From an uncultured archaeon (GTDB taxonomy: Archaea; Iainarchaeota; Iainarchaeia; Iainarchaeales; CAZILS01): DNA of 64,000 nucleotides. The DNA is taken from positions 605 to 64,604 of the forward strand of contig CAZILS010000004.1 in assembly GCA_964540145.1 (NCBI GenBank), given 5' to 3'. This document shows positions 1 to 64,000 of the stretch, piece after piece (the stretch's first letter is position 1; every line of letters begins with the position of its first letter). The notes under the pieces were generated by a model. The model did not search any database. It was not told where the DNA came from and saw only the letters and a program-made list of their open reading frames with translations. The position numbers and the translations under genes were made by a program.

Positions 1-150
1 TTTTTCTTTTAAGGCCTGAATGCCTGAAGCGTCTTTATTTAATGCCAACACCCCGTCTTGTATCAGCAGAACCTTGTCTTTAGGATTCAAATGCCTAATC
101 GCGCTTGGTTCTCCTTTCAGCAAAGATTCTTTTATTATGAATAACACCAT
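1..150 (-). CDS. DsrH/TusB-like sulfur relay protein, 3'-truncated by window edge (N-terminus MVLFIIKESLLKGEPSAIRHLNPKDKVLLIQDGVLALNKDASGIQALKEK...)
   Basis: Manual translation of the minus strand from ATG (cat at 148-150). It has the LLxQDGV motif typical of DsrH/TusB and sits immediately downstream of the DsrE/DsrF-like genes on the same strand. Confidence 0.55.
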   Translation of the reverse strand, partial: MVLFIIKESLLKGEPSAIRHLNPKDKVLLIQDGVLALNKDASGIQALKEK

Positions 151-158
151 TTTTCACC

Positions 159-509
159 TCAAAAATTAATGATTGCTTCAGCCTCGTCGATGAATCCCCT
201 AATCTCCCGTGAAGTTACCTGCTTTGCCCCAATCAAACTGTCCTTTTTAAGGTTCCTCTCAGAGGTGGAATCGGCATCGGCGAATATTTTTAGCCCGAAC
301 TCTTCAGCATTGCTAAATCCCTCCCCCAATCCGGTCATTTCAGCGATTTTCGGGCGCTGGTTTTTTAAAAGGCAGAATACGCCGTCGCCTGAAAAAACAA
401 GCTTTGTCTCCAAGTCCATGCCCGCAAAAGCTATGCCTGCCCTCAATGCTTCTGCCGCAAAAACGCTTCCAAAAGGAGCATTGTTAACCATTATTAACAC
501 TTTTTTCAT
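159..509 (-). CDS. DsrE/DsrF (TusD/TusC) family sulfur relay protein
   Basis: 116 aa. N-terminus MKKVLIMVNNAPFGS with a conserved Cys-containing GDGVFC segment, typical of DsrE/TusD-like proteins. Confidence 0.7.
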   Translation of the reverse strand: MKKVLIMVNNAPFGSVFAAEALRAGIAFAGMDLETKLVFSGDGVFCLLKNQRPKIAEMTGLGEGFSNAEEFGLKIFADADSTSERNLKKDSLIGAKQVTSREIRGFIDEAEAIINF

Positions 510-518
510 TTTGACACC

Positions 519-863
519 TCATATGCTCACGAATTTGTCGCATTCCTTTATTAAGTCTGCAAGCCCTGGGAGGCCTTCAAGCTCTCCTTTTTCTATAAGC
601 TGGCCTCTTTTAATTCCCCTGTACTGAACACAAACCCCGCAAATTTTTACTTCAACACCTAATCTTGTCAATTCATCAAGCTTTCTTGCAAGGTTTCTTT
701 CACTCCCGGAGTTTATCTCTTTGTTTGCCGCAATAACGCTGTCAACATAAAGAAAAATCTTGACCTCGTGCTTTTTTTCAAGTGCTGCCTTTGCCAAATA
801 ATATGCTGTGTCCATATCTTGGTAAGTGTATGGCGGCCTTATAAGCATCAATCCCAGCTTCAT
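519..863 (-). CDS. DsrE/DsrF-like (TusC/TusD family) sulfur relay protein
   Basis: 114 aa with the DsrE-fold pattern (MKLGLMLIRPPYTYQD..., internal Cys). It lies in tandem with a second DsrE-like gene and DsrH. Confidence 0.65.
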   Translation of the reverse strand: MKLGLMLIRPPYTYQDMDTAYYLAKAALEKKHEVKIFLYVDSVIAANKEINSGSERNLARKLDELTRLGVEVKICGVCVQYRGIKRGQLIEKGELEGLPGLADLIKECDKFVSI

Positions 864-1870
864 TGTTTTTCACCTCTCATAAACATAAAGTATGCTGCCG
901 CCCATGCTCCAAGCACAATAAATGTTCCTGCTGTGATGCTGCTTACCGCTAATTGCGGAACCCCGCTCAAAATATGGCCTATGTTGCAGCCGCCGGCAAT
1001 CACCGCGCCCAATCCAAGAAGCATTCCTCCAAAAAGCGCCTGCGCGCCCATTTTTGCTGGCGGCAATCTTATCTTGAATTCATTAGCTATTAACGCCGCA
1101 ATAAAAGCCCCTATTATCAAGCCAATAACCTCAAAAGATTCCCATACTAAAAAGTTTTTTCCCATAACGATCGATTTCACGATGGTTTCAAAACCCGTTG
1201 TTATGCCTAAAGGGTAATTTCTGCCTGCAAAAGCAGAAGCGACAAAAGCAGTTATCCCTATGAGCCCTATGATTATTCCCGCGTTTTTCCACGTCCACCC
1301 TGTCTTGAACCATTTTTCAAAAAAAGGCTTATTGTTTTCGACAAGCCCTTCTTTTTTTCGGAATAGAAAGTAAAATCCAATTGCTGAAAGTATAACAACA
1401 AAAACCCGGCTCGGAACCCCTGTCAAGGCCGATAAAGTTATCTCTCCTAAATCAAATTGGTGAACAGATTCTGTAATATTTGACAGGAAGCCGTCCTTAA
1501 AGAAAAAAGCAGTTAATGCAAATGAGAATAAAGCCAGCATGGAACTCACCATTCCTTCACCCACACGATAAGCTGTGCCGCTAGCGCAGCCTCCTGCAAT
1601 TACCATGCCAACCCCGAACACAAATCCCCCGATAATGGCGCCAAACAGGTAGAATGTTTTTGGAGCAAGGGCAATAATTCCTAAATACGAAAGGAAATGA
1701 AATCCAATCATTTGGATAATCAATGCTAATGCTACTGCCTTCAAGAGTGTAAAATCTTTGAATACCAAAGGGTCGCGGAATGCTGAATTCATGCAGAACC
1801 GCCCCCTCTGCAAGGCAAAGCCGAAAAGCAATCCTACAAACAACCCGCTTATAATTCCGGCTATTTCCAT
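860..1870 (-). CDS. YeeE/YedE family sulfur-compound (thiosulfate) transporter
   Basis: 336-aa polytopic membrane protein with duplicated halves each carrying a conserved Cys motif (GFALQRGRFCMNS; GGCASGTAYRVGEG; GGCNIGH). The adjacent TusA gene fits the YeeE-TusA pairing. Confidence 0.75.
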   Translation of the reverse strand: MEIAGIISGLFVGLLFGFALQRGRFCMNSAFRDPLVFKDFTLLKAVALALIIQMIGFHFLSYLGIIALAPKTFYLFGAIIGGFVFGVGMVIAGGCASGTAYRVGEGMVSSMLALFSFALTAFFFKDGFLSNITESVHQFDLGEITLSALTGVPSRVFVVILSAIGFYFLFRKKEGLVENNKPFFEKWFKTGWTWKNAGIIIGLIGITAFVASAFAGRNYPLGITTGFETIVKSIVMGKNFLVWESFEVIGLIIGAFIAALIANEFKIRLPPAKMGAQALFGGMLLGLGAVIAGGCNIGHILSGVPQLAVSSITAGTFIVLGAWAAAYFMFMRGEKQ

Positions 1871-1874
1871 TGTC

Positions 1875-2111
1875 TCACTTCACTTTTATTAAAATCCGGT
1901 GGTCTGCCCCGCCAATTTTTTCAACAGCAACGACCTTATGCCCTTCCTTTTCCGTGTTTCTTGGGATTCTCTCAAGCGATAAAGGGTAGTCAGTGAGAAC
2001 TTCAAGAATCTCACCGGATTTCATCTCCTTTACTTTTTTCCTCGTTTTAATATCGGGGTAAGGGCAAATTTCTCCCCTCACGTCAATTGTAGCATTTGGC
2101 TTCTCACTCAT
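1875..2111 (-). CDS. tusA: TusA-like sulfur carrier protein
   Basis: 78 aa with the CPYP active-site motif (GEICPYPDIK) in a two-layered alpha/beta sandwich-sized protein. Its start/stop are coupled with neighbouring genes. Confidence 0.8.
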   Translation of the reverse strand: MSEKPNATIDVRGEICPYPDIKTRKKVKEMKSGEILEVLTDYPLSLERIPRNTEKEGHKVVAVEKIGGADHRILIKVK

Positions 2112-2563
2112 TTTGTTTCACCTCGGTTTAATTTATCTCCTGGATTTACACACCCCGTATCAATGCAGGATTTGATTTTGTCTTCCATTTCTTTTGCCAT
2201 GTGGTCTGCATAGCCAATCCAGTACTTGTCCCCAATGAATGTTGTTGGAACCCCCTGCGCCGTTGTGCCGTAAGCTTTTGCGACTTCGTCGAATAGTTTT
2301 GCGTTTTCCGGGTTTTTCCAGGTTTCGAATATTTTTATTTCTATCTCCGGATACTTCTTCTGCATTTCTTCAAGGAATGGTTTTTCGGCAGCACAGTGAG
2401 GGCACCCGTCGCCCCAAAAGAAATAAACTGTTACCTTGCCGGGGTCATCATTGTCAGCCATGACAACATTGCCTGCCGGCGTTGTTTGCGTATCCGAAAT
2501 GCATCCTGCTAATACTATTGCCCCCAATATCACTAACCCTAAATACAAATGCGCGTATTTCAT
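2108..2563 (-). CDS. Thioredoxin-fold lipoprotein (thiol:disulfide oxidoreductase, CPHC)
   Basis: Lipobox LAGC, a WGDGCPHC active site and a thioredoxin fold. Its C-terminal roughly 95 aa are identical to the first Trx domain of the 2948..4621 gene. Confidence 0.8.
   Translation of the reverse strand: MKYAHLYLGLVILGAIVLAGCISDTQTTPAGNVVMADNDDPGKVTVYFFWGDGCPHCAAEKPFLEEMQKKYPEIEIKIFETWKNPENAKLFDEVAKAYGTTAQGVPTTFIGDKYWIGYADHMAKEMEDKIKSCIDTGCVNPGDKLNRGETK
2160..2437. repeat. 278-bp exact direct duplication (copy 1), encoding a thioredoxin domain
   Basis: 2160..2437 is identical to 4230..4507 at the nucleotide level, covering the CPHC Trx domain of two different genes. Confidence 0.9.
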
Positions 2564-2964
2564 TTTATTTTCACCTTGTATGCTTTTTCTGCTTCTGTTG
2601 AATCCAACAATTTATCCGTCTCTTTTTTATCTTCTATTTTGGCCTTCATTATCCAACTTCCGTAAGGGTCTTTATTGATTTTTGAAGGCTCGTCAAACAA
2701 AGAATCGTTCACTTCTATGATTTCTCCGCTAACCGGGCTTGAAAGGTGACCCGACCATTTCACAGCCTCAAGGGAAACATATGTTTCTCCGGCTTTCAGC
2801 TTTTTTCCTTTCTCCGGCAACTTAATAAACACAAATTCCTTGACTTTTTTTGCCGCAGGCTCTGTAATGCCAACGGTTGCCGTGTCTTCATCAAATTTTA
2901 TCCAAGAATAATCATTGTTGTATTTCAGATTACTCGGTAATTTGTATTCACTCATTTTTTTCAC
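2560..2964 (-). CDS. Glycine-cleavage H-like lipoyl carrier protein (GcvH/LbpA-like)
   Basis: 134 aa with a GcvH fold signature and a probable lipoyl-Lys in SLEAVKWSGHLSSPVSGEIIEVN. No gcvP, gcvT or lpd genes are nearby. Confidence 0.7.
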   Translation of the reverse strand: MKKMSEYKLPSNLKYNNDYSWIKFDEDTATVGITEPAAKKVKEFVFIKLPEKGKKLKAGETYVSLEAVKWSGHLSSPVSGEIIEVNDSLFDEPSKINKDPYGSWIMKAKIEDKKETDKLLDSTEAEKAYKVKIK

Positions 2965-4621
2965 CCCTGTTTTTTTTCTTAGTTATTTTTGTGACAACAA
3001 TGATGGTTCCCGCAATAATTACTGCTGTTGCCATTAGCCCAAATGAAATAAATATGTTGTTGAGCAATGCGGGGTCTATCAAGAGTATTGAACCAAGGCA
3101 AAGCATCATTGTTCCCGATATCAGCTTTAAAACCCGCCCTTGCCATTCAGAGAGCTTTTTGGCGCCCAAAGTAATCACGAACATTAGCACGATTATGAGC
3201 AAAGGAATTACATACACCAAATTGTATAGTGCCAAATAAAGATAGTATTCTGTTGACGGTATGTTGTTAAGGGTTAAAATTCTTGTAAAAACCATTGGAA
3301 ACCCCGCGGTGCACAAAAGTTCATAGCTGTTGGCCGCAATGGCTAATACAATAGTGCCTGCCATCATTGAAGTAAGGGATGTGGCTTTAAGCAAATTTCT
3401 CATTTTTTGGAACAATTTTGGCTTTGCGCTCTCAGGGATTACTAATGAAATTCCTTTTTCAAAGAAAAAGAAATCCTTGACATTGATTAATCCAACAACC
3501 AATGCGATTGCCCCCGCAATTGTTGTGACCAGCATGATTTCGCCTATTAAAAGGAAAAGATTTAACCAGGCCGCCATGAACAAAAAGTACATTAAAGCAG
3601 AAACAAACACAAAAGTAAACCCAATCAAAAGCATTCTTTTCCTGCTTTTAGCGTATATCAGCATGCTTAAAAGGAAAAAAAGGATAAAAAAAGCGCAGGG
3701 GTTAAAGCTATCGAGCCCCGCGATTATTATTGTAAATAATGGCAAAGGCATATTTTCAGTGTCAATCTTGCCAAGCACAGGCAACTCAACAACAGTGCTT
3801 TCTTCAGGAGTAATGTCTTTTGGTTGAGGCGGGTATGGAGTAATGCCATTGATTTTACTTGCCGGGCAAACACAACCGGCGTCCTCGCACTTGGTTATTT
3901 CTGAATCAAGATTCTCCAAAATCGCGGTTTCCCCGGCCAAATATTTATTGCCTATAAAAACTATCGGAAATCCGGCGTCAGAAAGCGAATAGATTTCCTT
4001 AAACTGCGAGTATAATTCTTTTTCACCCTCATCGGAAACATCGTGTATTTTTAATTCAATGTCTTGCCGGGCATTTAAAGAGCCTATATAAGGAAGAACC
4101 GAATTGCACTGCGGGCAGTCTCCGATGATAAAAACATGAATGCAGGGAACCTCTTTTGAGGGGGCCGGAAGCGGATTATCTGTCGGGTTATCTTTTGCCA
4201 GCATATCTCCCGGGCTTGCGCATTGGTTTTCAATGCAGGATTTGATTTTGTCTTCCATTTCTTTTGCCATGTGGTCTGCATAGCCAATCCAGTACTTGTC
4301 CCCAATGAATGTTGTTGGAACCCCCTGCGCCGTTGTGCCGTAAGCTTTTGCGACTTCGTCGAATAGTTTTGCGTTTTCCGGGTTTTTCCAGGTTTCGAAT
4401 ATTTTTATTTCTATCTCCGGATACTTCTTCTGCATTTCTTCAAGGAATGGTTTTTCGGCAGCACAGTGAGGGCACCCGTCGCCCCAAAAGAAATAAACTG
4501 TTACCTTATCAGAATCTGTTTGAGCCAGTGCTGGCTGAGCCAGTGCTGGCGAAGCCAACATAAGCGCCAATAAAACCAGAAACAATAGTCGCCCTGCATT
4601 TTTTAAGCCATTCATTTTCAT
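2948..4621 (-). CDS. Fusion protein: signal peptide + two thioredoxin domains (CPHC, CPQC) + CcdA/DsbD-beta-like transmembrane domain
   Basis: 557 aa. Domain 1 is a WGDGCPHC Trx. Domain 2 is IGDCPQC. The C-terminal TM domain carries the GLDSFNPC motif and a second conserved Cys, as in CcdA. Confidence 0.8.
   Translation of the reverse strand: MKMNGLKNAGRLLFLVLLALMLASPALAQPALAQTDSDKVTVYFFWGDGCPHCAAEKPFLEEMQKKYPEIEIKIFETWKNPENAKLFDEVAKAYGTTAQGVPTTFIGDKYWIGYADHMAKEMEDKIKSCIENQCASPGDMLAKDNPTDNPLPAPSKEVPCIHVFIIGDCPQCNSVLPYIGSLNARQDIELKIHDVSDEGEKELYSQFKEIYSLSDAGFPIVFIGNKYLAGETAILENLDSEITKCEDAGCVCPASKINGITPYPPQPKDITPEESTVVELPVLGKIDTENMPLPLFTIIIAGLDSFNPCAFFILFFLLSMLIYAKSRKRMLLIGFTFVFVSALMYFLFMAAWLNLFLLIGEIMLVTTIAGAIALVVGLINVKDFFFFEKGISLVIPESAKPKLFQKMRNLLKATSLTSMMAGTIVLAIAANSYELLCTAGFPMVFTRILTLNNIPSTEYYLYLALYNLVYVIPLLIIVLMFVITLGAKKLSEWQGRVLKLISGTMMLCLGSILLIDPALLNNIFISFGLMATAVIIAGTIIVVTKITKKKNRGEKNE
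4230..4507. repeat. 278-bp exact direct duplication (copy 2)
   Basis: Identical to 2160..2437. Confidence 0.9.
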
Positions 4622-4702
4622 TCCTCCGCAATTAACTTAATTTGTGCTGAAATCCTTTATAAAGATTTATTTCAAAAAATGAAATTGCTTGTTTTGATCC
4701 TT

Positions 4703-5239
4703 TCATTTTATGAAAAGTGCCTTGAAGTCGTTATTCAAAATCACTTTTTTAGTCATGCCTTTTTTTTCTCTCTGCAGTATGCCCTTGGATTCTAGAGCCA
4801 ATAGTCGCCTATGCAGTTTGACAGGACTCAAACCAGTTGCCCCGCCAAGCAGGCTCTGTGTGGCTTCCCCCCTTAGTTTAATTATTTCGCACAATATTTT
4901 CCTCTCTTCAGGGGCTAAAAAATTAAGGGTTTTTTCCACGTCGCCAAAAATTTGCTTCTTTTCTTTTGAAAAAGACACGGATAAAAAATAGTATGTTAAA
5001 ATCCCGACAAACACGCCTAAAGAGGATAATGCCGCAATTACAATCGGCAAGGATGCCCTGCAACCGCAATCCAAACCATATAGTTCCCTTACAAGATAAA
5101 TTGACAGCATAACGATAAAGGTAAAACCCATCACCAACCCAACGGCAAGAATCACATTATTTAAACTATTTTTTTTTTGCAAATTATGAACTCGCATTAT
5201 ATCCACCGGCCACCGGTAAAACATATTGATATAAATCAA
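4703..5239 (-). CDS. Membrane-anchored winged-helix transcriptional regulator (MarR/TrmB-like wHTH C-terminus)
   Basis: Two N-terminal TM helices followed by a C-terminal wHTH (ILCEIIKLRGEATQSLLGGATGLSPVKLHRRLLALESKGIL). Confidence 0.5.
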   Translation of the reverse strand: MIYINMFYRWPVDIMRVHNLQKKNSLNNVILAVGLVMGFTFIVMLSIYLVRELYGLDCGCRASLPIVIAALSSLGVFVGILTYYFLSVSFSKEKKQIFGDVEKTLNFLAPEERKILCEIIKLRGEATQSLLGGATGLSPVKLHRRLLALESKGILQREKKGMTKKVILNNDFKALFIK

Positions 5240-5644
5240 TATTTAAATGTTTTTCTGTTTGTAGTATGCAATTGCGGGGAGTTCTGCCTTTTTAAGCATG
5301 CGGAAACCGCCTTGCCTGTTTATTCGCCAATCTTCCTACAAAATAGCCAAGCAAGCCCCCCGGCACCGGTGTCATTATCTTTATCGGCACAAGGCTTACC
5401 AACTCCTGCTAGCCTATCAGTATTGCCGCCGGAAGAAAAACCGGGAATGAAACCAAAATCCCCTTTAACGCATTATTAATCTTAAGTTCCGAGGCCGAAA
5501 TAAAAAACCGGAAACAACCCAAAGTGAAAATGCGGAGATGTTCGCATCCCGGCCAAGCCCCCGCAAAACCATCGGCATAACATCAAGTATCCCGGCAATC
5601 GCCCCAAAGGCAACCCTGCAAAGACCTTCGGCAGTTTCATCATT

Positions 5645-6415
5645 TCACATTTTGTTTTTCCTTCGCAAAAAGCAGCCCTCCCCGATCTCCTCCTTCAGCA
5701 TCCTGAAAAAGCATTTTTTTGGAGGCCTGTCCCTGTACTTCTCTGCGGCTCTTATTATTTCTTCCATTACCTTTACCACGTGTGCAGGGTGCTTTCCCAG
5801 TGCACTTTCCTCCGAAAGCATGACCGCGCCTGTCCCGTCCAACACAGCATTGGCAACGTCGCTCACCTCCGCCCTAACCGGAATCCTGTTCTTTGTCATT
5901 GACATAAGCATTTCGGTCGCAGTAATAACAAACTTTCTCCTCTTTCTGCACCTCTTGATTATCTCCTTCTGTATGAAGGGAACCTTACACATCGGAAGGT
6001 TTTTCCCAAGGTCGCCCCTAGCAACCATAATCCCGTCGCTTGCCTTTATTATTTCCTCCAAATGCTCAAGGCCCGGAGCCGATTCTATCTTTGAAATGAC
6101 CTTAATCTCCCGCGGCGCAAACTTCTTCCTTAATCTCTCAACCTGCTCCGCGCTCTCCGCAAATGCCATCGCAATGTAGTCAAATTCCCTGCCCTTCAGC
6201 CAGCCGATATGCTCGTTGGTTATGATGTCGAACATCAGCTCGCAGTCCAGGGGCTTAAGCACCCTTATAATTCGGGTGTACTCTTTTTCCGTGCCGTATT
6301 TTGTGTTTATCCTCGCGATATCCATCCCGTTCCTTATCATAGTCTTTATGGTGCGGGTGCCAAAACTCGCAGGTCCGACAGTTGCGACAATCTTCGTATG
6401 CATGGAAATACTCAA
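5645..6415 (-). CDS. Pyruvate kinase-like minimal TIM-barrel protein (A domain only; B lid and C allosteric domains absent)
   Basis: [18 protein letters not shown] (Arg/Asn), KVISKIES (Lys/Glu), MVARGDLG and [11 protein letters not shown] (Thr) match PK active-site motifs. It is only 256 aa, with about 20 aa where the B domain normally sits. Confidence 0.7.
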
Positions 6416-6533
6416 TTGCGCAGCCCCTTATAAAGCTTGTGGCATTTGCCGTTTGCCATTAAGTCAATAGGCGAAATATCGCCTATTCGGCACCGGGTTC
6501 CGCCTTTTAATCCTTTCCGCATATATTGCGCCT

Positions 6534-7100
6534 ATGCTTTCCATAATCCAGCCGCTGATACTTTTCCTCGTGATAATGGACCCGCTGGTCGGGATTTCCG
6601 CACTCCTATCCATGGGGAAGGGGAAAACAGAGAATGAGCTCAGGAAGATAGCGGTAAAGTCGGTAATCGTGGCTTCGCTTGTTTTCTTCACATTCGCATT
6701 TTTTGGCTCACTCGCCCTGCAATTGCTTGGGGTAACCCTTGACAGTTTCAGGGCTGCGGCAGGGATAATCCTCATACTCCTCGGGTTACAGTTTGCGCTC
6801 GGCCTCTCCTTTCCCAGAAAGAACGAGGAGATAAGCGAGGTCGCCGTTGTGATAGGAACCCCCCTTATAAGTGGGCCTGCAACCATCTCCGCAACCATAG
6901 TCCTTGTTAGCGACACCGGCCTTTTCACAACCCTCTTTGCGGGAACAATCGCACTCGCAATGGTTCTCGCAGCCCTTCTCTTTGCCACCCGGATAAGCAG
7001 GATAATCGGCAGGGCAGGGATGCAGGTTTTAACCACGATGATGGGCTTGGTTACAATAGCATGGGGACTCCAGTTCCTTGTCCAGGGCCTGGGGTTCTAG
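6534..7100 (+). CDS. MarC family (UPF0056) integral membrane protein
   Basis: 188-aa 6-TM protein with a MarC-like hydrophobic pattern. The antisense ORF 6464..7036 is rejected. Confidence 0.65.
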   Translation: MLSIIQPLILFLVIMDPLVGISALLSMGKGKTENELRKIAVKSVIVASLVFFTFAFFGSLALQLLGVTLDSFRAAAGIILILLGLQFALGLSFPRKNEEISEVAVVIGTPLISGPATISATIVLVSDTGLFTTLFAGTIALAMVLAALLFATRISRIIGRAGMQVLTTMMGLVTIAWGLQFLVQGLGF

Positions 7101-7116
7101 AAAACCTAAAAAGGCA

Positions 7117-8379
7117 CTAAATAGGCATCCTAAGCAAACCCATAATAATCGCCAGCCCGAGAAGAATCAGGAGCAGCCCCACTGCCCAGTGAAGGTTCTG
7201 TATGTTCCTCTCCCGCCATCCGCTCACATCCTCGACCGCGACAAAGCCGGCATAGATGACAAGCGTAATCCCGACCATCGGCGCTATGAATATGCCGAGG
7301 TAAAAGAGCAGGTAGGGGAGCATAACCATAAGCGGGAACTCCGAAAGGATGCCTGCGGCAATCACATATGCCTGTGCCGTGCAGGGAGTTAAGAAAAAGC
7401 TGACAATAATCCCCGCGAGGAACGCCCCTATCAAATAGGACTTGCTTTTCAGCAGGCCGATTATTGTGTCGGTTTCCATCACGCCGCAGCCGGGGCAGTC
7501 CTTTTCCCCCTTCTTCGGTTTCTCCCTCTTTTTCGCGCCAACGCTGTAAAGTATCTGTTTCATCCTCGGCCTCCAGCTTTCCGGCACTTCCATAACAAAG
7601 CCCCCGCCCTTATACCAGATTGCGTCCTTTATGTTCAGCAGGCCCATAAGTATCGCAAGTATCCCCAGCAGCTGGTAGAAAGTCAGGCCGGTGAACGACA
7701 CCATGAGGACGTTCAGGCCTCCCGACATCCCGCCGACAGCCTGTATCCCCCCTATCAGGAGCAGGCCGAAAACGAAGTACATTATGAAGATGGCTGCGCT
7801 GAAGGCGAGTCCCGCGGCAAGCGCCTTCCTCCTCTGCTTCGGATACCTCGTCATTATCGAGGTGAGCAGGATAACAAGCACCGCAATTTCGCAGGGGTTG
7901 ATTGCGTCGATGAATGCAAGGACGCCGAGCTCGATGATGTTTATGTTGTGCCCCTTCTCCCCTATGGGCGGGCACGGTTCTTCCTCCCCGCCATTGGGCG
8001 GCCCGCACGCCTTATGCTCCTCTATCGCGCCCCTCACAGACTCGATACAGGGCCTGTCCCCTATGCAGTAGAAGTCCCCGATGAAAACCTTAGGCACGGA
8101 GCCGTATTCCGAGACAGGTATCCCGTGCTGCTTCTGCAGCCCGAGGAATTCCTGCCAGCCCTCGTTCACGTTTATCTTCTCGACGCTTATCGCGTCCCCG
8201 TATTCCCCCTTCAGCGAGTCAAGGTGCTGGGATAGATTCGCGCAGTGCGGACAGCCGGGCCCGTAGAAGAACTTTACCCCGACCGTCTTCGCGGGCTCCG
8301 CAAATGCACCTCCCGCCAATAACGGGAGCGCGAGCAACGCAAGCAACAGGATAATATGCGGTTTTCCCATCAGGACCAC
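7117..8379 (-). CDS. Thioredoxin (CPHC) - CcdA-like transmembrane fusion protein
   Basis: Signal/TM segment, FYGPGCPHC Trx domain and a C-terminal polytopic domain with the conserved-Cys motifs AINPCEIAV and FLTPCTAQAY, as in CcdA. Confidence 0.75.
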   Translation of the reverse strand: MVLMGKPHIILLLALLALPLLAGGAFAEPAKTVGVKFFYGPGCPHCANLSQHLDSLKGEYGDAISVEKINVNEGWQEFLGLQKQHGIPVSEYGSVPKVFIGDFYCIGDRPCIESVRGAIEEHKACGPPNGGEEEPCPPIGEKGHNINIIELGVLAFIDAINPCEIAVLVILLTSIMTRYPKQRRKALAAGLAFSAAIFIMYFVFGLLLIGGIQAVGGMSGGLNVLMVSFTGLTFYQLLGILAILMGLLNIKDAIWYKGGGFVMEVPESWRPRMKQILYSVGAKKREKPKKGEKDCPGCGVMETDTIIGLLKSKSYLIGAFLAGIIVSFFLTPCTAQAYVIAAGILSEFPLMVMLPYLLFYLGIFIAPMVGITLVIYAGFVAVEDVSGWRERNIQNLHWAVGLLLILLGLAIIMGLLRMPI

Positions 8380-8434
8380 GGGATATTATTTGTATTGCAG
8401 GGTATTTAATAATTGCGCTTTTAACAAGTATAAT

Positions 8435-8995
8435 ATGGAGAAAAGAAAAACCCTGCTGTTCGTGACCTCGAACAGGCACAAGTTCGGCGAGGTCAGGAAA
8501 GTCCTCGCCGAGCACAACATTTTGCTTAGGCAAAAGCACATGGATTTCATCGAAAGCTCAACCCTCTCCTTGGAGGAGGAGGCAAGGCGCAAGGCCGAAA
8601 AAGCGTATGAAAAATACAAACAGCCCCTGATTACCGAAGACACCGGCTTTTATTTCAAAGCATACAAAAACTTTCCGGGAACAAACGCAAAGGAGATGTT
8701 CAACGCACTTGGCTTTGACGGCCTGTTCCGCCTGCTCAAAGGAAAATCAAGGTCTGCCTATGCGAAGGTAGCAATCTGCTACTGCCCCTCAAAAGGAAAA
8801 TACAAAACCTTCACGGGAAAGCTCGAGGGGAAAATAGCAGAGAAGGTTTACAGACCAAGCGATCATAGAATGCCCTATGAGCACATCTTCATAGCCAAGG
8901 GGAGAGAAAAGCCGATGGTGCAGATGTCAAGGCAGGAAAAGAACGCAGTTTCCCACAGGGCGCTTGCCGCAAGGAAACTCTGCGCTTTCCTTTAG
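8435..8995 (+). CDS. Ham1/RdgB-type non-canonical purine NTP pyrophosphatase (ITPase)
   Basis: LLFVTSNRHKFGEV at the N-terminus and a TEDTGFYF motif. The ORF-track start at 8390 is probably a 5' extension; the ATG at 8435 (MEKRKTL...) is preferred. Confidence 0.75.
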   Translation: MEKRKTLLFVTSNRHKFGEVRKVLAEHNILLRQKHMDFIESSTLSLEEEARRKAEKAYEKYKQPLITEDTGFYFKAYKNFPGTNAKEMFNALGFDGLFRLLKGKSRSAYAKVAICYCPSKGKYKTFTGKLEGKIAEKVYRPSDHRMPYEHIFIAKGREKPMVQMSRQEKNAVSHRALAARKLCAFL

Positions 8996-9555
8996 CGCCC
9001 TGTCCGGTTTTCCCACTCAAGGTAGCGCGCGGACAATTTCATTACCGCATCATCAAACGCCCGTGCAAACCCCATAATTTTCTTTTCCGGGGTGTTTATA
9101 TCCCTGCCGGCAAACGCAATAAATTCCGCCCTCATTTTTCCCTTTGCTTTTGTGTGGAGGCTTTCCCCCTCCCGCGAGTAAGGTATGCCGCACTCCTGCT
9201 GGAGATAATAACCAATTGCTTCCCGCACAATCGAGACAGGCATAATCCCGAGAGGATCCTCCTTCCCCCCCAACTCCCTGGTCAGCCTGAAAAGGTGCCG
9301 CCTGCTCAAATCGAACTTATCTTTTGAGACAAGGCTGTCAAGGTAGGATTTGCCCCAGGAGACAAAGTGGCGCTTAAGGCGCGGCGGCATTTCCCTCTTT
9401 TTGGATGCCACGAAAGCGGAAACCTCCCTTTTTCGCAGCAGCTTCCCGATTTCGTGGGGGGCTGCCGTTATCTTACCCGCGGCTTTTTTCAGGGCCTGCT
9501 TTGCCCCCCCTTTCCCGGCTTTTTTCCCCTTTTTTATCGCCATGCTTTTCCCCAA
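8992..9555 (-). CDS. Hypothetical protein with Lys/Ala-rich N-terminal tail
   Basis: 187-aa ORF with coupled ends. No recognisable motif; the N-terminus MGKSMAIKKGKKAGKGGAKQALKKAAGK is histone-H1-like low complexity. Confidence 0.45.
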   Translation of the reverse strand: MGKSMAIKKGKKAGKGGAKQALKKAAGKITAAPHEIGKLLRKREVSAFVASKKREMPPRLKRHFVSWGKSYLDSLVSKDKFDLSRRHLFRLTRELGGKEDPLGIMPVSIVREAIGYYLQQECGIPYSREGESLHTKAKGKMRAEFIAFAGRDINTPEKKIMGFARAFDDAVMKLSARYLEWENRTGR

Positions 9556-9672
9556 CCATTAAATACTGTTCATCGACTATTTATTTGTGCGGTTTGCGGG
9601 CCTTCCCGAGGCAAGATGGCATATTGCCGGCAGGCTGCCGGTAAAAGCACGCTGCGCACAGAATGTGTTTTG

Positions 9673-9756
9673 GCAGGGGTTCCCGAGCGGTCAAAGGGGC
9701 TAGGTTTAGGGCCTAGTGGTTTAGTGCCTTCGGCGGTTCGAATCCGCCCCCCTGCA
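9673..9756 (+). tRNA. tRNA-Leu (anticodon UAG), type II with long variable arm
   Basis: Acceptor GCAGGGG/CCCCTGC+A, anticodon stem CTAGG/CCTAG, loop TTTAGGG, T-arm GGCGG-TTCGAAT-CCGCC. Confidence 0.8.
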
Positions 9757-9820
9757 CAACTTTTTTCCAAAAAGTTGACAAAAATCAGGAGTTGACAAAA
9801 ATCAGGGTGCGAGCCCCATC
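9739..9820 (+). repeat. 82-bp direct repeat copy 1 (tRNA-Leu 3' end + hairpin CAACTTTTTTCCAAAAAGTTG + 2x GTTGACAAAAATCAGG)
   Basis: Near-identical to 9887..9968, with 2 mismatches. Confidence 0.85.
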
Positions 9821-9886
9821 AAGGCGAGCTCGGTCTATACGGAGCAGAGCGAAGTATAGACCACGTACCAGGCGGACGTGTCGCCT

Positions 9887-9968
9887 TTCGAATCCGCCCC
9901 CCTGCACAACTTTTTTCCAAAAAGTTGACAAAAATCAGGAGTTGGCAAAAATCAGGTTGCGAGCCTAA
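9887..9968 (+). repeat. 82-bp direct repeat copy 2 (orphan tRNA-Leu 3'-terminal 21 nt + trailer)
   Basis: No matching 5' acceptor strand upstream. It is preceded by a perfect 9-bp hairpin GGTCTATAC...GTATAGACC (9835..9869). Confidence 0.85.
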
Positions 9969-10106
9969 TTGAGGCGTTGATTCAAAGGGCAACATACTCT
10001 GTTTCAGCAAGGAAGGCGTAAAAAGGATCGGTTAACCCCGGCCGGAGATTTGTTCCAAAACCCTTATATACCCAAAAAGCCAATAATTGTGAGTTAATTC
10101 AAAAAG

Positions 10107-11351
10107 GTGCTTTGGTTGGCGATATTTGAGGATGCGATAATACTTCTCGTGCTGCTGTTCTTTTCAGGAGTATTTTCGGGAATGGAAACAGCATTGGTTT
10201 CACTTAGCAAATACCGGATTAAGATATTGCTTAAGAAAGGGGCCAGGGGCGCCGGAAGCCTCGAAAAACTGAAGAAGAAGCCCCAGCGGATGATAACAAC
10301 AATCCTGATAGGGAACAACCTTGTCAATATAGGGGCAGCCTCTTTCGCAACTGTTGTCGCAATTCAGCTGTTTGGCGACGGCGCAATAGGGGTTGCGACA
10401 GGAATAATGACATTGCTTGTCCTCATATTCGGTGAGATAACCCCGAAGACACTTGCGTTGAGGCATGCGGAAGGGATTTCCCTGGCTGTGGCAGGTCCGC
10501 TTCTCTGGCTTTCATACATCCTCGGGCCGGTTATATTTGTCCTCGAGAAAATAACAAAGCTTATCGTAATGGTTTTCGGGGTGAGCTCGATAGAGAAGGG
10601 CCTCACTGAAGACGAGGTTAAGGCAATGGTTTCGATGGGCGCCGAGGAGGGCGCGATTAACCGGGCCGAAAGGGACATAATCCACAGGGTTTTCCGGTTC
10701 AATGACATTCCGGTTGAGGATGTGATGACTTCCCGCACTGAAATGGTTGCCGTGCCGCACAACTCAAACGTTTCCGATATCCTTAAGGTCTTTGAAAAAT
10801 CCCCCTTCTCAAGGATACCTGTCTACCGGGAAAGCGAAGACAACATCGTGGGGATTTTCTATGTCAAGGATGCCCTTCTAAGGATGTCGAAAGGGAAGGG
10901 CGACCTCAAGGTGGAGAAGATAATGAGGACGGCTTATTTCATCCCCCCGACAAAGACCCTTGAAAAACTCCTTGGGGAGTTCAGGCATAAGCACATCCAC
11001 ATTGCGATTGTTGCAGGGGAGTATGGGGAAGTCCTTGGCCTGGTGACAATAGAGGATTTGCTTGAGGAACTTGTCGGGGATATTGTGGATGAGCTTGAGG
11101 CGGAACCTAAAATACAGAGGCTCAATGAAAAAACAATCAGGGTTCCGGGCAATATGGAACTTGAATTGATTAACAAGGAATTGGGAACAAAACTCTCCTC
11201 CGATGAGTTTGACACAATCGCGGGCCTGATTATGGCGAAGCTTGACCGGGTTCCTGAAAGCGGCGAGGCCATCATCCTCGAAAAGATACGAATCGAGACC
11301 GAGAAGGTCGAGGGCGCAAAGATATCCTCCGTCAAGATAGTGAAACTATAG
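10107..11351 (+). CDS. CNNM/CorC-HlyC family protein (DUF21 TM domain + CBS pair + CorC_HlyC domain), putative Mg/Co transporter
   Basis: 414 aa with 4 N-terminal TM helices, a CBS pair and a C-terminal transporter-associated domain. Confidence 0.8.
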   Translation: MLWLAIFEDAIILLVLLFFSGVFSGMETALVSLSKYRIKILLKKGARGAGSLEKLKKKPQRMITTILIGNNLVNIGAASFATVVAIQLFGDGAIGVATGIMTLLVLIFGEITPKTLALRHAEGISLAVAGPLLWLSYILGPVIFVLEKITKLIVMVFGVSSIEKGLTEDEVKAMVSMGAEEGAINRAERDIIHRVFRFNDIPVEDVMTSRTEMVAVPHNSNVSDILKVFEKSPFSRIPVYRESEDNIVGIFYVKDALLRMSKGKGDLKVEKIMRTAYFIPPTKTLEKLLGEFRHKHIHIAIVAGEYGEVLGLVTIEDLLEELVGDIVDELEAEPKIQRLNEKTIRVPGNMELELINKELGTKLSSDEFDTIAGLIMAKLDRVPESGEAIILEKIRIETEKVEGAKISSVKIVKL

Positions 11352-11387
11352 TTTTATTTAAAAGATTTAACCACCCCCTTTCATATT

Positions 11388-11576
11388 ATGGAGTGCAAAA
11401 AAGAGGAGAACGCAAGGGGGTGCAACTGTACCTATCCCTGCGGCAGGAAGGGCATTTGCTGCGAGTGCGTGGCCTACCACCGCAAAAGGGGGGAGCTTCC
11501 TGCCTGTTACTTCGATTCGAAGACCGAGGCTACGTACGACCGGAGCTTCGAGGCCTACCTTAACTCCGGCAAATAA
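11388..11576 (+). CDS. Small cysteine-rich protein (7 Cys in 62 aa)
   Basis: [42 protein letters not shown]. No family recognised. It ends 4 nt before tRNA-Val. Confidence 0.4.
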
Positions 11577-11579
11577 TAC

Positions 11580-11651
11580 GGGCTCGTGGTCTAGTGGTAT
11601 GACGCCGCCTTCACACGGCGGAGACCGGCGGTTCAATTCCGCCCGGGCCCA
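11580..11651 (+). tRNA. tRNA-Val (anticodon CAC)
   Basis: GGGCTCG acceptor, anticodon loop TTCACAC, T-arm GGCGG-TTCAATT-CCGCC, CGGGCCC+A 3' end. Confidence 0.85.
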
Positions 11652-11675
11652 TATTTTCGCAGAGGGGACTTTGCA

Positions 11676-13178
11676 TTGCCAGATAGGCAACGGTTTTTAA
11701 CCTCCCTCCCCCATATTTCTTTTATGGTTTCAACCCGCACAAAGACGCTGATAGCCATACTTCTGATAGCTGTGTCCCTTAGGATAGGGCCTGTATTCCT
11801 CTTTGACGGAATGCCAATAGGATATGACAATCCCTACCATGTTAGGATGTCGGAGATAATTCAGGACAGTGGTGCTGTCCCTGGCCAAGACCCTATTTTG
11901 GGGGGAAGGCCCTACACCTACCCCGCCTTTTACCACATACTCCTCGCTTCCCTTTCAATTGTTTCAGGACTGCCAGTACAAACACTAATCCCTTTTCTCC
12001 TCCCATTTATTTCATTCCTTGTTGTTCCCGCAATCTATATTTTTGCAAGGCAATTTTCCGGCGAGACGTGGGCGTTAGTTGTTGCGCTTATGGCGGCATG
12101 CGCCTCGGCTTTGACAATGGCATCTTACAACTCCCCTGAAAACGCGGCTTTCCTTCTCCTCCCCCTGTCAATAATGCTCCTTGCGAGAGGGAGGCTGTTC
12201 CTCGGGAGCCTTCTCTTTTCGCTTTGCCTTTTCTGGAACTATTTTGCGTTCCTTATTTCATTGCCGGCAATGCTGCTGGCATTCGCATGGAGAAGGGAGG
12301 TTCTCCCTAATTTCCTGTTCGCACTCCTGGCTTCCGCCTTAGTCTGGCTGCTTTCATACGGCCCCGATGCCCTGCTGTGGTTCAGCGTAAGCTCGGGAAC
12401 CTCCTTCGTTGCGAATAACCTCAAGGATGTGATGCTTTCGCTTGTCCTTGACTCGGGCCTCATCCTTCTGGTTTTCCTTGCCTATGCCGCGAAGAAACTA
12501 ACAACCCCTGCTGCAAAATACTGGTATCTCTATGCGCTTACCTCCGGCATTGCCCTGGTAAGCTATCTTATAACTCCGGTAATGCGGAGCTGGGAGCAGC
12601 CAAAATTCCTCTCACTTGGCATTGCCTGCCTCACAGCATCGATTGTCGCGGGCAAGTATTTCAAGAAATTCGTTTACGCAGTGATAATAATTTTCTTTTT
12701 CGCCTCTTTGCTAAGCGCGTTCCAGATTGCCTACCCAAAAACAAATTCATTGGACCTGCACGCAATCTCCTGGCTTGAATCAAAAAATCCCGAAGGAAAC
12801 ATTCTTGCAGACCCCACCCTGTCCGAGGAGATAGCAAACCGCACCTCCCTCGCCCCGCAGATAATGACAGCATTGCAGTTTGAAACCCTCACCGAAAATA
12901 ATTTTGTCGAATCCTCCTTGAAGTACCTTGGCAACCAGCCTTTGGAAGATGAGCAGGCTTACGTGAGGGAAAGCGGCCTGCAGTACATCCTCCTGAACTT
13001 TGAGGACGAGAAAGTAAGGGGCACTTCCCACCTTGATGAAAAGCCCTACCTTAACAAGGTCTATTCCCTGAACTATTACCAGCCCTGCCCTTTCGGCCTG
13101 CTGCCGGTAACGCAGGGATTTGCTTGCGGCAATCTTGAAACAAAGATACTCAAGGCGAAAACAGAATTCCTTAATTAA
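11676..13178 (+). CDS. Polytopic membrane protein, possible GT-C-type glycosyltransferase (PMT/ArnT-like)
   Basis: 500 aa with about 12 TM helices and an extracytoplasmic C-terminal domain. The start may be the internal ATG at about 11724. Function is inferred only from topology and weak similarity. Confidence 0.55.
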   Translation: MPDRQRFLTSLPHISFMVSTRTKTLIAILLIAVSLRIGPVFLFDGMPIGYDNPYHVRMSEIIQDSGAVPGQDPILGGRPYTYPAFYHILLASLSIVSGLPVQTLIPFLLPFISFLVVPAIYIFARQFSGETWALVVALMAACASALTMASYNSPENAAFLLLPLSIMLLARGRLFLGSLLFSLCLFWNYFAFLISLPAMLLAFAWRREVLPNFLFALLASALVWLLSYGPDALLWFSVSSGTSFVANNLKDVMLSLVLDSGLILLVFLAYAAKKLTTPAAKYWYLYALTSGIALVSYLITPVMRSWEQPKFLSLGIACLTASIVAGKYFKKFVYAVIIIFFFASLLSAFQIAYPKTNSLDLHAISWLESKNPEGNILADPTLSEEIANRTSLAPQIMTALQFETLTENNFVESSLKYLGNQPLEDEQAYVRESGLQYILLNFEDEKVRGTSHLDEKPYLNKVYSLNYYQPCPFGLLPVTQGFACGNLETKILKAKTEFLN

Positions 13179-14650
13179 ACCCTTCCGGCAATGACTTTCC
13201 CGGAATATCCGCTCTCCCTAACTTTTGCCATTATGGTCATAAGCTGGAACATAGGGAGAGTTTCCCCCTCGACATAAACAGTTGTCTCGTTTCCCTTTGT
13301 CTCAAGGGACATAACCCTGAGGTCAAGGAGATTCCCCCGGAAAACCATTTCCGCATCAGGAACACCGTCCATCCATCTGAACTTGGCCGCAACAATCCTC
13401 TTTACAGGGAAATTATATTCCGCAATAAGGTATGTTGTTGTTGGAAATTTTCCCCGGAAGAAATCCTCAATTTGCCTTGCCCTGTAATCTTCCCGGTCGG
13501 GGAAAAGCCTGAAGTAACCTGCCCATCCAAGCACATCTGCCTCGCTAACCTCGCCAAATTCAGAGGCTGCGCTGTGCAAGTCGTCTGATGTTGTCCCTTC
13601 AGGCAGGCCGTAAACATAGATAACAGCTTCGCTTGTGATAACCTCGCCATAGGCGTTGCTGAGGAATGCCCCTCCCAAAGGCATTGCTGAAATTGAGAGC
13701 AGGTAAATCGCGGCAACAGCAAGAGCCCCGGTCCTTATCAGGTCTCCCTTTTCAGGAACCCCGATAGCCTGCACAAGGATAATAACTGCAGTAAGGAAAA
13801 CAGCAACGCTCCAGCCGCTTGCATAAACAAAACCTTCGTAGTTCACATTTCCCAGAATGAAGGTGTAGAGCGAAACCCCAAGCAGCGGGAAAAGCCTTTC
13901 AATCCAGCCCTCCAGTTCAAGCATGTTCCTCCCGATAAAAAACAGGAGGAAGAAAAGCGCAACAATCATGTATGTGCTGAACATTCCCCCGTCCACAATA
14001 AGCACGGCAATCCCGAACACCGCCGCGATTAGCGCGGTGTAATCAACGATGCCCAGCTCATTTGCCTTGATTGTGGCAAAGCCAACTCCTGCAAGAACAA
14101 TAATTATGGAGAGGAGCATGAAAGTAATCCCTATTTCTAGAGAATTATCAAGAACATCGTATAACGGCTGCCCAGTGTCAAGCGTATTGGGAAATGTTAT
14201 TCCTGTAATTTCAGAAAATGCCGCAAGCGCAACCTTTGGAAAGTGGTTGTGCTCAAGCCAGGAAAGCTCCGCCCCGTGGTGGCTTTCTTCCTGTATGTAT
14301 GAAATGAAAGGCCCGCCAGACCCAAAATCCTGGGAAATGCTGTTGAAGAGCGAATATCCCGAAATAAAACCAAATGCGGAAACAACGAGAAAAACTATGA
14401 ACAAAATATTTCCTATAAGCCCAAAGCCTTTATCCCCCATGAATCTCCTGAAAAGAACTCCTATCAATGGAACAACCGAGAACCAGCCCAGGGTGAGGAA
14501 TGTTTTTCCCATCGAGGTTCCGCCAAAAAGAAGCTCGCTAAGCCCGTGCATGATTAAGAGAAAGTCCCTGCTAATCGCCGAAAGGACGAGGAGTGTTATG
14601 AAAACCCCGCCCAGCAAACCGAGCTGTTTTTCGCTAGCCATAGAAACCAC
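13175..14650 (-). CDS. Polytopic membrane protein with C-terminal soluble domain (hypothetical)
   Basis: 491 aa, mostly TM helices. It lies tail-to-tail with the previous gene, overlapping by 4 nt. Confidence 0.55.
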   Translation of the reverse strand: MVSMASEKQLGLLGGVFITLLVLSAISRDFLLIMHGLSELLFGGTSMGKTFLTLGWFSVVPLIGVLFRRFMGDKGFGLIGNILFIVFLVVSAFGFISGYSLFNSISQDFGSGGPFISYIQEESHHGAELSWLEHNHFPKVALAAFSEITGITFPNTLDTGQPLYDVLDNSLEIGITFMLLSIIIVLAGVGFATIKANELGIVDYTALIAAVFGIAVLIVDGGMFSTYMIVALFFLLFFIGRNMLELEGWIERLFPLLGVSLYTFILGNVNYEGFVYASGWSVAVFLTAVIILVQAIGVPEKGDLIRTGALAVAAIYLLSISAMPLGGAFLSNAYGEVITSEAVIYVYGLPEGTTSDDLHSAASEFGEVSEADVLGWAGYFRLFPDREDYRARQIEDFFRGKFPTTTYLIAEYNFPVKRIVAAKFRWMDGVPDAEMVFRGNLLDLRVMSLETKGNETTVYVEGETLPMFQLMTIMAKVRESGYSGKVIAGRV

Positions 14651-14662
14651 CTTTCAGCGCCT

Positions 14663-15958
14663 TCAGTCCGTGAAGGCGGTTGCGGTAACGCCCCCGTCCC
14701 AGGAAAGCCTCGGCCTTATTTTGACCATCCATATTTTTTCCGTGTTGTCGTCTATAATAAGCGCAAACCCCTTTGCGTTGGGCATCTCCGCATAGTACTT
14801 GTCCAAATCCTGGTGTAGGTAACTTGGTCTCAATGCCCCCACCGCCTCTATGTCCGGCTTTGCAGTCATCCTGTGCGAGATGAAAAGGTCGCACTGCGAA
14901 ATACAGTCGGGATGAAGCCTGTTCGGCCTTTGCGTTGCCAGCACTAAGGACAGGCCGGGCTGCCTTCCGACCCTCACCCACTCGAGCAGGACAGACAGCG
15001 CTATGTTCTCCTCGTCTTTCGGCATGAACATGTGCGCCTCATCGATAAACATCCAGATAATCGGCATCGAACTCTTCCTTCCTTCTCCCTTCATCAGCTT
15101 TACTTCTTCTTCTTTCCTGAAGAGCATTCTCTCCTCAAACAATTTCTTCCCGAGCAAAGCAACTATGATGTCCCTTGTTCCTTCCATGCCAATCGCTTGC
15201 CGGTAGGCGGAAACATCAATAACGGTAATAGCGCCGGGCTTCGCAATCTCCGACATCCTAGTGCCCTCCTTCTCAAGAAGCCCCCAGGTCTTTGCAACAT
15301 TAAGCCTGTTGATAAGCGCCTTCTTCGCAAGCTCCTCGGCTTCGGTATCGGCCTTGACCGCGGCTATGATGTCATCAATACCATAATAGGTTCCCAGTTT
15401 TTCCTTCACACTTGTAATTACCCTTGTGAGCAGCACCCCTTCAGGGTCTTTCCATGTGAGCTTGAACATCGCAAGCCATTCGGTATCGTCAAGCTCGGAT
15501 GTCTTTATCGTAAATGCGCCATCGACAGGCAGCTCCTTCTCCTTGTAGAAATCGAGCTTTCCCTTAGGAACCATAACCCTTACATCGGTTTTCCCGGGCT
15601 CCAAGTCCCATTTCTCAAGCTCCTCCTTGTCCAGCTTGTTCGCAACCTTCAGTGTCCAGAAAATTCCCACAGTGTCTATTGCTATGACGGAAAGCCTTTC
15701 CTTGATTTCGGGGGGCTGCCTCGCAAACTCCTCAAGGACAACGCTCATAGTGTACGATTTTCCGCCTCCGCGCTTGCCGCAGATAAGCATAACGTGCGGC
15801 ATCGTGACATCACTTAGAATCTTCCTCCCGAGGACAGGCCTCTCCCCGGAACTCATCACCACCTTTCCCAAATAGGCGGTTCCCCGCTCGCCGTATTTTT
15901 CGATGTCGCCCAAAGAGCGCCCTATTATGGATTTTTTTTCGCTGATGTCGAGGGCCAT
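14663..15958 (-). CDS. HerA/FtsK-like P-loop ATPase (DUF87 family)
   Basis: Walker A GKRGGGKSYT, Walker B MFIDEAHMF and an LATQRPNRL arginine-finger region. The N-terminal domain is short for HerA, and there is no NurA partner nearby. Confidence 0.65.
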   Translation of the reverse strand: MALDISEKKSIIGRSLGDIEKYGERGTAYLGKVVMSSGERPVLGRKILSDVTMPHVMLICGKRGGGKSYTMSVVLEEFARQPPEIKERLSVIAIDTVGIFWTLKVANKLDKEELEKWDLEPGKTDVRVMVPKGKLDFYKEKELPVDGAFTIKTSELDDTEWLAMFKLTWKDPEGVLLTRVITSVKEKLGTYYGIDDIIAAVKADTEAEELAKKALINRLNVAKTWGLLEKEGTRMSEIAKPGAITVIDVSAYRQAIGMEGTRDIIVALLGKKLFEERMLFRKEEEVKLMKGEGRKSSMPIIWMFIDEAHMFMPKDEENIALSVLLEWVRVGRQPGLSLVLATQRPNRLHPDCISQCDLFISHRMTAKPDIEAVGALRPSYLHQDLDKYYAEMPNAKGFALIIDDNTEKIWMVKIRPRLSWDGGVTATAFTD

Positions 15959-16015
15959 GCCCTAATAATGCACGTTCTATTATTTAAAGACTTATACCCA
16001 AATATTTGCGATTGC

Positions 16016-16477
16016 ATGGCTGACCTGAAAGAGAGGGAAGAACGGCTGAAATTCATACTTTCCAAGGTAAACACGGAGATAGAAAAGTTCGGGAAAATAC
16101 AGTCTGCGCTTGAGGCAAGGCAGGATGAACTAAGCGAGGCTGTTGCAGGGAAGGGAATTTCAAACATCCCCGTGAACATAACCCCCCACACCGAAAGTTC
16201 GGAAAACCTCTACGAGGAAACGAGGCAGCACATAATGGAGCTTACGAAGCTGAAGAGCCTGATAGAAACCAGGCTCAATCTCGTGATAAAGGAGGAGGAG
16301 CTAATCGCGGAGCTGAAGGATAAGTACGGGGATAATGTTTCCCTCGCTAAACTCCCCACAGGGGAATTCCGGCTTGAGTTTAAAGATGAGAAGAGCGAGG
16401 ATGCCTTCGAGCAGCTCAAGATGAGCAAGAAGATGGTAGGGCAGTTAAGGGAATCGGTCCAAGATTCCCAAAAATAA
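16016..16477 (+). CDS. Coiled-coil protein (hypothetical)
   Basis: Heptad-rich and E/K-rich sequence. ATG at 16016 (MADLKEREERLKF...) is preferred over the ORF-track start at 15968. Confidence 0.45.
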   Translation: MADLKEREERLKFILSKVNTEIEKFGKIQSALEARQDELSEAVAGKGISNIPVNITPHTESSENLYEETRQHIMELTKLKSLIETRLNLVIKEEELIAELKDKYGDNVSLAKLPTGEFRLEFKDEKSEDAFEQLKMSKKMVGQLRESVQDSQK

Positions 16478-16479
16478 AA

Positions 16480-16833
16480 CTGATTGTAAAGAAATAAGTG
16501 TAATGCCCTAGGTTTTGGTGGGGGTTGAAACTAGTCCTAGGGCACAACTGTAATGCCCTGAAAATTGGTGGGGGTTGAAACTAGTATTCCCAGGGCAAAA
16601 CCGCAATTTCTCTCCCCTCCGGGAAGAGAATTGAAGAAAGGGGGTCACCTCACGAAACCCCTCCTTTCTTCTCTTTTGTTTTTTTGTATTGAAGTTAACT
16701 CTTCTTATTTTTTTGTATTGGGGTTAAGGAGGGGCGGCACCCCGGATCCTTCGTTTCGAAAGGCAAAGGATTTGGTGGGGTCAATTGCCAGGGCGCCTTC
16801 CTTCCTCAAAGCTTTTGCACCAGTGCTTTCGCA
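16480..16833. ncRNA. Candidate structured ncRNA / repeat region in a convergent intergenic gap
   Basis: Two roughly 52-bp tandem units, each an inverted repeat (GCCCTAGG...CCTAGGGC; GCCCTG...CAGGGC) enclosing the conserved loop TTGGTGGGGGTTGAAACTAGT. Further hairpins follow (GAAGAAAGGGGG...CCCCTCCTTTCTTC; GCACCAGTGC/GCACTAGTGC). The region lies between two converging genes, so it is not a promoter. Confidence 0.35.
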
Positions 16834-17310
16834 CTAGTGCCTCAGCAAGTATAAAACCTTCTTTCCAGACCTCACCTTCTGGAGATACCCCTCCCTGCAA
16901 AGTTTATTCAATCTCTGTGAAGCTCCATTCAATCCGCTGTAATTCAAAACCGACATTATGTCATGGGCTGTTCCCTGCTCCCTTTCCCCAATGAACTCAA
17001 GGATGAGCTTGTCCTGCTCGGGCAGTATTTCATACTGCGTTCCCTTCAGCTCTTCCTGCTGTAAGTTTGGGCTGCCTGTCTTCAACTGGAGCATAATCTG
17101 GTCGTATTTGTCGTTGATGCTTTCAAGAACCTTGTTGGTTTTTTCCCTTTCCTGGGCAACCTTGAAGAGCAGTGCGGCCAACGTCCTCGGATCTTCAGCG
17201 TTATCCATGATTTCCTCAAGGTCTTGTGTGGAGCTCTTAAACACTTCGCTTATTTTGGCTACTGAATCATGCTCCTTTTCCAATGCCTTGATTGTATCAT
17301 GACTATTCAT
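16834..17310 (-). CDS. Winged-helix DNA-binding transcriptional regulator (hypothetical)
   Basis: 158 aa with a C-terminal wHTH-like segment (DIMSVLNYSGLNGASQRLNKLCREGYLQKV). Confidence 0.5.
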   Translation of the reverse strand: MNSHDTIKALEKEHDSVAKISEVFKSSTQDLEEIMDNAEDPRTLAALLFKVAQEREKTNKVLESINDKYDQIMLQLKTGSPNLQQEELKGTQYEILPEQDKLILEFIGEREQGTAHDIMSVLNYSGLNGASQRLNKLCREGYLQKVRSGKKVLYLLRH

Positions 17311-17345
17311 GTTGTATCATGATAGTATCATGATATTTATATACT
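17288..17345 (-). promoter_or_regulatory. Operator-like array of 3x GTATCATGA(T) palindromic repeats spanning the start codon, with a TATA-like box (ATTTATATAC)
   Basis: tgtatcatga at about 17293, 17313 and 17325. ATCATGAT is an 8-bp palindrome. An A/T-rich TATA-like element sits at about 17335-17344. Confidence 0.4.
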
Positions 17346-17393
17346 TTTCGGTTTCATTTAGCAAACCCGCGCCATATGCCGAAAAACACAGCA

Positions 17394-17750
17394 TTAGCCA
17401 ATATCTACGACAAGCCTTTTCGGGCTTTGGACCTTTATCCGGATTTCCCCGCCCTTCTTCATTTGCATGAAATCCGCAATATCCTTGGAGATAGGCACAG
17501 CAAAGCTGTTTCCTACTTTAGTAATCTTCTTTCTGGATTCAAAGGGTTGTAAAATGCCCAGCTTGGAGACTTCCTCGTAAAGCTTATCTCCTTTTTTTGA
17601 GTCAAACAGCTCTTCTTTGCAGTCAGGGCAGTAATGGGCCTTAATGTCGTTTATCACAACTTTCCCCCCAAAGAGCTCCATGCTTGTTTTTATCTCCTTC
17701 AATTTTCCTCCGCACACACACTTCATTTTCTCACCTCTTTTCAGAGTCAT
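17394..17750 (-). CDS. Zinc-ribbon + SpoVT/AbrB-like domain protein (putative transcription regulator)
   Basis: CxxG...CPDC zinc ribbon followed by a swapped-hairpin AbrB-like segment (ITKVGNSFAVPISKDIADFM). The start may be the ATG at 17727. Confidence 0.5.
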   Translation of the reverse strand: MTLKRGEKMKCVCGGKLKEIKTSMELFGGKVVINDIKAHYCPDCKEELFDSKKGDKLYEEVSKLGILQPFESRKKITKVGNSFAVPISKDIADFMQMKKGGEIRIKVQSPKRLVVDIG

Positions 17751-18054
17751 ATGCCTTAATCTCCCGTTCGCTGCTTTTCCAGCAGGTTATAATCTTTATG
17801 CCGAATCTCATCCTCGCAAAGATTGCCGTGCAATAAACCCCCCCCAACCCTGCAGACCGCTTTCTCCTTTCCCAGCTTGCTTTCCAGAACAACACATTTG
17901 GAAAGCGCCTTTTCCACCTCGCTTTTGATTATTTCGTATTTCTCCTCGCCGGAGAAATGCAGGCAACATTTGTTGGCCGAAGGAAGCCTGCCTTGCCAAA
18001 GAAAAATGTGGGCAAGGATTAAATATATGCTTGCACTTATAAGCAATTGGTGGT

Positions 18055-18612
18055 TTGATGGCGAAGAAGGTTTTGGTTGCTTACGGGACAAGATACGGTG
18101 CAACCGAGAAAACCGCGAACGACATAGCGAATGCCCTGAAAATTGCGGGCCTTGAGGCGAAGGTTGCCGATTTGAAAAAAGAGGCGCCGAAGGTCGGCAG
18201 CTTTGATGCGGTTGTTGTCGGTTCGGGCATTGCCGCGGGCAATTGGACAGGGGATGCAAAAAAATTCCTAAGGAAAAACAGGGAAAAGCTGGGTAAGGGG
18301 AAGAAGCCATTAGCGGTCTTTGTCAGCTGCGGCAAGGCGCTTGGGGATTCCGATGGGGCGAAACAGCAGTATATAACCCAGGTTATGGAAAAAGAGGGAA
18401 TTAGGCCGGACCTTGCCGAGGCGTTCCCCGGCATTTACGATTTCTCGGAAACCTCTAAAATCAATTTCATCATGAAGGCCATAATGCGGAAGGCGGCGCC
18501 CTCGCTGGCGAAGGAGTCCGGGAGGAAAATAGATCCCAAAGGGAAGAACGACCTGCGCGACCTTTCAAAGATAAGGCGGTTTGCGAAGAACTTCGCGGCA
18601 CTTGTCGAGTAG
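18055..18612 (+). CDS. Flavodoxin-family protein
   Basis: KVLVAYGTRYGATEKTA N-terminal flavodoxin signature; 185 aa. Confidence 0.65.
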   Translation: MMAKKVLVAYGTRYGATEKTANDIANALKIAGLEAKVADLKKEAPKVGSFDAVVVGSGIAAGNWTGDAKKFLRKNREKLGKGKKPLAVFVSCGKALGDSDGAKQQYITQVMEKEGIRPDLAEAFPGIYDFSETSKINFIMKAIMRKAAPSLAKESGRKIDPKGKNDLRDLSKIRRFAKNFAALVE

Positions 18613-18623
18613 ATGCAGTGCGG

Positions 18624-18941
18624 TCACTTCTTTCTTGTGAAGGTCAGGTTCTTGTATTTCAAAGTATTGTTGTTGACAAGCTCGTACTCAATTTTTTCTG
18701 TTGCGGTTGTGCCGAACATATCCCCTGTTACCTGCATTGTCTCGCCGTCGATTATCTCGTAGTCGAAGGAAACAGTGCCGAGCTTTGATTTGATAACCCC
18801 CGTGCCATCTCCGTAGAACGAAAGTTCAGTTTTCAGCCCCAAAACGCTTGTCTCCCAGTCCCCTACCAAAGGATTCCCGAAAGTGCAGCCGCTTGCAAAG
18901 ACAACCGCCGCAACCAGTGCCAAAACCAATATCTTCCTCAT
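18624..18941 (-). CDS. Small secreted lipoprotein (hypothetical)
   Basis: Signal peptide + lipobox (FASGC); 105 aa. Confidence 0.5.
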   Translation of the reverse strand: MRKILVLALVAAVVFASGCTFGNPLVGDWETSVLGLKTELSFYGDGTGVIKSKLGTVSFDYEIIDGETMQVTGDMFGTTATEKIEYELVNNNTLKYKNLTFTRKK

Positions 18942-18942
18942 T

Positions 18943-19290
18943 TTATCCCCTCTTCCTGAAAAGTTTTTTCAGTTCGCTGAAAAGTATCGCAAGTGCAATA
19001 AGTATGATTGCCGCAGGGACGAAAGGGAACTCAAGGCTCCACATCCCGAGCTCGGTGCCGAGCCATGTTACCCCCCACGCAAGAAGGAACAGCGCAAAGG
19101 CAATCCCGCCTGCGCTCGGACCGGGGTGGAACCGCCATTCCCTGCCGCAGAACCTCGCCCCCATACTGTCCCCAAATTTCTCGCCCCAGTCTTCCCATTT
19201 CCTGCCCCACTCTTCCCAGTCCTTGGGATTGCCTATTGGGGGAGGGCCTATCGGCTCCTCTTTCTGCGATGATTCCTTGCCATTGGCCAT
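18943..19290 (-). CDS. Small membrane protein, paralog A (W-rich soluble N-terminus + 2 TM)
   Basis: GIAFALFLLAWGVTWLGTELGMWSLEFPFVPAAIILIALAILFSELKK is homologous to the 19341..19589 product. Confidence 0.5.
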   Translation of the reverse strand: MANGKESSQKEEPIGPPPIGNPKDWEEWGRKWEDWGEKFGDSMGARFCGREWRFHPGPSAGGIAFALFLLAWGVTWLGTELGMWSLEFPFVPAAIILIALAILFSELKKLFRKRG

Positions 19291-19340
19291 AGGCTAATTA
19301 AAATACTTAGAACTATAAAAGCATATCTTTGGGCATTGGC

Positions 19341-19589
19341 TTAGGACATGCTTTTTTTTATTGCCTTGAACAGGAAACCGAGGGCGATAACGATGACGAG
19401 CACAGGCCAGAACGGGAAGTTCATCGCCCACCAGGTCATCTCGTTTCCCAGCCAGATTATGCCCCAGATGAGCACAAACAGCCAGAATACTATGCCGGAG
19501 GTTTTGTCGTGCGAACCCATGAATGGATAACGCCTTTTTGGTATAAAAGCCTGCCCCCTACACTGCGTTTTCGAGCACAAGCTTGGCAA
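19341..19589 (-). CDS. Small membrane protein, paralog B
   Basis: GIVFWLFVLIWGIIWLGNEMTWWAMNFPFWPVLVIVIALGFLFKAIKK. Confidence 0.5.
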   Translation of the reverse strand: MPSLCSKTQCRGQAFIPKRRYPFMGSHDKTSGIVFWLFVLIWGIIWLGNEMTWWAMNFPFWPVLVIVIALGFLFKAIKKSMS

Positions 19590-20382
19590 GCATCATAGTT
19601 CCTGCCACTATGCTCGCAGCTGCAACCGCTTTCCTGAGTTTGCCGTGGTCGAGCGTCCTTACCGTGTGCACGGCGGCGGGGGTTGCGATGAGCCCGCCTG
19701 CAAGCAGCGAGGCGGTGAGCGGCAGGTTGAGGAGCCCATGCCCGTTTAGCGCGACATATACCGCAACTCCCGCTATGCAGGTTGCGCCCTCCGCCATCGC
19801 GGTTATCCCCACCGCTTTCCTGCTTTTTACACCCGCTATTATTTGCCCCCCTGCCAGGACAGGCCCGTATCCTCCCCCGGTTATCCCCTTGTTGAAGGCC
19901 GCAAGCGCCCCGAGCAGGCCCATTTTCGCCCAGGAAAAAACATACTCCTTCCGCCCTGTGGTGAGGAGCCGCGCCCCAATTATGATTATCACCCCGCTTA
20001 TGTAGGCTTCAAGCATTGCCTTAGGAAGCTCCCCCGCAACCAGCGCGCCGGCCGAAACCCCGACAAGCCCCATCCCCACAAGGAGCGCCACGACCTTGAG
20101 GCTCTTGGAGTCCAGACCGAAATCCACATTGCCTGCCTGGTGGTGCATAACTCCTGTTATCGTGCTGAGCACGGCGCTTGTGGCAAGCACCGCAAGCACG
20201 ACCTCCAACGGCGGGAAACCGAGCAGCAGCAGCAGGGGAGTCATCACCCCATAACCCTGCCCGACCGAAGCGTCAAGGAATTGCAGCGCGAAGGCCGCCA
20301 CCGCCGCAGCCGCGAGAAGCACAATCACCCATACCACCGAAATAATTTCGCAAGACACCTTATTAAACTTTCTCTGCCGCAT
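19558..20382 (-). CDS. TauE/SafE (DUF81) family anion permease (sulfite-exporter family)
   Basis: 274-aa polytopic protein with the KGITGGGYGPVLAGG motif. It lies in a GC-rich segment. Confidence 0.65.
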   Translation of the reverse strand: MRQRKFNKVSCEIISVVWVIVLLAAAAVAAFALQFLDASVGQGYGVMTPLLLLLGFPPLEVVLAVLATSAVLSTITGVMHHQAGNVDFGLDSKSLKVVALLVGMGLVGVSAGALVAGELPKAMLEAYISGVIIIIGARLLTTGRKEYVFSWAKMGLLGALAAFNKGITGGGYGPVLAGGQIIAGVKSRKAVGITAMAEGATCIAGVAVYVALNGHGLLNLPLTASLLAGGLIATPAAVHTVRTLDHGKLRKAVAAASIVAGTMMLAKLVLENAV

Positions 20383-20532
20383 TCAGCCCCCTTGCCTCCC
20401 TCCCCCCCGAACAGCTGCGCCGCTGACGAGCCAAGGCCAAGCAGCATCATTATGCAGCCTGCGGCAATCGGGATATCGCCGTATTGCCCCGACGCAAAAT
20501 AAGAGCCGGCAACCATCCGGAGTATCAATGCG

Positions 20533-21249
20533 ATGTTCCGGAACGCCGGGAAGGTTTATATACTTCAAGGCGGATTTTCTTACGGTAACATGGGAATCGA
20601 GAGGCCGAAAAAGCCCGGCGCAGTGGGAAATAAGCCCCGGGGCAGGAGTAACTTGCAGAAGGAAAGGCCGAAAGGGCGCAGGGCCCCGCCGCGCTCCCCT
20701 ACCTATTACAAAGACAAGGCGCGCAGCGGCGAATACTATATCGAGGAGGCAAATGGCTGGAGCTACGAGGACAGGGCCGGCTCGAAAAACCCAATGGAGC
20801 CGATGCACAGCGGCATGCAGCACTTGGTCCTGAGGGACCGCTACAGGGAGCCGAGGTTCACCCTGAGGTTTGCGGAAACCCCGTTCCACACACTCGAGAT
20901 ATTTTCCATACAGCGGGAACGCACTGCATACGCCCCCGGAAAGGACGGGCTTTACTGGGATGCGGAAAAGGAAACCGCGAGGAGCAAGGAGCTCCGGGAG
21001 AGGCTCGGGAATGTCCACCCTTCCGAATTCCTCCTTGCCGAATTCCTTCACCTAAACCGGGAAAAAATAAGGCGCGGGCTCCATGTCAGCCTGCATGTTC
21101 CCGTGGGCCAGGCGGCGGCCTACCGCGGCCTTGTCAGCAGGTTCTGCACCGAGAAACCGAGTGCGGCAGTTGAGAACGACGGCATCGAATGCCTAGTATA
21201 TCCCCTCAACCCCTCGCGGGAAAGGGTAAAGGCAATTTTAGGCTTATAA
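20533..21249 (+). CDS. Hypothetical protein (GC-rich island)
   Basis: 238-aa ORF with balanced composition. It is preferred over the overlapping antisense ORF 20383..21051. The start may be the ATG at about 20590. Confidence 0.35.
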   Translation: MFRNAGKVYILQGGFSYGNMGIERPKKPGAVGNKPRGRSNLQKERPKGRRAPPRSPTYYKDKARSGEYYIEEANGWSYEDRAGSKNPMEPMHSGMQHLVLRDRYREPRFTLRFAETPFHTLEIFSIQRERTAYAPGKDGLYWDAEKETARSKELRERLGNVHPSEFLLAEFLHLNREKIRRGLHVSLHVPVGQAAAYRGLVSRFCTEKPSAAVENDGIECLVYPLNPSRERVKAILGL

Positions 21250-21252
21250 AAA

Positions 21253-21744
21253 TCAGCCGAATGTTATCTCTATACGGGAGCCGAGGAGCTGCCCCATCGT
21301 CCTTTCCGCATCCTTCCTCCCCGACACCTTCGAGGAGTCCTTCCTGTTCACAATAATCCTTGTCCTTGCGCCCTCCGGCGTAAACACCCTGTTAACCCCG
21401 AGAATCCTCGCATAGGGAAAGAAGCTCCTCGCAAGCCTCTTCTCATCCTTGGTCTTCTCGACAACCGCAATCTTCTTTCCCAAAACTTTCTCCATGTCCC
21501 GCAAAACCCTTTTGTTTGAGGAGATGCAATTCACATTCCCCTCACATAGCAGGACAAGGGTTTTTCCTAAGTCCATGCTCCTGTGGAACTCAACATCCGG
21601 AAAGATATGCTTGTTGGAAAGCCTTGCCAGCATCCTTGAAAGCCTGACATCCCTCTCTGAAATCTCGCCCTTTTCAACCTTGTCCCTGCATTTGCTGCAG
21701 AGGGTGTCGCGCATAGCGTCGGGCATGCAAATCGCTGTCTTCAT
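21253..21744 (-). CDS. Zn-ribbon / KH-like putative RNA-binding protein
   Basis: N-terminal CMPD...CSKC zinc ribbon, then a KH-like segment (LGKKIAVVEKTKD...ARILGVNRVF). Function is tentative. Confidence 0.4.
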   Translation of the reverse strand: MKTAICMPDAMRDTLCSKCRDKVEKGEISERDVRLSRMLARLSNKHIFPDVEFHRSMDLGKTLVLLCEGNVNCISSNKRVLRDMEKVLGKKIAVVEKTKDEKRLARSFFPYARILGVNRVFTPEGARTRIIVNRKDSSKVSGRKDAERTMGQLLGSRIEITFG

Positions 21745-21790
21745 ATAGAAACCCCTGTGGGATAAGGTTAAAAGAAAATGGTGAAGATGC

Positions 21791-22066
21791 TTACTTCTTG
21801 AGAGAAATCTCGATAGCGGAAACTTTCAGGGGGGCGCTTCCTTCCTCGCCTTGCACTTCTTCTGTGCTGATAACGATGCCTGAAACGCCGATATCCCGCA
21901 CGAACTTATTTTTCACTATTTCCGCGACATCAACAGCCCGGCTAATGGCTTTTCCCCTTGCCTTGAGCTTGATTTCCGGCGCACCCTGGTTTACCTGCGT
22001 GATAACAGCCAGGACATAAGCCATTGCGGGCTTCTTGCCGATAAATATTGTGTTTCTCTCAACCAT
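21791..22066 (-). CDS. albA: Alba chromatin/RNA-binding protein
   Basis: [49 protein letters not shown] is a canonical Alba sequence. Confidence 0.85.
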
Positions 22067-22123
22067 GCTACCCCCTCATCTTAAACTTTGCTTAAGCCTT
22101 TCCTAAGACTTTAATGCTAAGCG

Positions 22124-22981
22124 TTATCTAAAGTACTCGAGCGTTTCCTGGAAAATTCCGGGAGTTTTTCCCGGGTTGTAGTTGAAGTATATGCTCTTTC
22201 CTATAATGAGGTTCTTCTCCACGATGGCGGTGTAGTACCTTTTGGTCACAGCGTCCTGTATGTATGCGACTTCCTTTCCTGTCCTTGAGACATCGAAAGC
22301 CTCAACAACAATATCTAAGTTAGGGTCTGCAGGCGCCATCTCTATTCCCCTCATAATCTGATGGTCCTCGTCTTCCCTGTAAATCTTGCCTTTGACCACT
22401 ATTGGCTGTGTGCATGTCGGTTTCCCGGCAACAACCCTGTCGCATTCAACCGGAACAACATCCCCGAAAGTTGCTTCCCAGCCTATCACATCCGGGGCGT
22501 TCTTTCGGTAAATTCCGGAATTCTTGACCACAATAAGCTTTCCGCCGCTTTTGACATAGTTCTCAACCGCCTCCCCCAAAGCCCTTGAAACTGTCTTATT
22601 GCTTTCCATGGACTGGTCGAGGAGAATGATATCGTACTGCGCCAATTGTTCCTTGGGATTTCGCTCAAGGTCTTCAGCACTTTTGACCCTGAACTGGACA
22701 AGGTCCGCACTTTCGTTAAGCACATTGATTGTCTCCTGTGAGGAATTTCCTATAATAAGCATGCTGGCAGGCCCTCCGCCTCCCCCGAAAACGTCCGCAA
22801 CCACCCCGATAATTGGTGTGCTGCTGCCGATAACTCCGAATTTTATCGCCAAAAAGAATGCGATAATCAGGATTAAAATCAGAGGTATAAACCCTTCAAG
22901 ATTCTTGGAAAGGAAACCCCCGCGTGGTTCGCTGTAGTAGTCTGCCGCAGGGGCAGCATCTCCTCCGCCTTCAGGATACAT
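22124..22981 (-). CDS. Membrane-anchored extracytoplasmic protein (class-I glutamine amidotransferase-like/ThuA-like fold?), paralog 1
   Basis: N-terminal TM helix, then a domain with QYDIILLD...VKSGGKLIVV. Paralogous to 23122..24171. Confidence 0.5.
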   Translation of the reverse strand: MYPEGGGDAAPAADYYSEPRGGFLSKNLEGFIPLILILIIAFFLAIKFGVIGSSTPIIGVVADVFGGGGGPASMLIIGNSSQETINVLNESADLVQFRVKSAEDLERNPKEQLAQYDIILLDQSMESNKTVSRALGEAVENYVKSGGKLIVVKNSGIYRKNAPDVIGWEATFGDVVPVECDRVVAGKPTCTQPIVVKGKIYREDEDHQIMRGIEMAPADPNLDIVVEAFDVSRTGKEVAYIQDAVTKRYYTAIVEKNLIIGKSIYFNYNPGKTPGIFQETLEYFR

Positions 22982-23121
22982 TCATTTTCACCTTTTGTAA
23001 TTAATCTGTTAATTCCTATATATTCTTGTTATCTTTTTCCTTATAAAGATATGCTTTATTATAAGCCGAAAGTCCTATTTAAAGCTTTCTTAGTGCCTGT
23101 CCCGGGCTGCCCTGCCGAGCC

Positions 23122-24171
23122 TCAATGGAGCATGCCATAATACATGTTCTCCATGAAAAGCGAGTATCTCTCGGGCATTCCTTCCGAAAGCTGCATTTCA
23201 GGCGGTATTGAGTAATATACCACCCTGCCCCCAAAACCGCTTTCAACAATTGCCGGGAATATCCTCCCCAGGCGTTCCTCGCCTTTCTTCAGGATGTTCC
23301 CCCCTGTATCAAGGTTAAGGACAACCGTGGTGGGGGTATCCCCTCTCGCCTTGACTATCGCTGTATTGCCATAGGCCTTGAGCCCGGGCCTTATCGAATT
23401 TACCAAAGGATGGCTCCTTTCCGCAGGGTCGTAAACCCCTGTCCATGGAAACTCATCAGAGCAGCTGTTCGGTGAAAGGCCGCAGTAATTGCCAAGGTAG
23501 TTAATCCCCAAAAACCGGTCAAAACTAACCTGCTTATCAAACTTCTTCCTCGCCCACGGTCCTATCGGCTCTTCGCTTCCCCCCTCCTCCCTTTGCCCTA
23601 ACTGCAGGTACTCGTCTGTATTGCCTTTCTCGGTTCCGGCATCCCCTGTCCAGACAAGCCTGCCCCCAAAACCGACATACTCCATGAACATCTCAAGCTT
23701 CTCGGAGCTTATCTTCTTTGCCCTCGTAACAATAACCAGGTCATAGTTCCGCAAATTTCCGATTGTAACAGCATCCAATAACATCGTCCTCGGCCTAACC
23801 CTGATATAGGAGGGGTCCTCCATCATCGCCTGCAGCAGTTCCGGATCTCCAAGGCCTGTGTCGGATGCGGGGCCGTGCACAATAAGAACCTTGGGCTGCC
23901 CCCCCTCCGAGAAGTGCAGCGTTCCCCAATAAACCTCGCACCCAAAAGGAAAAAGCGAGCATGAAATTACGCTTGTCCAAACAAGGGTAAACCAAAGCCC
24001 AAAAACCAGCACAACAAGAAGCGCTATTTTCGGCAGATCCTGCATCATCCTGTCAAATTGGCCCATGTTATCAAATAGATTTATGCTTAAACTAGTATAA
24101 AAACCCTCACAACCCCCTCCCCCCCCTCGGAGAGGCGAGCCAGCAACCATTTTAAACCTTAGCCAACGCAT
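23122..24171 (-). CDS. Membrane-anchored extracytoplasmic protein, paralog 2
   Basis: NYDLVIV...VGFGGRLVWTGDAG is similar to the previous gene. The start is likely the internal ATG (MMQDLPKIALL...). Confidence 0.5.
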   Translation of the reverse strand: MRWLRFKMVAGSPLRGGGGGCEGFYTSLSINLFDNMGQFDRMMQDLPKIALLVVLVFGLWFTLVWTSVISCSLFPFGCEVYWGTLHFSEGGQPKVLIVHGPASDTGLGDPELLQAMMEDPSYIRVRPRTMLLDAVTIGNLRNYDLVIVTRAKKISSEKLEMFMEYVGFGGRLVWTGDAGTEKGNTDEYLQLGQREEGGSEEPIGPWARKKFDKQVSFDRFLGINYLGNYCGLSPNSCSDEFPWTGVYDPAERSHPLVNSIRPGLKAYGNTAIVKARGDTPTTVVLNLDTGGNILKKGEERLGRIFPAIVESGFGGRVVYYSIPPEMQLSEGMPERYSLFMENMYYGMLH

Positions 24172-24185
24172 ATAATTCAGATACT

Positions 24186-24350
24186 ATGAAAATGAACAGG
24201 GGACCAAGCGTATCGAGCCCAAGCTCCTCATTGGGAATCATGAGATTTTTCGATTCGGAGATGGAAGGCCCAAAAATGACGCCCGAATTCGTGATGATAG
24301 TGACAATCGCTTTCATAGCGGTTGAAGTGGCGCTGCATATGATGTCATAG
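24186..24350 (+). CDS. Sec61-beta / SecG-like preprotein translocase subunit (54 aa; missed by the ORF track)
   Basis: Manual translation gives MKMNRGPSVSSPSSSLGIMRFFDSEMEGPKMTPEFVMIVTIAFIAVEVALHMMS. The GxxRFFDE motif plus a single C-terminal TM helix is typical of archaeal Sec61-beta. Confidence 0.6.
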   Translation: MKMNRGPSVSSPSSSLGIMRFFDSEMEGPKMTPEFVMIVTIAFIAVEVALHMMS

Positions 24351-25313
24351 CCGGAGCAGGCCTTTTTCTTTCAGCGCGGCAATCGCAAGGCTGAAGTTTA
24401 TCGTTGCATCCCCGTAAACAACGGCTGTTTTCCCTCTCTCTTTGATTTTGCCCCAGCTCTTCGCCTCTTTCGGGAACGCCCCGCTTAAGCTCCCATCGTA
24501 TTCCTGCGCGGTTGTAAAATAGGCGGCGTAATCCAAACCTTCCCTCAGAAGGTTCGACCCGATTGTGAAGTGCTTCGCTATCCCTCCGCCCAAAATAATT
24601 CCCGCTGTTTTCCTGCTCCCTATGACAAGGTCGGCAAGCTCCTGCATATCCGCGGTTACATCCAGCCCAAACCCCTTATTGTCCTGCCTGAAGAAATAGC
24701 TCTGCAGGCCTATTGCCCCGTCAACTATTCCCGGGCAGAAAACAGGTATGTTATTTCTTGAGCACTGCGCAAGGAAAGAGTGCCCGTCCTCCAAAGACGC
24801 CCCTATCTTCGCAGTCAGTTCCCTCGGGCTCAATACCTTCTTATCTTTGTATGCGGAGGCAAGCACCTTTTTTATCTCTTTCTCAAACCTTTCGAAGTTA
24901 CTTGTGCTTATGAAAATGTTCCCAAGGCGGTTGATGCCTTTTTTATGGAGATGCTCGTCATCCGCCCCGAAAACCCCTAATTCATATTCTCCGGAAGCCT
25001 TAATCACATCATGGTCAATACTGCCCGCGGTTGTTATCACGGCATCGACAAACCCTTTCTCGCAAAGCTCTGCGATAACCCCGCGCAAACCACTTGCAAC
25101 AAGGTTCGCCGTGAAGGCAAGGAAAATAGTGCAGCCTTCTTTCTTCGCCGCCCCGATAACCCTCACCGCATCCGCCAGGTTGCTTGCCTGGAAACCTGCC
25201 GAGGAAAAGGAATCGACAAGCTCCCCCACGCTTATCTTTTCTTTGAGAAAAATGTCCTTTACCTTACCAGCCAAATTCTCCCCTTCCCAAAGGTTTAAGT
25301 TTAAGCTCCGCAA
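24345..25313 (-). CDS. dys: Deoxyhypusine synthase
   Basis: ILGGGIAKHFT and AQEYDGSLSGA motifs; 322 aa. Confidence 0.85.
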   Translation of the reverse strand: MRSLNLNLWEGENLAGKVKDIFLKEKISVGELVDSFSSAGFQASNLADAVRVIGAAKKEGCTIFLAFTANLVASGLRGVIAELCEKGFVDAVITTAGSIDHDVIKASGEYELGVFGADDEHLHKKGINRLGNIFISTSNFERFEKEIKKVLASAYKDKKVLSPRELTAKIGASLEDGHSFLAQCSRNNIPVFCPGIVDGAIGLQSYFFRQDNKGFGLDVTADMQELADLVIGSRKTAGIILGGGIAKHFTIGSNLLREGLDYAAYFTTAQEYDGSLSGAFPKEAKSWGKIKERGKTAVVYGDATINFSLAIAALKEKGLLRL

Positions 25314-25926
25314 CCATGGAATCGGTTATCCCAAGCTTTTTTAATGTTGGGAAATGGGCCCTTATTTTTCCCGTGCCAATATCCGAAACCCAGCCGTAAA
25401 CAGAAATATGTTTGGGGATTTTTTTCAGGTAGAACTTCTTGAGGTTATGCACCTGCAAAAGGACATTCGCCTCGACAATCGCTTTCCACATGGTTTCCTC
25501 ACTCAACGAAAGGTCAATTTTCCTTTTTTTCAGCAGGCCCTCAACCTTCCCCAGAATCCACTTGGAATTTGAGACCCATTTCTTCACAGGCTTGCTCCTG
25601 ATTTTCTTAAGTTCCAGAAGGGCTTTCATGCCGCCGCAGCCGTAGTGCCCGCAGACAACAATGTCCAAAGGCGAGAAATGGGAGATAGCATACTCTATTG
25701 CCGAACCCACAGCATAGTCATTCGAAACTATGTTCGCAACATTCCTTAGCACAAACAGCTCGCCGGGCTTCGCATTAACCAATTTCTCGGGAACAACCCT
25801 TGAATCGGAGCAGCCTATCCACAACACCCTTGGATTTTGCCCTTTGGAAAGCTTGTGGTAAAACGCATCCTGCTGCAATACCTCTTCCTTGTAAGCCTTG
25901 TTTCCCATGAAAAGCTTCTTCACCAT
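25264..25926 (-). CDS. Beta-class carbonic anhydrase
   Basis: CSDSR and HYGCGG zinc-ligand motifs. Confidence 0.8.
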   Translation of the reverse strand: MVKKLFMGNKAYKEEVLQQDAFYHKLSKGQNPRVLWIGCSDSRVVPEKLVNAKPGELFVLRNVANIVSNDYAVGSAIEYAISHFSPLDIVVCGHYGCGGMKALLELKKIRSKPVKKWVSNSKWILGKVEGLLKKRKIDLSLSEETMWKAIVEANVLLQVHNLKKFYLKKIPKHISVYGWVSDIGTGKIRAHFPTLKKLGITDSMVAELKLKPLGRGEFGW

Positions 25927-28778
25927 TGTTTCGCCTTCTCCCCAAGCTCTATGAAAAAATGCCTGTCAAGTAACTTCTCCATATTGCCTTTTTTATCTTT
26001 TATCCTTGAGTTTGTGTCCTTCTCAATTTCTTTCGCAAACTTCTTAATGAACGCAGGGTCGCTGCATCCCAAAAACAGCTCAACCCTGTCATTGGGGTTA
26101 AGTTTTGCCTCTTTCCTCATGGCCTGCACCTTCCTTGTAAGTTCCCTCAGCTCCCACTCGTCTTTCAAACCCTCAGAATCAATATTCAAATGGACCTTAA
26201 CATTGCCTACTTCCTTCACGGCGTAATTCCCCCCGGAAGGGGCTTTCTTCATTTCACTCGCTTCCTTGACATTAATCATCTTCGCAAGCACCCCTTTCAG
26301 CGAGGCAAGTTCCTTTCCCGACCCGCTCTCGACAACAACTCCCTTAAGCGGCCACCTAAGCCTCAGCCTGTTCTCTTCCCTCATGGAAAGCAGGGCTTGT
26401 GCGGAAGCCTGTACAACCGCCATCTCCTTCTCAAGCCGGCTATTCGGCATTTTTTTATCCTGTTCAGGAAGCTCCAGCAGATGCACGCTCTCTTCCATGC
26501 CCCTTGTCCTGTAGCCCCGGTAAACATACTCGGAAATGTGGGGGGTCACAGGCGCAAGCAATTTGACAAGCTCCATAAGCGCAATATTCAGGGTTTTCTT
26601 CGCAGCCTTCTCTGTCTTGGTTCCAACCCTGTCCTTGACGAGTTTTATGTAGGTCCTGCTTAAATCCTCCATAACAAACTGCTCAATGCCCTGCCGTATC
26701 TTCGGATAATGGTATTTGTTATACGCTTCCCTGCACTCGCCGATAACCCTGTTAAGCCGGCTCAATAACCATTTATCTTCCGGCTCAAGCTTAACCTTCT
26801 CCTTCACAATGCCGGGGTCCAAGCCCAGGTAAAGCTCTATGTAGTTGTAGGTGTTCCAGAAGATATTGAAAAACCTATGGACATCTCTGAAAGCGCCCCA
26901 GTCGAACATTATGTCCTCGCCCTTGCTCTCCCCGGAAAGGTAAAATCTTAAGTAATCACGGCTGTACTTTTCGATAACCTCAAACGGCGTAACAATATTC
27001 CCCAAGCTTTTTGACATCTTCTTCTTGCCCATATCGAGGATGGTGCTGTGCATCATCACCGCCTTGAACGGCTTCTCATCAAAGCATATCGCCGAGGTTA
27101 TTAGCTGCGAATTCCACCAGCCCCTTATCTGGTCCTTTGCCTCGATGTTCAAATCAGCGGGCCAGAATTTCTTGAACAGCCCGCCGTTTCCGGGATAGCC
27201 TAAACTCGCCCAGGAGCTTGCGCCCGAATCAAACCAGACATCAAGCACCTCGGGAACCCTTTTCATTGCGCCCTTGCACTTTCCGCAGGGAAAAATAACC
27301 TCATCTATGTAGGGCTTGTGCAAATCCAAACCTTTGGGAATCGCCGCAAGTTTTTCTAACTCTTTCCTCGATGCAACAACCTTCCTCTCGCCGCAGCCGC
27401 AGACCCAAATAGGCAAGGGGGTTCCCCAATACCTCTGCCTTGAGACAGGCCAGTCCCCCAGGCTCTCAAGCCAATTTTTGAACCTATCTTTCGACCATGA
27501 AGGTATCCACGTAACCTCCTTGTTAAGCTCAATCAGCCTCTTCCTTATCTTCGTTATCCTGAAAAACCATTGAGGGGTTGCGACCATAAGCAGAGGACTT
27601 TTACAACGCCAGCAAATCGGATAGTCGTGTGTGTAAGGGTGCCTGTAAACAACCGCATTGTCTTTTTCCAAATCTTCAATTATCTCCTTGTCAATTTCCC
27701 TCGCTATGCCCCCCCTGTATTTTCCCGCTGCTTCGTTCAGGCTCCCGTTTATTTCGACAGGGCAAACTATGGGAAGGCCTGCCTTGCTCCCTGCATCAAA
27801 GTCCTCCTTCCCGTGGCCGGGCGCGGTATGCACCAACCCTGTCCCCTCCTCAAGGTTCACATAGCGCTCGCTCATTATAACCCTGTAAGCGCCCTTCAAT
27901 TCCCCTAATTTCAAATTCTTCGCAAGCGGGTTTATATACTCCTTCCCTTCAAGCTCTTTTCCCTTGAATTCCCTTTTCACAAGGAAGCCCGCCTCTATGG
28001 AATCCATCAGGTGCCGCACCCTTTCCTTGGCGAGAATCCAGGTTTCTTCCCCTGCCTCAACCTCGACGTAATCAAATTTCGGGTGTGCCATTATCCCCAT
28101 ATTCCCCGGCAAGGTCCATGGCGTTGTTGTCCAGATTATGAAAAACTTCCCTTCCTCCCCTTTCAGGGGGAATTTAACATACACAGAATTGTCCGTCTGC
28201 TTCCTGTACTCAATCTCATTGTACGCAACCGCGGTAGCGCACCTTGGGCATACGTGGACAGGGTACTTTCCCAAGTAGAGCAAACCTTTCTCCTCTGCTT
28301 TCTTGAAGGTCCACCACAGCCCCTCTATGTAGCTGTTGTCAAGGGTGAGGTAAGGATTCTCCCAGTCCATCCAAACCCCCAAGTTTTCAAACTCGTCGTT
28401 CATGAACTCGATGTGTTCTGTCGCGAATTTCCTGCATTCCTTCACAAATTTCTCAATGCCAAACGTTTCTATCTCGGACTTGCACTTGATGTTGAATTTT
28501 TGCTCGACCTTGTTCTCAATCGGCAAACCATGGGTGTCATAGCCCGGTTGGTCCCGGGCATCAAGGCCCTGCATTCTCTTGGAGCGAATCGCAATATCCT
28601 TCAAAATTTTGTTCAGGGCGGTTCCCATATGGATGTGCCCGGAGGCATACGGCGGGCCGTCCATGAAATAGAAGCTCTTCTTTCCTCTGTTGAGCGCCCT
28701 TGCCTTCTTCGGAATGCCCTTGTCTTTCCAGAACTTCCTTACTCCTTCTTCCTTCTCTCTTGAATACGGCTCCAGCAT
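25920..28778 (-). CDS. ileS: Isoleucyl-tRNA synthetase
   Basis: HIGH motif (HMGTALNKI) and KMSKS motif (KMSKSLGN); about 950 aa. The start is set at the ATG at 28778 (MLEPYSREK...), because the longer ORF (to 28997) would run through the adjacent tRNA sequences. Confidence 0.9.
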   Translation of the reverse strand: MLEPYSREKEEGVRKFWKDKGIPKKARALNRGKKSFYFMDGPPYASGHIHMGTALNKILKDIAIRSKRMQGLDARDQPGYDTHGLPIENKVEQKFNIKCKSEIETFGIEKFVKECRKFATEHIEFMNDEFENLGVWMDWENPYLTLDNSYIEGLWWTFKKAEEKGLLYLGKYPVHVCPRCATAVAYNEIEYRKQTDNSVYVKFPLKGEEGKFFIIWTTTPWTLPGNMGIMAHPKFDYVEVEAGEETWILAKERVRHLMDSIEAGFLVKREFKGKELEGKEYINPLAKNLKLGELKGAYRVIMSERYVNLEEGTGLVHTAPGHGKEDFDAGSKAGLPIVCPVEINGSLNEAAGKYRGGIAREIDKEIIEDLEKDNAVVYRHPYTHDYPICWRCKSPLLMVATPQWFFRITKIRKRLIELNKEVTWIPSWSKDRFKNWLESLGDWPVSRQRYWGTPLPIWVCGCGERKVVASRKELEKLAAIPKGLDLHKPYIDEVIFPCGKCKGAMKRVPEVLDVWFDSGASSWASLGYPGNGGLFKKFWPADLNIEAKDQIRGWWNSQLITSAICFDEKPFKAVMMHSTILDMGKKKMSKSLGNIVTPFEVIEKYSRDYLRFYLSGESKGEDIMFDWGAFRDVHRFFNIFWNTYNYIELYLGLDPGIVKEKVKLEPEDKWLLSRLNRVIGECREAYNKYHYPKIRQGIEQFVMEDLSRTYIKLVKDRVGTKTEKAAKKTLNIALMELVKLLAPVTPHISEYVYRGYRTRGMEESVHLLELPEQDKKMPNSRLEKEMAVVQASAQALLSMREENRLRLRWPLKGVVVESGSGKELASLKGVLAKMINVKEASEMKKAPSGGNYAVKEVGNVKVHLNIDSEGLKDEWELRELTRKVQAMRKEAKLNPNDRVELFLGCSDPAFIKKFAKEIEKDTNSRIKDKKGNMEKLLDRHFFIELGEKAKQW

Positions 28779-28855
28779 TTGAAACAACCTTAGTTTGATT
28801 TTTGCCTTAGCAAAAATCCTTTCTTTTGTAAACTTTTCTTTTCGAAAGAAAAGTT

Positions 28856-28950
28856 TGGGCGTAGGAGGATTTGAACGCCAACGGGTGGTTGGCGTCATCC
28901 TGCCATACTGCGTATGGCAGTTCCGCCTTGCGGCGGCCTCCCGTTGCCTT
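28856..28950 (-). other. tRNA-like fragment: orphan copy of tRNA-Ile 3'-terminal 21 nt preceded by two hairpins
   Basis: TTCAAATCCTCCTACGCCCA is duplicated from tRNA-Ile. Upstream (in the transcribed sense) is a perfect 9-bp hairpin CTGCCATAC-GCA-GTATGGCAG and a second hairpin ACGCCAAC-CACCC-GTTGGCGT. There is no matching 5' acceptor strand or T-stem, so it cannot fold as a complete tRNA. Confidence 0.6.
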
Positions 28951-29025
28951 TGGGCGTAGGAGGATTTGAACCTCCGACCCTTGGTGTATAAGACCAATGC
29001 TCTGCCAGGCTAAGCTATACGCCCC
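28951..29025 (-). tRNA. tRNA-Ile (anticodon UAU)
   Basis: Reverse complement GGGGCGTATAGCTTAGCCTGGCAGAGCATTGGTCTTATACACCAAGGGTCGGAGGTTCAAATCCTCCTACGCCCA: acceptor GGGGCGT/ACGCCC+A, anticodon stem TTGGT/ACCAA, loop CTTATAC giving anticodon TAT. Confidence 0.75.
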
Positions 29026-29120
29026 AAAACGCATTCTGTGTGCGGCATGCGTTTACAAGCCCCAATAAGCTCGTTATATAGAAACTATTATAGAACTTTT
29101 AAATAGGTAACTAAATCAGG

Positions 29121-29483
29121 CTATTTTGGCTGAAATGCGAGTTCTGAGAGATTGTTATCCTCATTCACCCCATTCACTTCTTCCCCTTCGGGAGATTCGT
29201 CAAGCCTGCCGTACTTCCCCACATTAAGCCTTATCGAGTTCCTGAACAAAGAGGTGTAGCCGTTGCCGAGGACAAATGTTTTCCCTTCCCTTACCTTGCC
29301 GATGTCCGCATCCCAGACAGAAAGCATTATCGCCGCTGTTTTGTCCCCCACCAGAAACTCCGCTATGCTGTGGACCTCGTTGTCGAACTTAAGGTTCACT
29401 TCCCTTTCATCAAGCTTTTCAACAACCTTGAACTTCGCCTCAACCTTGTACATATACGGTTTCAGTTCGGCGATATCAATCAT
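29121..29483 (-). CDS. OB-fold nucleic-acid-binding protein (SSB/RPA-like single OB domain)
   Basis: 120 aa with a beta-rich OB-like pattern and an acidic C-terminal tail. Confidence 0.5.
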   Translation of the reverse strand: MIDIAELKPYMYKVEAKFKVVEKLDEREVNLKFDNEVHSIAEFLVGDKTAAIMLSVWDADIGKVREGKTFVLGNGYTSLFRNSIRLNVGKYGRLDESPEGEEVNGVNEDNNLSELAFQPK

Positions 29484-30043
29484 TCAAGCCACTGCTCCAT
29501 AAACCTATCCGCCTTCATATAGAAATCCTTCAGTGAGCCTTTGTTTTCCAAAATCCGGTCAGTCATTTTCAGCACTTCCCCCAAACCTTTGGTTTCTATG
29601 TCCCCTTCATCTCTCCCGAAAAACTCCTTTTCTTTCCCCGGGTCTTTATCACTGCGCCTCTTAAACCTGCTTTCCTTTTTTGCGTAGGTCTCAACAACTA
29701 TAACTTTCCCAAGTTTTCCTTTTACATAATTGACTTCCTCAACAGACCTTGGCCCGACCAAGACAAGCTTGTTATTGCCAACGCCCTTCAATTTCTCAAC
29801 AAGCCTCTTCGCAACAGCATCCATGCCCTCCTTAGCCCTGAGCTCATTCCCGAGCCTTGACATATTCTCTTTGGTAACTTCCTCGCCCCTCTTCACAAGC
29901 TCTTCGGCGAGCATATCCGAGAAAACAAATTTTGAGAAGCCGTACTTCTCAACCAAGTAATCCGCAAAAGTGTCCTTCCCGCTTCTCGCCAAGCCAACAA
30001 CAATTATTACCGCCATGCCATCCCCCCAGGAATTAGGGTGCAA
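29480..30043 (-). CDS. P-loop nucleotide/nucleoside kinase-like protein
   Basis: Walker A GLARSGKDT near the N-terminus. The start is probably MAVIIVVG at about 30016. Specificity is unknown. Confidence 0.55.
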   Translation of the reverse strand: MHPNSWGDGMAVIIVVGLARSGKDTFADYLVEKYGFSKFVFSDMLAEELVKRGEEVTKENMSRLGNELRAKEGMDAVAKRLVEKLKGVGNNKLVLVGPRSVEEVNYVKGKLGKVIVVETYAKKESRFKRRSDKDPGKEKEFFGRDEGDIETKGLGEVLKMTDRILENKGSLKDFYMKADRFMEQWLE

Positions 30044-30137
30044 ACCAATAAAAAAGAAAAAGAATGCCCCCCCGCACCTGCGGGAGGGAACTCAACTACT
30101 TACATCATGCCCCACCCTGCGGATGGGGCCTCTGCCA

Positions 30138-31778
30138 TTACATCATGCCCGGGGGCATTCCGCCCATGCCCCCCGGAGGCATTTCAGGCATCTTGCCTTT
30201 TGAGGAGCCTGCGATGAGGTCGTCTATCCTCAAAATCATCTCGGAAACCTCTGCCCCGGATGTTATTGCCTGGGTTTTGACACTCAAGGGCTCAAGGACT
30301 TTCAGGGCTTTCATATCCCCAATCTTTCCATTGTAGACATCTATGCCCATTGTTTTCCCGCCCTTTGATGAGTGCTTGCTCCTCAGCCCCACGAGAGAAT
30401 CTATGGGGTCCATTCCCGCGGTTTCCGCAAGGGTTTTAGGAATTATTTCGAGGGTTTCGGCAAACGCCTCAATGGCGAGCTGCTCCCTGCCCCCAACTCC
30501 TTTCGCGAAGTCCCTGAGCTTCATGGCAACTTCTATCTCGCAGCTTCCCCCGCCCGCAAGGACCTTCCCGTCCCTTATTGCGGTTGAGGTTGCGCCGATA
30601 GCATCCACCACAGCCCTTTCAGCCTCGTCAACAACATGTTCGGAGCCGCCCCTCACAAGCAATGAAACAGCCTTGGGGTTTTTGCATCCTTCGACAAAGA
30701 CCATGTCGTCTCCTGCGACCTTCTTTTCCCTTACCTCTGCCGCATTTCCAAGGTCATCCTTGCTTATGTCGCTTACCCTTGTGACAAGCCTTGCGCCTGT
30801 TGCCCTTGCAAGGGCATCCATGTCGCTTTTCTTAACACGCCTTACCGCAAGGATATTCTCCTTTGCGAGGAAGTGCTGCGCCATATCATCGATGCCCTTC
30901 TGGCATACCAGGACATTTGCCCCGCTTGCCTTTATCGATTCCACCATGCTCCTCAACATCCCCTCTTCCTGGTCGAGGAAAGCCTGCAATTGGTCGGGCG
31001 AGGTTATCGAAATCTTTGCATCTGTCTCTGTTTCCTTTATCTCAAGAGCGGCATCGACAAGAGCAATCTTTGCATTCTTCACGGACTTTGGCATTCCGCT
31101 GTGAACAATCTCCTTATCGACAACTATGCCCTGCACGAGTTCCGAGTCGGCAACGCTTGCCCCGACCTTCTTCTCGACCTTGATGTTGTCCTTGTCGATG
31201 ACAATAGTCCCGTTTTCCTCGTCGGCAACCGAGGTAACTGCGCTGACAACAATGCCCGCGAGAACTTCCGAGGCCTCTGTCGCCTTGCCGGTCATCGAGG
31301 TAACAGCTATCTCCTTCAGCAGTTTCTTGTCCGTTATTAAGATAGGCTCCGCAATCTCCGCATAGAACTCCTTCGCCTTCTTCGCAGCCGTCCTGTAGCC
31401 GTTGATTATTATCGAAGGGTGTATATTGTCGTCGAGCATTGACTCCGACTTCTGGAGTAAGGTTCCCGCCAGCACAACCGCAGTGGTTGTCCCGTCTCCC
31501 ACTTCATCATCCTGCGTCTTCGCAACCTCGACCATCATCTTCCCTGCAGGATGCTCAATGCTCATCTCGCCCAGGATTGTCGCGCCGTCGTTGCTTATGG
31601 TTACATCGCCCAAATCATCGACAATCATCTTGTCCATGCCTTTAGGCCCTAATGTGCTCTTTACAGCGTTAGCTACCGCCTTAGCGATAAGTATATTGAT
31701 GCGCTGCGCATCCCTTCCTATTGTTCGCTTTGCCCCCTCGGGGAGAAAGACAACTTGTTGGTTTTGATTATCTGCCAT
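30138..31778 (-). CDS. ths: Thermosome subunit (group II chaperonin)
   Basis: 546 aa with full-length group II chaperonin motifs ([24 protein letters not shown]) and a C-terminal GGM-repeat tail. Confidence 0.95.
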
Positions 31779-31932
31779 ATTGAATACCTCCTAAAGAATT
31801 GGAAAATTTGTCCAAACTTTTTAGACAGTTATGATATAGATGCCCCGCGAAGCCTTTATAAAAGTTATCATTTATTGATGGATGTCCAAGTAACGGGAAA
31901 CCTTTTAGTTAGTTTCCCCCCTCTAAGTAGGC

Positions 31933-32511
31933 ATGATTTCCCCTGTAAAGGAGAGGCTTGAGGCATATGCCAAAAGGCGGAAACTCGATATTGTCGAGAA
32001 GATAGGGAAGGGCTACAGCAGCGAAATCTACCTGGTGCAAAACCTTGCCAAGGAGAAACTCGCCCTGAAAATAGAGCGGCCAAAAAGCACAAGGCAGAAC
32101 ATGGCAAAAAAAGAGGCTGAAAACCTTGTCCTCGCGAACAAGGTAAATGTTGGGCCAAGGCTGGTTGATTACGACGAGAAAAACAGGATAATCTTGATGG
32201 AGTATTTTGAGGGGGAAACACTGAACAAGTTCATCTTTGCTAAGAAAGCCCCCTGCAAAAGAGTTTTCCAGAAATTCTTAAAAGAACTCTTCAGGCAGGC
32301 CGAACGCCTCGACAAGGCAGGCCTTAGCCATGGCCAGCTCGCGGGCAAGGGCACAAACATCCTTGTGAGAAAGAACCTTCCGGTGATAATCGATTTTGAG
32401 AAGGCAAGCACAAAACGCAAGTGCAACAACGCACTGCAGCTGGCCTCCCTGCTCGTTACGAATAAGAATGGCGCGATGGCAAGGAAAACCAAAAGTATTT
32501 TGGGGGGCTAG
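31933..32511 (+). CDS. Bud32/RIO-like small atypical protein kinase (possibly catalytically altered)
   Basis: G-loop IGKGYSSEIY, ALKIERP lysine and DFE metal-binding motif. The catalytic-loop Asp position reads HGQ rather than HGD. Confidence 0.5.
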   Translation: MISPVKERLEAYAKRRKLDIVEKIGKGYSSEIYLVQNLAKEKLALKIERPKSTRQNMAKKEAENLVLANKVNVGPRLVDYDEKNRIILMEYFEGETLNKFIFAKKAPCKRVFQKFLKELFRQAERLDKAGLSHGQLAGKGTNILVRKNLPVIIDFEKASTKRKCNNALQLASLLVTNKNGAMARKTKSILGG

Positions 32512-32831
32512 CCCTTCCCGAGCTCAAGCTCCTTATCCTGCACATATTCAATGCCAAGCCTCATTGCAATATGCGCCTTCTCGATTTCCCTGCCGAGATA
32601 GCCCGCATGCTCCGGCCTCGAGACCAAGCCCCTTTCCACAAGCTCATGCACAAGCTCAACTGTCTTGTTCCCCGAGAATGTGTGGACAAGTTCATGGCTG
32701 TTGGTGTAATACCTCACAAAAATTTTCCCGCGTTCGGGAAACGGCCTAATTGTGAAATAGCCCTTGGGGTCCTGGTTCCACTTGCGCTGTTTTTTGGAGG
32801 TGTCGATTGCGTTGTCCAATTCCCTGCTCAC
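32508..32831 (-). CDS. Conserved hypothetical protein
   Basis: 107 aa; no family confidently recognised. Confidence 0.4.
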   Translation of the reverse strand: MSRELDNAIDTSKKQRKWNQDPKGYFTIRPFPERGKIFVRYYTNSHELVHTFSGNKTVELVHELVERGLVSRPEHAGYLGREIEKAHIAMRLGIEYVQDKELELGKG

Positions 32832-32867
32832 GGAACTTGCCCCTAAAAAAAGAAAAAGAGCTCGTGC

Positions 32868-33302
32868 TTAGAGCACGAACTTCCTGTCCACCTCATTAAT
32901 CAGGACGTCGCACGCAGCCTTGACCGCTTCAAGCTGCTTTATGATTCTCTCCTTCTCCTTCTCGATGTCCTGCAAATTCTCGTAGGGCTCGACAGCTTCC
33001 CTGAACATGGAGCCATCGACATAGGTGTAGGGGTGCGAATCCATCTTCGTCGCTACCCTCTCAACCATCTTGGCGAGCCAGATGTTCATCTCTGTCTTGA
33101 CCTGCCCCTTAATCTGCTTCCCCGAGGAAAGGTACTTTCTAAGCATGTTGACTATTGTGGCCCTCGGGAAAGGAAGTTTTTCGTCATCAACTTCCTCTTC
33201 CTCGGGGTCTTCCTCCCCCCCGGAATCCTCCTTCTTTGCCTGTTCGGCAAGCTCATCAGCCTGTTCATCGGCCTGCTTTTTCTCCTCTTCTTTCTCGGTC
33301 AT
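32868..33302 (-). CDS. Histone-fold protein (archaeal histone/NF-Y-like) with acidic N-terminal tail
   Basis: LPFPRATIVNMLRKYLSSGKQIKGQVKTEMNIWLAKMVERVATKM is histone-fold-like. The N-terminus is an E/D-rich tail. Confidence 0.6.
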   Translation of the reverse strand: MTEKEEEKKQADEQADELAEQAKKEDSGGEEDPEEEEVDDEKLPFPRATIVNMLRKYLSSGKQIKGQVKTEMNIWLAKMVERVATKMDSHPYTYVDGSMFREAVEPYENLQDIEKEKERIIKQLEAVKAACDVLINEVDRKFVL

Positions 33303-33402
33303 GCGTATATTCCTCCCTGTAAATATGCCTGATAAATAGCCTTTATTTAAGATATATACTGGGCGGCATTAAGATTTTAAAGCCCATTCCTGCGAATTTT
33401 GG

Positions 33403-34041
33403 CTATTTGCCCCGCTTCCGGCGCAGGTAATATGCGAGGCCGACCCCGTCAGCCCGCTCGAACAGAGTATACAGAACAGGCACGAAAACCGCCTTAAAGT
33501 ACGAAATAGGCTGTTTTGGAGAGTATCCCCTCAGCTTCTGCACAGCCATTATCTCGGCCAAATCCCGCTCTATCTCCGGGAGAAAGCGGAAAAGCACATA
33601 GGTTGGCAGGGTTATAACCTCGGGAACCCTTGCCCTTTCCAGGGTTTTCATGAGCGCGAATATATCTGTTGTGAACGCAAAGAACGCCGCGCTGAGGAAA
33701 ATGTTCAGCATCCTGATGTTAGAGACAAGCAGCCTTGCCCCCAAATCCAGCTCGGGGTTCGGAAGGAAAAACCAGAACGCAAGGTCCGTCACTATAAGCA
33801 TCGGCGCAAGCACAAGAAAGACTTTTTTGAATTCCCTAAACCCCGCAATAACCAGCATGGAAACAGTAACCGCCAACAGCAGCGCCTGCAGAGCTGCGTT
33901 TGTTATCAACAGTGCGGAGATTCCAACAGCCCCTAAATAGAGAAGTTTCAGCCCTTCCCCTGCGCCAGAAAAAAATCCTTCGCCATTGTACTGGAACATT
34001 CTTTCACCTCCCCCCTTTCGACAAGAAAAACCCTGTCGCAC
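33403..34041 (-). CDS. ECF transporter transmembrane (T) component EcfT/CbiQ-like
   Basis: Polytopic protein with an EcfT-like pattern, downstream of the fused EcfA. The start is uncertain because the ORF overlaps the EcfA stop. Confidence 0.55.
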   Translation of the reverse strand: MRQGFSCRKGGGERMFQYNGEGFFSGAGEGLKLLYLGAVGISALLITNAALQALLLAVTVSMLVIAGFREFKKVFLVLAPMLIVTDLAFWFFLPNPELDLGARLLVSNIRMLNIFLSAAFFAFTTDIFALMKTLERARVPEVITLPTYVLFRFLPEIERDLAEIMAVQKLRGYSPKQPISYFKAVFVPVLYTLFERADGVGLAYYLRRKRGK

Positions 34042-35120
34042 AACTTAACAATTTCAGGGTCGTGAGTGGCAATGACCATCGCCTGCCCTGCCCTTTCTAT
34101 GAAGCCATAAACTTTTTCCCTGTTCAAAGAGTCGAGCCAGGTTGTCGGCTCGTCAAGCAAAGCAATTGTGCCTTCCTTTATGCCCGCGACTGAAACAATT
34201 TTCTGCCTGCCCTTGCTCAACTTTGAGGGGCATTCATCCATAATCTTTTCCAGCCCAAGCTTCTTTGCGTTTGCTTCATCAACCTCTTCTCTGACAGTGT
34301 CCCTGAAAAGCAAGTGCGAGGGATTTTGCGGGGCATAGGAAAACCGCAGTTTTGAATTCACCCTTCCCACAAATTTCTCAATGCCTGCAATCGCCCTGAG
34401 CAGCGTTGTTTTCCCGCTCCCGTTCCTGCCGATAAGCGCAGCCTTCTCGCCCTGCCTAAGCCCGAGCTCAAAATTCCCGATTTCGAAACTGCCTCTCCCG
34501 ATGGAGAACCTTGAGTCGAGGACAACCGGGCCCAATTTCCTTTTTTTGGTTTTCCCCCCGGTCTTTTTTCCTTTCCCCTCCTCCCCCGGCCTCACCTTCT
34601 TCCAGCCCCTGACAAACCTCTCGTCCTTGTCAAACCACACAACAGTTTTCCCTTCCAAAGAATTTATCTCATCCCTGAATGCCCTTGCCTCACAGGGGTC
34701 AAGCAACTCAAGCGGCTCATCAAGGAGAAGGATGTCCGTCCCCTGCAGGTTTGCGAGGAGATTGACTTTCTGCTTCTCCCCCTCGCTAAGCCGGAAAACG
34801 GATTTCTTTAATAAGTGGGAGGCACTTCCCTTCTCTTCACAGTGCGAAAGCTCCTCGCTAACCGTAAGTGAAAGAAATTGCGAGGAGGGGCTCTGCAGCA
34901 CAACACCGACCTTCCCCCCGATATTGATTTTCCCGGAAACCTCGGCATCAACAATTTCGGGGATAGCGCCCGCAATAGCCAAGGCAAGCGTGCTCTTCCC
35001 GCTGCTGTTTTCCCCTATGACCGCAATCTTCTCCCCTTTCCCCGCAGAGAAGGAGAAATTATTTACCGCGGGGCTTTTGCATCCCGGAAAGGAAACAGTT
35101 ACATTCCTAAGTTCAAGCAT
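33948..35120 (-). CDS. Fused tandem ABC ATPase (EcfA1-EcfA2-like)
   Basis: Two Walker A sites (GENSSGKST; GRNGSGKTT), two signature-like motifs (LSEGEKQK; LSKGRQKI) and two Walker B sites (LLLDEP; ALLDEP). Confidence 0.8.
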   Translation of the reverse strand: MLELRNVTVSFPGCKSPAVNNFSFSAGKGEKIAVIGENSSGKSTLALAIAGAIPEIVDAEVSGKINIGGKVGVVLQSPSSQFLSLTVSEELSHCEEKGSASHLLKKSVFRLSEGEKQKVNLLANLQGTDILLLDEPLELLDPCEARAFRDEINSLEGKTVVWFDKDERFVRGWKKVRPGEEGKGKKTGGKTKKRKLGPVVLDSRFSIGRGSFEIGNFELGLRQGEKAALIGRNGSGKTTLLRAIAGIEKFVGRVNSKLRFSYAPQNPSHLLFRDTVREEVDEANAKKLGLEKIMDECPSKLSKGRQKIVSVAGIKEGTIALLDEPTTWLDSLNREKVYGFIERAGQAMVIATHDPEIVKLCDRVFLVERGEVKECSSTMAKDFFLAQGKG

Positions 35121-35145
35121 CTGGCCCGCCCCAACCCGCCGAAAC

Positions 35146-35727
35146 TTATCGGGACAGCCGCTCCTTCAGCCTGGTAGAGGTTACAAGGAGATATGCCCCG
35201 AAGAAGTCTATGATTGCGAGCAGGAAGTTCGGGATTATAATTATTTCAGGCGGGAACCGGGCAATTGCGTCCTCGATTGGAATGCCCCAGAACACCGGCA
35301 TCGCAAAATAGTAGTTCAGCAGGACCATCCCGACAACCCGCACAAGCGCCCCACCCACAAAAGCAATCCCGAGGTGCAGTTTGCCCATCCCGAACTTCCA
35401 GGTTACTAAACCTACTGCAAGCACAATAGGGAGTGTTGCCGCAAGCTTCATGAAGGCTCCTACCCAGCCCGAAGGGGCTATAAGGCCTATCGCAATTGCG
35501 GAAATAAAGGATGTAATAAGCCCGCCCCTCATCCCTAAAACAAAAACAGCTATAATCCAAGGAACCCCGACAATGTCAATGTCTATGACCCCGGCAAACT
35601 TGAATAACGGGGGAATTAGCTCAAGCGCAACGCTCAGCGCAGCAAGCATCGCGGCTGTTATGATAAGCTTGTTCCTGTTCATGAAGTAATCAGGAGGGAA
35701 TCCACTTAAAAACGTTATGATTAGCAT
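35146..35727 (-). CDS. ECF transporter substrate-specific (S) component-like membrane protein
   Basis: 193 aa, 5-6 TM helices, immediately upstream of EcfA-EcfT. Confidence 0.5.
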   Translation of the reverse strand: MLIITFLSGFPPDYFMNRNKLIITAAMLAALSVALELIPPLFKFAGVIDIDIVGVPWIIAVFVLGMRGGLITSFISAIAIGLIAPSGWVGAFMKLAATLPIVLAVGLVTWKFGMGKLHLGIAFVGGALVRVVGMVLLNYYFAMPVFWGIPIEDAIARFPPEIIIIPNFLLAIIDFFGAYLLVTSTRLKERLSR

Positions 35728-35827
35728 AATTGAGTAGCCTACTGCCTACCCCGTCGCCCCTTTGCAGGGAGGCGCCCCCACATTTATATTGGTTTTGGCA
35801 CCAACATAAACATAATTCTATCAATTA

Positions 35828-36817
35828 ATGGAGGTAATATCTGTGATGAGGAAAGCAATTGCACTATTTGTCCTTTTGGGATTGGTTCTTTCCATGGGCG
35901 CAGTTTCTGCGAAGAGCGCAAGCGATTGCGTTGAGGTAAAGCGGAGCGAGTTCCTTGAGTCGAGGCACACTTTCGACATCTCAAGGGCCATGATAAAGAA
36001 TGCCCAGATGGAAGGGGTTATAGAGGCTGCGGAGGAAAACGGCGCCGATGCCTCAAGCCTGGAATCCATCAGGGATGAAGTGAACAGTAAGTTCGATAAC
36101 ATAAGCACGGAAACCCGGGCTATGTACGGCGCCACTATGGGAGAAATCAGGGGCCTGCTGCAGCAGTTCAGGGAAACAGCAAGGGCGATGGGTGAGCTTG
36201 AGGGAAAGGAAAGCGAGGTCCGGGCAAAGATAGCCGAGAACGTTGAAGGAGTACAGGCCGAGGCAGACTCTATAAAGGGAGATGCGAAAGGCAAGGCAAA
36301 GGAAATTTCTTTGGGGCTCTTCGATTTCCATGTCTGCATAGCCGAGGTAAGGATAGGCACTCTCTCCGACAGGGGCCTTGACACAGCCGAAGCAACAGCA
36401 GCGCTCGACGAGGTAACTGCGAAGAGGCCTGTCCTTGAGGCAGCGCTTGAAACAGAAGACAGGGCCGAAATCGAGGAAGCAAACAACGAGGTCAAAGGCC
36501 TTTGGAAAGAGCTTAGAACGGCTTTCGCAAACGCCGTGAAGAAGAAAGCGCAGGAGTACGAAGAGAAGGTCATGGGCCGTGCGCAGGAAGCCATTGACGG
36601 GCTGAGGGGTGCGGGCGTTGACACTACGGCATTAGAAGAAAGCTGCAACGAAATTGAGGAAAAGTTCTCCGAGATAGATGCCTTGGCTGAAGAAGGCGAC
36701 AGGGCAGGAGCCCTGGCAGCAAGGCAGGAACTCAGGACACTGCTCCAGAAAACAGCCCAGGAAATTAAGGAAACATTCTGGGGCGTTAATGGGGGCAAAG
36801 GAGGCGCATCCGAATGA
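35828..36817 (+). CDS. Secreted alpha-helical protein (hypothetical)
   Basis: Signal peptide then an E/A/K-rich helical sequence. GGAGG ribosome-binding site and TATA-like box upstream. The antisense ORF is rejected. Confidence 0.6.
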   Translation: MEVISVMRKAIALFVLLGLVLSMGAVSAKSASDCVEVKRSEFLESRHTFDISRAMIKNAQMEGVIEAAEENGADASSLESIRDEVNSKFDNISTETRAMYGATMGEIRGLLQQFRETARAMGELEGKESEVRAKIAENVEGVQAEADSIKGDAKGKAKEISLGLFDFHVCIAEVRIGTLSDRGLDTAEATAALDEVTAKRPVLEAALETEDRAEIEEANNEVKGLWKELRTAFANAVKKKAQEYEEKVMGRAQEAIDGLRGAGVDTTALEESCNEIEEKFSEIDALAEEGDRAGALAARQELRTLLQKTAQEIKETFWGVNGGKGGASE

Positions 36818-37068
36818 ACACAAAAATAATCCTAATAGCGGCAGTTTTCGTTGTCCTTGCGGTAGGGCTTAGCGGCTGTGCGAAGAAAGCAGACGATGCC
36901 GGAACAACAGCGCCTGCAACAGGCGGAACCGATGTAGGGGATGTAGGGGAAACCCCAAGCCTTGATACAGACGTTCCCGACATAACAGGGGAAACCCTGC
37001 CTGCTGAAGGCGAAATAGACAGTACAGAGGCATACGGCTCTGAAGAGTTCGAGGAAGAGGTTTGGTGA
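36814..37068 (+). CDS. Small acidic lipoprotein
   Basis: Lipobox LSGC, D/E/T-rich; start overlaps the upstream stop (ATGA). Confidence 0.5.
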   Translation: MNTKIILIAAVFVVLAVGLSGCAKKADDAGTTAPATGGTDVGDVGETPSLDTDVPDITGETLPAEGEIDSTEAYGSEEFEEEVW

Positions 37069-37148
37069 ACGCCAAACCCCCTTTTTCTTTTTTTCACGCC
37101 GCAGGAATCCTTATATATGGGAAAACACAATAGTTCGCCGGCGGGAAC

Positions 37149-37850
37149 ATGGATTTCTACTTGATGGTAACCGCGCTTGCAATTGCCATCAACCTATACT
37201 TTGCATTTTACCTTATCCGGAAAAACCCGCATTTCCCTCCATACCAAATCGTCTTCTTCATCATGGTGTTCGTTGCCGCCTGGAACGCAAGCAGGCTATT
37301 CAGGGGATTCTTTGTTTTGGAAACCCCTGTCTCAATCGCGCTGCTCAGGATTGAGATAATCACCATACTCCTGATTATAACCCTGTTCCTGAGGTTCAGC
37401 CAGCTGCTCACCGCAAAACAGTACCCCCTCTGGCACAACTATGCCGCCTTTGCCCTGCTGGTGCCTCTTGTGGCATTCACAAGCTTCTTCGTGAAGGGGC
37501 TTCCCACACAATACTACACAACAGTCGGTTCTGCGGGAGCCCTAATGCCCCTTTTTTACCTCTATGTCTTCGTACTCATGGTGGTTTCAATTCGGTTCCT
37601 TTTAGGGGCAAGGTCGAGCGTTGAGGGCGCGCCGAAGAGAGGCCTTGAGCTCGTGATGGTCGCATTCGGCATTCCGCTTGTTGCGGGAATAATCGACATG
37701 ATAATAATCAACATGGGCATAATCGCCCCGGTCATCGCAAGCATTGCGACCGCATTCACGGGGCCGGTGATAATCTACGCTATGCTCAAGTACCATTCGG
37801 GGAAGAAACCTAAAGAAGAGGCCCCGAAAGAAAATAAGTCGGCAATGTAA
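37149..37850 (+). CDS. 7-TM membrane protein (hypothetical)
   Basis: 233 aa, seven hydrophobic helices, basic C-terminal tail. Confidence 0.55.
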   Translation: MDFYLMVTALAIAINLYFAFYLIRKNPHFPPYQIVFFIMVFVAAWNASRLFRGFFVLETPVSIALLRIEIITILLIITLFLRFSQLLTAKQYPLWHNYAAFALLVPLVAFTSFFVKGLPTQYYTTVGSAGALMPLFYLYVFVLMVVSIRFLLGARSSVEGAPKRGLELVMVAFGIPLVAGIIDMIIINMGIIAPVIASIATAFTGPVIIYAMLKYHSGKKPKEEAPKENKSAM

Positions 37851-37967
37851 AAAAATAAAAGGAGGGACAGCTACCGCCCCTTATTTGCCAAGTATATTGC
37901 CGCCCCCCGGAATACGGCGAGCCTGAATAAGCCTTTTTTATCGGCATTTGGCAAAAAAAACGGCAAC

Positions 37968-38390
37968 CTAGGAAACATCCCTCATCCTTTCCCAGTCGCC
38001 CTTACCCAGACTTCCGTCAGCATACTGCTTCGCTATTTCCCATCCAACATAAAGCCTGTACTTTCCGCTCTGCAGGAGAATTTCTGATTTTTCCTCCCCT
38101 TTCTTTTCCAAAGTTCCAACAACCGCCTTCAGCAGGCTGACAGCAGCATTAAACTCCTCAGAGTCCCCGCCTTCAACCTCATACTCGACGGTAATAGTTG
38201 CCTCCCCAATCTCAACCCTGCCAAGTTCCATGCCTGCGCTTTCCGCAATAAGTTCCTCGAATGAAGGCTCTGTAACAACTGCGTTTGCGTCATCAATCAC
38301 AGAAGTTTCTCCCCCGGCACAGCCTTCGCAAACACAACCCGCCAGCAGCAGGATTGCGAGTATTGCCGGCGCAAAAACAAAATTTTTCAT
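37968..38390 (-). CDS. Lipoprotein (hypothetical)
   Basis: The start is preferred at the ATG at 38390 (MKNFVFAPAILAILLLAGCVCEGC), which gives a signal peptide + lipobox. The longer ORF to 38594 runs into a repeat region. Confidence 0.55.
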   Translation of the reverse strand: MKNFVFAPAILAILLLAGCVCEGCAGGETSVIDDANAVVTEPSFEELIAESAGMELGRVEIGEATITVEYEVEGGDSEEFNAAVSLLKAVVGTLEKKGEEKSEILLQSGKYRLYVGWEIAKQYADGSLGKGDWERMRDVS

Positions 38391-38503
38391 GCTAAGAATT
38401 AGGAGGAAATTATATTTAAGTTTAGCACCTGTTTGCGAGTCCTTTTGGGACGAGCCAATCCCATACGCAGTATGGGATGCACTTATCGCGGGCATTGCGA
38501 TTG

Positions 38504-38717
38504 CCCTCAGTCCGCCCTCAAGCCGGTTTCGTCCGGCTGCACCGAGATATGTGTCCCACTTCATTTCATTCAGTGGGACGGTAATATTCCGCAATCAAAA
38601 GTACCCTCAGTCCGCCCTCAAGCCGGTTTCGTCCGGCTGCACCGAGATATGTGTCCCACTTCATTTCATTCAGTGGGACGGTAATATTCCGCAATCAAAA
38701 GTACCCTCAGTCCGCCC
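38504..38717. repeat. 100-bp tandem repeat, 2.14 copies, each unit containing two hairpins
   Basis: 38504..38603 is identical to 38604..38703, followed by a partial third unit. Hairpins AGCCGG-TTTCGT-CCGGCT and GTCCCACT-TCATTTCATTC-AGTGGGAC. Confidence 0.9.
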
Positions 38718-38774
38718 ATCTGTCGTCATCGGGGTGAATAGCCCCTCGGTTCATCGTCAGGTCATCATCGGGCA
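38717..38774 (+). repeat. 58-bp perfect direct repeat, left copy, flanking the AbiE-like cassette
   Basis: CATCTGTCGTCATCGGGGTGAATAGCCCCTCGGTTCATCGTCAGGTCATCATCGGGCA, identical to 40450..40507. Confidence 0.9.
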
Positions 38775-38908
38775 CACCTATAGATGACGTAACAAAATAT
38801 ATGTATTGTGTAACTAAGAAGTGTCAGGAATAGCCGGCTTGCATTTATAAATAAGCCAAATTAGGCATATATGCCTACTATTTATAAATACTTTGACTTA
38901 GTCATATA

Positions 38909-39595
38909 TTGGTAGTCTTAATGGCCAGAACCAAAAAAAAGCGCATGTTTGCCCTTTTGCTTGACCCTGCATATAAACCAACCAGCAAATATGCCCTTGC
39001 AAAAGAAGCAGGCTGCGATTCCTCCTGGGCAATAAAACTGATAAAACAGCTTGAAAACAAGGGCATTGTAAAAAATCTTGTTGTGGAGGACGCCAAAGGC
39101 CTGTTCCGGTTATTCCACAAGTTCCACCCCAAAAAAACAACTTCCAGGAGTTATTCCATCTACTCGTTTGGCGATGTGGACAAACTGATTGGCTTATTCA
39201 AAAAATCCAACAAAGAATACGCCTTTACTACTTATATGGCGGAGAACCTCGTGCAAAAGCATTTGTTCTGCCACCGGGTTGAGGCTTACATAAAGAAAGA
39301 CGATTTGGACGAATGGCACAAGCAGTTAACTGCGATAGGAACTTACGGCGGCGGCAACGTAAGGATTATTGTTTCTTCCAATGACGAGCTTTTCAATAAG
39401 AAAAGGATATCTGACACAGTAGTTGGCCGGAAATTTTTTAGTGCGAAGAAGCCCGAACGCAAAAAAGAAAGCGAAGGCCCGTGGGTAGTTAATATCCCTC
39501 AATTGATTTCTGATTTGTATGCCGAGAGCGGGCCTGCTGCCGAAGCTGCCGACCTGCTTCTGGAAAAACTCGTGAAATCATTGAAGGAGAGATAG
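38909..39595 (+). CDS. AbiEi-like winged-HTH protein (putative type IV antitoxin/transcriptional regulator)
   Basis: N-terminal wHTH (SKYALAKEAGCDSSWAIKLIKQLENKGIV); 228 aa; translationally coupled to a DUF1814-type nucleotidyltransferase. Confidence 0.5.
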   Translation: MVVLMARTKKKRMFALLLDPAYKPTSKYALAKEAGCDSSWAIKLIKQLENKGIVKNLVVEDAKGLFRLFHKFHPKKTTSRSYSIYSFGDVDKLIGLFKKSNKEYAFTTYMAENLVQKHLFCHRVEAYIKKDDLDEWHKQLTAIGTYGGGNVRIIVSSNDELFNKKRISDTVVGRKFFSAKKPERKKESEGPWVVNIPQLISDLYAESGPAAEAADLLLEKLVKSLKER

Positions 39596-40389
39596 TGATG
39601 TATGATGAGAGAGAAACCAAGCGGTCTTACGAGTACCTGCAAAAGGTGCTTTCTGTTTTGGAAGAGCCCATATGCCTGCTTGGTGGCTGGGCAATATTCC
39701 TGACTGTCAATAAGCCCTACAGGGCCAACGTTGGCAGGGATTATTTGGGTTCAAGGGACATTGATTTGGGATTTCATCTGGAGGAAGGAAAGAGTTTTTC
39801 GAAATCGGCTTTTGCCCATTCAATGAAAAAGCTTGAAGAAGAAGGCTTCAGGGAAGTTGGCGGTAGAATGGTAAAGGAGCTTGATTTTGAAACAGGCAAA
39901 GAACTCTCAAAAGTGGAAGCGCAAGCAAAGCCACCATTTGATATCCACAAAATGTTCGTTGACCTCATGGCGGACCACGCCCCAGAATTCGTCGATGAGA
40001 AAAACCACAAATTGCTTCTTGACGAAACGCTCCTTGAATGTGTTTTTGCAAATAGGGAAAACCGTACCGAGCTTGGAGAGTTCAACAAAAAACTCTGGCT
40101 GCCAAAACCTTGGCTTTTGCTGGCGATGAAAACCAAGTCCCTGCCCGGAAGGCAAAAAGAGGACAAGCGGAAAAAGGATATTGCCGACATTGCCGCACTC
40201 CTTCTTTTTGCCGGGCCGGAAAGTGCCCCCTTGAGAATGCTTGAAGTGTTGAGAAAAGACAAAATACTCCGAAGCTTGAAAGGAATTTCGCAGGCAGAAA
40301 TAAACGAAGCTGAATCATTGCTTGGCGTTCAGCTAAATTCTTTCAGAGCCGCACTGGCCGAAACTATCAACCAGATAGAACAAACTTAA
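39595..40389 (+). CDS. AbiEii/DUF1814-like nucleotidyltransferase (putative toxin)
   Basis: LGGWAIFL...GSRDIDLGF matches the KGGTAL...R(F)SEDIDF Pol-beta-type nucleotidyltransferase motif of AbiEii-family proteins. Confidence 0.55.
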   Translation: MMYDERETKRSYEYLQKVLSVLEEPICLLGGWAIFLTVNKPYRANVGRDYLGSRDIDLGFHLEEGKSFSKSAFAHSMKKLEEEGFREVGGRMVKELDFETGKELSKVEAQAKPPFDIHKMFVDLMADHAPEFVDEKNHKLLLDETLLECVFANRENRTELGEFNKKLWLPKPWLLLAMKTKSLPGRQKEDKRKKDIADIAALLLFAGPESAPLRMLEVLRKDKILRSLKGISQAEINEAESLLGVQLNSFRAALAETINQIEQT

Positions 40390-40449
40390 AAGGCAAAATA
40401 AAGAAAATTTTGTTATTTCAAGAATAAAACTTGTGTGGATTATCCTGTT

Positions 40450-40507
40450 CATCTGTCGTCATCGGGGTGAATAGCCCCTCGGTTCATCGTCAGGTCATCA
40501 TCGGGCA
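40450..40507 (+). repeat. 58-bp perfect direct repeat, right copy
   Basis: Identical to 38717..38774. Confidence 0.9.
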
Positions 40508-40539
40508 GCATAATTGCCCCTGCAAGGGTTTTTAATCGC

Positions 40540-40782
40540 TTGCCGGGCACCTTTATTTATGAAGGGAAAGTCCGGAACCAGGGCAGCTGCCCTGTGCCTG
40601 TCGATATGCTGCAGGAGCTCCCCTTGTTTAGGGATTTTGGAATACTTTGCGTCGACCTTTCCGGTTGTAAGGAAAGGGCTGGCGAGGCCATGGGAAGGCT
40701 GCGCACAGCGCTCTCCGGAAAAACCCCCGAAAAGAAGTACGCGAAGTTCACCAGGGGCCGCCGGCTCAAGGAAGCGCCTTAG
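40540..40782 (+). CDS. Hypothetical small protein (80 aa)
   Basis: ORF in a GC-rich spacer between the right repeat and the SPFH gene. Coding status is uncertain. Confidence 0.2.
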   Translation: MPGTFIYEGKVRNQGSCPVPVDMLQELPLFRDFGILCVDLSGCKERAGEAMGRLRTALSGKTPEKKYAKFTRGRRLKEAP

Positions 40783-40787
40783 GAAAC

Positions 40788-41675
40788 TTATTTCTTCGGC
40801 TTCTTTTCTAAGGGAATTATTTTCGGCTTTCCGCCGTCAAGGCCTATCATGTTGATTACCTCGCTCCCCGAGGGAACAACAAGCTTTGCGTTATCTCTCA
40901 ATGAATTCTCCGCAACCTCAAGCCTTTTCAAGGTTACTGCGTTTCCCTTGAAGTATTTCTCCGCAGCTTCATTCACAAGCTTTATGGCTTTTGCATCGGC
41001 CTCGGCCTTCAGCTCAACAGCCCTTGCTTGCCCCTCTGCTTTTTTTATCTCCGCGCGCCTTTCCCCATCTGCGACAATCTCAACAGCGGTCGCCCTGTCC
41101 TTTGCGGCAATCCTTTCGTTCTCCGCCTTGACAACATCATTCATCGTTGCCTGCACATCCTCCGGGGGCTCAATCTCCTTCAGCTCCGACCTCACAATCT
41201 GTATTCCCCAGATATTGGTCTGTTCCCTTAGCTCCTTTGCGAGGGTTGTGTTGAGCCTGTTCCTCTGGTTGTTCGCCTCTGTCAAGGTCATATTTCCAAT
41301 AATGTCCCTCAAGGTTGTCCTTGCGAGGTTCACAATCTGGTATTTGTAGTTGTCGACGTGGTATTGCGATTTCTTAACGCTCTCATCGTCCTGTTGAACC
41401 TTGAAATAAATCTGGGCATCAACCTTGGCGTTTAGGTTGTCCTTTGTGATAACTTCCTGGGATTCGGCATCAACCATCTGCTCCGTGATGTTGATGTAAA
41501 TCATCCTGTCGACAAAAGGTATGAGGAAGTGTATCCCCGCGGAAACAATGCGGTTGAATTTCCCAAACCTTTCCACAACCCCCCTGTGCGTCGGCCTAAC
41601 AATCCTTATCGAAAGGAAAAGAAGCACAGCCAGAACTATTATCACGAAACCCCAAAACATAATATCCAGAACCAT
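40788..41675 (-). CDS. SPFH/band-7 (stomatin/prohibitin-like) membrane protein
   Basis: N-terminal TM helix, SPFH domain (RIVRPTHRGVVERFGKF..., coiled-coil AEADAKAIKL). Confidence 0.8.
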   Translation of the reverse strand: MVLDIMFWGFVIIVLAVLLFLSIRIVRPTHRGVVERFGKFNRIVSAGIHFLIPFVDRMIYINITEQMVDAESQEVITKDNLNAKVDAQIYFKVQQDDESVKKSQYHVDNYKYQIVNLARTTLRDIIGNMTLTEANNQRNRLNTTLAKELREQTNIWGIQIVRSELKEIEPPEDVQATMNDVVKAENERIAAKDRATAVEIVADGERRAEIKKAEGQARAVELKAEADAKAIKLVNEAAEKYFKGNAVTLKRLEVAENSLRDNAKLVVPSGSEVINMIGLDGGKPKIIPLEKKPKK

Positions 41676-41724
41676 ATCAGCCCCCCTAGTGTAATTTCTG
41701 CCGGAAAGTGAATAAAAAGCTATC

Positions 41725-43632
41725 TTAACCGCGGTTCTTCCACAAAGTTATCCCCAAAAGCAGGAGGGAGGGCGTTAGGAGTACGGCAAAGTCCGAGAGT
41801 AGCGCGGCAAGCGGCAGCCCCCTGGTCATTATCCCCGAGAGTATGTTTGTTGCCGCGGTTAACGGAAGGACTGAGGCAATTGCGTCTATCGGCTGGGGCA
41901 TGAATTCTATGGGGAAAACCATCCCGCTAAGGAACAGCATCGGTATCAGGACAAGCAGCGAGGAAAGGATTGCGGTCGCCTGTGTCTTCATTATTTCCGG
42001 GATGAACAGGCCTATGCAGATGAACGAGAATGAAACTAACGCAAGCGCAATCACAAAGTCTGTTATGTTTGGAGGTATGGGAACGCCGAAAGCAAAGAAC
42101 GCTATCACAAGGATAATCGCAGCTTCAATCAACGCAAAGACCATCTGCCCAAGCATCTTCCCCGCAAGCCAGGATGAGTGTTTGGTGGGGGAGCTCTTCA
42201 GCCTGAAATAAATCCCCTTCTCCCTTTCGATTATGACAGAGGAGCTTGCAAGCAGGAGTGTTGTAAGCAAAAGGATGAGCGCCATGCTCACAGGAACCAT
42301 TGCGCTAACTTTGGTTATCCCATAGACAGGCTCTATCCCCAGCTTGATGGGATTCACAATATACTCGGGGCTGAACTCCTTCAGCCCCTCAAGTGTATTG
42401 ATAAGGCCGGTGAAGGTGTACTTTGCGTTTTTCAACTCGCCAAGCACAAAGACTTTTGACTCATAGGTCGAGGAGACAAGCTCCTTTGACTGGCCTATCA
42501 GGGAGCCTATCTTTGTGAAATCTCCCGAAAACTCCTCTATCTCCGCCTTTGCAAGGTCCAGCCTGGAATCTGCGAGAAGGAGCTTCTCCTCCGCGGCATC
42601 GAGCTTCTGCCTTGTGTCATCTATATCCTTAATTATCTCGTTTATCCCAACGCTCGCTTCCTTCACATCCTGCAAAGAGCTGCTTAGTGTTGAGTGTATC
42701 CCGAAGAGCAGACTTTTCAGCGGCTCATCAGAAATCTCGGCAGCACCGTAAAGGCCGTTTAAATCCTCTTCGAAAGGCAGGAGGACATCATCTATCCGGC
42801 CCCTAACCCCTGCAGCATCCTGCCTATATCCTTCCAAACTTACCTTCATCCCGTTAATGTCGGAAAGTGTGGTGTTGATATCCTGCTTCGATTGCTCATA
42901 ATACTCGTCAAACAATGAAAGCTTTGAAAGTATCTGGTTTGTGTCGATTGAATGTATGCTCTCGTTAAGGTCGAGAAGCTCCCGGTTGGTTGACTCAAGC
43001 TGGCCTATAATCTCATCCGTCTTCCCCGCCTGGTCGGAGATGTTCGAGGTTATTTCATTGAGGTTCTCAAGCAGCGAGGTCAATATCTCCGATGATTTCT
43101 TGAAGCCAATGGCGTTGATTGCAGTCTGCGCCTGCGTAAGTATTGTTCCGGATGCGAACAGCGAGGAATCATCGTATAGGAACTGCGCCTTAATAAAATC
43201 TTTTTTGAATTCAGGCGCCTGCACCACAGCCCCGACAACAACCTCCCCCTTCTTTATCCCCCCAACCAAATTATCTTTTGTGCTGTACTCAACTATGTCA
43301 AGGTATTGGAAAGAGGAAAGTTCGCCCCTAAACGAGTTCGAGTCGAAGAACAGACTTTCTTCGGGAAGGACAAGGCCCATTGCAACATTCTCCAAACCGG
43401 TCTCTCCAAATGAAATGTCAATTACAGAAACCCCGCTCAGGGCAAAAGCAAGCGACGCTATTGCAAGAACAGGGTAGAGGAAGATAAGCGCAATCGCTAT
43501 GTTCTGCGAGCGTATGAGCTGTATTTCCTTTGATGAAAAGGCAATAACCTTCTCAATGCTCCTCGCAAGCGCCTTAAGGTATTCAAAAAAACTACTCATC
43601 GGGTTTCTCCCCCGTAAGCCTAAGGAACACAT
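41725..43632 (-). CDS. ABC-2 type transporter permease with large extracytoplasmic coiled-coil domain (YhgE/Pip-like)
   Basis: N-terminal TM helix, roughly 350-aa helical ectodomain and a C-terminal 5-TM ABC-2 domain. The start is probably the ATG giving MSSFFEY. Confidence 0.7.
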   Translation of the reverse strand: MCSLGLRGRNPMSSFFEYLKALARSIEKVIAFSSKEIQLIRSQNIAIALIFLYPVLAIASLAFALSGVSVIDISFGETGLENVAMGLVLPEESLFFDSNSFRGELSSFQYLDIVEYSTKDNLVGGIKKGEVVVGAVVQAPEFKKDFIKAQFLYDDSSLFASGTILTQAQTAINAIGFKKSSEILTSLLENLNEITSNISDQAGKTDEIIGQLESTNRELLDLNESIHSIDTNQILSKLSLFDEYYEQSKQDINTTLSDINGMKVSLEGYRQDAAGVRGRIDDVLLPFEEDLNGLYGAAEISDEPLKSLLFGIHSTLSSSLQDVKEASVGINEIIKDIDDTRQKLDAAEEKLLLADSRLDLAKAEIEEFSGDFTKIGSLIGQSKELVSSTYESKVFVLGELKNAKYTFTGLINTLEGLKEFSPEYIVNPIKLGIEPVYGITKVSAMVPVSMALILLLTTLLLASSSVIIEREKGIYFRLKSSPTKHSSWLAGKMLGQMVFALIEAAIILVIAFFAFGVPIPPNITDFVIALALVSFSFICIGLFIPEIMKTQATAILSSLLVLIPMLFLSGMVFPIEFMPQPIDAIASVLPLTAATNILSGIMTRGLPLAALLSDFAVLLTPSLLLLGITLWKNRG

Positions 43633-44587
43633 CTTCCAAATCCGGTTCTTTAATCAGGCTGCTCTGTATCTCGACCTTATGCTTGGCAAGCAGTGAATTT
43701 ATCTCTGCGAGACTTTTCAGGGAGGACTTTCTTGGGAAGGAAATTGTGATGTTATTTTCCCCCAAATTTATCTCCGCTCCCGGGACTTTCTTCTCAAGGA
43801 CAGGAACTATTTTCTCATTCAATCCCGCCGCCTTTATTCTGATGATTTCCTTTCCCCCGTATTTGTCAATCAGGTTTTCCGGACCGTCTGTCTCAAGCAC
43901 CTTTCCCCCGAACAGGATGGAAACCCGGTCGGAAAGGTATTGCGCCTCATCCAAATAATGGGTTGTGAGGCAGATTGTTTTCCCCTGCCCCTTAAGCTCA
44001 AGTATCTTCTCCCAGAGCAGCTTCCGTATTGCGGGATCCAAGGCAACTGTCGGTTCATCGAGAAAAATTATCTCGGGATTATGTATAAGCGAGCAGCCGA
44101 TATTGAGCAGCCTTCGATAGCCCCCGCTAAGGAACCTTGCCTTCGTGTTCCTGAACTGCCTAAGACCGAGCCAGCCGAGGAGATAATCGCTGCGTTTCCC
44201 CAAATCCGAACCAAAAACATCGAACATCTTGCCGAACAGCTCAAGGTTCTTCTCAACTGTAAAGTCCCCGAAGAAGAACTCCTCCTGCGGAACAACCCCT
44301 ATCCGCCTCTTGTCCCTGCTGCTTTTCCCGAAGAACATTACGCTTCCGTTGTTCGGCTTCTCGATGCCGATAATCAGCTTCATCAAGGTGCTCTTTCCCG
44401 CGCCGTTGGGCCCAAGGAGCGAGTGAATCTCCCCCCGTTCCAGGGAGAAGGAGACATCGAACAGCACTATCTTTTCCCCATATATCTTCGAGACAGACCT
44501 TGCCTCGACAATAGCCTCGCCCATCTTGAAATTAACGCCTAACTCCTTTATATCCTTGCCCTTCGCTTTGCGAGGTAGCCTATGCAC
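43592..44587 (-). CDS. ABC transporter ATP-binding protein
   Basis: Walker A GPNGAGKST, signature LSGGYRR, Walker B IFLDEPT. The start is probably the internal ATG (MGEAIVEAR). Confidence 0.85.
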   Translation of the reverse strand: MHRLPRKAKGKDIKELGVNFKMGEAIVEARSVSKIYGEKIVLFDVSFSLERGEIHSLLGPNGAGKSTLMKLIIGIEKPNNGSVMFFGKSSRDKRRIGVVPQEEFFFGDFTVEKNLELFGKMFDVFGSDLGKRSDYLLGWLGLRQFRNTKARFLSGGYRRLLNIGCSLIHNPEIIFLDEPTVALDPAIRKLLWEKILELKGQGKTICLTTHYLDEAQYLSDRVSILFGGKVLETDGPENLIDKYGGKEIIRIKAAGLNEKIVPVLEKKVPGAEINLGENNITISFPRKSSLKSLAEINSLLAKHKVEIQSSLIKEPDLEDVFLRLTGEKPDE

Positions 44588-45258
44588 AGCCCCATAACTA
44601 TTGCGGAAATTATCGCGGCCGCAAGTTCAACAAATGGGAAAGCTATTGGAGCTTCAGCTTCCCCTTCGGGAAGAGGCGCTTCCCACGCATCTATTTGTGG
44701 CTGCGTATCCGAGAGTTCCTCGCCTTCCGCAGGCGCATATGTTTTTACCGGTTCTCTTTCCCCTTTTGCGGAAGTGTCCGCATCGGCACCGGTGTCTGCG
44801 CCGGCAACAGTTTCTGGTGCGGTCATAGGCGCAGGATAAATATCATTTCCGTAAACAGCCTGCCCGGAGTTTCCCGCAACTATCGGCATATCGGAAACGC
44901 CAACTCCCGCCATCATAAGGAAAACCGCCCCAACAAAAACAATCGAGGAAAATCCAAGGATAATCATAACATTTGTCTCGGAAGGGAAGACAACATTCCT
45001 TCCCTTTCTTGTGAGTTCCCAGTACTTCCACTTATACCCTTCATCCTTTTGGGAAATAAGTTCCGCGTTCTGCAGCATATCGAGGTGTTCCTTCACTGTG
45101 CTTGGCTTTAGGTTGTGCTGTTTGGAAAGCTCGCTCAATGTCTTTCTTCTTTCCCCCAGGCTCTTGAGGAGGTTAATTCTCGTATCTGCCGCGAGCGCCT
45201 TGAATGACTCCCTGTCAAGAGTTATTTTCTCCTCCACCATAAACACCTTCATGCCCAA
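44548..45258 (-). CDS. ArsR-family HTH regulator fused to transmembrane segments
   Basis: ArsR/SmtB HTH (LAADTRINLLKSLGERRKTLSELSKQHNLKPSTVKEHLDML) plus two TM helices. Confidence 0.65.
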   Translation of the reverse strand: MGMKVFMVEEKITLDRESFKALAADTRINLLKSLGERRKTLSELSKQHNLKPSTVKEHLDMLQNAELISQKDEGYKWKYWELTRKGRNVVFPSETNVMIILGFSSIVFVGAVFLMMAGVGVSDMPIVAGNSGQAVYGNDIYPAPMTAPETVAGADTGADADTSAKGEREPVKTYAPAEGEELSDTQPQIDAWEAPLPEGEAEAPIAFPFVELAAAIISAIVMGLCIGYLAKRRARI

Positions 45259-45288
45259 AGTTAAATAAAAAACCTCGGTTTTCCGGAT

Positions 45289-45564
45289 TTAATCCAGCCT
45301 CCCGGCAACGATAAATCCCACAAGTCCGGTTGTAAGGCCTATGCCGGCAAGCAAGGCGCTTGCCTTCAATGCCTCAATTTCTTCCGGGGAGGGGGACAGA
45401 ATTTTCCCGGTTGGCGGACCGCGGCTTTGCCCTGCGTTCATGTCTGCAATCCCCTGCGGCGGCACAGCCCCCGAATCCTCGGCAATTGCCATTTCAGGGC
45501 TGGGCAGAAGCCCGGGCATAAGCAGGGCAAGCCCGAAGAACGCAGCGAAGTAATTCCTGCCCAT
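45289..45564 (-). CDS. Small secreted/membrane protein (hypothetical)
   Basis: Signal peptide and C-terminal TM helix; 91 aa. Confidence 0.4.
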   Translation of the reverse strand: MGRNYFAAFFGLALLMPGLLPSPEMAIAEDSGAVPPQGIADMNAGQSRGPPTGKILSPSPEEIEALKASALLAGIGLTTGLVGFIVAGRLD

Positions 45565-45638
45565 GGATAATTATGGCAAGGGCTTTGTTAATAGGTTTTT
45601 GAAATAGTTAGGGAAACACCTAACTGCCTAAGGCTGAA

Positions 45639-46097
45639 TTATCCCGAGCAATATCCGACCAAAGGTTTGTCCCCGCTTTCAAGGACATGGGTTAGGTCCT
45701 GTGTTGAATAGTTTATATCTATATAGTAGCTGAACACACTCCCGGACCGGCAGGCCTTTCCCATCGTGATATCAAGCCTCTTCTTCTCGCCGGGGGCATA
45801 ATTTGTGTCGTTGATAAGTATGGCATTTCCATCGACAATAAACTCCTCAACAGAGATGTTTCTCACAGTGTTGTTCTGCAGTATGAACTCTGTTTCACTT
45901 TCATTAGGCGTTACTTTCCATTCCACAACCGCAAGGGGGTATGCGCTTTCCCAGTATGCCCTGCTTTCTTTCTCGGTTATGCCTGTCGCAACTCCCGGAA
46001 ACCAGCCCATAACCCCGACCACAATAAGCGCTATGATAATGATTATCGCAAGCAGAACGAGATATTCGGTTGCTCCCTGCCCTTTCAATCTTCCCAT
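45639..46097 (-). CDS. Type IV pilin-like protein (class III signal peptide, KGQ|GATEY, Q+1/E+5)
   Basis: MGRLKGQGATEYLVLLAIIIIIALIVVGV; divergent paralog of the two identical pilins upstream. TATA-like TTTAAATA at about 46128. Confidence 0.75.
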   Translation of the reverse strand: MGRLKGQGATEYLVLLAIIIIIALIVVGVMGWFPGVATGITEKESRAYWESAYPLAVVEWKVTPNESETEFILQNNTVRNISVEEFIVDGNAILINDTNYAPGEKKRLDITMGKACRSGSVFSYYIDINYSTQDLTHVLESGDKPLVGYCSG

Positions 46098-46210
46098 ACT
46101 ATCGGGGAGATATAGGCTTTTCAGGTATTTAAATATACCCTAAAGAAAAAAGAAAAAGGTTTCCCCCCGCGCCCTTGCGGAAGGAGGGGGCAACGAAACT
46201 AAACTTTGCC

Positions 46211-46687
46211 TTATGCGCAGTCGCCGACAAGCGGCTTTGCGCCAATCTGCTTCAGCCCCGATATCTTCTGGGTGTCGTAGTTGATATTGACATCAAGGCT
46301 GTATGGCTGTCCCGCGCTGCATGTGAACCCCGTCAGCGCAACCACTGTCTTGGTCTCGCCTGCGGTGAACTCAAGGTTAGCCGAACCTGTATTGAAGTCC
46401 CCGCTGCTGGTGTTTATGTCCTGCAGGGTTATCTTCTTGCTGGTCATGTTCTGTATCGCGAATTCCGCATCAGTTGCTCCTGTAGAGGTAACCTTCCAGT
46501 CCACAATTGCGAACGGATATGTGCCCTCCCAGTAGGCCCTGCTCTGCGCAGCGGTTATCCCGGTGCCAACGCCCGGCATCCAGCCCATGACCCCGACAAC
46601 AACCAATGCAATAACAATGATAACCGCGAGGATTATCAGGTATTCGGTTGCGCCCTGGCCCTTTGAATTGATTTCCATCTTTAGCAT
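46211..46687 (-). CDS. Type IV pilin (major pilin candidate), copy 1 of identical tandem pair
   Basis: MLKMEINSKGQGATEYLIILAVIIVIALVVVGV; 158 aa; identical to 46831..47307. Confidence 0.8.
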   Translation of the reverse strand: MLKMEINSKGQGATEYLIILAVIIVIALVVVGVMGWMPGVGTGITAAQSRAYWEGTYPFAIVDWKVTSTGATDAEFAIQNMTSKKITLQDINTSSGDFNTGSANLEFTAGETKTVVALTGFTCSAGQPYSLDVNINYDTQKISGLKQIGAKPLVGDCA

Positions 46688-46830
46688 CCCTCCTTTGGTT
46701 ATTTAATCTAAAAAGGGTGTTTAAACTACTATATAAAGCTGTTCTTTGAAAGCTGCTTTAAACCGAAAAAGAAAAAGGTTTCCCCCCCGCTCCCTTGCGG
46801 GAGGAGGAGGCAACGAAACTAAACTTTGCC

Positions 46831-47307
46831 TTATGCGCAGTCGCCGACAAGCGGCTTTGCGCCAATCTGCTTCAGCCCCGATATCTTCTGGGTGTCGTAG
46901 TTGATATTGACATCAAGGCTGTATGGCTGTCCCGCGCTGCATGTGAACCCCGTCAGCGCAACCACTGTCTTGGTCTCGCCTGCGGTGAACTCAAGGTTAG
47001 CCGAACCTGTATTGAAGTCCCCGCTGCTGGTGTTTATGTCCTGCAGGGTTATCTTCTTGCTGGTCATGTTCTGTATCGCGAATTCCGCATCAGTTGCTCC
47101 TGTAGAGGTAACCTTCCAGTCCACAATTGCGAACGGATATGTGCCCTCCCAGTAGGCCCTGCTCTGCGCAGCGGTTATCCCGGTGCCAACGCCCGGCATC
47201 CAGCCCATGACCCCGACAACAACCAATGCAATAACAATGATAACCGCGAGGATTATCAGGTATTCGGTTGCGCCCTGGCCCTTTGAATTGATTTCCATCT
47301 TTAGCAT
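46831..47307 (-). CDS. Type IV pilin (major pilin candidate), copy 2
   Basis: Protein identical to copy 1. Confidence 0.8.
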   Translation of the reverse strand: MLKMEINSKGQGATEYLIILAVIIVIALVVVGVMGWMPGVGTGITAAQSRAYWEGTYPFAIVDWKVTSTGATDAEFAIQNMTSKKITLQDINTSSGDFNTGSANLEFTAGETKTVVALTGFTCSAGQPYSLDVNINYDTQKISGLKQIGAKPLVGDCA

Positions 47308-47396
47308 CCCTCCTTTGGTTATTTAATTGGAGTATTGTTGTTTTTCAAGGTATATAAACCTTGTGCATATGGCATTTCTCAATCCCTTTCTCGGCA

Positions 47397-48467
47397 TTAT
47401 ATCACGAAGAATCCTGAAAGGACAACCCTTGCGATGAAGAACATTATTATGGAGGCTATCGCCATTGCGGGGGTGTATTTCACGCCGAGCAACGGCTTTC
47501 CCGTGTTTAGCACCCCCATAAACATGCTCGCAAGTATCGCATTCCCCATGAGCAGGGCATAGGCGATGACATAAACATCCTCCGAGGTTATGGAGAGCTC
47601 GCTTCCCAGAAACCCCACAGAAGTTCCGGCAGTGCCACCCACAACAGGGTTTTGCGCCTGTATCTCCGAAATCATATCAAGGAACTGTATGGAAATCGAG
47701 AGCAACATCGGCGCCCCAATAACGACGACAAACGCGACAAACATCACATACATCCTTGTGCTCGAGTACAGCTCCTCTTTCATCTCCTGGGTTTGCCTCA
47801 AATCAAAGGCAGTTGTTTCGAGAAGCTTGGAAAGTTTCCCCCCTGAACGCATAGCCTGCGAGAAGAACCATATGGTCTCTTTCAGCACCCGTGAGTTCAG
47901 CCTGTTCGACAGTTCCTTAAGCGCCTGGCTGAATGACTGCGTTCCCAATGATTTCGAGGTCGCGATTTTTATCTCTTCGCTAAGGGGGCCGAACTCCTTC
48001 CTTGCGGCGTTCCTGAATGCCGAGAAAGGGGTCATTCCCGCATTGATGTGGCTCGCAACCAAAAGGAGAAAATCCGGGAGTATCTCCTCGACAAACCGTG
48101 TCCTGCCCTCAATCATGTAGTAGAGGTGTAGATAAACCGCACCAAGCACAATTGCCATGAAAACAGGGGCCATCACAACCGAGAACAAGGCGGGCATAAC
48201 AAGGGGCTGCAGGGAGACTATGCCGAGGGGGTCCAGCGAGATTATGTCAGCCAGCCCGAAAGGAAGCAGCCCAAAATATTTCGGCAGCGTCCAGGGAATA
48301 AGGAATCCTATAACCCCGAAAAGCAGGGCAAGCAGCATCTTTTTCCCTACCCAAAAATCATAGTCCTCGGAAATCCCCCCGAAGCGGAGCTGCCTGTAAA
48401 TAAAATCCTTTCTCCCCCCCTCCGCAAGGGCCTTCTCCGCTATGCTCTTGCTTATTCTTTCGTACAT
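47397..48467 (-). CDS. FlaJ/TadC-like pilus assembly membrane protein (T2SS-F domain)
   Basis: 356-aa polytopic protein with a T2SSF-type cytoplasmic domain. Confidence 0.7.
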   Translation of the reverse strand: MYERISKSIAEKALAEGGRKDFIYRQLRFGGISEDYDFWVGKKMLLALLFGVIGFLIPWTLPKYFGLLPFGLADIISLDPLGIVSLQPLVMPALFSVVMAPVFMAIVLGAVYLHLYYMIEGRTRFVEEILPDFLLLVASHINAGMTPFSAFRNAARKEFGPLSEEIKIATSKSLGTQSFSQALKELSNRLNSRVLKETIWFFSQAMRSGGKLSKLLETTAFDLRQTQEMKEELYSSTRMYVMFVAFVVVIGAPMLLSISIQFLDMISEIQAQNPVVGGTAGTSVGFLGSELSITSEDVYVIAYALLMGNAILASMFMGVLNTGKPLLGVKYTPAMAIASIIMFFIARVVLSGFFVI

Positions 48468-49354
48468 CAGAACATCACCATCGGAATCCTGTTTTTAATG
48501 AAGCCTATAAGCACAACCTGTATCGCGAATGCCGCAAACACGACAAACCATAGCTGGAGAGGGTCTATGCTTGCGCCGCCTATCGCGGAAAGTATAATCA
48601 TGAAGGTTATCCCTATTGTGGGCACAGCCGCGGCAAGGAGAAGGTAAATGAGTATCCAGAGGTTAAGCTCCGCGGCATAGTTCTTGATTGCCCTTAGCTG
48701 GTAGTTTGTGAGGCTCGTGACAGATGCGTTGAGCGCCCCAACCAGAGAGGCCCCGCTCCTCAACGAGGTTATCAACTGCCAGGTTATTTTCTTGAGGTGC
48801 TCGGACCTTGTCCTTATCGCAAGCTTTTCCATTGCCTTCGTTTCGGACTCGCCCGCGGAAACCTCCTTGACAACCTCCTCGAACTCCTCGGACATCTTCC
48901 CGTACTTTGCCTTCGCAACATTCGAGAGCGCATCGAAAAGGCTTATCCCGGAGGTTATCTGTATCAGTATGCTCTTCAGCGCAAACAGCAGGCTCTTGTC
49001 AATCTTTTCGGCAATCTGCTTTGCCATTACCCCTGGGTAAATCACGTGCAGCATAAAGAACATCAGGCCCCCGAGAACGCCCCCGAGCGCGGCGGATGCG
49101 TAATGCGAGTTTTCAATAGCCCCCGCCCTCGCAAAGAGCAGCGCAAACACAAACCCGAAGAAAAGCAAGCCGTAAACAACCGCGGAAAATACAGATGCGG
49201 TAAGATACCTCGGCGCATCGATATCAAGCTCGGCTTTCTGCAGGTCGTACTTCGTGGAAAAGAGAAGCCTCGAAAGCCTTTCCCCAATCCAGAGAAAGCG
49301 CCTGTTTATCCTATTTGCCTTTTCAATGGAAAACAGCATGAACCGTACTCTCAC
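48467..49354 (-). CDS. TadB/FlaJ-like pilus assembly membrane protein (second T2SS-F domain protein)
   Basis: 295 aa with a T2SSF-like pattern; stop/start shared with the downstream gene. Confidence 0.65.
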   Translation of the reverse strand: MRVRFMLFSIEKANRINRRFLWIGERLSRLLFSTKYDLQKAELDIDAPRYLTASVFSAVVYGLLFFGFVFALLFARAGAIENSHYASAALGGVLGGLMFFMLHVIYPGVMAKQIAEKIDKSLLFALKSILIQITSGISLFDALSNVAKAKYGKMSEEFEEVVKEVSAGESETKAMEKLAIRTRSEHLKKITWQLITSLRSGASLVGALNASVTSLTNYQLRAIKNYAAELNLWILIYLLLAAAVPTIGITFMIILSAIGGASIDPLQLWFVVFAAFAIQVVLIGFIKNRIPMVMF

Positions 49355-49357
49355 CAG

Positions 49358-51229
49358 CTACAACTCCACGACCTTCTCATAAGGCAGGTCCTTCTTTGCC
49401 GCATTCTTGATGGCATCAGGCCTTGCATAAAACTCCTTCATAACCATGCCGACCTGGTCCATATCGTTGATGTTCTTTCTAAGCATCCACTGCAGTATCT
49501 TTGCCCTGTCCGCAAGCTCCGCATCTATCTCCTTCTCGGTCATTCCCGTAACAATGTTTATCTGCCTCACGAACTTGCTTGCCGGATTCAGGGTTTCCCA
49601 GCTATCGCTTCTAGGGTCCCAGCGGTATATGGTATTTACATTAAGCTGCTCGTTGCTTATCCCTGCCTCAATCTCTGCCATCTCATAGGTTCTCCTTATG
49701 TTGAGCCTTCTGTCCCTGAACTGGACAAGGAGCAAATCGACAGCCTCGACCTCCAAAGGCGGAATCTCTATCGGGGGCTCGGTAAGCCTTCTCAGCACCT
49801 GCTCCGCAGAGTTTGCGTGGATTGTCGAGTAGACGCTATGCCCGGTATGCATCGCCTCAAACAGCACCTCGGCCTCCCTTTTTCTCCTCATCTCCCCCAA
49901 AATTATCCTGTCGGGCCTCATCCTCAAGGCAGTCTGCATAAGGTCAAGCATTGTCACTTCCCCCAAACCTTCAGGGTTGGGGTTTTTAGTGGTGGTAGGC
50001 ACCCAGTTCCATCTCATATATTGCGGCAGCATAATTTCCCTGACATCCTCTATCGAGATTATCCTGTGGTATGAAGGAATAAATGCGCTGAGCGCATTAA
50101 GCGTTGAGGTTTTTCCGCTTGCTGTTCCCCCCGCAACAATGACATTAAGCTCGTACTGTATCGCAATCCACAGCATCGCGGCCATTTCAACACTCATCGA
50201 GTGGCTCTTGCCTATGAAATCAACAACTGTCCAGGGTCTCCTCGCAAACCGCCTTATTGTAAGCGTGTTTCCCAAAGATGAAACAGGGGAGAGTGTTGCG
50301 TTTACCCTGTCCCCACTTATCAAGTGCGCATCCAAAATCGGCGAGAGCGCGGTAATTTCCCTCCCCACTTTCCTCCCTATCTGCGAGGAATAATTCGCTA
50401 TCGCTTCCTCGCTTTCCATGCCCAGATTTGACTTCATCCACCCAAATTTCTTGTGGTAAACCGTTATTGGGGAAGAAGCAGAGTTTATCGCAACCTCCTC
50501 CAGGCCATTGTCCCCCATGAGCAGTTCAAGGTCCCCCAGGCCATACATTTCATGCAGGAGCCTCCCCGAAAGCAGATTGAGCATTGAGGGGTCCATTTCT
50601 GCGAGATATGCCTTCAGCTCCGCCTTCGCAACATCAAAGAATCTCTTTTTGAGTTCAATGCTTCTCTTAACATCGGTAATTTCGGAAACCTCTATGGGGA
50701 TTTTCTCCGCAATTTCGTCCCTCATCGAATCCAGGAAAAGCCAGGTATAGGGCCCTATGAAAGGGACCTGCACCTCGTACATAGGCCTGTGTTCAGTTGC
50801 AGCATCAACAACCCTGATTTTCACGGGGACATAATCAACGATAAATTCGTACTCGTCCAGGGGGTTCCCCCCGATTTTCGGGGGGAATTCCTTGTGGAAC
50901 TCTTTGATAAACTTTATGCTTGGCTTTCTCGCAATCATTGCGGGATATGCGACATCAACAAGCCCCTGCTTCTCGAAAACCAGGCCGACTTTTTCGACGG
51001 AATTCTGGCTCCAGTTAAGCTCCTTGGCAAGCCCGGAAATCGAAATTTCCTTTTTCTCCCTAAGGAGGTCCATCATCCTGTCTATGTTCGTTGCTTTCAG
51101 GGAAACTTTCGCACCTTTAATCTCGCTTGCCTTCTTCCCCTTTTCGGGGACTATGTCGTCAAGTGCAATTCCCTTCTTTTTTCCTGCTTCTGTTTTCTTT
51201 TCGCCCTTGGCCATATCGCACCGCTCCAT
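49358..51229 (-). CDS. Type II/IV secretion system ATPase (FlaI/TadA/VirB11 family), pilus assembly ATPase
   Basis: Walker A GGTASGKTSTLNAL plus Asp and His boxes; 623 aa with an N-terminal extension. Confidence 0.9.
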   Translation of the reverse strand: MERCDMAKGEKKTEAGKKKGIALDDIVPEKGKKASEIKGAKVSLKATNIDRMMDLLREKKEISISGLAKELNWSQNSVEKVGLVFEKQGLVDVAYPAMIARKPSIKFIKEFHKEFPPKIGGNPLDEYEFIVDYVPVKIRVVDAATEHRPMYEVQVPFIGPYTWLFLDSMRDEIAEKIPIEVSEITDVKRSIELKKRFFDVAKAELKAYLAEMDPSMLNLLSGRLLHEMYGLGDLELLMGDNGLEEVAINSASSPITVYHKKFGWMKSNLGMESEEAIANYSSQIGRKVGREITALSPILDAHLISGDRVNATLSPVSSLGNTLTIRRFARRPWTVVDFIGKSHSMSVEMAAMLWIAIQYELNVIVAGGTASGKTSTLNALSAFIPSYHRIISIEDVREIMLPQYMRWNWVPTTTKNPNPEGLGEVTMLDLMQTALRMRPDRIILGEMRRKREAEVLFEAMHTGHSVYSTIHANSAEQVLRRLTEPPIEIPPLEVEAVDLLLVQFRDRRLNIRRTYEMAEIEAGISNEQLNVNTIYRWDPRSDSWETLNPASKFVRQINIVTGMTEKEIDAELADRAKILQWMLRKNINDMDQVGMVMKEFYARPDAIKNAAKKDLPYEKVVEL

Positions 51230-51291
51230 CTCTGCCTTTGCTTACTTAATATTTCTTTACATTAATAAAGTTATTCGCATCTGCGAATTTC

Positions 51292-52152
51292 CTATCCCCT
51301 GCACAATTCCGGTTTCCTCCCCACATTTACGTCGTTTCCAAGAACATTGAGGTCTGCATTGTAGTAGCACACCAAATCCCCGCTTTCCGCGGGGAGGAGC
51401 GCTTTTATTGTTATAGCCGCAACAGTGTCCTCATCTGCCAATGATTCCCTTATCAGTATTGAGCGCCCATCGGCCCCTATCTGCCCCACATGTATTGCCA
51501 CATAGTTGCTCCCGTCTCCCGAGAAATTGAGGTCGTATCGGTTGAGCAGCGAGGAATCCAGCTTTCCGGACTGCGTTACGGAATTGCCGTCGTTATCCCT
51601 GAAATCTATGTTCACATTTATGTCCCCGCCGGAATCCCATGCCCATGCGCCGGTCGAGAAGAATGTATCGTTCACCGAAACGTTTATGTCGTAAGCAAGG
51701 ACCCCGCTGCCGTCGCCATGGTCGCCGAACTGCACATAGTTGACTATGCCGTAATTATAGTCGTACTGCAGGCCGTTGTTGAACTTCAGTTCGGTTAATC
51801 CGTCTGTCAGCTGAAGCAAATCAAGGATTACCGTTGTGTTTTGTTTCTCATCGTACTCTGTCTCGATAAAAGTCTCAAAACCGGAGAGTTTTTCCTTGGC
51901 TATTCCGGAGGGCAGCGAGTCGGTGATTTCGATGGTTGTGTAGCTTGAGCCCCTGTTCACATCTACCTCTGTGCCGAGCAAATCGTTCAGCGTATCCTCG
52001 ACATCCTCCACAATAGCCCCCGCCTTTATGACGGCATAGCTCCTTTTCAGGTCGATTTCCCTGTCGTGTACATTGCCTGCATAGAACGCCGAGTAAAGCA
52101 GGAGCGCCGAAAACAGGAACAGTGCGGATATCGCAAAGACAAAGCCCCTCAT
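51292..52152 (-). CDS. Pilus-associated secreted protein with N-terminal hydrophobic anchor (minor pilin-like)
   Basis: MRGFVFAISALFLFSALLLYS, then a D/N/G-rich beta-type domain. Confidence 0.5.
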   Translation of the reverse strand: MRGFVFAISALFLFSALLLYSAFYAGNVHDREIDLKRSYAVIKAGAIVEDVEDTLNDLLGTEVDVNRGSSYTTIEITDSLPSGIAKEKLSGFETFIETEYDEKQNTTVILDLLQLTDGLTELKFNNGLQYDYNYGIVNYVQFGDHGDGSGVLAYDINVSVNDTFFSTGAWAWDSGGDINVNIDFRDNDGNSVTQSGKLDSSLLNRYDLNFSGDGSNYVAIHVGQIGADGRSILIRESLADEDTVAAITIKALLPAESGDLVCYYNADLNVLGNDVNVGRKPELCRG

Positions 52153-52156
52153 GGTT

Positions 52157-52579
52157 TCACTTCCTGTGCCATACGTTCATCTCCGCCACACATATGTTTG
52201 CGTCGTCGTTATTCACTATGAAAACCCTCTTCGAGCTTGTGTACTCTGTGAAGTCCTTCCTGCACAGGGGTCTCCTCACGACAAAGTCGGCGTTGTTCAG
52301 GTCCTCGGTAGGATAGACCTTCACTTCCGCACAGTATGCCTGCGGAAGCTGGTTGAGGTACTTCCTTATCCTGTTCACCCTGTCGTTCTGCACTGCGTAC
52401 TCCAGCTCGCCGCTCTTCTCGAGGACGGCAATCGCGTCATCTCCGAACTCCCTCAGCTGCAGCTGCCTGTGGCCTTCGAATTTTATTCCGGCAATGTATG
52501 CGGTTGCGGTAAGCAGCATGAAGAATATTATAAATGCGGCAATTAGGGCATCGAAACTGAAGATTATCCCGCGTTTCAT
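52157..52579 (-). CDS. Minor pilin-like protein (class III signal peptide)
   Basis: MKRGIIFSFDALIAAFIIFFMLL. Confidence 0.55.
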   Translation of the reverse strand: MKRGIIFSFDALIAAFIIFFMLLTATAYIAGIKFEGHRQLQLREFGDDAIAVLEKSGELEYAVQNDRVNRIRKYLNQLPQAYCAEVKVYPTEDLNNADFVVRRPLCRKDFTEYTSSKRVFIVNNDDANICVAEMNVWHRK

Positions 52580-53082
52580 TCGCTCACCCCCACCCTCACC
52601 ACAACGCTGCTGCCGTTGTAGTACGCAGGTCTTGCGACAGTAACGACCGTTGCGTTCCCGTCCCCGTCGGTGCCGAACTTCGCAGCCTGCTGCCCCCCCT
52701 GAAGGTAATTTATCGTGATTCCCACATTGTATCTCCCCGCCCCGAAAAGCCCCTTTGCGTCGGAATAGCTTGAATTCAGGTCCACGAGCCTCGCCAGCTT
52801 GTCCCCGTCGATAACCGACCTTTCCTGTACAAGCCCTATCGAGTTGATGTCGTCGATGCTCGCCAGGTATTCCCAGTTGGCCGGGGACCCTTTACTGTAG
52901 AGCAGCTGGTTGCTTGCCCTAAGTGCCGCTTCTTTCATATCATAGTCCTTCTCTGCATTGTTGAGGCTGTTCTGGAGCGCAGTCGCATAGACTATGCTCA
53001 CCGTGACAAGCCCGACAAATACCGTGAAGGCGACGACCGCATCGGTGCTGAACATTTGCCCCTTACTATTCAACGCCCTCAA
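52576..53082 (-). CDS. Minor pilin-like protein (SKGQ|MFSTDAVVAF)
   Basis: Class III signal with Q+1. Confidence 0.6.
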   Translation of the reverse strand: MRALNSKGQMFSTDAVVAFTVFVGLVTVSIVYATALQNSLNNAEKDYDMKEAALRASNQLLYSKGSPANWEYLASIDDINSIGLVQERSVIDGDKLARLVDLNSSYSDAKGLFGAGRYNVGITINYLQGGQQAAKFGTDGDGNATVVTVARPAYYNGSSVVVRVGVSE

Positions 53083-55042
53083 CCCTTACTTTTTCCCCTA
53101 AATTGGTGGCCTTGAAAATCCTCGGGTTTTCGAGGAGTTCCCATATGCACCCCCCCTGTAACTGGCACTCCGCCTGGAGTATGAGCCCTATGCAGCTTGT
53201 GCAGCTCCCCTGGCAGTCGGGCGGTGTCCATGAACAACCGTCCTGCCCCCCGCAACTCCCCTCGGTGCCGAAGGTCCCGCATCCTGTACAGCCCCCGTAA
53301 CAGTCCGCCAAGTCCCAAGAACATCCGTCCTGCCCCTCGCACGTGCCCTGTGCACCATATGTATCGCATGCGGTACAGCCCCCGTAACAGTCCGCCAAGT
53401 CCCAAGAACATCCGTCCTGCCCCTCGCACGTGCCTTGGCTACCGTAGCTTGTGCATCCTGTGCATGTGCCGTTGCAGTCCTCATCCCAGCCACACCCGTC
53501 CTGCCCCTCGCACGTGCCTTGGCTTCCGTAGGTGCTGCAGGCAGTGGGCGAGCCTGCACACTCATCAGGGTTCCACAGGCACCCGTCCTGCCCCTCACAC
53601 GTGCCCTGTGCACCATATGTATCGCATGCGGTACAGCCCCCGTAACAGTCCGCCAAGTCCCAAGAACATCCGTCCTGCCCCTCACACGTGCCCTGTGCAC
53701 CATATGTATCGCATGCGGTACAGCCCCCGTAACAGTCCGCCAAGTCCCAAGAACATCCGTCCTGCCCCTCGCACGTGCCCTGTGCACCATATGTATCACA
53801 GCCTGTTTCCGTGCCGTAGCAGTTCTCGGGATCCCAGGTGCATCCCGAGTCCTCGCATTCCCCCTGCCCCCCGTCATGTGCCGAGCAGGCGTGCGGTTCC
53901 CCCGAACACCACCATATAATGAACCATGTTGCTGTACAGCCGTGCGCTTCGCATGTTGCCTGGTCGCCTATATATGTTGTGCAGGGGTCATGCGTGCCCT
54001 CGCAGTTCGCAAGGTCCCAAGAACACTCGTCCTGCCCCTCGCAGTTCCCCTGTGCACCATATGTATCACAGGTTGTTGCCGTGCCCTCGCAGTTCGCAAG
54101 GTCCCAAGAACACTCGTCCTGCCCCTCGCACGTGCCTTGCGCACCATATGTATCGCATGCGGTACAGCTCCCATAGCAGTCCTCCTCATCCCATGCACAC
54201 CCCCCCTGCCCCTCGCAGTTCCCCTGCGCACCGTAAGTCGTGCAGTCCGTGCATGCTCCTGCGCAGTCCTCCTCATCCCATGCACACCCCCCCTGCCCCT
54301 CGCAGTTAGGCTGGCTTGCGTAGTTGTTGCAGTCGTTACAGCTCCCATAGCAGTCCTCCTCATCCCATGCACACCCCCCCTGCCCCTCGCAGTTCCCCTG
54401 CGCACCGTAAGTCGTGCAGTCCGTGCATGCTCCTGCGCAGTCCTCCTCATCCCATGCACACCCCCCCTGCCCCTCGCAGTTAGGCTGGCTTGCGTAGTTG
54501 TTGCAGTCGTTACAGCTCCCATAGCAGTCCTCCTCATCCCATGCACACCCCCCCTGCCCCTCGCACGTGCCCTGCGCACCGTAGGCATCACAGGCGGTAC
54601 AGCTACCTGCGCACCCGCCTCCTCCCCATAAACATCCCGACTGGGCATTGCAGTCGATTTCCGTGCCGAATGAGCCGCATTCTGTGCAGCTCCCTTGGCA
54701 GGTCGTGCTGTCGATGAGCTCGGCGTTCTTTGTCAGCAACGGCATGTCAAGGAAATTGCCCCTCCATGAAACTTCGACAGTATTGTCGGCTATATCGACG
54801 TTATAGTCCTCGCCGAGCCTCCCGACATTTATGGTTGCCTCCGCCCCCGTCCCTCCCAGCCAGACATTGTTTATCCCCCTTGCAACCTCTGACGCGATTT
54901 CCTTCGCCTCCAGGACCTCTCTCGCATAGATATAACCTTCCGTCCTCTCCCCGTATGTGAAGACCGCGAACGACAGCACTATGAAAAGCGCCACCACCAC
55001 AACAATGAACTCCATGCTCGCCTGCCCTTTTTTCCCACCCAT
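53066..55042 (-). CDS. Pilin-like protein with about 17 tandem cysteine-rich repeats (consensus roughly C-T-A-C-D-T-Y-G-A-Q-G-T-C-E-G-Q-D-G-C-S-W-D-L-A-D-C-Y-G-G)
   Basis: Class III signal peptide MGGKKGQ|ASMEFIVVVVALF, then a roughly 550-aa repeat array with 5 Cys per roughly 29 aa (about 90 Cys in total). The underlying DNA is near-identical 87/174-bp repeats, and that DNA repetition is why both strands throw up many ORFs here. Confidence 0.8.
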   Translation of the reverse strand: MGGKKGQASMEFIVVVVALFIVLSFAVFTYGERTEGYIYAREVLEAKEIASEVARGINNVWLGGTGAEATINVGRLGEDYNVDIADNTVEVSWRGNFLDMPLLTKNAELIDSTTCQGSCTECGSFGTEIDCNAQSGCLWGGGGCAGSCTACDAYGAQGTCEGQGGCAWDEEDCYGSCNDCNNYASQPNCEGQGGCAWDEEDCAGACTDCTTYGAQGNCEGQGGCAWDEEDCYGSCNDCNNYASQPNCEGQGGCAWDEEDCAGACTDCTTYGAQGNCEGQGGCAWDEEDCYGSCTACDTYGAQGTCEGQDECSWDLANCEGTATTCDTYGAQGNCEGQDECSWDLANCEGTHDPCTTYIGDQATCEAHGCTATWFIIWWCSGEPHACSAHDGGQGECEDSGCTWDPENCYGTETGCDTYGAQGTCEGQDGCSWDLADCYGGCTACDTYGAQGTCEGQDGCSWDLADCYGGCTACDTYGAQGTCEGQDGCLWNPDECAGSPTACSTYGSQGTCEGQDGCGWDEDCNGTCTGCTSYGSQGTCEGQDGCSWDLADCYGGCTACDTYGAQGTCEGQDGCSWDLADCYGGCTGCGTFGTEGSCGGQDGCSWTPPDCQGSCTSCIGLILQAECQLQGGCIWELLENPRIFKATNLGEKVRVEGVE

Positions 55043-55051
55043 AAAAAACCA

Positions 55052-57469
55052 CTATGATATTACGAGGTCGATATTGTCGAACTCCGCTTCTAACCACTCG
55101 TTGTTCCCCCAATCATAGACCTTCGCCCCAAGCTCGAGGTAGTATGCTCCTGTCCCGGTTATCAGCGAGCTTACATCTATATCCTCCGAGGAGCCTTGTT
55201 CATTGGGGTTATTGTCCCAGAATATTTCATCGGTCGCATCAGCATGGCTGTCACTCCCATCTAAATCACTTCCTAAATAGGTCATCCCCGATGAGTTCCC
55301 GAATCTCGCCTTTATCCAGACTTCGTCGTTGTTGTCGAGGCGGTAATCTTCCAAATACCAGTCGAAGGTGAGGCTTGCGCTTCCCCCGTTCTGGAGGAAC
55401 AGCCAGTGGTCGGAGTTTATATCGAACTGGATACCATACGCCCCCGAGTTGTCGCTCCCCGTGTTGTTGCAGCTGTTGTCGTAGTCGCCTATGTGCACAA
55501 TTATCTTGTTTTCGCTCCCGACAGTCGAGTCCGCCGACGAATCGTCCTCGTTCGGGTCCGCGTTGAACATCACGCACTCGCTGTTCGAGGAATAGGGGGC
55601 ATAGCCCCAGTCCCAGCCGTCATACTCTGCGCCCGCCCCGAATGTATTGGCACTCGAGTTTATGTCTGTGCCGAAGTCAAGCGGCTGGGGCCTGTCGGAG
55701 GTGTGTTCGGACAGGTCGACCGTGAAGGGGCCAATCACAATGATGTTTATCTGCCTGTTCTCGTCGCTCGTTCCCTCATTGCTGTTGCCGCTGTCATCCG
55801 TGCAGTTGACATCCCAGCCGTACGTTCCCGACGTGAAGTCGTCCTTGAAGAAGTACTGTGTCACCCCCTCGGCTATACTGTTGTTTGTGTCGTCGGTCGC
55901 CCCGTTTATAACAAGCTCGCAGTTGGCTATCCCCGAGCTCCTGTCGTAGACGTTGAAGTCGAACCGGACGCCGGCGAGGTAAGAGGTGGCTCCCGGTGCG
56001 GGGGAGAGCAGGGTTATAATGGGTGCGTTTGTGTCTTCCGTATAGAAAGTCCCTGTGGTATAAACCGAGTTGTCGTCGAACTCGAACTCTATCCTGAAAT
56101 ATTCCCCATCGTCCTGTGCGTCCGCCGTGAACCTGAGCCTGTTGTCGTTGAAGCTGTCCCCTGCGGTAATCGTGAAGTCGCTGATGTCCATCCACTGCCC
56201 TGCAGAAACCCCTCCCGAGTCCCACACAAGCGTGCTGTTCAGGAAAATCCTGTCAACCTGCGCGCCGTCGTTGTCGCTGATGTTGTAGTCCAAAATCCTC
56301 ATCCTGTTTAGGGTTATGCTGTTGCCGTCATTCAGGTTCTCGACATACCAGTAGTCCAGCCTTTGGCTGTCGGAGAAATAGGCGTCGAACCAGCTGAAGT
56401 CGAAGGCGCCGGCCGCCTGTTCGACGGTTATGAACAGCGCTATCGTGTCGGTGTTAGAGGAGTCGTCCGTGGCTGTAATGGTTCCTGTGTTCATCCCTGT
56501 AGATGCCCCCCCGGGAACCGTGAGGTTTGCGTCTATAATCTCGCAGGTGTTTGCGGAAAGTGCGGGGATTGCGGGGATTGGCGAGACCCAGTCCCCGGCA
56601 TCTCCCGCCGACATAGTGAACTGCACGTTCGTGAGGTCTGTGTCCGTGGTGTTGCAGACGTTGAAGCTTTGCGACGAGCCTCCCCCCGAGAAAACGCTCG
56701 CGGTCCAGGAGGCCGGGAATATTATCAGGGGATCTGCCTCCGCCGACACGACCTCGATGTTTATCGGCACATAGAGATTCACGTCCTCGCCGCCATAGGA
56801 CGCATTTACCGTTATATAGCCTGCATAATTTCCCGCGGAGGTCGAGTTCGAGGAGAAGGATAGCGAAAGGTTGTAGTCCTCCCCGTCGTTTACCGTGAAG
56901 CTGTCCGCGCTTAACTGCATGTTCACGTCGGTGTGCGCCCAGTTCTCCCCGATGTCCACTGTTGCCGTGCCTCCCGTGCCGTTCGTTACCGTGATGTAGT
57001 CGGTTTCCGAGTCGCTCTGCGCAAGGGTGAGGTAAATCGAGGTCTTGTCGATGTCCAGCGTCCCTTCTCCGATAGCAACATAGCCTTCGTATGCACTGAA
57101 CCAGACCCAGTGCCTTCCCGGGGAGAGGTTGAGGGTCCCGCTTAACGGTGCGTTTGTTTCCGCGATTATGTCCGAGCCCATGACGTTGAACCTTATCGTT
57201 TGGTTCTCCGTGCCGCTCAAGGACTCGTCTATGGTGTCGGGAACGTCGTAGTAAACATAGCGTTTCGCGCCCTCCCCCTGCCTGTAAACATCGTCGACAG
57301 CCTCCGCAAGGCTCTTCACGGAATTCTCGGCATCTTCGAGGATTTTCCGCTTGTTCATGTCGACAACAGTCTGTGTGCCCAGAGAATATACGGAAAGTAT
57401 GATGGCTAGGGAAACAGACAGTATAATCAGGAACTCGACCGCGCCTTGGCCCCGCTTGCAGGAGAACAT
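55052..57469 (-). CDS. Large pilin-like adhesin (805 aa) with class III signal peptide
   Basis: MFSCKRGQ|GAVEFLIILSV, then a D/N/S/T/G-rich beta-type ectodomain. The antisense ORFs are rejected. Confidence 0.75.
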   Translation of the reverse strand: MFSCKRGQGAVEFLIILSVSLAIILSVYSLGTQTVVDMNKRKILEDAENSVKSLAEAVDDVYRQGEGAKRYVYYDVPDTIDESLSGTENQTIRFNVMGSDIIAETNAPLSGTLNLSPGRHWVWFSAYEGYVAIGEGTLDIDKTSIYLTLAQSDSETDYITVTNGTGGTATVDIGENWAHTDVNMQLSADSFTVNDGEDYNLSLSFSSNSTSAGNYAGYITVNASYGGEDVNLYVPINIEVVSAEADPLIIFPASWTASVFSGGGSSQSFNVCNTTDTDLTNVQFTMSAGDAGDWVSPIPAIPALSANTCEIIDANLTVPGGASTGMNTGTITATDDSSNTDTIALFITVEQAAGAFDFSWFDAYFSDSQRLDYWYVENLNDGNSITLNRMRILDYNISDNDGAQVDRIFLNSTLVWDSGGVSAGQWMDISDFTITAGDSFNDNRLRFTADAQDDGEYFRIEFEFDDNSVYTTGTFYTEDTNAPIITLLSPAPGATSYLAGVRFDFNVYDRSSGIANCELVINGATDDTNNSIAEGVTQYFFKDDFTSGTYGWDVNCTDDSGNSNEGTSDENRQINIIVIGPFTVDLSEHTSDRPQPLDFGTDINSSANTFGAGAEYDGWDWGYAPYSSNSECVMFNADPNEDDSSADSTVGSENKIIVHIGDYDNSCNNTGSDNSGAYGIQFDINSDHWLFLQNGGSASLTFDWYLEDYRLDNNDEVWIKARFGNSSGMTYLGSDLDGSDSHADATDEIFWDNNPNEQGSSEDIDVSSLITGTGAYYLELGAKVYDWGNNEWLEAEFDNIDLVIS

Positions 57470-57501
57470 CGGATTGATTATAATATAAGTAATTAATATA
57501 A

Positions 57502-58284
57502 TTAACCTTTAATTCCGTAGAGCCTTCTCGCAACCTCTTCGGCAACATCCTTTGAATAGCCTTTATCCACAACTTCTTTTTTCACGTCCGCCTTGGTGTA
57601 GTCTGCCTTGTGCTGTTCAAGCGAGGCAACTATCGCCTCAACATCTTTCTTGTCGTCTTCGGCAAGGGCTGATGCCGGAGCCGCCGCCGGGTTCTCCCTG
57701 TTTTTGGCTATGGCTTTTTCTTCCCATTCGGCAGCGGCTTTTTTCAGCCCCTTGACAGTGCCGACCTGCCCGGTCTGGAATTCCGCCTGTTTCTTCTCTT
57801 CAGGATACTCTTGGGTTAATTTAATTTTATTTGCCTCTGTTGGCGTGGCTTCAGCCACAGGTTTTTCCATCTGCTCCTCTTTTGCCAGCGATTTCATTGC
57901 CGCCTTTATCTTTGGCTCCGGCGCCGCGGGTTCGGGGGAAATTGTTTCCGCCTCTGCAGCCGCCTTCTGGGCAGCCTTTTCTCCCTTGGCTTTTTTCTCC
58001 GCGGTCTCTCCGCCTTTCCCCTTCTTCCCCCTTGAGGCTTTTTCAAACTCAATCCCGATAAGGTCTGCGCCCGACATGTAAGGCTCGATTACCCTCCTGG
58101 TAACTGCCCTTAGCACAAGTATAATCGCAACGATGATAAACATGGAGCTTGCCCCGCCTATGGCGGCAACCGCCTCCAAAGGCAGCCACAAACCGCATTC
58201 CTTGATGCCAACGCAGGCGAGAACTGCGTTTAGGCCGATTGCAATCAGCAAACACGCCACAATTATGTATTTATGGAAAGCCAT
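57502..58284 (-). CDS. Membrane protein with K/A/E-rich low-complexity C-terminal region (hypothetical)
   Basis: Two TM helices then an AEKKAKGEKAAQKAAAE-type region; 260 aa. Confidence 0.45.
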   Translation of the reverse strand: MAFHKYIIVACLLIAIGLNAVLACVGIKECGLWLPLEAVAAIGGASSMFIIVAIILVLRAVTRRVIEPYMSGADLIGIEFEKASRGKKGKGGETAEKKAKGEKAAQKAAAEAETISPEPAAPEPKIKAAMKSLAKEEQMEKPVAEATPTEANKIKLTQEYPEEKKQAEFQTGQVGTVKGLKKAAAEWEEKAIAKNRENPAAAPASALAEDDKKDVEAIVASLEQHKADYTKADVKKEVVDKGYSKDVAEEVARRLYGIKG

Positions 58285-58320
58285 TTTGAAATAATGAGGA
58301 AAGGCTATATAAAAACCTTT

Positions 58321-58563
58321 CTAAACAGCCATCGTCAGCAGTATCTTCCTTCCCTTCGAGTATATCCAGATTGCCGCGCTTAGCGCAGTTGCCCCTACAA
58401 GATAGAAGACGGCTGCGTCTGTCCAATTCCCCGAAAGCTGGACAACAAGCCCCTGCACAGCCATAAGGAAGAACATGGTGGTTGTAAGGATAAGCGAGCC
58501 GAAGAAGAACAATGCCCTAAGTATCTGGGTAAATATCGCCTGCCTCATGGCTATCACATGCAC
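58321..58563 (-). CDS. Small 2-TM membrane protein (hypothetical)
   Basis: 80-aa hydrophobic ORF, co-directional in a putative operon. Confidence 0.3.
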   Translation of the reverse strand: MHVIAMRQAIFTQILRALFFFGSLILTTTMFFLMAVQGLVVQLSGNWTDAAVFYLVGATALSAAIWIYSKGRKILLTMAV

Positions 58564-58579
58564 TTTTTTCTATTTAAGG

Positions 58580-58948
58580 CTATCGCCGGTCCCTGTTGCT
58601 TTCCACTCCCGATTTTTTTGCGATTATCTTGGCCTCATCCCTGAACCCAAAGTCCTTCCCTATTTTCTTCACAATCATCGATGCCCTCAGCATGAAAAGG
58701 AAAAACAGGAAAACCAAAACAATCCCCGGAATTTCCTTCAATGAGGGATCTTCTATCGCGACAAGCCCGGATTCGAGCAGGAAGTTCCAAACCGCATAGG
58801 GAAAGCCGCACAGCATAACTGTCATCAAAAGCCAGACCATCAGCTGTTTCGTTGTTCCTTTGCTGAGTTCCCTGTATCCCTGGTATATCAGGATTCCCGC
58901 GGCAAGCCCGATAACCGCCACAAGCAGTGTTCCCAAAACGTTAATCAA
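58580..58948 (-). CDS. 3-TM membrane protein (hypothetical); start uncertain (TTG at 58948 overlapping the upstream stop as TTGA, or ATG at about 58838)
   Basis: The long ORF (to 59086) overlaps the upstream gene and has a non-protein-like N-terminus, so it is trimmed. Confidence 0.3.
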   Translation of the reverse strand: MINVLGTLLVAVIGLAAGILIYQGYRELSKGTTKQLMVWLLMTVMLCGFPYAVWNFLLESGLVAIEDPSLKEIPGIVLVFLFFLFMLRASMIVKKIGKDFGFRDEAKIIAKKSGVESNRDRR

Positions 58949-59532
58949 GATTTCACCTCCTTTGGCGCAGTCAGGTCTATAACAGTATCGATAAATTGCC
59001 TCAGCAGGGCAACCATGCCCTTGTCCTTCTCCGCGCTTATCGCAAGCACAACCCCAATCACGCCCCAGCTTTCCATCCTCCCGCATAAAAACCTCGCAAA
59101 CTTGTTGACTGTATTGGGCTCGTGGAAAACCGAGAGCGAGGAAAACGAATCGAAAATGAGGAATCTTTTTCCCCGGGAAATCGCGGACATTGCGTTTTCT
59201 ATCGCGATGCCGAGGTCGGTAAGGTTCTGCGGGGTGTCTATGTAAAGGCAGCCCTTTACCTTGCCCGCCCCCTCCTTATCCCTCTCGGAGGAGATTGCAT
59301 CGATGAAAATCACCCTCTCGGTGTCAACGCCCTTTGCATCCAGCAAGTACTTTAGTTTGCGGTAAGGCTTGTTAAGCGTGACGTAAATGCCTGCCAAACC
59401 CCTATTCTTCACGAGGTACTCTGTTATTTCCATGTTTGTTTCAGTAAGCCTGCTTGGGCTCTCAATAACAAGCGCAATCTTGTTTTTGTCCTTGAATGCG
59501 TTCTCAAGTTTTTTTAGAATTATTTCGTCCAT
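58945..59532 (-). CDS. KaiC/RecA-fold domain protein lacking Walker A (DUF835-like), paralog 1
   Basis: YVTLNKPYRKL...VIFIDAIS...FLIFDSFSSL...FIDTVIDLT is homologous to 62139..62690. Confidence 0.55.
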   Translation of the reverse strand: MDEIILKKLENAFKDKNKIALVIESPSRLTETNMEITEYLVKNRGLAGIYVTLNKPYRKLKYLLDAKGVDTERVIFIDAISSERDKEGAGKVKGCLYIDTPQNLTDLGIAIENAMSAISRGKRFLIFDSFSSLSVFHEPNTVNKFARFLCGRMESWGVIGVVLAISAEKDKGMVALLRQFIDTVIDLTAPKEVKS

Positions 59533-59573
59533 GCAAAAACCATAATCAAATTCTATTTAAATTTTCCTTCCGC

Positions 59574-61244
59574 TTAAAACACCTCGACTTCCGGATAGAC
59601 CGCCATTCCGTCCTTCTCAAACCCGATTGCGAGGAGCTTGTTTGTGTGTTTTGTCCCCCTCATCTTCAGGATTTCGCAGCTGTGCACCCTGACCGCACTG
59701 TCGCTTTTCTTAGAGTAATAAAGCGAGATTACCGCATCCGTAAGGAAGCCGATGCTTCCCTCCTTGATTTCCGCAACCTTCGGGGGCAGCTCCGAGATAA
59801 GCAAGGAAGTTACGCCCCATGACTTTAACATGTCGATGAGCCTTATGATGCTCTCCCTCCTCTGGTATTCCTCCCGGAAAAGGAGGCTGTAAGCAGTGAC
59901 AGAGTCCATGGCGAGCCTTGTTGCCCCCATCTCCCTTATCGCATCCTTGATAGGTCCCCCGCCCTGGGTTACCAATTTCTCGGCCTGGTGCGGCCTGTAC
60001 TCAAGAATCCTGAAAAGGTTTTTTTTCTCCAGCGCCTCGAAATCCCATCCGAATGCGGAGGAATGCCTTATCAGGGAAGCCCTGTCCTCCTCAAAACTGA
60101 TGAATATCCCGGGCTCGTTGTCCCGCAGCGCGCCATAGTAAAGATACTGCAGGCAGAACAAGGTTTTTCCGGAGCCTGCAGACCCGACAACCAAAACCGC
60201 AGAGCCCCTTTCAAAACCCCCCTCTATAAGTTTGTCAAGCCCCTTAACCCCTGATTTAATTCTTTCAATCGTCAACGCAGGTTTCTTCGCCTTTGCCTTT
60301 ACAACAGGCGTTCCCTTAAGGTTTGGCCTCTTTCCCCCCCGGGTATCGGGGCTCTCGAGAAGCTCCTTAAGCGCGGTCCTGACCTTGCTATGGCCTCCGT
60401 CGGTTTTTATCGCCGCGGTTTCCCCCTCTTTCAGGGAACGTGCAACCCCTGAAACATCCATCGACCTTTTGCCCTCGTCTTTCAGGCTGTTTTTTATGTC
60501 TTCCATTGCGGAGGCGATTTTGCCCGCGAAGGAGGAAGGCGCCTCCCCGGCCACAACCGCCGGTTTTGGGGCGGGCATTTTCCCGCCATGCCCTGCTGCC
60601 GAAGTATCCTTTGGCTCTGCGGTGCCTGCCCTCTGCCCGGGAAGATGCAGGGGAACCGCCCCTCCTTTTAAGGAGGGTGCCGCCAGACCGAAGGGAGGTG
60701 CCCCAGCCGAGCCGGCAGGCGAAGGTGCCGAAGGAATTTCAATTTCCTTCTTCGCTTTGGGGGGAACGGAAATCTTTCTTTTAACAATTGGAACTTTTTT
60801 TTCTGTTTTCCTCTTGGCGGGAACCGAAGGCTTTCTTTTTAGGGAAAGGGCCGAACCCTTCCCTTTCGGTTTCTTCGCACGAGGCGGCTTCGCCGTCGCA
60901 ATCTTTGTGGGAATGGCAACCCTGCCCTTTGCAACAACCTTAACCCCTGCATATTTTCCCGCGGAAGGCACCCTTATCTCAACTTTTGGTTTTTCTCCGA
61001 GGCCCCCAAAATCCTTTTTCCCGTTTTCCCTGAGTTTTCCCAAAACCCTTCCGGGAATTGCCGCGCCCCTCGCCTTTCCGGCTGCGCCGCCTATTGCGGG
61101 CTTTTTCGAAACATTAATCTTGACGGTTGATTTTCCCCTTGCACCATCCCGTTTTTTTTTCACCACAGATTTCCCATTCTTTTTTTCTTTGGGAGTAAGC
61201 AGTCTCCCAATAACCCTTCCCGGAACAGCGCTAAGTCCTGCCAA
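59574..61244 (-). CDS. KaiC-like RecA-superfamily ATPase with roughly 300-aa Lys/Pro/Ala-rich N-terminal extension
   Basis: C-terminal domain has Walker A GSAGSGKTLFCLQY and a KaiC-like core (ISFEE, LLISELP). The N-terminal half is low-complexity basic (K-rich) sequence. Confidence 0.7.
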   Translation of the reverse strand: MAGLSAVPGRVIGRLLTPKEKKNGKSVVKKKRDGARGKSTVKINVSKKPAIGGAAGKARGAAIPGRVLGKLRENGKKDFGGLGEKPKVEIRVPSAGKYAGVKVVAKGRVAIPTKIATAKPPRAKKPKGKGSALSLKRKPSVPAKRKTEKKVPIVKRKISVPPKAKKEIEIPSAPSPAGSAGAPPFGLAAPSLKGGAVPLHLPGQRAGTAEPKDTSAAGHGGKMPAPKPAVVAGEAPSSFAGKIASAMEDIKNSLKDEGKRSMDVSGVARSLKEGETAAIKTDGGHSKVRTALKELLESPDTRGGKRPNLKGTPVVKAKAKKPALTIERIKSGVKGLDKLIEGGFERGSAVLVVGSAGSGKTLFCLQYLYYGALRDNEPGIFISFEEDRASLIRHSSAFGWDFEALEKKNLFRILEYRPHQAEKLVTQGGGPIKDAIREMGATRLAMDSVTAYSLLFREEYQRRESIIRLIDMLKSWGVTSLLISELPPKVAEIKEGSIGFLTDAVISLYYSKKSDSAVRVHSCEILKMRGTKHTNKLLAIGFEKDGMAVYPEVEVF

Positions 61245-61376
61245 TCAATCTCAACTCGCCTTGTTTCTTGCTTTTCAGTGCCTGTTTTTCACTGTGAAGA
61301 TATTATACTTTCCCTGAATATAAAACTATTGACAAATATAATACAACACCATTATATACTACTTATTTCTAATTAA

Positions 61377-61787
61377 TTGAAGAAACTAAACCCTATTGGG
61401 GAGATTGGCATGCAGGGCAAAATTTTGATTGTTGACGACGAATTTGACGACCTTTTTTCGATGAAGGAAATCCTTGAGGGAAACGGGTTTGAGGTAAAAA
61501 CAGCGGCAAACGGCGCACAGGCCCTAGACCTCATAGAGAACGAGAAGTTCAGCTTTATCCTTCTTGATATACTAATGCCCGTGCTTTCGGGATATGGCCT
61601 CATGCGCCTTTTTAGGCAGAGAATAGACAGGAAAATGCCGATTGTTTATGTTTCGATAAAGCCAAGCCAGGATGTCGACATGGATGATATTGACGGCTTC
61701 ATCCAGAAGCCGTTTACCCCCGAAAGTCTTTTTAGCGGAGTTACGAATGCGATTAAAAAATTCAAACCGGGAGATGTGGCAAAATGA
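61377..61787 (+). CDS. CheY-like response regulator receiver (single domain)
   Basis: KILIVDDEFDDLFSMKEILEGNGFEVKTAANG...LLDILMP; 136 aa. Confidence 0.8.
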   Translation: MKKLNPIGEIGMQGKILIVDDEFDDLFSMKEILEGNGFEVKTAANGAQALDLIENEKFSFILLDILMPVLSGYGLMRLFRQRIDRKMPIVYVSIKPSQDVDMDDIDGFIQKPFTPESLFSGVTNAIKKFKPGDVAK

Positions 61788-62137
61788 AGACAATAATGGT
61801 GGTAGATGACGAGCCGGACATAAGGGAAACAGTAAAAGCTGTTTTAGAGAAAAATGGTTTTGCGGTGGTTACCGCGGTCAGCGGTGACGATGCCCTGGAG
61901 AAACTCAAAACCGAGAAACCAGACCTGGTGCTGATGGATATCATGATGCCCGGAACTCCTGTAAAGGAAATAATCCCAAAGATAAAGCGGTTCAAGGTCG
62001 CGTACCTCAGTGTTGTCAGGCTGTCGGAAGCGGAAAGAGAGGCGCTCACAGAGTCCGAGAACGTTGTGGATTTTATCCAGAAGCCGTTTGACATAGCGGA
62101 ACTTCTGGGGCGCGTAAAAAAACTGGTCGGGGAATAA
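61784..62137 (+). CDS. CheY-like response regulator receiver (single domain)
   Basis: IMVVDDEPDIRETVKAVLEKNGF...LVLMDIMMPG; overlapping start/stop. Confidence 0.8.
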   Translation: MKTIMVVDDEPDIRETVKAVLEKNGFAVVTAVSGDDALEKLKTEKPDLVLMDIMMPGTPVKEIIPKIKRFKVAYLSVVRLSEAEREALTESENVVDFIQKPFDIAELLGRVKKLVGE

Positions 62138-62138
62138 A

Positions 62139-62690
62139 ATGGATATCGCGAAGGAGCTTGCGGGCAACCAGACGATTCTTCTTCTTATGCCCGGCTTAGA
62201 GTACGGCGAAATAACCGCGGGCTTGGCGAAGCAGCTTTCAAAAGGGACTGTCTGCTATTTCACGCTGAACAAAACTTTCTCCTCGCTCCTCGCAAGCTTC
62301 AAGAAGCAGGGCGTGAAAACAGGCAACATGCTTTTCGTTGACGCAATCTCAAAAAGCATGAGGGCGGTTCCGGACCAGACCGAGCAGTGTTATTACGTAA
62401 GCTCGCCCGGCGCCCTGACCGAACTCTCGATTGTGCTTTCCAAGGTGCTTAGGCACAACTTCGATTACATTGTTTTTGACTCCCTCACAAACCTCCTCAT
62501 CTACCAGGAAAGGGATCCTGTCGCAAAATTCATCTCGAACTTTGTCAACAGAGTAGGGGCAAGCGAAAGCAAGGCGGTTTTCTACGCCCTGAAAATGGAG
62601 CAGCATGCGGAACTTGTGCAGGAATGCTCGATGTTTGTCGATAAGGTAATTGACCTTTCCGGTTCCGGTCCCGGGGCGAAGGGCAAATGA
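62139..62690 (+). CDS. KaiC/RecA-fold domain protein lacking Walker A (DUF835-like), paralog 2
   Basis: YFTLNKTFSSL...MLFVDAIS...YIVFDSLTNL...FVDKVIDLS. Confidence 0.55.
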   Translation: MDIAKELAGNQTILLLMPGLEYGEITAGLAKQLSKGTVCYFTLNKTFSSLLASFKKQGVKTGNMLFVDAISKSMRAVPDQTEQCYYVSSPGALTELSIVLSKVLRHNFDYIVFDSLTNLLIYQERDPVAKFISNFVNRVGASESKAVFYALKMEQHAELVQECSMFVDKVIDLSGSGPGAKGK

Positions 62691-62702
62691 GGGGTGCGGG
62701 CG

Positions 62703-64000
62703 ATGGCTGAAAAACCAGGTTTTCCCGGATTTTTCTCAAAAAGCATAACCGGAAAGGTTTTCTTCGGCCTCCTCATCGTCATAATCCTAACCCTGTCGAT
62801 TACGGCAGTTTATATCCTTGGGATAACCTATGTTTCCGGGCAGTTCATGGAATTAAAGGACACGTCTGTCCCCCTGATATCCTCGATAACCGAGACCGAG
62901 GCGCTTTCGAAAGAGGCCCAGTCAAATGCCGTGCTTTACATCTACGCCGGCCTGGATAAGGGCGCTGTTGAAACATCGATACTTAACCTTGAAAACAAGG
63001 CATTGGAACATTTTTCATATATAGGCAGGGCAACCCTTGCCGAAAAGGAGGTTGCGGGAGAGCTTACCGAAAACATAAAACTTATGGGCAATAAGATAGA
63101 GGAGATTGTTGAACTGAAAGAGGCGGGTGCTTCGCAGGCGGAACTCGGGGACAAGTACCTTCTTGAGGTGATGCCGCTCTCATCCAAAATCGACCAAAGA
63201 ATCCTTTACCTTAAGGATGCCTATTCGGAAGGCATGTCCAAGGCGGGGATTTCAATAGCCATGAGCCTTGGCGCGGTGCTGGCATGGCTTTTCTTTTCAA
63301 CCCTGCTAATAATTGCGGGTTTCATATTCTTCGCAAGGGCTGTCTCAAACCTCTTCGCAAAGCCGATACAGGACCTCACCAACGCAACAAGGGAGATGCA
63401 GACGGGCAACTTCTCCCAGAGAGTAGACATAAAGACAGGGGATGAGCTTGAGGAACTCGGAAATGCGCTTAACACGGCAATCGCGGTCCTCGCAGATACC
63501 GACCGCGAGAGGAAACAATTGGATGTCGCAAAGACGGAATTCCTAAGCATAACCTCCCACGAGCTCAGAAGCCCCATGACTCCCATGAAGGCGCAGCTCC
63601 AGATGCTTAGGGAAGGCTACTTCGGCAGGCTTTCCGAAAAGCAGAAGGAAAGCCTGAACATAGTCTTGAGGAATGCGGACAGGCTCGACAAGATAATAGC
63701 GGACTTTTTGGAGATATCGAGGATTGAGGCGGCAAGGCTTAAGTTCTCATTCAAGAGGATGAACCCTGAGAAAACAATCATTGAGACTGCGGAGTATATG
63801 GAAAACTACATGCCCGAAAAGAAAATAACCATAAGCACACGGGTCGGCAGGCTCCCGGAGATTGAGGTTGACCCCGACAGGATAAGCCAGGTATTGAGGA
63901 ACCTGATTAACAACGCCATAAAGTTTTCCAAGGATGGCGGAAGGATTGACGTTGCAGCGGAGACAATGAAGGACCACATCCTTGTGAGGGTCAGGGATTA
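62703..64000 (+). CDS. Sensor histidine kinase (TM, HAMP, HisKA, HATPase_c), 3' end beyond window
   Basis: Manual translation is open from the ATG at 62703 to the window end. It has two TM segments, an H-box SITSHELRSPMTPM and an N-box NLINNAIKFS. It is not in the ORF track because no stop lies in the window. Confidence 0.8.
   Translation, partial: MAEKPGFPGFFSKSITGKVFFGLLIVIILTLSITAVYILGITYVSGQFMELKDTSVPLISSITETEALSKEAQSNAVLYIYAGLDKGAVETSILNLENKALEHFSYIGRATLAEKEVAGELTENIKLMGNKIEEIVELKEAGASQAELGDKYLLEVMPLSSKIDQRILYLKDAYSEGMSKAGISIAMSLGAVLAWLFFSTLLIIAGFIFFARAVSNLFAKPIQDLTNATREMQTGNFSQRVDIKTGDELEELGNALNTAIAVLADTDRERKQLDVAKTEFLSITSHELRSPMTPMKAQLQMLREGYFGRLSEKQKESLNIVLRNADRLDKIIADFLEISRIEAARLKFSFKRMNPEKTIIETAEYMENYMPEKKITISTRVGRLPEIEVDPDRISQVLRNLINNAIKFSKDGGRIDVAAETMKDHILVRVRD

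Follow-up and report, generated by a model that had tools for sequence, protein, structure and literature searches.

Closest described systems

In the DsbD, CcdA and ScsB-ScsC systems, a membrane domain carries two essential cysteines in TM1 and TM4, and thioredoxin-fold proteins lie outside the cell, fused to that domain or as its partners. The cytoplasmic partner of the DsbD/CcdA membrane cysteines is thioredoxin. Lipoyl proteins also take part in redox relays outside classical metabolism, as in the Lpd-DlaT-AhpD-AhpC relay of M. tuberculosis. The GcvH-L/LplA2 relay of S. aureus is a further case (PMC12440151), and in both species protein-bound lipoamide serves redox transfer or antioxidant defence instead of acyl or aminomethyl transfer, with a dedicated ligase encoded alongside and a flavoprotein disulfide reductase as partner. 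sHdr-LbpA systems co-encode a GcvH-like lipoyl protein, its own ligase, and TusA and DsrE-family sulfurtransferases (PMC6067878, PMC11094781). Among sulfur systems, YeeE-YeeD (TsuA-TsuB) places a three-cysteine transporter next to a TusA-like CPxP protein; the YTD cluster combines YeeE, TusA and DsrEFH (PMC13293266), its cable-bacterial type II being <25% identical to type I; and TusA-TusBCD-TusE-MnmA joins TusA to a three-subunit DsrE/F/H-fold complex with a conserved active cysteine.

The window, that is, the whole 64-kb stretch of archaeal DNA analysed here, begins with a block of genes that resembles each of these systems in part. The block is the front, promoter-proximal part of an apparently undescribed operon common to DPANN archaea and CPR bacteria, and no description of it was found in the searchable literature. 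In both of these groups of tiny symbionts, archaeal and bacterial respectively, the operon pairs a protein that carries lipoic acid with a membrane thioredoxin protein.

Like the DsbD/CcdA/ScsB-ScsC systems, the block encodes a two-cysteine membrane domain and extracytoplasmic thioredoxin folds, whose sequence matches include ScsC-type and DsbA-type proteins. Unlike them, its membrane domain matches neither DsbD_TM nor DsbD_2, has seven helices instead of six or eight, and is gene-linked to a cytoplasmic lipoyl protein and lipoylation enzymes rather than to a thioredoxin. The M. tuberculosis and S. aureus relays are cytoplasmic, include no membrane two-cysteine protein or sulfur relay, and use an E2 subunit or a GcvH-L under ADP-ribosylation control, whereas the flavoprotein of loci related to the block is CoADR/Nox-like with a single cysteine, not Lpd. 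The initial annotation drew a fair comparison with sHdr/LbpA, since a lipoyl GcvH-like protein accompanies TusA and DsrE-family proteins in both. Here, however, lipoate synthesis involves canonical LipA rather than LipS1/LipS2, the membrane thioredoxin protein is the invariant partner, and the hosts are DPANN/CPR members rather than sulfur-oxidising lithotrophs; sHdr genes are absent from the window (motif scan) and from the gene lists of related loci. The relay genes equal the type II YTD cluster in content, yet they are embedded in a lipoyl-GcvH operon, in contrast to both YeeE-YeeD and YTD; their DsrE, with its CxxC motif, can be identified as such by sequence (E 2e-8 to A. vinosum DsrE), and DsrC and DsrAB are absent nearby. 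Compared with TusA-TusBCD-TusE-MnmA, the unit includes a YeeE transporter, and the window's 64 kb contain neither a TusE-like gene nor a thiouridylase PP-loop motif.

Genes of the block

The minus strand encodes DsrH (partial), DsrF, DsrE, YeeE, TusA, a Trx lipoprotein, GcvH, a Trx-Trx-membrane protein and an HTH regulator, and positions 1-4621 are tightly packed, with overlaps of 4-17 nt or gaps of <=9 nt. Gene calls, translations and Pfam searches confirm every gene named in the initial annotation and their tight same-strand arrangement, and profile-HMM matches (PF02635, PF04143, PF01206, PF01597) show that the families were assigned correctly. The TusA-DsrEFH-YeeE set had been described as complete; its gene types are all there, but it is incomplete within the window because the operon is cut inside DsrH.

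Only the first 50 residues of the DsrH/TusB-like subunit (1..150, -) precede this edge. Their translation is 84% identical to the DsrH of related locus L001, which passes TIGR03011 (71.5 vs a cut-off of 49.2) and PF04077; DsrH has no cysteine. The DsrF/TusC-like subunit (159..509, -; 116 aa) matches PF02635 with 65 bits and scores 59.6 against TIGR03010, under the cut-off of 94. The DsrE/TusD-like subunit (519..863, -; 114 aa; PF02635, 79 bits) has its active-site Cys75 in C75-G-V-C78, aligned with Cys78 of both A. vinosum DsrE and E. coli TusD, and the CxxC motif recurs in 10/10 DPANN copies and 20/21 stand-alone modules. The window's relay subunits score below the TusB/C/D equivalog cut-offs. 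The YeeE/TsuA-type sulfur transporter (860..1870, -; 336 aa; PF04143, 280 bits) falls under the NCBIfam TsuA cut-offs and aligns over its full length with S. thermophila YeeE (6leo; E 9e-66), matching all three conserved cysteines. Next to it, the TusA/YeeD-like sulfur carrier (1875..2111, -; 78 aa; PF01206, 80 bits) has a CPYP motif that is kept in 10/10 copies.

The extracytoplasmic thioredoxin-fold lipoprotein (2108..2563, -; 151 aa) carries a LAGC lipobox, a CPHC motif and a C-terminal cysteine pair, shows cysteine conservation among its relatives, and gives weak Trx, Grx and DsbA Pfam matches. Compared with solved structures, it is closest to DsbA proteins in their active-site regions, and it also matches M. 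jannaschii thioredoxin (1fo5). Its CPHC active site and flanks are DsbA-oxidase-like, a feature that fits inward electron flow across the membrane and counts against outward flow.

The GcvH-family lipoyl carrier (2560..2955, -; PF01597, 124 bits) has 131 aa when read from the ATG at 2955, in agreement with database entry P0001 (131 aa, 100% identical); the open reading frame reaches a GTG at 2964, and its beginning overlaps the upstream gene's stop. It passes NF002270 (134.6 > 117) and stays below TIGR00527 (108.3 < 115.85). Its EAVKW lysine aligns with the E. coli lipoyl-lysine and is kept in 33/33 relatives, so that both catalytic residues singled out for checking, this lysine and the DsrE active-site cysteine, are intact. 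GcvT and GcvP are missing from the window, as the initial annotation held for the surroundings of GcvH. They were found in 0/39 DPANN/CPR-type loci, compared with 41/50 and 37/50 ordinary GcvH loci, respectively, that have them within 10 kb.

The membrane thiol:disulfide protein (2948..4621, -; 557 aa) consists of a signal peptide, two Trx domains with CPHC and CPQC motifs, and a seven-helix domain, as delimited by conservation and an AF2 model (pLDDT 85.5). Cys309 (FNPC) and Cys437 (ELLCTAGFP) of the membrane domain are 100% conserved in sets of 22 and 78 homologues, and TM1 and TM4 are broken at these two cysteines in the model. The label CcdA given to this protein holds only in part: CcdA (5vkv) is the sole structural match of the membrane domain, at a TM-score of 0.52 and a non-significant Foldseek E-value of 1.7, but DsbD and CcdA sequence models, including those of Pfam, do not match it.

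A membrane-anchored winged-helix regulator (4703..5239, -; PF13412, 22.4 bits) belongs to the block as well and adds to the earlier gene list. Its gene is the first of the cassette and holds the equivalent position in 17 related loci, where the homologues give a weak DUF7343 match; Cys44 and Cys46, forming a CxC motif between two hydrophobic segments, are conserved. Inspection of the intergenic stretch ahead of the membrane-Trx gene (4622..4702, -) locates a TATA-like TTTATAAA at 4663-4656 and GGAGG at 4627-4623, marking a putative promoter.

Conserved core and optional modules

Related loci share a core of the Trx-Trx-membrane protein and GcvH, with reading frames that usually overlap (by 4-17 nt in their gene calls and in the window). 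The membrane-Trx gene lies directly upstream of GcvH in 29/30 DPANN-type loci, most of the compared loci being phylogenetically non-independent metagenome bins, and in a CPR Moranbacteria genome. Past DsrH, relatives encode a canonical LipA (348 against TIGR00510, cut-off 310; CX4CX5C, CX3CX2C and RSSY motifs retained) and then a split lipoate ligase, LplA-large and LplB. The same LipA and LplA/LplB genes should follow just past the window's left edge, going by loci that share 68-87% GcvH identity with the window. Since this dedicated lipoylation set continues the operon in related loci, GcvH is best seen not as an orphan but as a lipoyl carrier made for this purpose.

About a third of related loci contain the five genes TusA-YeeE-DsrEFH, which form an optional module. 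In most relatives, the slot that it fills in the window's variant holds an NAD(P)H-type flavoprotein of the CoADR/Nox-like kind. Among loci complete to LipA/LplA, six have the relay only, one the relay and the flavoprotein, ten the flavoprotein only and five neither, and these last five indicate that neither is essential to the core. Judged from gene order, the conserved unit is the membrane-Trx protein with GcvH and LipA/LplAB, not the sulfur relay.

Proposed role and competing explanations

Our preferred reading, tentative and held with slightly less than even confidence, draws on gene order: lipoyl-GcvH would be a dedicated cytoplasmic dithiol that exchanges electrons with the two-cysteine membrane protein and takes up sulfane sulfur from the relay. 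LipA and the split LplA/LplB would use free octanoate or lipoate to lipoylate GcvH, and the two membrane cysteines would have the dithiol/disulfide of the lipoyl arm as their partner on the cytoplasmic side, a pairing suggested by gene adjacency. A low-potential cytoplasmic dithiol could thereby be linked to the Trx lipoprotein and other cysteine-bearing lipoproteins outside, and outward (reducing) flow through the membrane protein is slightly favoured over inward. In the window's variant, thiosulfate or polysulfide sulfur would enter via YeeE, be received as a persulfide by TusA and be handed to DsrEFH, at the DsrE cysteine site with the CxxC motif. Dihydrolipoyl-GcvH would resolve the persulfide to sulfide, so that the lipoyl dithiol, and not tRNA, would be the end point of the sulfur; that dihydrolipoate accepts rhodanese-type sulfane sulfur is established, as cited in PMC6067878. 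Where present, the CoADR/Nox-like flavoprotein may use NAD(P)(H) to poise lipoyl-GcvH between its redox states, and in the window's variant it would be either unlinked or replaced by the relay. The initial annotation is partly supported. Of the three destinations it suggested, comparative genomics favours the one in which the neighbouring CcdA-like protein takes part in a thiol:disulfide circuit. Thiouridine finds no support: neither a PP-loop ATPase motif nor a TusE/DsrC-like gene occurs in the 64-kb window (motif scan) or the gene lists of related loci.

It is unlikely, though worth serious thought, that the block instead forms disulfide bonds in quinone-less cells. DsbA-like thioredoxins would oxidise cysteine pairs of secreted proteins, and electrons would pass inward through the two-cysteine membrane domain to the lipoyl disulfide of GcvH; dihydrolipoyl-GcvH would be re-oxidised by the CoADR/Nox-like flavoprotein or, in the window, by YeeE-TusA-DsrEFH sulfane sulfur, making sulfur the terminal electron acceptor, which exits as sulfide. 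Such a machine would suit the occurrence of the cassette in DPANN and CPR, which to our knowledge generally do without quinones, the Cys-pair pilins and the 658-aa Cys-rich surface protein encoded in the window, and the way relay and flavoprotein act like alternative modules for one slot. It keeps the known direction at every relay step, and DsbA is the best match of the CPHC motif and its flanks, but M. jannaschii thioredoxin has CPHC and yet a low redox potential. One membrane-protein homologue bears a C-terminal VKOR fusion, at a locus without GcvH, LipA and LplAB, although this is a single case. We know of no DsbD-superfamily member that carries electrons inward, NAD(P)H-driven disulfide reduction is the usual CoADR/Nox activity, and lipoamide (-0.29 V, PMC6067878) is weak as an oxidant of protein thiols.

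Other explanations detach the relay from GcvH or give the block another task. The relay could be an independent YTD-type module for thiosulfate or sulfane-sulfur assimilation that landed in a permissive operon spot and serves Fe-S clusters, cysteine, thio-cofactors or tRNA with no functional tie to GcvH, which we consider improbable. It is free-standing, in identical gene order, in 19/80 non-DPANN metagenome contigs, and its occurrence in many contigs without GcvH means that the linkage here could be incidental; the core cassette does without it in most lineages, and the YTD cluster is a recognised unit of sulfate reducers and cable bacteria (PMC13293266). Against this, the relay is built into the operon, where it separates the Trx gene from LipA and has genes overlapping by 4 nt, and it keeps that position in relay-type loci that the GcvH tree places in four separate groups. 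GcvH and LplA are also linked to TusA-DsrE2-DsrEFH and TusA-YeeE-DsrEFH on an unrelated metagenome contig (L092), and an acceptor gene is absent from the window and the gene lists of related loci. LipA sacrifices its auxiliary [4Fe-4S] cluster at each turnover, and TusA/DsrEFH persulfide might rebuild it in a self-contained lipoate factory. LipA follows DsrH in 7/7 relay-type loci long enough to show it (2-nt gap in L001) and has the auxiliary-cluster motif CX4CX5C, but in most cassettes it occurs without the relay, and it lies equally close behind the flavoprotein; one lipoylated protein is a small return for a transporter and four carrier proteins, and we know of no Fe-S assembly supplied by DsrEFH or TusA; this role is highly doubtful. 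Least probable is a metalloid or metal resistance island, in which arsenicals or thiophilic metals would be dealt with jointly by the lipoyl dithiol, the thioredoxins and flanking ArsR, ArsE, ArsF, ArsG, ArsA, ACR3 and ArsP-like genes. Arsenite is bound by dithiols such as dihydrolipoate, and most loci have ArsR-family, ArsE-type (thioredoxin; TIGR00412, 112.6 vs 62), ArsG-type (permease; 297 vs 200), ArsF-type, ArsA and ACR3 genes next to the cassette; ars-type genes also lie beside the VKOR-fused homologue. These genes nevertheless form no part of the tightly packed core, differ in side and orientation from locus to locus, and are absent from the window and from the CPR copy, and arsenate reductase was not seen in the gene lists of related loci.

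Origin of the block

The base composition of the block is foreign within a DPANN genome and makes horizontal acquisition probable. Within it, a 300-nt direct repeat joins the two Trx-encoding genes: the copy inside the Trx lipoprotein gene (2134..2433) is 96% identical to the one that specifies the membrane protein's first Trx domain (4204..4503), and the encoded protein segments are 91% identical. This similarity suggests that one gene recently converted the other or that a segment was duplicated between them.

Organization of the cassette

Positions 1-5239 of the window are filled by nine minus-strand genes, with overlaps of 4-17 nt or gaps of at most 9 nt. The sole larger spacing, 81 nt, follows the first gene, which encodes a membrane-anchored winged-helix regulator (4703-5239; PF13412, 22.4 bits). 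The 557-residue protein behind it joins two thioredoxin domains to a membrane domain (2948-4621; weak thioredoxin and glutaredoxin matches), and its gene is translationally coupled to that of GcvH (2560-2955; PF01597, 123.7 bits). Then come a thioredoxin lipoprotein with a lipobox and a CPHC motif (2108-2563) and a sulfur relay made up of TusA (1875-2111; PF01206, 80 bits), YeeE (860-1870; PF04143, 280 bits), DsrE (519-863; PF02635, 79 bits), DsrF (159-509; PF02635, 65 bits) and DsrH (1-150), which is truncated by the window edge after its first 50 residues. Profile searches against Pfam and NCBIfam bear out all the family names of the initial annotation, and alignments confirm the two key residues it had proposed to check, the active-site cysteine of DsrE and the lipoyl-lysine of GcvH.

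Within this block, positions 2134-2433 and 4204-4503 form a 300-nt direct repeat of 96% identity. Its copies lie in the thioredoxin lipoprotein gene and in the first thioredoxin domain of the membrane protein, and the near-identity of their DNA suggests recent gene conversion or duplication.

GcvH as a probable dedicated lipoyl carrier

GcvH passes the H-protein model NF002270 (134.6; cut-off 117) and falls under the cut-off of the stricter equivalog TIGR00527 (108.3; cut-off 115.85). Its lysine, which occupies the place of the lipoyl-lysine when aligned to E. coli GcvH, is retained in 33 of 33 relatives. The initial annotation had seen no glycine-cleavage partners nearby, and tblastn with queries confirmed as true GcvT and GcvP agrees, finding neither gene in the 64-kb window nor in any of 39 DPANN/CPR-type loci. 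The same scan of ordinary bacterial GcvH loci found GcvT in 41 of 50 and GcvP in 37 of 50, within 10 kb. Judged by this gene content, the GcvH described here is not a glycine-cleavage protein.

The genes downstream of the window's DsrH are inferred from orthologous loci, whose operon includes a dedicated ligase, LplA-large plus LplB, that lies outside the window. The LipA of these loci scores 348 on TIGR00510 (cut-off 310) and retains the CX4CX5C, CX3CX2C and RSSY motifs. Because GcvH, ligase and synthase travel together, GcvH looks like a purpose-built lipoyl carrier. Lipoate assembly of the LipS1/LipS2 type was considered and rejected, since the radical SAM gene is a canonical LipA (LipS1, 19 bits; LipS2, 33 bits). 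A literature search of incomplete coverage found nothing relevant on lipoate or GcvH in DPANN or CPR.

Conservation and modularity in related genomes

The closest GcvH homologues belong to DPANN archaea and CPR bacteria. Four of these homologues have a conserved cassette in their surrounding gene lists, and it recurs in a species-level scan with one genome per species, which gave 30 DPANN-type loci (GcvH scan identity 46-87%), annotated locally against a reference set from Pfam-labelled loci. The gene for the membrane thioredoxin protein stands immediately 5' of GcvH in 29 of the 30, usually with the regulator ahead of it. On the 3' side of GcvH, either a thioredoxin lipoprotein or a DUF169 protein comes first, then a slot of variable content, LipA, a small lipoprotein, LplA-large, LplB-small and a second lipoprotein. 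The two lipoproteins sit among the lipoylation genes and match no family (13007-13477 and 14504-15121 in L004, one of the related loci). The motif CTSGCGGVYPGPY is invariant in the one that follows LipA, and in the second lipoprotein one cysteine, that of GYCPTM, is invariant.

The slot is modular. The relay genes TusA-YeeE-DsrE-DsrF-DsrH occupy it in the window and in nine further distinct loci, whereas fourteen loci have a CoADR/Nox-family flavoprotein with a single cysteine there. One locus (L013) has both, and five have neither. Mutual exclusivity of relay and flavoprotein is only suggestive (Fisher p 0.063, with non-independent loci). Because five loci have neither, some genomes must have an unlinked redox partner, and the absence of a flavoprotein gene from the window is not enough to make the relay a substitute for it. 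A true dihydrolipoamide dehydrogenase was rejected for the flavoprotein, which is CoADR/Nox-like with a lone Cys42 in SPCALPY.

The closest relative is L001, with 88.8% DNA identity to the window across 4,277 nt. Its LipA gene begins 2 nt behind DsrH and leads on to LplA, LplB and a lipoprotein, and DsrH continues into LipA in 7 of 7 relay-type loci that reach that far. Since homologues of LipA and LplA, like those of the flavoprotein, are absent from all 64 kb of the window, the remainder of the operon can be expected directly beyond position 1. The cassette also occurs in its flavoprotein form on a 1.3-Mb contig of a CPR Moranbacteria member (L170, 6084-13286), with a GcvH 64% identical to that of the window; this likeness implies cross-domain transfer or shared ancestry of the DPANN and CPR copies. 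Almost always, the cassette has as its flanks genes for an ArsR-family protein, an ArsE-type thioredoxin, an SO_0444/SaoE-like permease, an ArsG-type permease, an ArsF-type protein, ArsA, ACR3 and a small HgcB-like ferredoxin (examples of such ars-like flanks are L001 7000-8658 and L002 14056-20396).

The membrane thioredoxin protein

In the protein encoded at 2948-4621, a signal peptide precedes two thioredoxin domains, one with CPHC and one with CPQC, that bear additional conserved pairs of cysteines. Its C-terminal part is a hydrophobic domain whose sole invariant cysteines, in alignments of 22 and of 78 sequences, are Cys309 (FNPC) and Cys437 (ELLCTAGFP). An AlphaFold2 model of this domain built with 78 homologues (pLDDT 85.5) has seven helices, with TM1 and TM4 broken at Cys309 and Cys437, and so presents the DsbD/CcdA trait of cysteines in TM1 and TM4, each beside a proline. 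Foldseek against the PDB returned the CcdA NMR structure at TM-scores of 0.44/0.52 (probability 0.54; E-value 1.7, not significant), with the remaining matches at 0.22 or less. The initial annotation's label "CcdA" does not hold at the sequence level: the membrane part matches no DsbD/CcdA model, with no Pfam match to PF02683 (DsbD_TM) or PF13386 (DsbD_2), an hhalign probability of 0.3% against bona fide PF02683 proteins of related loci, and only the thioredoxin part matched in a PDB profile search. Basic loops after helices 1 and 5 and a basic tail were read from the sequence, and this charge pattern predicts a topology with external thioredoxin domains and an internal C-terminus.

The family has more than 7,500 homologues and no Pfam domain on its membrane part. 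One bacterial member adjoins a DUF255-type thioredoxin protein, without GcvH. Another homologue (P0134; 8001-10169 of the related locus L089) ends in a fused VKOR domain, and its locus has the regulator and ars-like genes and lacks GcvH, LipA and LplAB. The window itself encodes a second membrane-thioredoxin paralogue (7117-8379, minus strand) of native GC, with one thioredoxin domain and a two-cysteine membrane domain. It scores 33.5 bits on PF11139, just below the cut-off of 35, and has no GcvH alongside; a MarC/NAAT-family transporter gene and a 201-residue ORF (8390-8995) flank it.

The sulfur relay

Three subunits of the DsrE/F/H fold are encoded together, PF02635 twice plus DsrH. Cys75 of DsrE corresponds in alignment to Cys78 of A. 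vinosum DsrE (2hy5_A) and of E. coli TusD (2d1p_A), and the window subunits score below the equivalog cut-offs for TusD (54.3; cut-off 89) and TusC (59.6; cut-off 94). The type II DsrEFH proteins share less than 25% identity with type I and have an active Cys67; the detectable similarity of the window DsrE to type I (E 2e-8) argues against a type II assignment. Whereas classical DsrE has one cysteine at the active site, DsrE of the window type has a CxxC, which is found in 10 of 10 DPANN copies and in 20 of 21 free-standing modules.

The CPYP motif of TusA is retained in all 10 of 10 copies, and 4 nt separate this gene from YeeE downstream. YeeE aligns over residues 7-333 with S. thermophila YeeE (6leo), has all three Cys motifs and scores 305.6 on NCBIfam TsuA, below the cut-off of 400. 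Thiosulfate is its putative substrate, and SoxT proteins of the YeeE family carry other sulfur species (PMC11582611). In a metagenome scan with YeeE, which returned relatives of at most 53% identity and no further DPANN copies of the cassette, the five relay genes stand free in identical order in 19 of 80 contigs of other organisms. The YTD cluster (YeeE, TusA, a DsrE-like gene, together with a pair of small partner genes; PMC13293266) has the same content as the relay.

As to where the sulfur goes, a motif scan of all ORFs in the window found no PP-loop, no credible DsrC/TusE C-terminus and no rhodanese, and DsrC/TusE acceptor genes are likewise absent from the gene lists of related loci. This lack of acceptor genes led us to reject tRNA thiolation and DsrC routes, and with them the thiouridine destination entertained by the initial annotation for these 64 kb. 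A scan of the window for the HdrB signature, or CCG motif, hit only short spurious ORFs, and the gene lists of related loci hold no sHdr (HdrA/B/C-like) genes. A metagenome contig, L092, encodes over 1-9311 an Hdr-like fragment, an FeS protein, a fused LplA, AsrA/B-like subunits, GcvH, TusA, DsrE2, DsrEFH, a second TusA, YeeE and a second DsrEFH; on its gene content, it is a second, independent association of lipoyl-GcvH with such a relay.

Proposed mechanism and direction of electron flow

As a rule, DPANN archaea and CPR bacteria are not known to have respiratory quinones. In the mechanism that we rank first, the lipoyl dithiol/disulfide of GcvH would partner the membrane cysteine pair from the cytoplasmic side, taking the role that thioredoxin has for DsbD/CcdA. 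The relay would deliver imported sulfane sulfur to this dithiol, which would resolve the persulfide and release sulfide. Dihydrolipoate is known to carry out such persulfide-resolving chemistry with enzymes of the rhodanese type, according to a passage of PMC6067878 that cites it. Such a "dithiol hub" with reducing, outward electron flow is our tentative first choice. Inward flow, ranked second and in our estimate unlikely, would form disulfides outside, the electrons ending on sulfur or NAD+. It would be suited by the active-site region of the thioredoxins, which is DsbA-like, by the interchange of relay, flavoprotein and, once, VKOR, by the cysteine-pair pilins and cysteine-rich surface protein within the window, and by the cassette's confinement to lineages not known to have quinones; however, CoADR-type enzymes usually run from NAD(P)H to disulfide, the potential of lipoamide is low, and the DsbD family gives a precedent for outward flow.

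A more general proposal, which we regard as doubtful when taken whole, is that quinone-lacking DPANN and CPR run envelope cysteine chemistry from protein-bound lipoamide. A two-cysteine membrane protein similar to DsbD would take lipoyl-GcvH as its docking partner instead of thioredoxin or quinone, and in the window variant YeeE-TusA-DsrEFH sulfur, with its CxxC DsrE, would replace NAD(P)(H). Disulfide formation or reduction outside would thus be coupled to sulfane-sulfur reduction or sulfide oxidation inside.

Comparison with known systems

Gene order suggests that the cassette is a pathway of the DsbD kind in which a lipoyl protein is the partner and the sulfur module can be swapped. Its mode of action would be close to that of a DsbD/CcdA or ScsB/ScsC pathway, but the sequence models of these do not recognise it. 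M. tuberculosis and S. aureus also have redox relays that depend on a lipoyl group, but these are cytoplasmic. The sHdr-LbpA systems likewise combine a lipoyl carrier and ligase with a TusA/DsrE set, whereas the cassette is without sHdr and uses LipA.

DPANN and CPR symbionts otherwise seem to have no use for lipoate. If correct, the proposal would give lipoate a role beyond central metabolism in two large radiations of ultra-small symbionts and name the missing cytoplasmic partner for the membrane thioredoxin family. It would also offer a testable answer to how quinone-free cells handle extracellular cysteines, and make the lipoyl dithiol a new end point for the widespread YeeE-TusA-DsrEFH relay outside Dsr organisms.

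Candidate envelope clients

A type IV pilus-like cluster of the window includes a 658-residue protein (53066-55042, minus strand) with repeated cysteine-rich units (C-x-G-x-C-x-x-C ... YG.QG.CEGQ.GC.WD) and no family match; it may be a client of a thiol-disulfide system outside the cytoplasm. Two identical tandem genes for 158-residue proteins (46211-46687 and 46831-47307, minus strand) have the hydrophobic N-terminus typical of archaeal pilins. They recur with a 620-nt period, include a 300-nt repeat at 97% and have a third paralogue at 45639-46097; each carries two cysteines in its C-terminal part.

Host and origin of the cassette

Proteins annotated as Diapherotrites, Micrarchaeota and Aenigmarchaeota match the thermosome of the window at 72-80% identity, so the host is a DPANN archaeon. 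The cassette (1-5300) has a GC content of 41% and GC3 values of 0.39-0.49, against 0.59-0.74 for the other window genes tested, and its closest copy lies on a contig of 34% GC. Composition and kinship suggest that it is probably a recently acquired horizontal island; alternatively, the sequence may contain a chimeric assembly join near 5300-5650. Adjoining the compositional boundary is a 256-residue pyruvate-kinase-like ORF (5645-6415, minus strand), which covers part of the barrel domain, lacks the C-terminal domain and could be either a remnant or a minimal version.

Follow-up and report, generated by a model that had tools for sequence, protein, structure and literature searches.

The last 21 nt of an intact tRNA-Leu gene recur as an orphan 150 bp downstream, directly behind a three-hairpin element, E, and the same layout of an E-like module plus the gene's own 3' fragment is found at three RNA genes in the window (the whole 64,000-nucleotide stretch of archaeal DNA analyzed here). 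E represents a family that is absent from Rfam and occurs in several DPANN genomes against the ends of tRNA and candidate C/D-box sRNA genes. As the best explanation, to which we assign a probability of roughly 40%, the orphan would be a by-product of att-like recombination at a fixed site, the T-loop, by which the gene was kept intact, with E as a conserved partner that may be functional or selfish. Isolated tRNA 3' ends are commonly dismissed as traces of past integration; the one described here is joined to a conserved, covarying element.

Duplicated 3' ends at three RNA genes

The tRNA-Leu locus contains the following features.

9640-9672, plus strand: 33-nt block (GTAAAAGCACGCTGCGCACAGAATGTGTTTTG) immediately 5' of tRNA-Leu, from alignment
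9673-9757, plus strand: complete tRNA-Leu(UAG), called by ARAGORN and by a local scan with the Rfam tRNA model (49.3 bits); orthologue in genome L057
9737-9826, plus strand: first copy of the direct repeat, with tRNA nt 54-73, a T-rich hairpin (9757-9777), two 16-mers (9774-9789 and 9791-9806) and the first ~20 nt of E
9808-9889, plus strand: E, composed of UGCGAG-hp1-CGAGC, hp2 at 9832-9862 (9 bp, loop GGAGCAGAGCGAA), hp3 at 9870-9886 (5 bp, loop GACGUGU) and 1-2 U, followed by the orphan
9887-9907, plus strand: orphan, the last 21 nt of tRNA-Leu (T-loop, 3' strand of the T-stem, 3' strand of the acceptor stem and A73)
9887-9976, plus strand: second copy of the direct repeat, with the orphan, the T-rich hairpin (9907-9927), the 16-mers (9924-9939 and 9941-9956) and a truncated 5' part of E (~9958-9976)

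The direct repeat measures 90 nt (9737-9826 versus 9887-9976, start-to-start distance of 150), is identical at 84 of 90 positions (93%), and opens with the last 21 nt of tRNA-Leu, starting at T54. The initial annotation had reported an orphan second copy of the tRNA 3' end, which is real, within an 82-bp repeat at 148 bp; the direct repeat stands, with its size and spacing revised to the values given above. The first 58 nt are exact (9737-9794 = 9887-9944), and all six mismatches fall within the last 32 nt, an arrangement with a random-placement chance of (32/90)^6, or ~0.002. Beyond the tRNA 3' end, both copies carry, as described earlier, a hairpin (CAACTTTTTTCCAAAAAGTTG, T-rich) and two GTTGACAAAAATCAGG units, of which there are four copies in the window; a search with GTTGACAAAAATCAGG found five matches, a number reached in 0 of 100 shuffles. 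The spacer between the copies contains both hairpins previously noted there, the 9-bp hairpin GGTCTATAC..GTATAGACC and the GGCG..CGCC hairpin, and folding predicts that the 3' strand of the orphan pairs with sequence 5' of E. No tRNA was called on the second copy by ARAGORN or by the local scan with the Rfam tRNA model; the genuine tRNA-Leu was itself missed by a gathering-threshold Rfam pass over the whole window and was recovered by the local scan.

The Leu unit opens with a T-rich hairpin of terminator-like appearance, continues with two 16-mers that contain AAAAATC and resemble the ileS promoter box, and ends with E, the 21 nt of tRNA and another terminator-like hairpin. With a promoter-like box and a T6 terminator read from the sequence, it has the appearance of a small transcription unit complete in itself, followed by a second, truncated one. 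Downstream of the truncated 5' part of E, unrelated sequence extends to the conserved CNNM promoter region (~10046). The 33-nt block upstream of tRNA-Leu has a near-identical counterpart by alignment at 29025-29057 on the minus strand, 5' of tRNA-Ile, and an 18-nt pattern taken from the block is found nowhere else in the window (at least two sites in 0 of 100 shuffles). The block belongs to an insertion of ~46 nt relative to the orthologous locus in L057.

The contig comes from a metagenome assembly, in which such a structure could be imitated by the collapse or mis-joining of a repeat or by a bubble between strain variants. In a related scaffold (L076), a second tRNA-Ile 3' end lies behind an N-gap and is missing from another assembly (L077). 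We nevertheless give an artefact hardly any weight: the two Leu copies differ at six sites, and the independent Logan assembly of SRR7048224 matches the tRNA-Ile locus base for base. At the tRNA-Leu locus, the left Logan contig stops at window position 9766 and the right one begins at 9915, so that both breaks lie within the exact 58-nt repeat, 30 nt from its respective edges, as predicted for a true repeat with two entries and two exits in a de Bruijn graph.

The claim that the same architecture recurs at tRNA-Ile was borne out by the features of that locus. Here and below, R1 and R2 denote two covariance models of E.

28951-29024, minus strand: complete tRNA-Ile(UAU), upstream of the isoleucyl-tRNA synthetase gene (25920-28778, minus strand)
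28873-28943, minus strand: degenerate E copy (hp2 CUGCCAUAC-GCA-GUAUGGCAG) between tRNA-Ile and the orphan, a weak member of the family
28854-28876, minus strand: orphan, comprising the 3'-terminal 21 nt of tRNA-Ile and 2 further nt, with a T-rich hairpin and the ileS promoter region behind it; identical in an independent assembly

The direct repeat at this locus is 23 nt long (28854-28876 and 28949-28971, 95 bp apart), in a layout like that at tRNA-Leu. The Ile copy of E gave a full-length local match to R1 (10.2 bits, E-value of 0.0025 in 331 nt), and R2 matched its hp2 only; the copy is without the UGCGAG/CGAGC motifs and the long loop, and it shares an exact 15-nt core with the E copy at 38434. 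Inverted termini are present at the Ile insert (GGCAACGGG / CCCGTTGGC, 8 of 9 matching).

The third locus involves a gene for a candidate C/D-box sRNA rather than a tRNA.

38434-38503, plus strand: short-loop E copy abutting the reverse complement of the sRNA 3' end (R1 E-value of 7.7e-6; R2 61.7 bits)
38504-38717, minus strand: two perfect 100-nt units (tandem repeat, 100% match), in which Y', an E-like module of two hairpins (loops GAAUGAAAUGA and ACGAAA), precedes X', the final 14 nt of the sRNA
38704-38772, minus strand: C/D-box sRNA candidate, read from the sequence as CCC-GAUGAUGA-12 nt-CCGA-hairpin-GAUGACGA-12 nt-CUGA-GGG
40450-40505, minus strand: copy of sRNA nt 1-56, which together with the intact gene flanks a 1.7-kb segment

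C/D-box sRNAs are defined by C (RUGAUGA), D', C' and D (CUGA) boxes, guides of ~12 nt and a terminal stem. In the candidate, the four boxes, the 12-nt spacings and the CCC/GGG stem are readable, and the Rfam scores are 20.2 bits for sR2 against a threshold of 42 bits and 16 for sR1. A self-BLAST partition of the sRNA placed the X' copies at 38504-38517, 38604-38617 and 38704-38717. Nucleotide 56 is a common breakpoint, shared by two downstream 3' fragments (nt 56-69) and the 5' fragment (nt 1-56). Both Y' hairpins gave weak separate model matches, and the E copy at 38434 lay outside the R1 training set. With tRNA-Ile and the candidate C/D-box sRNA added to tRNA-Leu, and the spacer element found in other genomes as well, the repeat family suspected in the initial annotation is supported and widened.

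The 1.7-kb segment between the intact sRNA and the copy of its nt 1-56 contains two ORFs, to which scans of PHROGs, PADLOC, NCBIfam and PDB assigned no family. Our guess is a putative AbiE-like toxin-antitoxin pair, which carries no weight in the explanation.

A covarying element at stable-RNA gene boundaries

E is ~80 nt long with three hairpins, and we define the family by UGCGAG..CGAGC, an 8- to 9-bp hairpin, a 5- to 7-bp hairpin with a loop of ~7 nt, and a 3' end at a stable-RNA boundary. The copy at 9808-9889 shows all of these and scores 104 bits with R1 and 89 bits with R2, whereas membership of the Ile spacer is weak. The apical loop of hp2 is rich in purines (GRA..GRA), and GCGAGC motifs recur in the element. 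The model was seeded with two sequences and a hand-written structure, which replaced a three-copy MAFFT alignment that had mis-aligned the 5' part. A loose two-hairpin descriptor returned mostly noise, its specificity being confined to the long-loop class. The covariance models yielded six confident copies in the window and three other Diapherotrites-like genomes: R1 matched the window copy at 38434 with the E-value listed above, as well as L069 (9.6e-6) and L072 (0.007), and R2 matched L069:1389-1438, outside its training data, with an E-value of 2.5e-5. Between 9808-9889 and L064:2752-2832, identity is 72% by global alignment, and the mean column identity under MAFFT is 83%. Rfam searches at permissive thresholds over the three window loci and L072 returned tRNA, a weak C/D signal and noise up to an E-value of 10, and nothing for the spacer element.

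Double (compensatory) changes affect 13 of the 14 stem pairs of E, and 100% of the alignment cells pair. None of 500 shuffles equaled this covariation, and slid controls were at least 5-fold lower. Together with three G-U cells on the sense strand of the stems, the covariation points to selection on the structure of RNA (or single-stranded DNA). E is about as conserved as the adjacent tRNA between genomes whose IleRS proteins are about 60% identical.

All copies of E end 0-5 nt from a stable-RNA boundary, which is the 5' end of tRNA-Ile, a 3' fragment, or the 3' end of a convergently oriented RNA gene. Other genomes have whole tRNAs or antisense tRNA ends behind E. It stands directly 5' of a complete tRNA-Ile in L064 and L069, where the fetched flanks contain no second tRNA copy, and the whole tRNA-Ile is bracketed by inward-pointing E-like modules in L069 and L072. 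None of the E copies in L064, L069 and L072 has a flanking duplication, and tRNA-Ile has neither E nor a duplicate in L063 and L068.

Proposed recombination at the T-loop and competing explanations

In the proposed mechanism, DNA recombination would act at a fixed internal site of tRNA-Leu, the start of the T-loop, where a short DNA segment would be joined such that the 3' end of the gene from that point is present on either side, and the tRNA thus stays intact. The attL/attR logic of T-loop-integrating elements would then apply to the orphan, with a partner, E, that ends 0-5 nt from stable-RNA gene boundaries in a Diapherotrites-like DPANN lineage. We infer a site-specific (att-like) recombination as the origin of the junctions. 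In this account, E is probably transcribed and would be the selected part (functional or selfish), and the orphan would have no function of its own. Position 53/54, the T-stem/T-loop junction, is where both tRNA duplicates start, and they run to the 3' end, including the discriminator. The arrangement E->[X]<-Y' in the window, a core flanked by inward-pointing E-like modules, is what would be expected of a P-O-P' junction. The nearest relative (L057, 80% identity) carries the orthologous tRNA-Leu beside the same neighbor gene, without a duplicate; gene order relative to L057 breaks at tRNA-Leu, and the downstream genes differ, so the comparison is not a clean one of occupied and empty sites. 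A homologue search with the 187-aa neighbor gene gave a single relative, the lineage being very poorly sampled.

Integrases that target the T-loop use an identity core overlapping the T-loop and the 3' end of the tRNA gene, an example of this class II sublocation being mycobacteriophage Ms6 (PMC1762012). The present repeats resemble such att blocks in that they extend from the T-stem/T-loop junction to the tRNA 3' end, leave the tRNA intact, are missing in the close relative and coincide with a break in gene order. Unlike those blocks, they have no integrase or element body, enclose only 60-129 nt between copies and, at tRNA-Leu, run on for 70 nt beyond the gene, an extension not expected of a simple att core. 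The orphan is, moreover, joined to a covarying hairpin element that also serves as a tRNA leader, and a candidate C/D-box sRNA gene is hit as well. No integrase, transposase or other mobile-element gene was detected by Pfam among 25 window ORFs or in the precomputed annotation of 13 genes, and the ORFs scanned included no Cas1-like gene. The att-like scar put forward in the initial annotation is partly supported, by its start in the T-loop, its absence from the closest relative and the break in gene order; the missing integrase and the short spacing count against it. Nor does a decayed att arm explain the stem covariation of E, and in L064 and L069 the element looks like a native leader of tRNA-Ile rather than the arm of a mobile element, which counts against the att reading.

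Integrative plasmids and viruses of Sulfolobus reportedly leave orphan tRNA fragments in archaeal chromosomes by the 'gene capture' described by She et al. in 2001. There, too, partial duplicates of tRNA 3' ends beside intact genes are footprints of past integration, with several events per gene; the fragments in Sulfolobus border halves of integrase genes and kilobases of DNA, in contrast to the tiny, non-coding, structured insert found here. Target-site duplications of the casposon or CRISPR-repeat type also occur at tRNA 3' ends, and the 14-nt duplication at the sRNA 3' end and the tandem arrays sharing a duplicated segment are similar to them. The duplications in the window, however, measure 14, 23 and 90 nt, without terminal inverted repeats save the 8/9 match at the Ile insert. 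A MITE or transposon insertion was rejected on these variable lengths, on the restriction of inverted termini to the Ile insert, and on the lack of flanking duplications in L064, L069 and L072. Ends of the IS200/IS605 type, integron attC sites, rolling-circle origins and casposon duplications were likewise discarded as models of E, none of them accommodating every junction, given the variable duplication length and the lack of a transposase and of a conserved target motif.

Tandem duplication followed by decay is an unlikely alternative, in which a unit of promoter box, E leader, tRNA and terminator was duplicated, copy 2 lost its first 53 nt and copy 3 everything past hp1, and the orphan is a 5'-truncated pseudogene. 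It gains from the position of E ahead of full-length tRNA-Ile in L064 and L069, from the orthologous place of the Ile-locus E between an OB-fold gene and ileS, from the 150-nt period at tRNA-Leu with a terminator hairpin and promoter-like 16-mers in each unit and a third, truncated E behind them, and from the 100-nt units at 38.5 kb, which show the process to be active here. Yet three separate loci (two tRNAs and the sRNA) would each have to undergo an exact deletion that starts at RNA position +1 and stops at a fixed internal site, which is improbable by chance, and the microhomology at the junctions is only 1-2 nt. The intact tRNA-Leu, tRNA-Ile and sRNA are preceded by other sequence, not by E or Y'. 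Simple periodicity also covers just 90 of 150 nt at tRNA-Leu and 23 of 95 nt at tRNA-Ile, and is complete only in the units at 38504-38717.

Equally doubtful in our estimate is a functional small RNA in which E is a protein-binding or processing scaffold and the tRNA 3' end a mimic of tRNA ends or a processing or termination tag; this end might attract tRNase Z or the CCA-adding enzyme, or be a decoy, and the D-box end of the sRNA might play the same role. The conservation and strong covariation of E speak for it, as do the promoter-like box and T6 terminator of the Leu unit and the recurrence of the layout at three RNA genes. In addition, the orphan, terminator and first 16-mer are identical at 58 of 58 positions, followed by 32 nt with six changes, and the predicted fold of spacer and orphan is far more stable than in shuffled controls (z = -2.85 for Leu and -5.95 for Ile). 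On the other hand, the unit is missing in the only close relative, the Ile copy of E is degenerate, the third Leu unit is truncated, the two units at 38.5 kb are identical and hence recent rather than conserved, and a 3' fragment is no constant partner of E in other genomes. Of the origins suggested in the initial annotation, a tRNA-linked small-RNA element, probably transcribed, lies closest to the data.

Some small RNAs are matured via an adjacent tRNA, as in tRNA-snoRNA dicistrons and in the tRNA-like element 5' of haloarchaeal 5S rRNA, which is cut by tRNase Z. E is likewise a structured RNA at a tRNA boundary, where RNase P or tRNase Z would set its end, and it fits a processing-coupled model both before a tRNA 5' end and convergently, since an antisense tRNA also forms a cloverleaf; the fusion of E to a 3' fragment, unlike those systems, is not an obvious substrate of either enzyme. 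If E were matured by RNase P or tRNase Z, the small-RNA families would gain a new member, and archaeal tRNA boundaries a new use. If it is mobile, stable-RNA genes would be the target of a very small element that leaves them intact, and gene-order breaks at tRNAs in these reduced genomes would be accounted for. A broader proposal, speculative and with the odds well against it, is that E forms a new class of structured RNA module tied to stable-RNA gene termini in Iainarchaeota/Diapherotrites, perhaps a boundary-homing, gene-preserving mobile element or a small RNA that owes its ends to the tRNA-processing machinery, with the chimeras of E and a 3' fragment as functional RNA 3'-end mimics. Model R2 and the predicted position against RNA-gene ends can be applied to any Iainarchaeota genome or metatranscriptome.

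Split tRNA and database searches

Split and tri-split tRNA genes occur in Nanoarchaeum equitans and Caldivirga maquilingensis, and the initial annotation had considered a split or intron-bearing tRNA half. The orphan would then be a separately transcribed 3' piece, trans-spliced to a distant 5' piece, that might serve other Leu or Ile isoacceptors. Like the pieces in those archaea, it is free-standing, has its own upstream sequence and could be shared by isoacceptors: the DPANN tRNA-Leu genes CAA, UAA and UAG have exactly this 20-nt 3' end, and the unit bears promoter-like and terminator-like signals. We consider this origin very improbable and rejected it, because intact genes with the same 3' ends are located upstream at both loci (tRNA-Leu at 150 bp, tRNA-Ile at 95 bp), the window yielded no orphan 5' fragment of the two tRNAs, and no bulge-helix-bulge motif was found. 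Inspection of the junctions for such motifs, and of the E 5' motifs against the 3' strand of the orphan, revealed no consistent complementarity across copies; instead, the leader is folded on itself into local, covarying hairpins that reach to within 1-2 nt of the fragment and leave no free complementary stretch. The same leader stands on complete tRNAs, the same layout occurs at a candidate C/D-box sRNA, and we know of no published split tRNA that is broken in the T-loop at 53/54. A false lead is thereby removed, in that the orphan is not a new split-tRNA position.

Exact tRNA-Leu and tRNA-Ile 3' ends had no matches in IMG/VR, and BLAST against phage and plasmid collections, which contain few DPANN elements, gave none either. 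The hp2 loop pattern had two matches in IMG/VR that were judged to be chance, being without stems and not beside a tRNA. The leader pattern CACAGAATGYGTTTTGG was also set aside, with 51 single matches in 185,579 GTDB genomes, all bacterial and no more than a rough chance expectation. In JGI metagenomes, the Leu 3' end was found at eight loci as a single copy each, L057 among them, the other DPANN loci likewise carrying the tRNA end without a duplicate.

Duplicated 3' ends at two tRNA genes

The second copy of the tRNA-Leu 3' end at 9887-9907, hereafter the orphan, is of an ordinary kind, a duplicate of the 3' end of a recombination-prone tRNA. The uncommon part, and the one worth pursuing, is element E, an ~80-nt three-hairpin sequence (hp1 to hp3) in the spacer before the orphan, which is a conserved, covarying and unannotated hairpin module marking stable-RNA gene ends in a DPANN lineage. 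Three tRNA genes were identified in the window by ARAGORN:

9673-9757, plus strand, tRNA-Leu(UAG)
11580-11651, plus strand, tRNA-Val(CAC)
28951-29024, minus strand, tRNA-Ile(UAU)

At tRNA-Leu, positions 9737-9826 and 9887-9976 form a 90-nt direct repeat (93% identical, 150-nt period) that starts at T54 of the tRNA and comprises the tRNA 3' end, a T-rich hairpin, two 16-mers (GTTGACAAAAATCAGG) and ~20 further nt. The initial 58 nt are exact, and all six mismatches are confined to the final 32 nt. The 16-mer is present in four copies in the window, and the five matches found were reached by none of 100 shuffles. The initial annotation had the layout right, with an offset of 148 instead of 150 bp and a repeat length of 82 instead of 90 bp. 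Its claim of a similar architecture at tRNA-Ile was borne out: the last 21 nt of this gene plus 2 are present again 95 nt downstream. No comparable 3'-end duplicate was found at tRNA-Val(CAC).

An assembly artefact was ruled out by the six differing sites between the Leu copies and by the Logan assembly of SRR7048224, which is independent of the deposited contig and in which the entire Ile locus is identical. At the Leu locus, the left Logan contig ends at window position 9766 and the right one begins at 9915, 30 nt inside either edge of the exact 58-nt repeat. De Bruijn assemblers break at such points when a repeat has two entries and two exits, so the breaks are placed as a true repeat predicts.

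A 33-nt block with a two-hairpin layout lies directly 5' of both tRNA-Leu (9640-9672) and tRNA-Ile (29025-29057, minus strand), with ~85% identity, and none is present at tRNA-Val. This block may represent a promoter or leader common to the two genes, or a further variant of the E-type element.

Gene order around tRNA-Leu and tRNA-Ile

Among named organisms, 'Candidatus Diapherotrites' and other DPANN archaea supply the closest matches to the flanking CNNM transporter and to the isoleucyl-tRNA synthetase. Sampling of the lineage is sparse, with one relative, from JGI metagenome 3300004210, that is 80% identical in CNNM and 62% identical in the 187-aa neighbour gene. On one contig of this relative (L057), the orthologous tRNA-Leu adjoins the same neighbour gene, shows no downstream duplicate and is followed by a PAS sensor gene; on its CNNM contig (L052), a histidine-kinase C-terminus and a response regulator precede CNNM. 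These signalling genes, which lie between tRNA-Leu and CNNM in the relative, are all absent from the window, where only 283 nt separate tRNA-Leu from the CNNM gene (9758-10045) and homology with L052 picks up again only at ~10046; gene order therefore breaks at tRNA-Leu. L057 also lacks the ~46-nt block found directly upstream of the window's tRNA-Leu, an insertion of which the 33-nt block is a part. The 20-nt Leu 3' end was identical at eight metagenome loci, in a single copy at each; five of these are DPANN tRNA-Leu genes (isoacceptors CAA, UAA and UAG), some of them with introns. Elsewhere, the window and the relative differ by the presence of an intein: one with a LAGLIDADG domain (L052:7378-8674) interrupts the HerA/DUF87-like ATPase gene of the relative (864 aa), and the window orthologue (431 aa, 14663-15958) is without the ~1.3-kb insert (site ~15757-15760).

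The gene downstream of tRNA-Ile is ileS, and since the order thermosome, kinase, OB-fold, tRNA-Ile and ileS is kept in related genomes, ileS loci were fetched from these. tRNA-Ile(UAU) lies directly upstream of ileS in the window (25920-29024, minus strand) and at loci L062-L064, L068, L069, L076 and L077. The order OB-fold gene, tRNA-Ile and ileS is kept in most of the related genomes fetched, the tRNA often having long introns. On scaffold L076 (5735-5800), a second copy of the tRNA-Ile 3' end with a variant trailer comes after an N-gap; the L077 assembly (430-470) has neither this copy nor the trailer.

A family of hairpin elements at stable-RNA gene ends

The related locus L064, with an IleRS 63% identical to that of the window, has a tRNA-Ile with an intron, and the ~80 nt immediately 5' of this gene are clearly homologous to the window's Leu spacer. 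Both contain UGCGAG, a small variable hairpin and CGAGC; a 9-bp hairpin with a 13-nt loop (GGAGCAGAGCGAA in the window, GAAGCGGAGCGGA in L064) followed by ACCAG; a 5-bp hairpin with a 7-nt loop (GACGUGU and GAUGUGG, respectively); and one or two U before the tRNA sequence. A covariance model built from these two copies only (R1) found three further copies, and a second model based on all five (R2) found one outside its training set:

L069/L070:1241-1316, directly 5' of tRNA-Ile (R1, E-value 9.6e-6)
window 38434-38503, plus strand (R1, E-value 7.7e-6)
L072:9835-9906, minus strand (R1, E-value 0.007)
L069:1389-1438, minus strand (R2, E-value 2.5e-5)

All cells of the stems pair in the five-sequence alignment, with double-sided changes in 13 of 14 pairs; pairing is favoured by the fitting of this alignment to the model, but the compensatory changes are also visible in the raw sequences. 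The observed covariation was reached by none of 500 shuffles, and all measures were at least five-fold lower when the partners were slid. The three G-U cells lie on the strand matching the adjacent RNA gene. E is 72% identical between the window Leu copy and L064; the corresponding value for tRNA-Ile in these two genomes is 80%, and that for IleRS between the hosts of L064 and L069 is 59%. On these values, E is old and constrained about as much as a tRNA. No match to E was obtained in Rfam. The window Ile spacer gave a full-length R1 match of 10.2 bits in a local search, matched R2 in hp2 only and has an exact 15-nt core (CCATACGCAGTATGG) in common with the 38434 copy, and is a weak, degenerate member.

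The copies of E always end at a stable-RNA boundary, in three arrangements:

(a) E before the 5' end of a complete tRNA-Ile, same strand (L064, L069)
(b) E before a same-strand copy of the upstream RNA gene's 3' end (window Leu and Ile)
(c) E convergent into an RNA gene 3' end, with the reverse complement of that 3' end after E (L069 and L072 at tRNA-Ile; window 38434)

The L069 tRNA-Ile is bracketed by two inward-pointing copies. The L072 tRNA-Ile has E on its 3' side and, on its 5' side, a hairpin whose loop (GAACAAAGUGAA) is close to that of L069 hp2 (GAACGAAGUGAA) and which is a weak model match (4.7 bits). A Logan contig from the L064 species (L065) begins at the E/tRNA-Ile boundary with only the final 2 nt of E kept, and variants with and without E may exist in this species. 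Inside a T2SSF gene (48033-48057, minus strand), 21 nt match the 5' end of E (UGCGAGCCACAUCAAUGCGGG), probably by chance, because the model score is only ~10 bits.

A candidate C/D-box sRNA locus and the proposed origin of the duplicates

The same layout as at the tRNAs is found at a non-tRNA gene, where the intergenic region 38392-38908 contains E followed by two perfect 100-nt units:

38704-38772, minus strand, candidate C/D-box sRNA (69 nt, all C/D-box features; weak Rfam sR2/sR1 matches)
40450-40505, second copy of sRNA nt 1-56
38909-39595 and 39595-40389, ORFs

On the minus strand, the sRNA is followed by two Y'-X' units and the reverse complement of E. X' is the final 14 nt of the candidate sRNA, and Y' is an E-like module made up of an 8-bp hairpin (loop GAAUGAAAUGA), CAG, a 5-bp hairpin and CU, with a weak model match at either hairpin. 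Since X' and the nt 1-56 copy meet at the same position, all sRNA fragments share a breakpoint at nt 56. The intact gene and its partial copy flank 1.7 kb holding the two ORFs, neither of which has a family in Pfam, PHROGs, PADLOC, NCBIfam or PDB sequences. This segment (38776-40449) is flanked by 56-58-nt direct repeats of the sRNA gene, and a faint winged-helix-like signal was seen in ORF 38909-39595.

We tentatively propose, with a probability of roughly 40%, that the orphan is a by-product of site-specific, integration-like recombination, with E as the sequence next to the core. Recombination would occur at a fixed internal site (53/54 in the T-loop of either tRNA, nt 56 of the sRNA), and the stretch from breakpoint to 3' end would be duplicated while the gene itself stays intact. 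The proposal is based on four features characteristic of site-specific integration into stable-RNA genes, namely the fixed breakpoint, the duplication to the 3' end of an intact gene, several junctions per breakpoint and the gene-order break at the tRNA. As at the Ms6 att site, for which a T-loop sublocation is documented together with an identity core that overlaps the 3' end of the tRNA (PMC1762012), the window tRNA duplicates begin in the T-loop and take in the tRNA 3' end. E and the E-like module pointing inward on a core at 38434-38603 would give the expected look of a P-O-P' junction, and the same inward-pointing arrangement brackets tRNA-Ile in L069 and L072. The probability remains below one half because the 25 window ORFs scanned and the precomputed annotation of neighbours yielded no recombinase, viral, phage and plasmid collections gave no attP-like match, the Leu repeat runs 70 nt beyond the gene, and E acts as a native leader in L064 and L069.

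The main rival for the origin is a tandem duplication of an E-tRNA-terminator unit with later loss of its 5' part. This accounts for the periodic Leu locus and for E serving as a leader, but requires the same precise deletion at three loci. Simple tandem duplication was rejected because the repeated part amounts to only 90 nt of the 150-nt period at Leu and 23 nt of the 95-nt period at Ile. A classical transposon was likewise rejected, given duplications of varying length (14, 23 and 90 nt), no consistent terminal inverted repeats, and no flanking duplication at the E copies of arrangements (a) and (c). The split tRNA half suggested in the initial annotation did not hold, since intact genes are present, the window contains no 5' fragment, local stems take up the whole leader, complete tRNAs can likewise have E in front of them, and a non-tRNA gene shows the same layout.

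Compatible with either origin, E and the orphan may serve as a scaffold and a mimic of the RNA 3' end. This functional reading is favoured by the perfect identity of orphan, terminator and first 16-mer between the copies, by strong predicted folds (z = -5.95 and -2.85) and by the promoter-like AAAAATC box of the 16-mers, which was also seen by eye ~20 nt ahead of the ileS start codon, both in the window and in L072.

Other repeats were observed in the window. An exact 278-nt direct repeat (2160-2437 and 4230-4507, 2070 nt apart) overlaps ORF 2108-2563 and a thioredoxin/glutaredoxin-like ORF (2948-4621). An exact 519-nt direct repeat (46189-46707 and 46809-47327, 620 nt apart) coincides with two 163-aa plus-strand ORFs (46175-46666 and 46795-47286) and adjoins type II/IV secretion genes (T2SSF, T2SSE). 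A long tandem array of 87-nt (29-codon) repeats at 53286-54565, within a 658-aa ORF (53066-55042, minus strand), is located where the window is richest in G+C.

Follow-up and report, generated by a model that had tools for sequence, protein, structure and literature searches.

A stretch of 64 kb of DNA, here called the window, contains a genuine tRNA-Ile gene with a UAU anticodon directly upstream of the isoleucyl-tRNA synthetase gene ileS, a gene pair that is conserved across Iainarchaeia. Between the two genes, the 3' end of the tRNA is repeated exactly behind a GC-rich spacer. With modest confidence, we regard this orphan 3' end as the tail of a second, 5'-truncated tRNA-Ile unit, i.e. as a relic of a local duplication.

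tRNA-Ile(UAU) and its linkage to ileS

The two genes of the pair are:

28951-29024, minus strand: intact tRNA-Ile(UAU) (ARAGORN and Rfam RF00005)
25920-28778, minus strand: ileS, isoleucyl-tRNA synthetase (IleRS) of 952 aa (translation; homologues; Pfam tRNA-synt_1/Anticodon_1 in the gene table of L081)

ARAGORN assigned 28951-29024 on the minus strand to tRNA-Ile with the anticodon TAT, as an initial annotation made from the sequence alone had claimed. The covariance scoring which that annotation had asked for was performed with RF00005 and gave 71.3 bits over model positions 1-71, well over the gathering score of 29. Also the anticodon loop CTTATAC, when read directly, yields the U33, UAU and A37 described before. 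By sequence comparison, the gene is near-identical to the UAU genes located ahead of ileS in relatives. In L058, L098 and L100, the UAU gene and a tRNA-Ile(GAU) gene on the same contig share both ends (19-30 nt), and in L092 the UAU gene has only a 20-nt 3' stretch in common with tRNA-Ile(GAU).

In seven long ORFs of the window, AUA is the commonest isoleucine codon (144/325, 44%), and tRNA-Ile(UAU) is therefore a major tRNA. No tRNA with a CAU anticodon was detected by ARAGORN among the three tRNAs of the 64-kb window. In archaea, tRNA-Ile(UAU) is rare; of 167 genomes, those of Korarchaeum and Nanoarchaeum were found to encode it (PMC6000648), which fits the earlier assignment of UAU isoacceptors to lineages of this type. 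ARMAN lineages (DPANN) reportedly possess tRNA-Ile(UAU) and are missing both tRNA-Ile(CAU) and TiaS (PMC3239211); owing to this precedent the anticodon is of a known kind. The AUA system of Nanoarchaeum, Korarchaeum and ARMAN shares with the window the encoded UAU anticodon, U33 and A37, to which heavy AUA use is added here, whereas a class-wide tight linkage to ileS is not part of its description. Iainarchaeia join the archaea that read AUA via a genomically encoded UAU tRNA.

The ATG of ileS is located at position 28778, 172 nt downstream of the 3' end of tRNA-Ile(UAU) and with the same orientation, close to the distance of about 170 bp given before. The IleRS of the window is 60-66% identical to proteins of Iainarchaeum MAGs (Diapherotrites, DPANN), which places the lineage in Iainarchaeia. 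Among 5.8 billion proteins, no IleRS relative with more than 66% identity was found. Exact-protein look-ups of the IleRS and of a 120-aa neighbor gave no record, and the look-up of a carbonic-anhydrase neighbor led to L081.

ARAGORN found tRNA-Ile(TAT) ahead of ileS, and in the same orientation, in 23 loci fetched with IleRS. An intron-aware run revealed an intron-containing tRNA-Ile(UAU) ahead of ileS in two further loci, L011 and L022, and in L082, the closest relative, tRNA-Ile(UAU) is located 22 nt before the ileS ATG. Taken together (the 23 loci, L011 and L022, and L082), the pair is present in about 25 of 30 informative loci, i.e. Iainarchaeia loci with enough sequence upstream of ileS; in L003 and L008, tRNA-Ala(UGC) is found at that place instead. 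The initial annotation had noticed the UAU tRNA by the IleRS gene but overlooked this clade-wide synteny, and we know of no earlier report of a class-wide conservation of tRNA-Ile(UAU) and ileS in Iainarchaeia. In L020, L082, L037 and L108, the gap between tRNA and ileS comprises 19-45 nt, which leaves no space for a promoter of its own and naturally points to co-transcription. Hence, tRNA-Ile(UAU) and ileS are probably co-transcribed, at least in relatives with a short gap of 19-25 nt. A tRNA gene directly upstream of a translation gene is also found in the thrU-tufB operon of E. coli. By analogy, the linkage recalls the co-adaptation of IleRS and anticodon in Mycoplasma mobile (PMC3575796), and physical coupling across a class might be a simple means to hold a co-adapted tRNA-enzyme pair together.

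Repeated tRNA ends at the Ile and Leu loci

On the 3' side of tRNA-Ile(UAU), the following features were found in the direction of ileS:

28949-28971, minus strand: R1, first repeat copy, from the T-loop of the intact tRNA to 2 nt past its 3' end, GTTCAAATCCTCCTACGCCCAAA (direct repeat, 23 nt, 100%)
28877-28948, minus strand: X(Ile), a 72-nt GC-rich spacer with three perfect hairpins (inverted repeats; fold z = -5.9)
28923-28936, minus strand: third hairpin of X(Ile), CCGCC-GCAA-GGCGG (inverted repeat)
28900-28920, minus strand: hairpin of X(Ile), CTGCCATAC/GTATGGCAG (inverted repeat)
28875-28895, minus strand: hairpin of X(Ile), ACGCCAAC/GTTGGCGT (inverted repeat)
28854-28876, minus strand: R2, the orphan, tRNA positions 53-73 plus 2 nt (AA) (exact 23-nt repeat of R1)
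28830-28856, minus strand: T-rich perfect palindrome with 12-bp arms, AAACTTTTCTTTCGAAAAGAAAAGTTT (inverted repeat)
28797-28818, minus strand: second hairpin, GATTTTTGC-TAAG-GCAAAAATC with a T5 run, between palindrome and ileS (inverted repeat; terminator-like and palindrome scans)

The recurrence of the terminal 21 nt (28856-28876 and 28951-28971) had already been noted and is exact; in the repeat search, it extended to 23 nt (28854-28876 and 28949-28971) with a start-to-start spacing of 95 nt. To the two hairpins described ahead of the orphan, a third one was added at 28923-28936. The intergenic DNA around the GC-rich X(Ile) is AT-rich. The 95 nt of X(Ile) and R2 are predicted to fold into a four-way junction (-49.8 kcal/mol, z = -5.9), and none of 200 shuffles was as stable.

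The palindrome reported to follow the orphan is present, yet the string quoted for it was one base short. Homologous palindromes of the AACCTTTTCTTT...AAAGAAAAGGTT type are located directly 3' of tRNA-Ile in L004, L005, L007, L014, L027, L029, L030 and L062, and in the window the palindrome adjoins the orphan R2 instead of the complete tRNA-Ile. As the canonical trailer of the tRNA, it likely acts as terminator or attenuator. Within the 64 kb, the palindrome scan detected perfect T-rich palindromes only at the two loci of tRNA-Ile and tRNA-Leu, where one directly follows each copy of a tRNA 3' end and another one lies in the spacer ahead of ileS.

An assembly artefact as the source of the orphan was ruled out, since 371 nt of the Ile locus are 100% identical in a Logan assembly made independently (SRR7048224, L081) and further assemblies, among them a complete Nanohaloarchaeon chromosome, show the orphan architecture as well. 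Template switching, which would make X a patchwork of direct or inverted copies of nearby sequence, is unsupported for the X elements of the window. With permissive thresholds, Rfam searches of the Ile, Leu, 38.4-kb and 16.5-kb regions gave only tRNA and weak C/D-box sRNA matches. Pairing of leader and trailer as a processing stem yielded a single 8-bp match, which is at chance level.

On the 5' side of tRNA-Ile(UAU), further elements are located:

29027-29054, minus strand: leader hairpin B', 8 bp, AAACGCAT...ATGCGTTT, ending in the motif CACAGAATGCGTTTTG (inverted repeat)
29054-29070, minus strand: diverged 5' fragment, leader end and tRNA positions 1-9, GCTTATTG / GGGCTTGTA (13/17 identical to 29016-29032)
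29096-29107, minus strand: promoter-like box CCTATTTAAAAG, kept in L082 as GCTATTTAAATA (pairwise alignment)

While the initial annotation had described the 3'-end duplicates, it overlooked such diverged 5'-end fragments, which lie upstream of both tRNAs. In a pairwise alignment, the region upstream of tRNA-Ile is colinear with the promoter, the short leader and tRNA positions 1-10 of L082, with ACGAGCTTATTG / GGGCTTGTA of the window aligned to ACGAGGCTTTTT / GGGCCTGTA of L082 in the fragment. The CCTATTTAAAAG box is a putative promoter, and the fragment at 29054-29070 may mark the ancestral start of the gene. As this fragment is 76% identical to the present tRNA gene and differs in its acceptor sequence, it should be older than the perfectly identical 3' orphan. 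A single nested-insertion event was ruled out because the acceptor of the 5' fragment is older and L082-like as compared to R2. The motif CACAGAATGCGTTTTG occurs in the window only at tRNA-Ile and tRNA-Leu, with 0.08 chance matches expected.

The parallel drawn before to the tRNA-Leu locus holds, and the duplication there is even larger:

9593-9610, plus strand: diverged tRNA-Leu 5' fragment, positions 1-15, GCGGGCCTTCCCGAG (14/18 identical to 9670-9687)
9674-9756, plus strand: intact tRNA-Leu(UAG) (ARAGORN; Rfam 49.3 bits)
9831-9887, plus strand: X(Leu), a full copy of the two-hairpin module described below, ending at T54 of the orphan (covariance model R2, 15.5 bits, E = 0.06)
9887-9976, plus strand: second copy of the tRNA-Leu T-loop to 3' end with a palindrome (9907-9927) and some 50 nt of flanking sequence (repeat)

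The stretches 9887-9976 and 9737-9826 are 93% identical over 90 nt with a period of 150, so that the 3' duplication of tRNA-Leu, longer than that of tRNA-Ile, includes the palindrome as well as the first part of the module that comes next. Between the repeats lie 60 nt for tRNA-Leu and 72 nt for tRNA-Ile. The 5' fragment of tRNA-Leu is located 77 nt upstream and scores 12/16 in the polarity scan given below. Together with the long 3' duplication, it suggests a decayed array of units. None of the features of the Ile and Leu loci was found at tRNA-Val (11580-11651).

The two-hairpin module upstream of tRNA genes

About 60 nt directly upstream of tRNA-Ile(UAU) represent a conserved module in many relatives. 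It consists of hairpin A, a linker and hairpin B, which ends 0-2 nt before tRNA +1, and in hairpin A an invariant internal loop (5'-GA/3'-GAA) separates a lower from an upper stem. Covariation was observed for hairpin A, with 88.9% of cells paired and six of nine pairs changed on both sides; none of 500 shuffles reached its score. A covariance model of the whole module (named R2, like the orphan repeat) detected the module 20 times in 0.63 Mb of loci from Iainarchaeia, and at least 11 of these copies end exactly at tRNA-Ile +1. Stand-alone copies exist as well, e.g. behind the thermosome genes of L009 and L023, and in L091 a copy is inverted between the tRNA and ileS. No family matching the two-hairpin module was found in Rfam. 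By inspection, C/D box, standard K-turn, hammerhead and H/ACA were ruled out for hairpin A because of the 2x3 GA/GAA internal loop and because the hammerhead core positions G5/A6 are missing. Generic hairpins right next to the tRNA 5' end were no more frequent than at the control position (51 vs 40 of 106), and the claim is therefore restricted to the GC-rich covarying module.

In the whole window (both strands, filters off), the best match of the covariance model was X(Leu) at 9831-9887. For sequence tests, 15 leaders from relatives were used with dinucleotide shuffles and a maximum-over-leaders null. X(Leu) gave p = 0.011 for the best match and p < 0.001 for the sum of the top five, and the X element of L097 gave p = 0.002 and p < 0.001, respectively. 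For X(Ile), the best match was the tRNA-Ile leader of L010 (p = 0.019), and the top-five sum reached p = 0.108. Reverse-complement controls of these tests were not significant. The window contains a third copy of the module at 38428-38506, which has a central hairpin in common with X(Ile) (15-nt identity, p = 0.002) and matches the L010 leader with p < 0.001. X(Ile) was not detected by the covariance models and is without the GA/GAA loop. There is strong evidence that X(Leu) and the X of L097 are copies of the two-hairpin module, and from sequence comparison X(Ile) resembles it to a moderate extent.

The module bears on a different explanation, in which the arrangement is a functional dicistronic unit. 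X would then be a candidate small structured RNA of the module family that is co-transcribed with the tRNA and has its 5' end freed by tRNase Z, while the orphan would pair with GGGAGG in X, close the four-way junction and stabilise or define the 3' end of the RNA, which may double as a structured 5' UTR of ileS. The very stable independent fold predicted for X and R2, the GC content of X within its AT-rich surroundings and the perfect identity of R1 and R2 agree with this explanation, as do the covariation and dispersal of the module family, its stand-alone copies with promoter-like upstream sequence and the retention of X at tRNA-Ser in two Nanohaloarchaeon genomes. We nevertheless consider it unlikely, albeit with an appreciable chance of being right: about 50 other tRNA-Ile(UAU) loci are devoid of the orphan, save for the independent, dissimilar cases in L023, L097 and L101; at tRNA-Leu, the same layout is followed by a gene for a CNNM/CorC transporter, not for a synthetase; and a T6 palindrome lies between tRNA-Leu and X(Leu).

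More speculative, and in our view rather improbable, is the proposal that the two-hairpin module with its GA/GAA loop constitutes an undescribed, dispersed family of structured RNAs of Iainarchaeia that ride tRNA units and are freed by tRNA-processing enzymes. If this were true, the layout of tRNA, module and orphan, here and in other DPANN, would represent a dicistronic design that is functional or at least kept by selection. It might moreover provide raw material for non-canonical T-loop introns and split tRNA genes, and on decay of R1 the segment R1+X would need splicing out. In any case, the relic led to a family of covarying modules abutting tRNA +1 that is absent from Rfam.

Distribution and origin of the orphan 3' ends

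In the tRNA-Ile(UAU)-ileS loci of 23 relatives, no long orphan was found; L023 has one of 14 nt. A metagenome scan with the anticodon-arm sequence provided 34 more tRNA-Ile(UAU) loci, two of them with independent orphans, of 25 nt located 90 nt downstream in L097 and of 21 nt located 69 nt downstream in L101. An orphan of the Ile type was not found at the closest relative L082. The long orphan is specific to its lineage, but the layout recurs in unrelated DPANN loci: in Nanohaloarchaea, 3'-end copies are located downstream of tRNA-Ser and tRNA-Cys, and L061, L069 and L071 show the mirror image with 5'-end copies upstream of the tRNA. Among 102 unique tRNAs, nine had a copy of their own end with at least 14/16 matches, all on the cognate side, while four control configurations (wrong side, reverse complement) never exceeded 12/16. 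Exact own-end copies were all located 42-129 nt away and none at kb range. About 9% of the tRNAs examined in these streamlined DPANN genomes hence have their own end copied at micro-scale and with strict polarity.

Partial tRNA gene copies are known to flank integrated mobile elements (van der Gulik et al. 2023, PMC9897764), and a direct repeat from the T-loop to beyond the 3' end is the classical att signature (PMC9897764, PMC3293823). The locus could accordingly be an integration scar, with a tyrosine-recombinase element having entered at the T-loop, R1 as the supplied 3' end, R2 as the displaced original (attR), next to which the original trailer is still located, and X as a remnant of the element left by a deletion. 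We consider this quite improbable. Known att duplications, such as those of SSV1/pNOB8-type integration, also reach from the T-loop to the 3' end and slightly beyond, but the 9-23 kb between them belong to an element that has an integrase, whereas here the copies are separated by 38-130 nt without an integrase, and by just 72 nt at tRNA-Ile. Neither tRNA of the window is accompanied by integrase or mobile-element genes, the neighbors being OB-fold/Ssb, IleRS, Ham1 and the CNNM/CorC transporter. Moreover, the intervening DNA is like the clade's own tRNA-associated chromosomal module (moderately so for tRNA-Ile) and not like foreign DNA, 5'-end fragments are present too, and 1.5 Mb of related loci contained nine micro-scale cases and no kb-scale tRNA-flanked insert. 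Scans of viral contigs with four queries (two tRNA 3' ends and two X hairpins) gave no match, and in BLAST searches against phages and plasmids X and the att-like repeats were unmatched, the tRNA body being the sole match. Thus, orphans of tRNA ends need not be scars of viruses or plasmids, and annotation pipelines as well as integration-site finders could misread them.

The position of the orphan upstream of ileS could also suggest a T-box-like sensor or a tRNA-mimic operator by which IleRS autoregulates ileS, as in the case of thrS in E. coli. Within a cloverleaf-like fold, the 3' strands of the tRNA-Ile acceptor and T-arm are indeed copied perfectly 75 nt upstream of the ileS start, and a structured RNA with tRNA sequence in the spacer is what the thrS operator and T-boxes have in common with the window. 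Unlike these systems, the window does not mimic a specifier or an anticodon arm, as its loops consist of GCAA, GCA and CACCC. The spacer element is not kept upstream of ileS in any relative (L082 and about 50 other loci). Moreover, at tRNA-Leu, and in other lineages at tRNA-Ser and tRNA-Cys, this architecture is found without a synthetase gene behind it. This lack of conservation largely refutes the operator, which we regard as extremely improbable. To our knowledge, there are no T-boxes in archaea.

The reading that we prefer is the duplication relic introduced above. The tRNA-Ile(UAU) gene would be the working gene and the AUA decoder of the organism, paired with ileS, and the second unit would consist of a 72-nt module copy joined to tRNA position 53/54, followed by the terminal 21 nt of the tRNA and the trailer palindrome. 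X is like the module usually found right before tRNA +1, and the palindrome corresponds to the regular trailer. The orphan would therefore be the 3' end of a truncated unit, and module, orphan and palindrome would make up a normal tRNA unit from which positions 1 to about 52 are missing. Its leader, tRNA part and trailer are arranged and oriented as in a normal unit, with strong evidence for tRNA-Leu and L097 and moderate evidence for tRNA-Ile. The initial annotation had left its tRNA-linked element unexplained, and we revise it accordingly to a module-like X, an orphan and a normal trailer.

An older tRNA 5' end may have left the diverged 17-nt fragment at the ancestral start site. Since the same nested layout exists at tRNA-Leu and in other DPANN genomes, repeated partial duplications of tRNA units over short distances, with subsequent deletions, probably gave rise to these arrangements. 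Selection would retain one intact gene per arrangement, which would explain the strict polarity of own-end copies. Most likely, the relic is transcribed as tRNA 3' trailer or ileS 5' UTR, is removed by tRNase Z and has no required function. For the order of events we depend on inference, the closest IleRS being 66% identical.

Several observations count against the relic. The junction of module end and T-loop recurs at tRNA-Ile, tRNA-Leu and L097 and is tidier than random deletion predicts. R1 and R2 are 100% identical as compared to 76-78% for the 5' fragments, so that the orphan would have to be recent, homogenised by conversion or constrained. The fold stability of X and R2 (z = -5.9) would also suit a functional RNA. 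Furthermore, the leader motif GCACAGAATGYGTTTTG (16/17 nt alike) is common to only the two rearranged tRNAs, and the X elements of L101 and of Nanohaloarchaea have no detectable likeness to the module.

The orphan might also be an alternative 3' exon, with the 5' part of the tRNA pairing with R2 and R1+X being spliced out by the splicing endonuclease as a large T-loop insertion, or the gene might be heading there. In the minimum-free-energy fold of a 235-nt transcript, the 5' strands of acceptor and T-stem pair with R2 and R1 pairs with GGGAGG in X. DPANN have non-canonical introns, e.g. at 59/60 of tRNA-Cys in ARMAN-2 (PMC3239211), and the tRNA-Cys orphan of the Nanohaloarchaeon begins at about position 59/60. 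Nevertheless, such splicing is very improbable, as a complete, high-scoring and uninterrupted tRNA exists. A bulge-helix-bulge between identical repeats requires a self-complementary 4-mer after the splice site, and inspection revealed none in the repeat of tRNA-Ile; the predicted junctions are single strands of 6-7 nt and not 3-nt bulges. As a precursor of disrupted genes, the arrangement is conceivable.

The duplication relic comes close to the duplication-degeneration models for permuted tRNA genes and for the tRNA-Thr fragment of Caldiarchaeum (PMC3293823). In these models, too, a full gene is located beside terminal fragments of the same orientation that were generated within the lineage, with a potential bearing on the origin of split and intron-containing genes. 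They differ in that here neither a recombinase-bearing insert nor a sign of fragment use was found, the window shows the phenomenon at a scale of tens of nucleotides, and no splicing is required for its intact gene. The nested fragments would be plausible intermediates on the way to the disrupted tRNA genes typical of small archaea.

The two-hairpin module and the leaders of tRNA-Ile and tRNA-Leu

In at least 11 loci of Iainarchaeia, a covarying structured RNA, here called the module, lies directly against position +1 of tRNA-Ile(UAU). Its hairpin A encloses an invariant 5'-GA/3'-GAA internal loop and is joined by a linker to hairpin B; the module had no match among Rfam families. In the comparison loci from Iainarchaeia, copies were found at L005:9692-9754, L027:4010-4069, L030:7174-7234, L021:9793-9850, L103:1285-1340 and 15 further places; the L091 copy is inverted, and stand-alone copies occur in L009, L023, L031, L005, L032 and L116. 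The window carries a copy at 9831-9887, which is the spacer X(Leu) at tRNA-Leu(UAG), and another at 38.4 kb, where the following elements were located:

38428-38506, plus strand: third module copy of the window (score 51 against the tRNA-Ile leader of L010, p < 0.001)
38504-38717: perfect 100-nt tandem duplication with three CCCTCAGTCCGCCC copies as boundaries
38705-38772, minus strand: weak match to archaeal C/D-box sRNAs (sR2/sR1; E = 0.03-0.08), adjoining the tandem duplication

This third copy and X(Ile), the GC-rich spacer between tRNA-Ile(UAU) and the orphan copy of its 3' end, have the 15-nt hairpin CCATACGCAGTATGG in common; the third copy is followed by no tRNA and continues into the CCCTCAGTCCGCCC repeats. 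Each 100-nt unit contains a GA-loop hairpin matched by the covariance model R1 (38553-38580 and 38653-38680, minus strand), and 58 nt of the C/D-box match recur exactly 1.7 kb away (40450-40507). Together, the duplications, the weak sRNA match and the GA-loop hairpins look like a cluster of small-RNA genes in which duplications took place recently.

Immediately 5' of two tRNA genes lies the 18-nt motif GCACAGAATGYGTTTTGG, as the 3' half of a hairpin in the leader:

9656-9673, plus strand: GCACAGAATGYGTTTTGG before tRNA-Leu
29024-29041, minus strand: GCACAGAATGYGTTTTGG before tRNA-Ile

The motif was found only at these two genes, with 0.08 matches expected by chance, and is lacking at tRNA-Val.

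The ileS upstream region and tRNA-end copies in other DPANN

The spacer between tRNA-Ile and ileS is crowded with GC-rich hairpins and AAAAGAAAAG-type purine repeats in many relatives (L084, L102, L116, L092 and L006/L021/L040), varies in these elements from lineage to lineage, and appears to be an insertion hotspot for structured elements. In two Iainarchaeia loci (L003:9717, L008:83), tRNA-Ala(UGC) lies directly upstream of ileS instead of tRNA-Ile(UAU).

On the AT-rich DPANN contigs L058, L092, L098 and L100, tRNA-Ile(UAU) and tRNA-Ile(GAU) are 3-5.7 kb apart. In L058, L098 and L100 the two genes are near-identical over 19-23 nt on the 5' side and over 22-30 nt on the 3' side; in L092 a common stretch of 20 nt was found, at the 3' end only. 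The shared ends suggest that the UAU gene originated as a duplicate of the GAU gene.

Like the window, Nanohaloarchaea and one Undinarchaeales MAG carry tRNA-end copies on a micro scale (L067:5286-5620, L068:2474-2700, L067:17130-17351, L061:20607-20740, L069:19961-20090, L071:6670-6955). There, 3'-end copies lie downstream of tRNA-Ser(CGA) and tRNA-Cys, and 5'-end copies upstream of tRNA-Cys and of a tRNA with an intron. The spacer at tRNA-Ser(CGA) is conserved between two genomes and holds an inverted T-loop copy; in L067 there seems to be a second orphan, degenerate and accompanied by a palindrome.

Other hairpins and repeats in the window

Further structured or repeated elements are:

16496-16600, plus strand: adjacent hairpin pair 3' of a gene, with near-identical loop core TTGGTGGGGGTTGAAACTAGT
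16676-16727: 23-nt repeat pair TTGTTTTTTTGTATTGAAGTTAA after these hairpins
30047-30129, 46143-46185, 46762-46804: GC-rich hairpins with long T runs after them, 3' of minus-strand genes (thermosome and others)
2134-2433/4204-4503, 46145-46444/46765-47064: two repeat pairs of at least 300 nt with 96-97% identity
53148-54706: tandem array of about 12 units of 87 nt (29 codons), presumably within a coding region

The stems of the adjacent hairpin pair show compensatory differences (GCCCTAGG/CCTAGGGC versus GCCCTG/CAGGGC), and an Rfam search with the pair gave no match. The hairpins with T runs look like intrinsic-type terminators. The one beside the thermosome stop codon, CCCCATCCGCAGGGTGGGG, is similar to the central hairpin of X(Ile).
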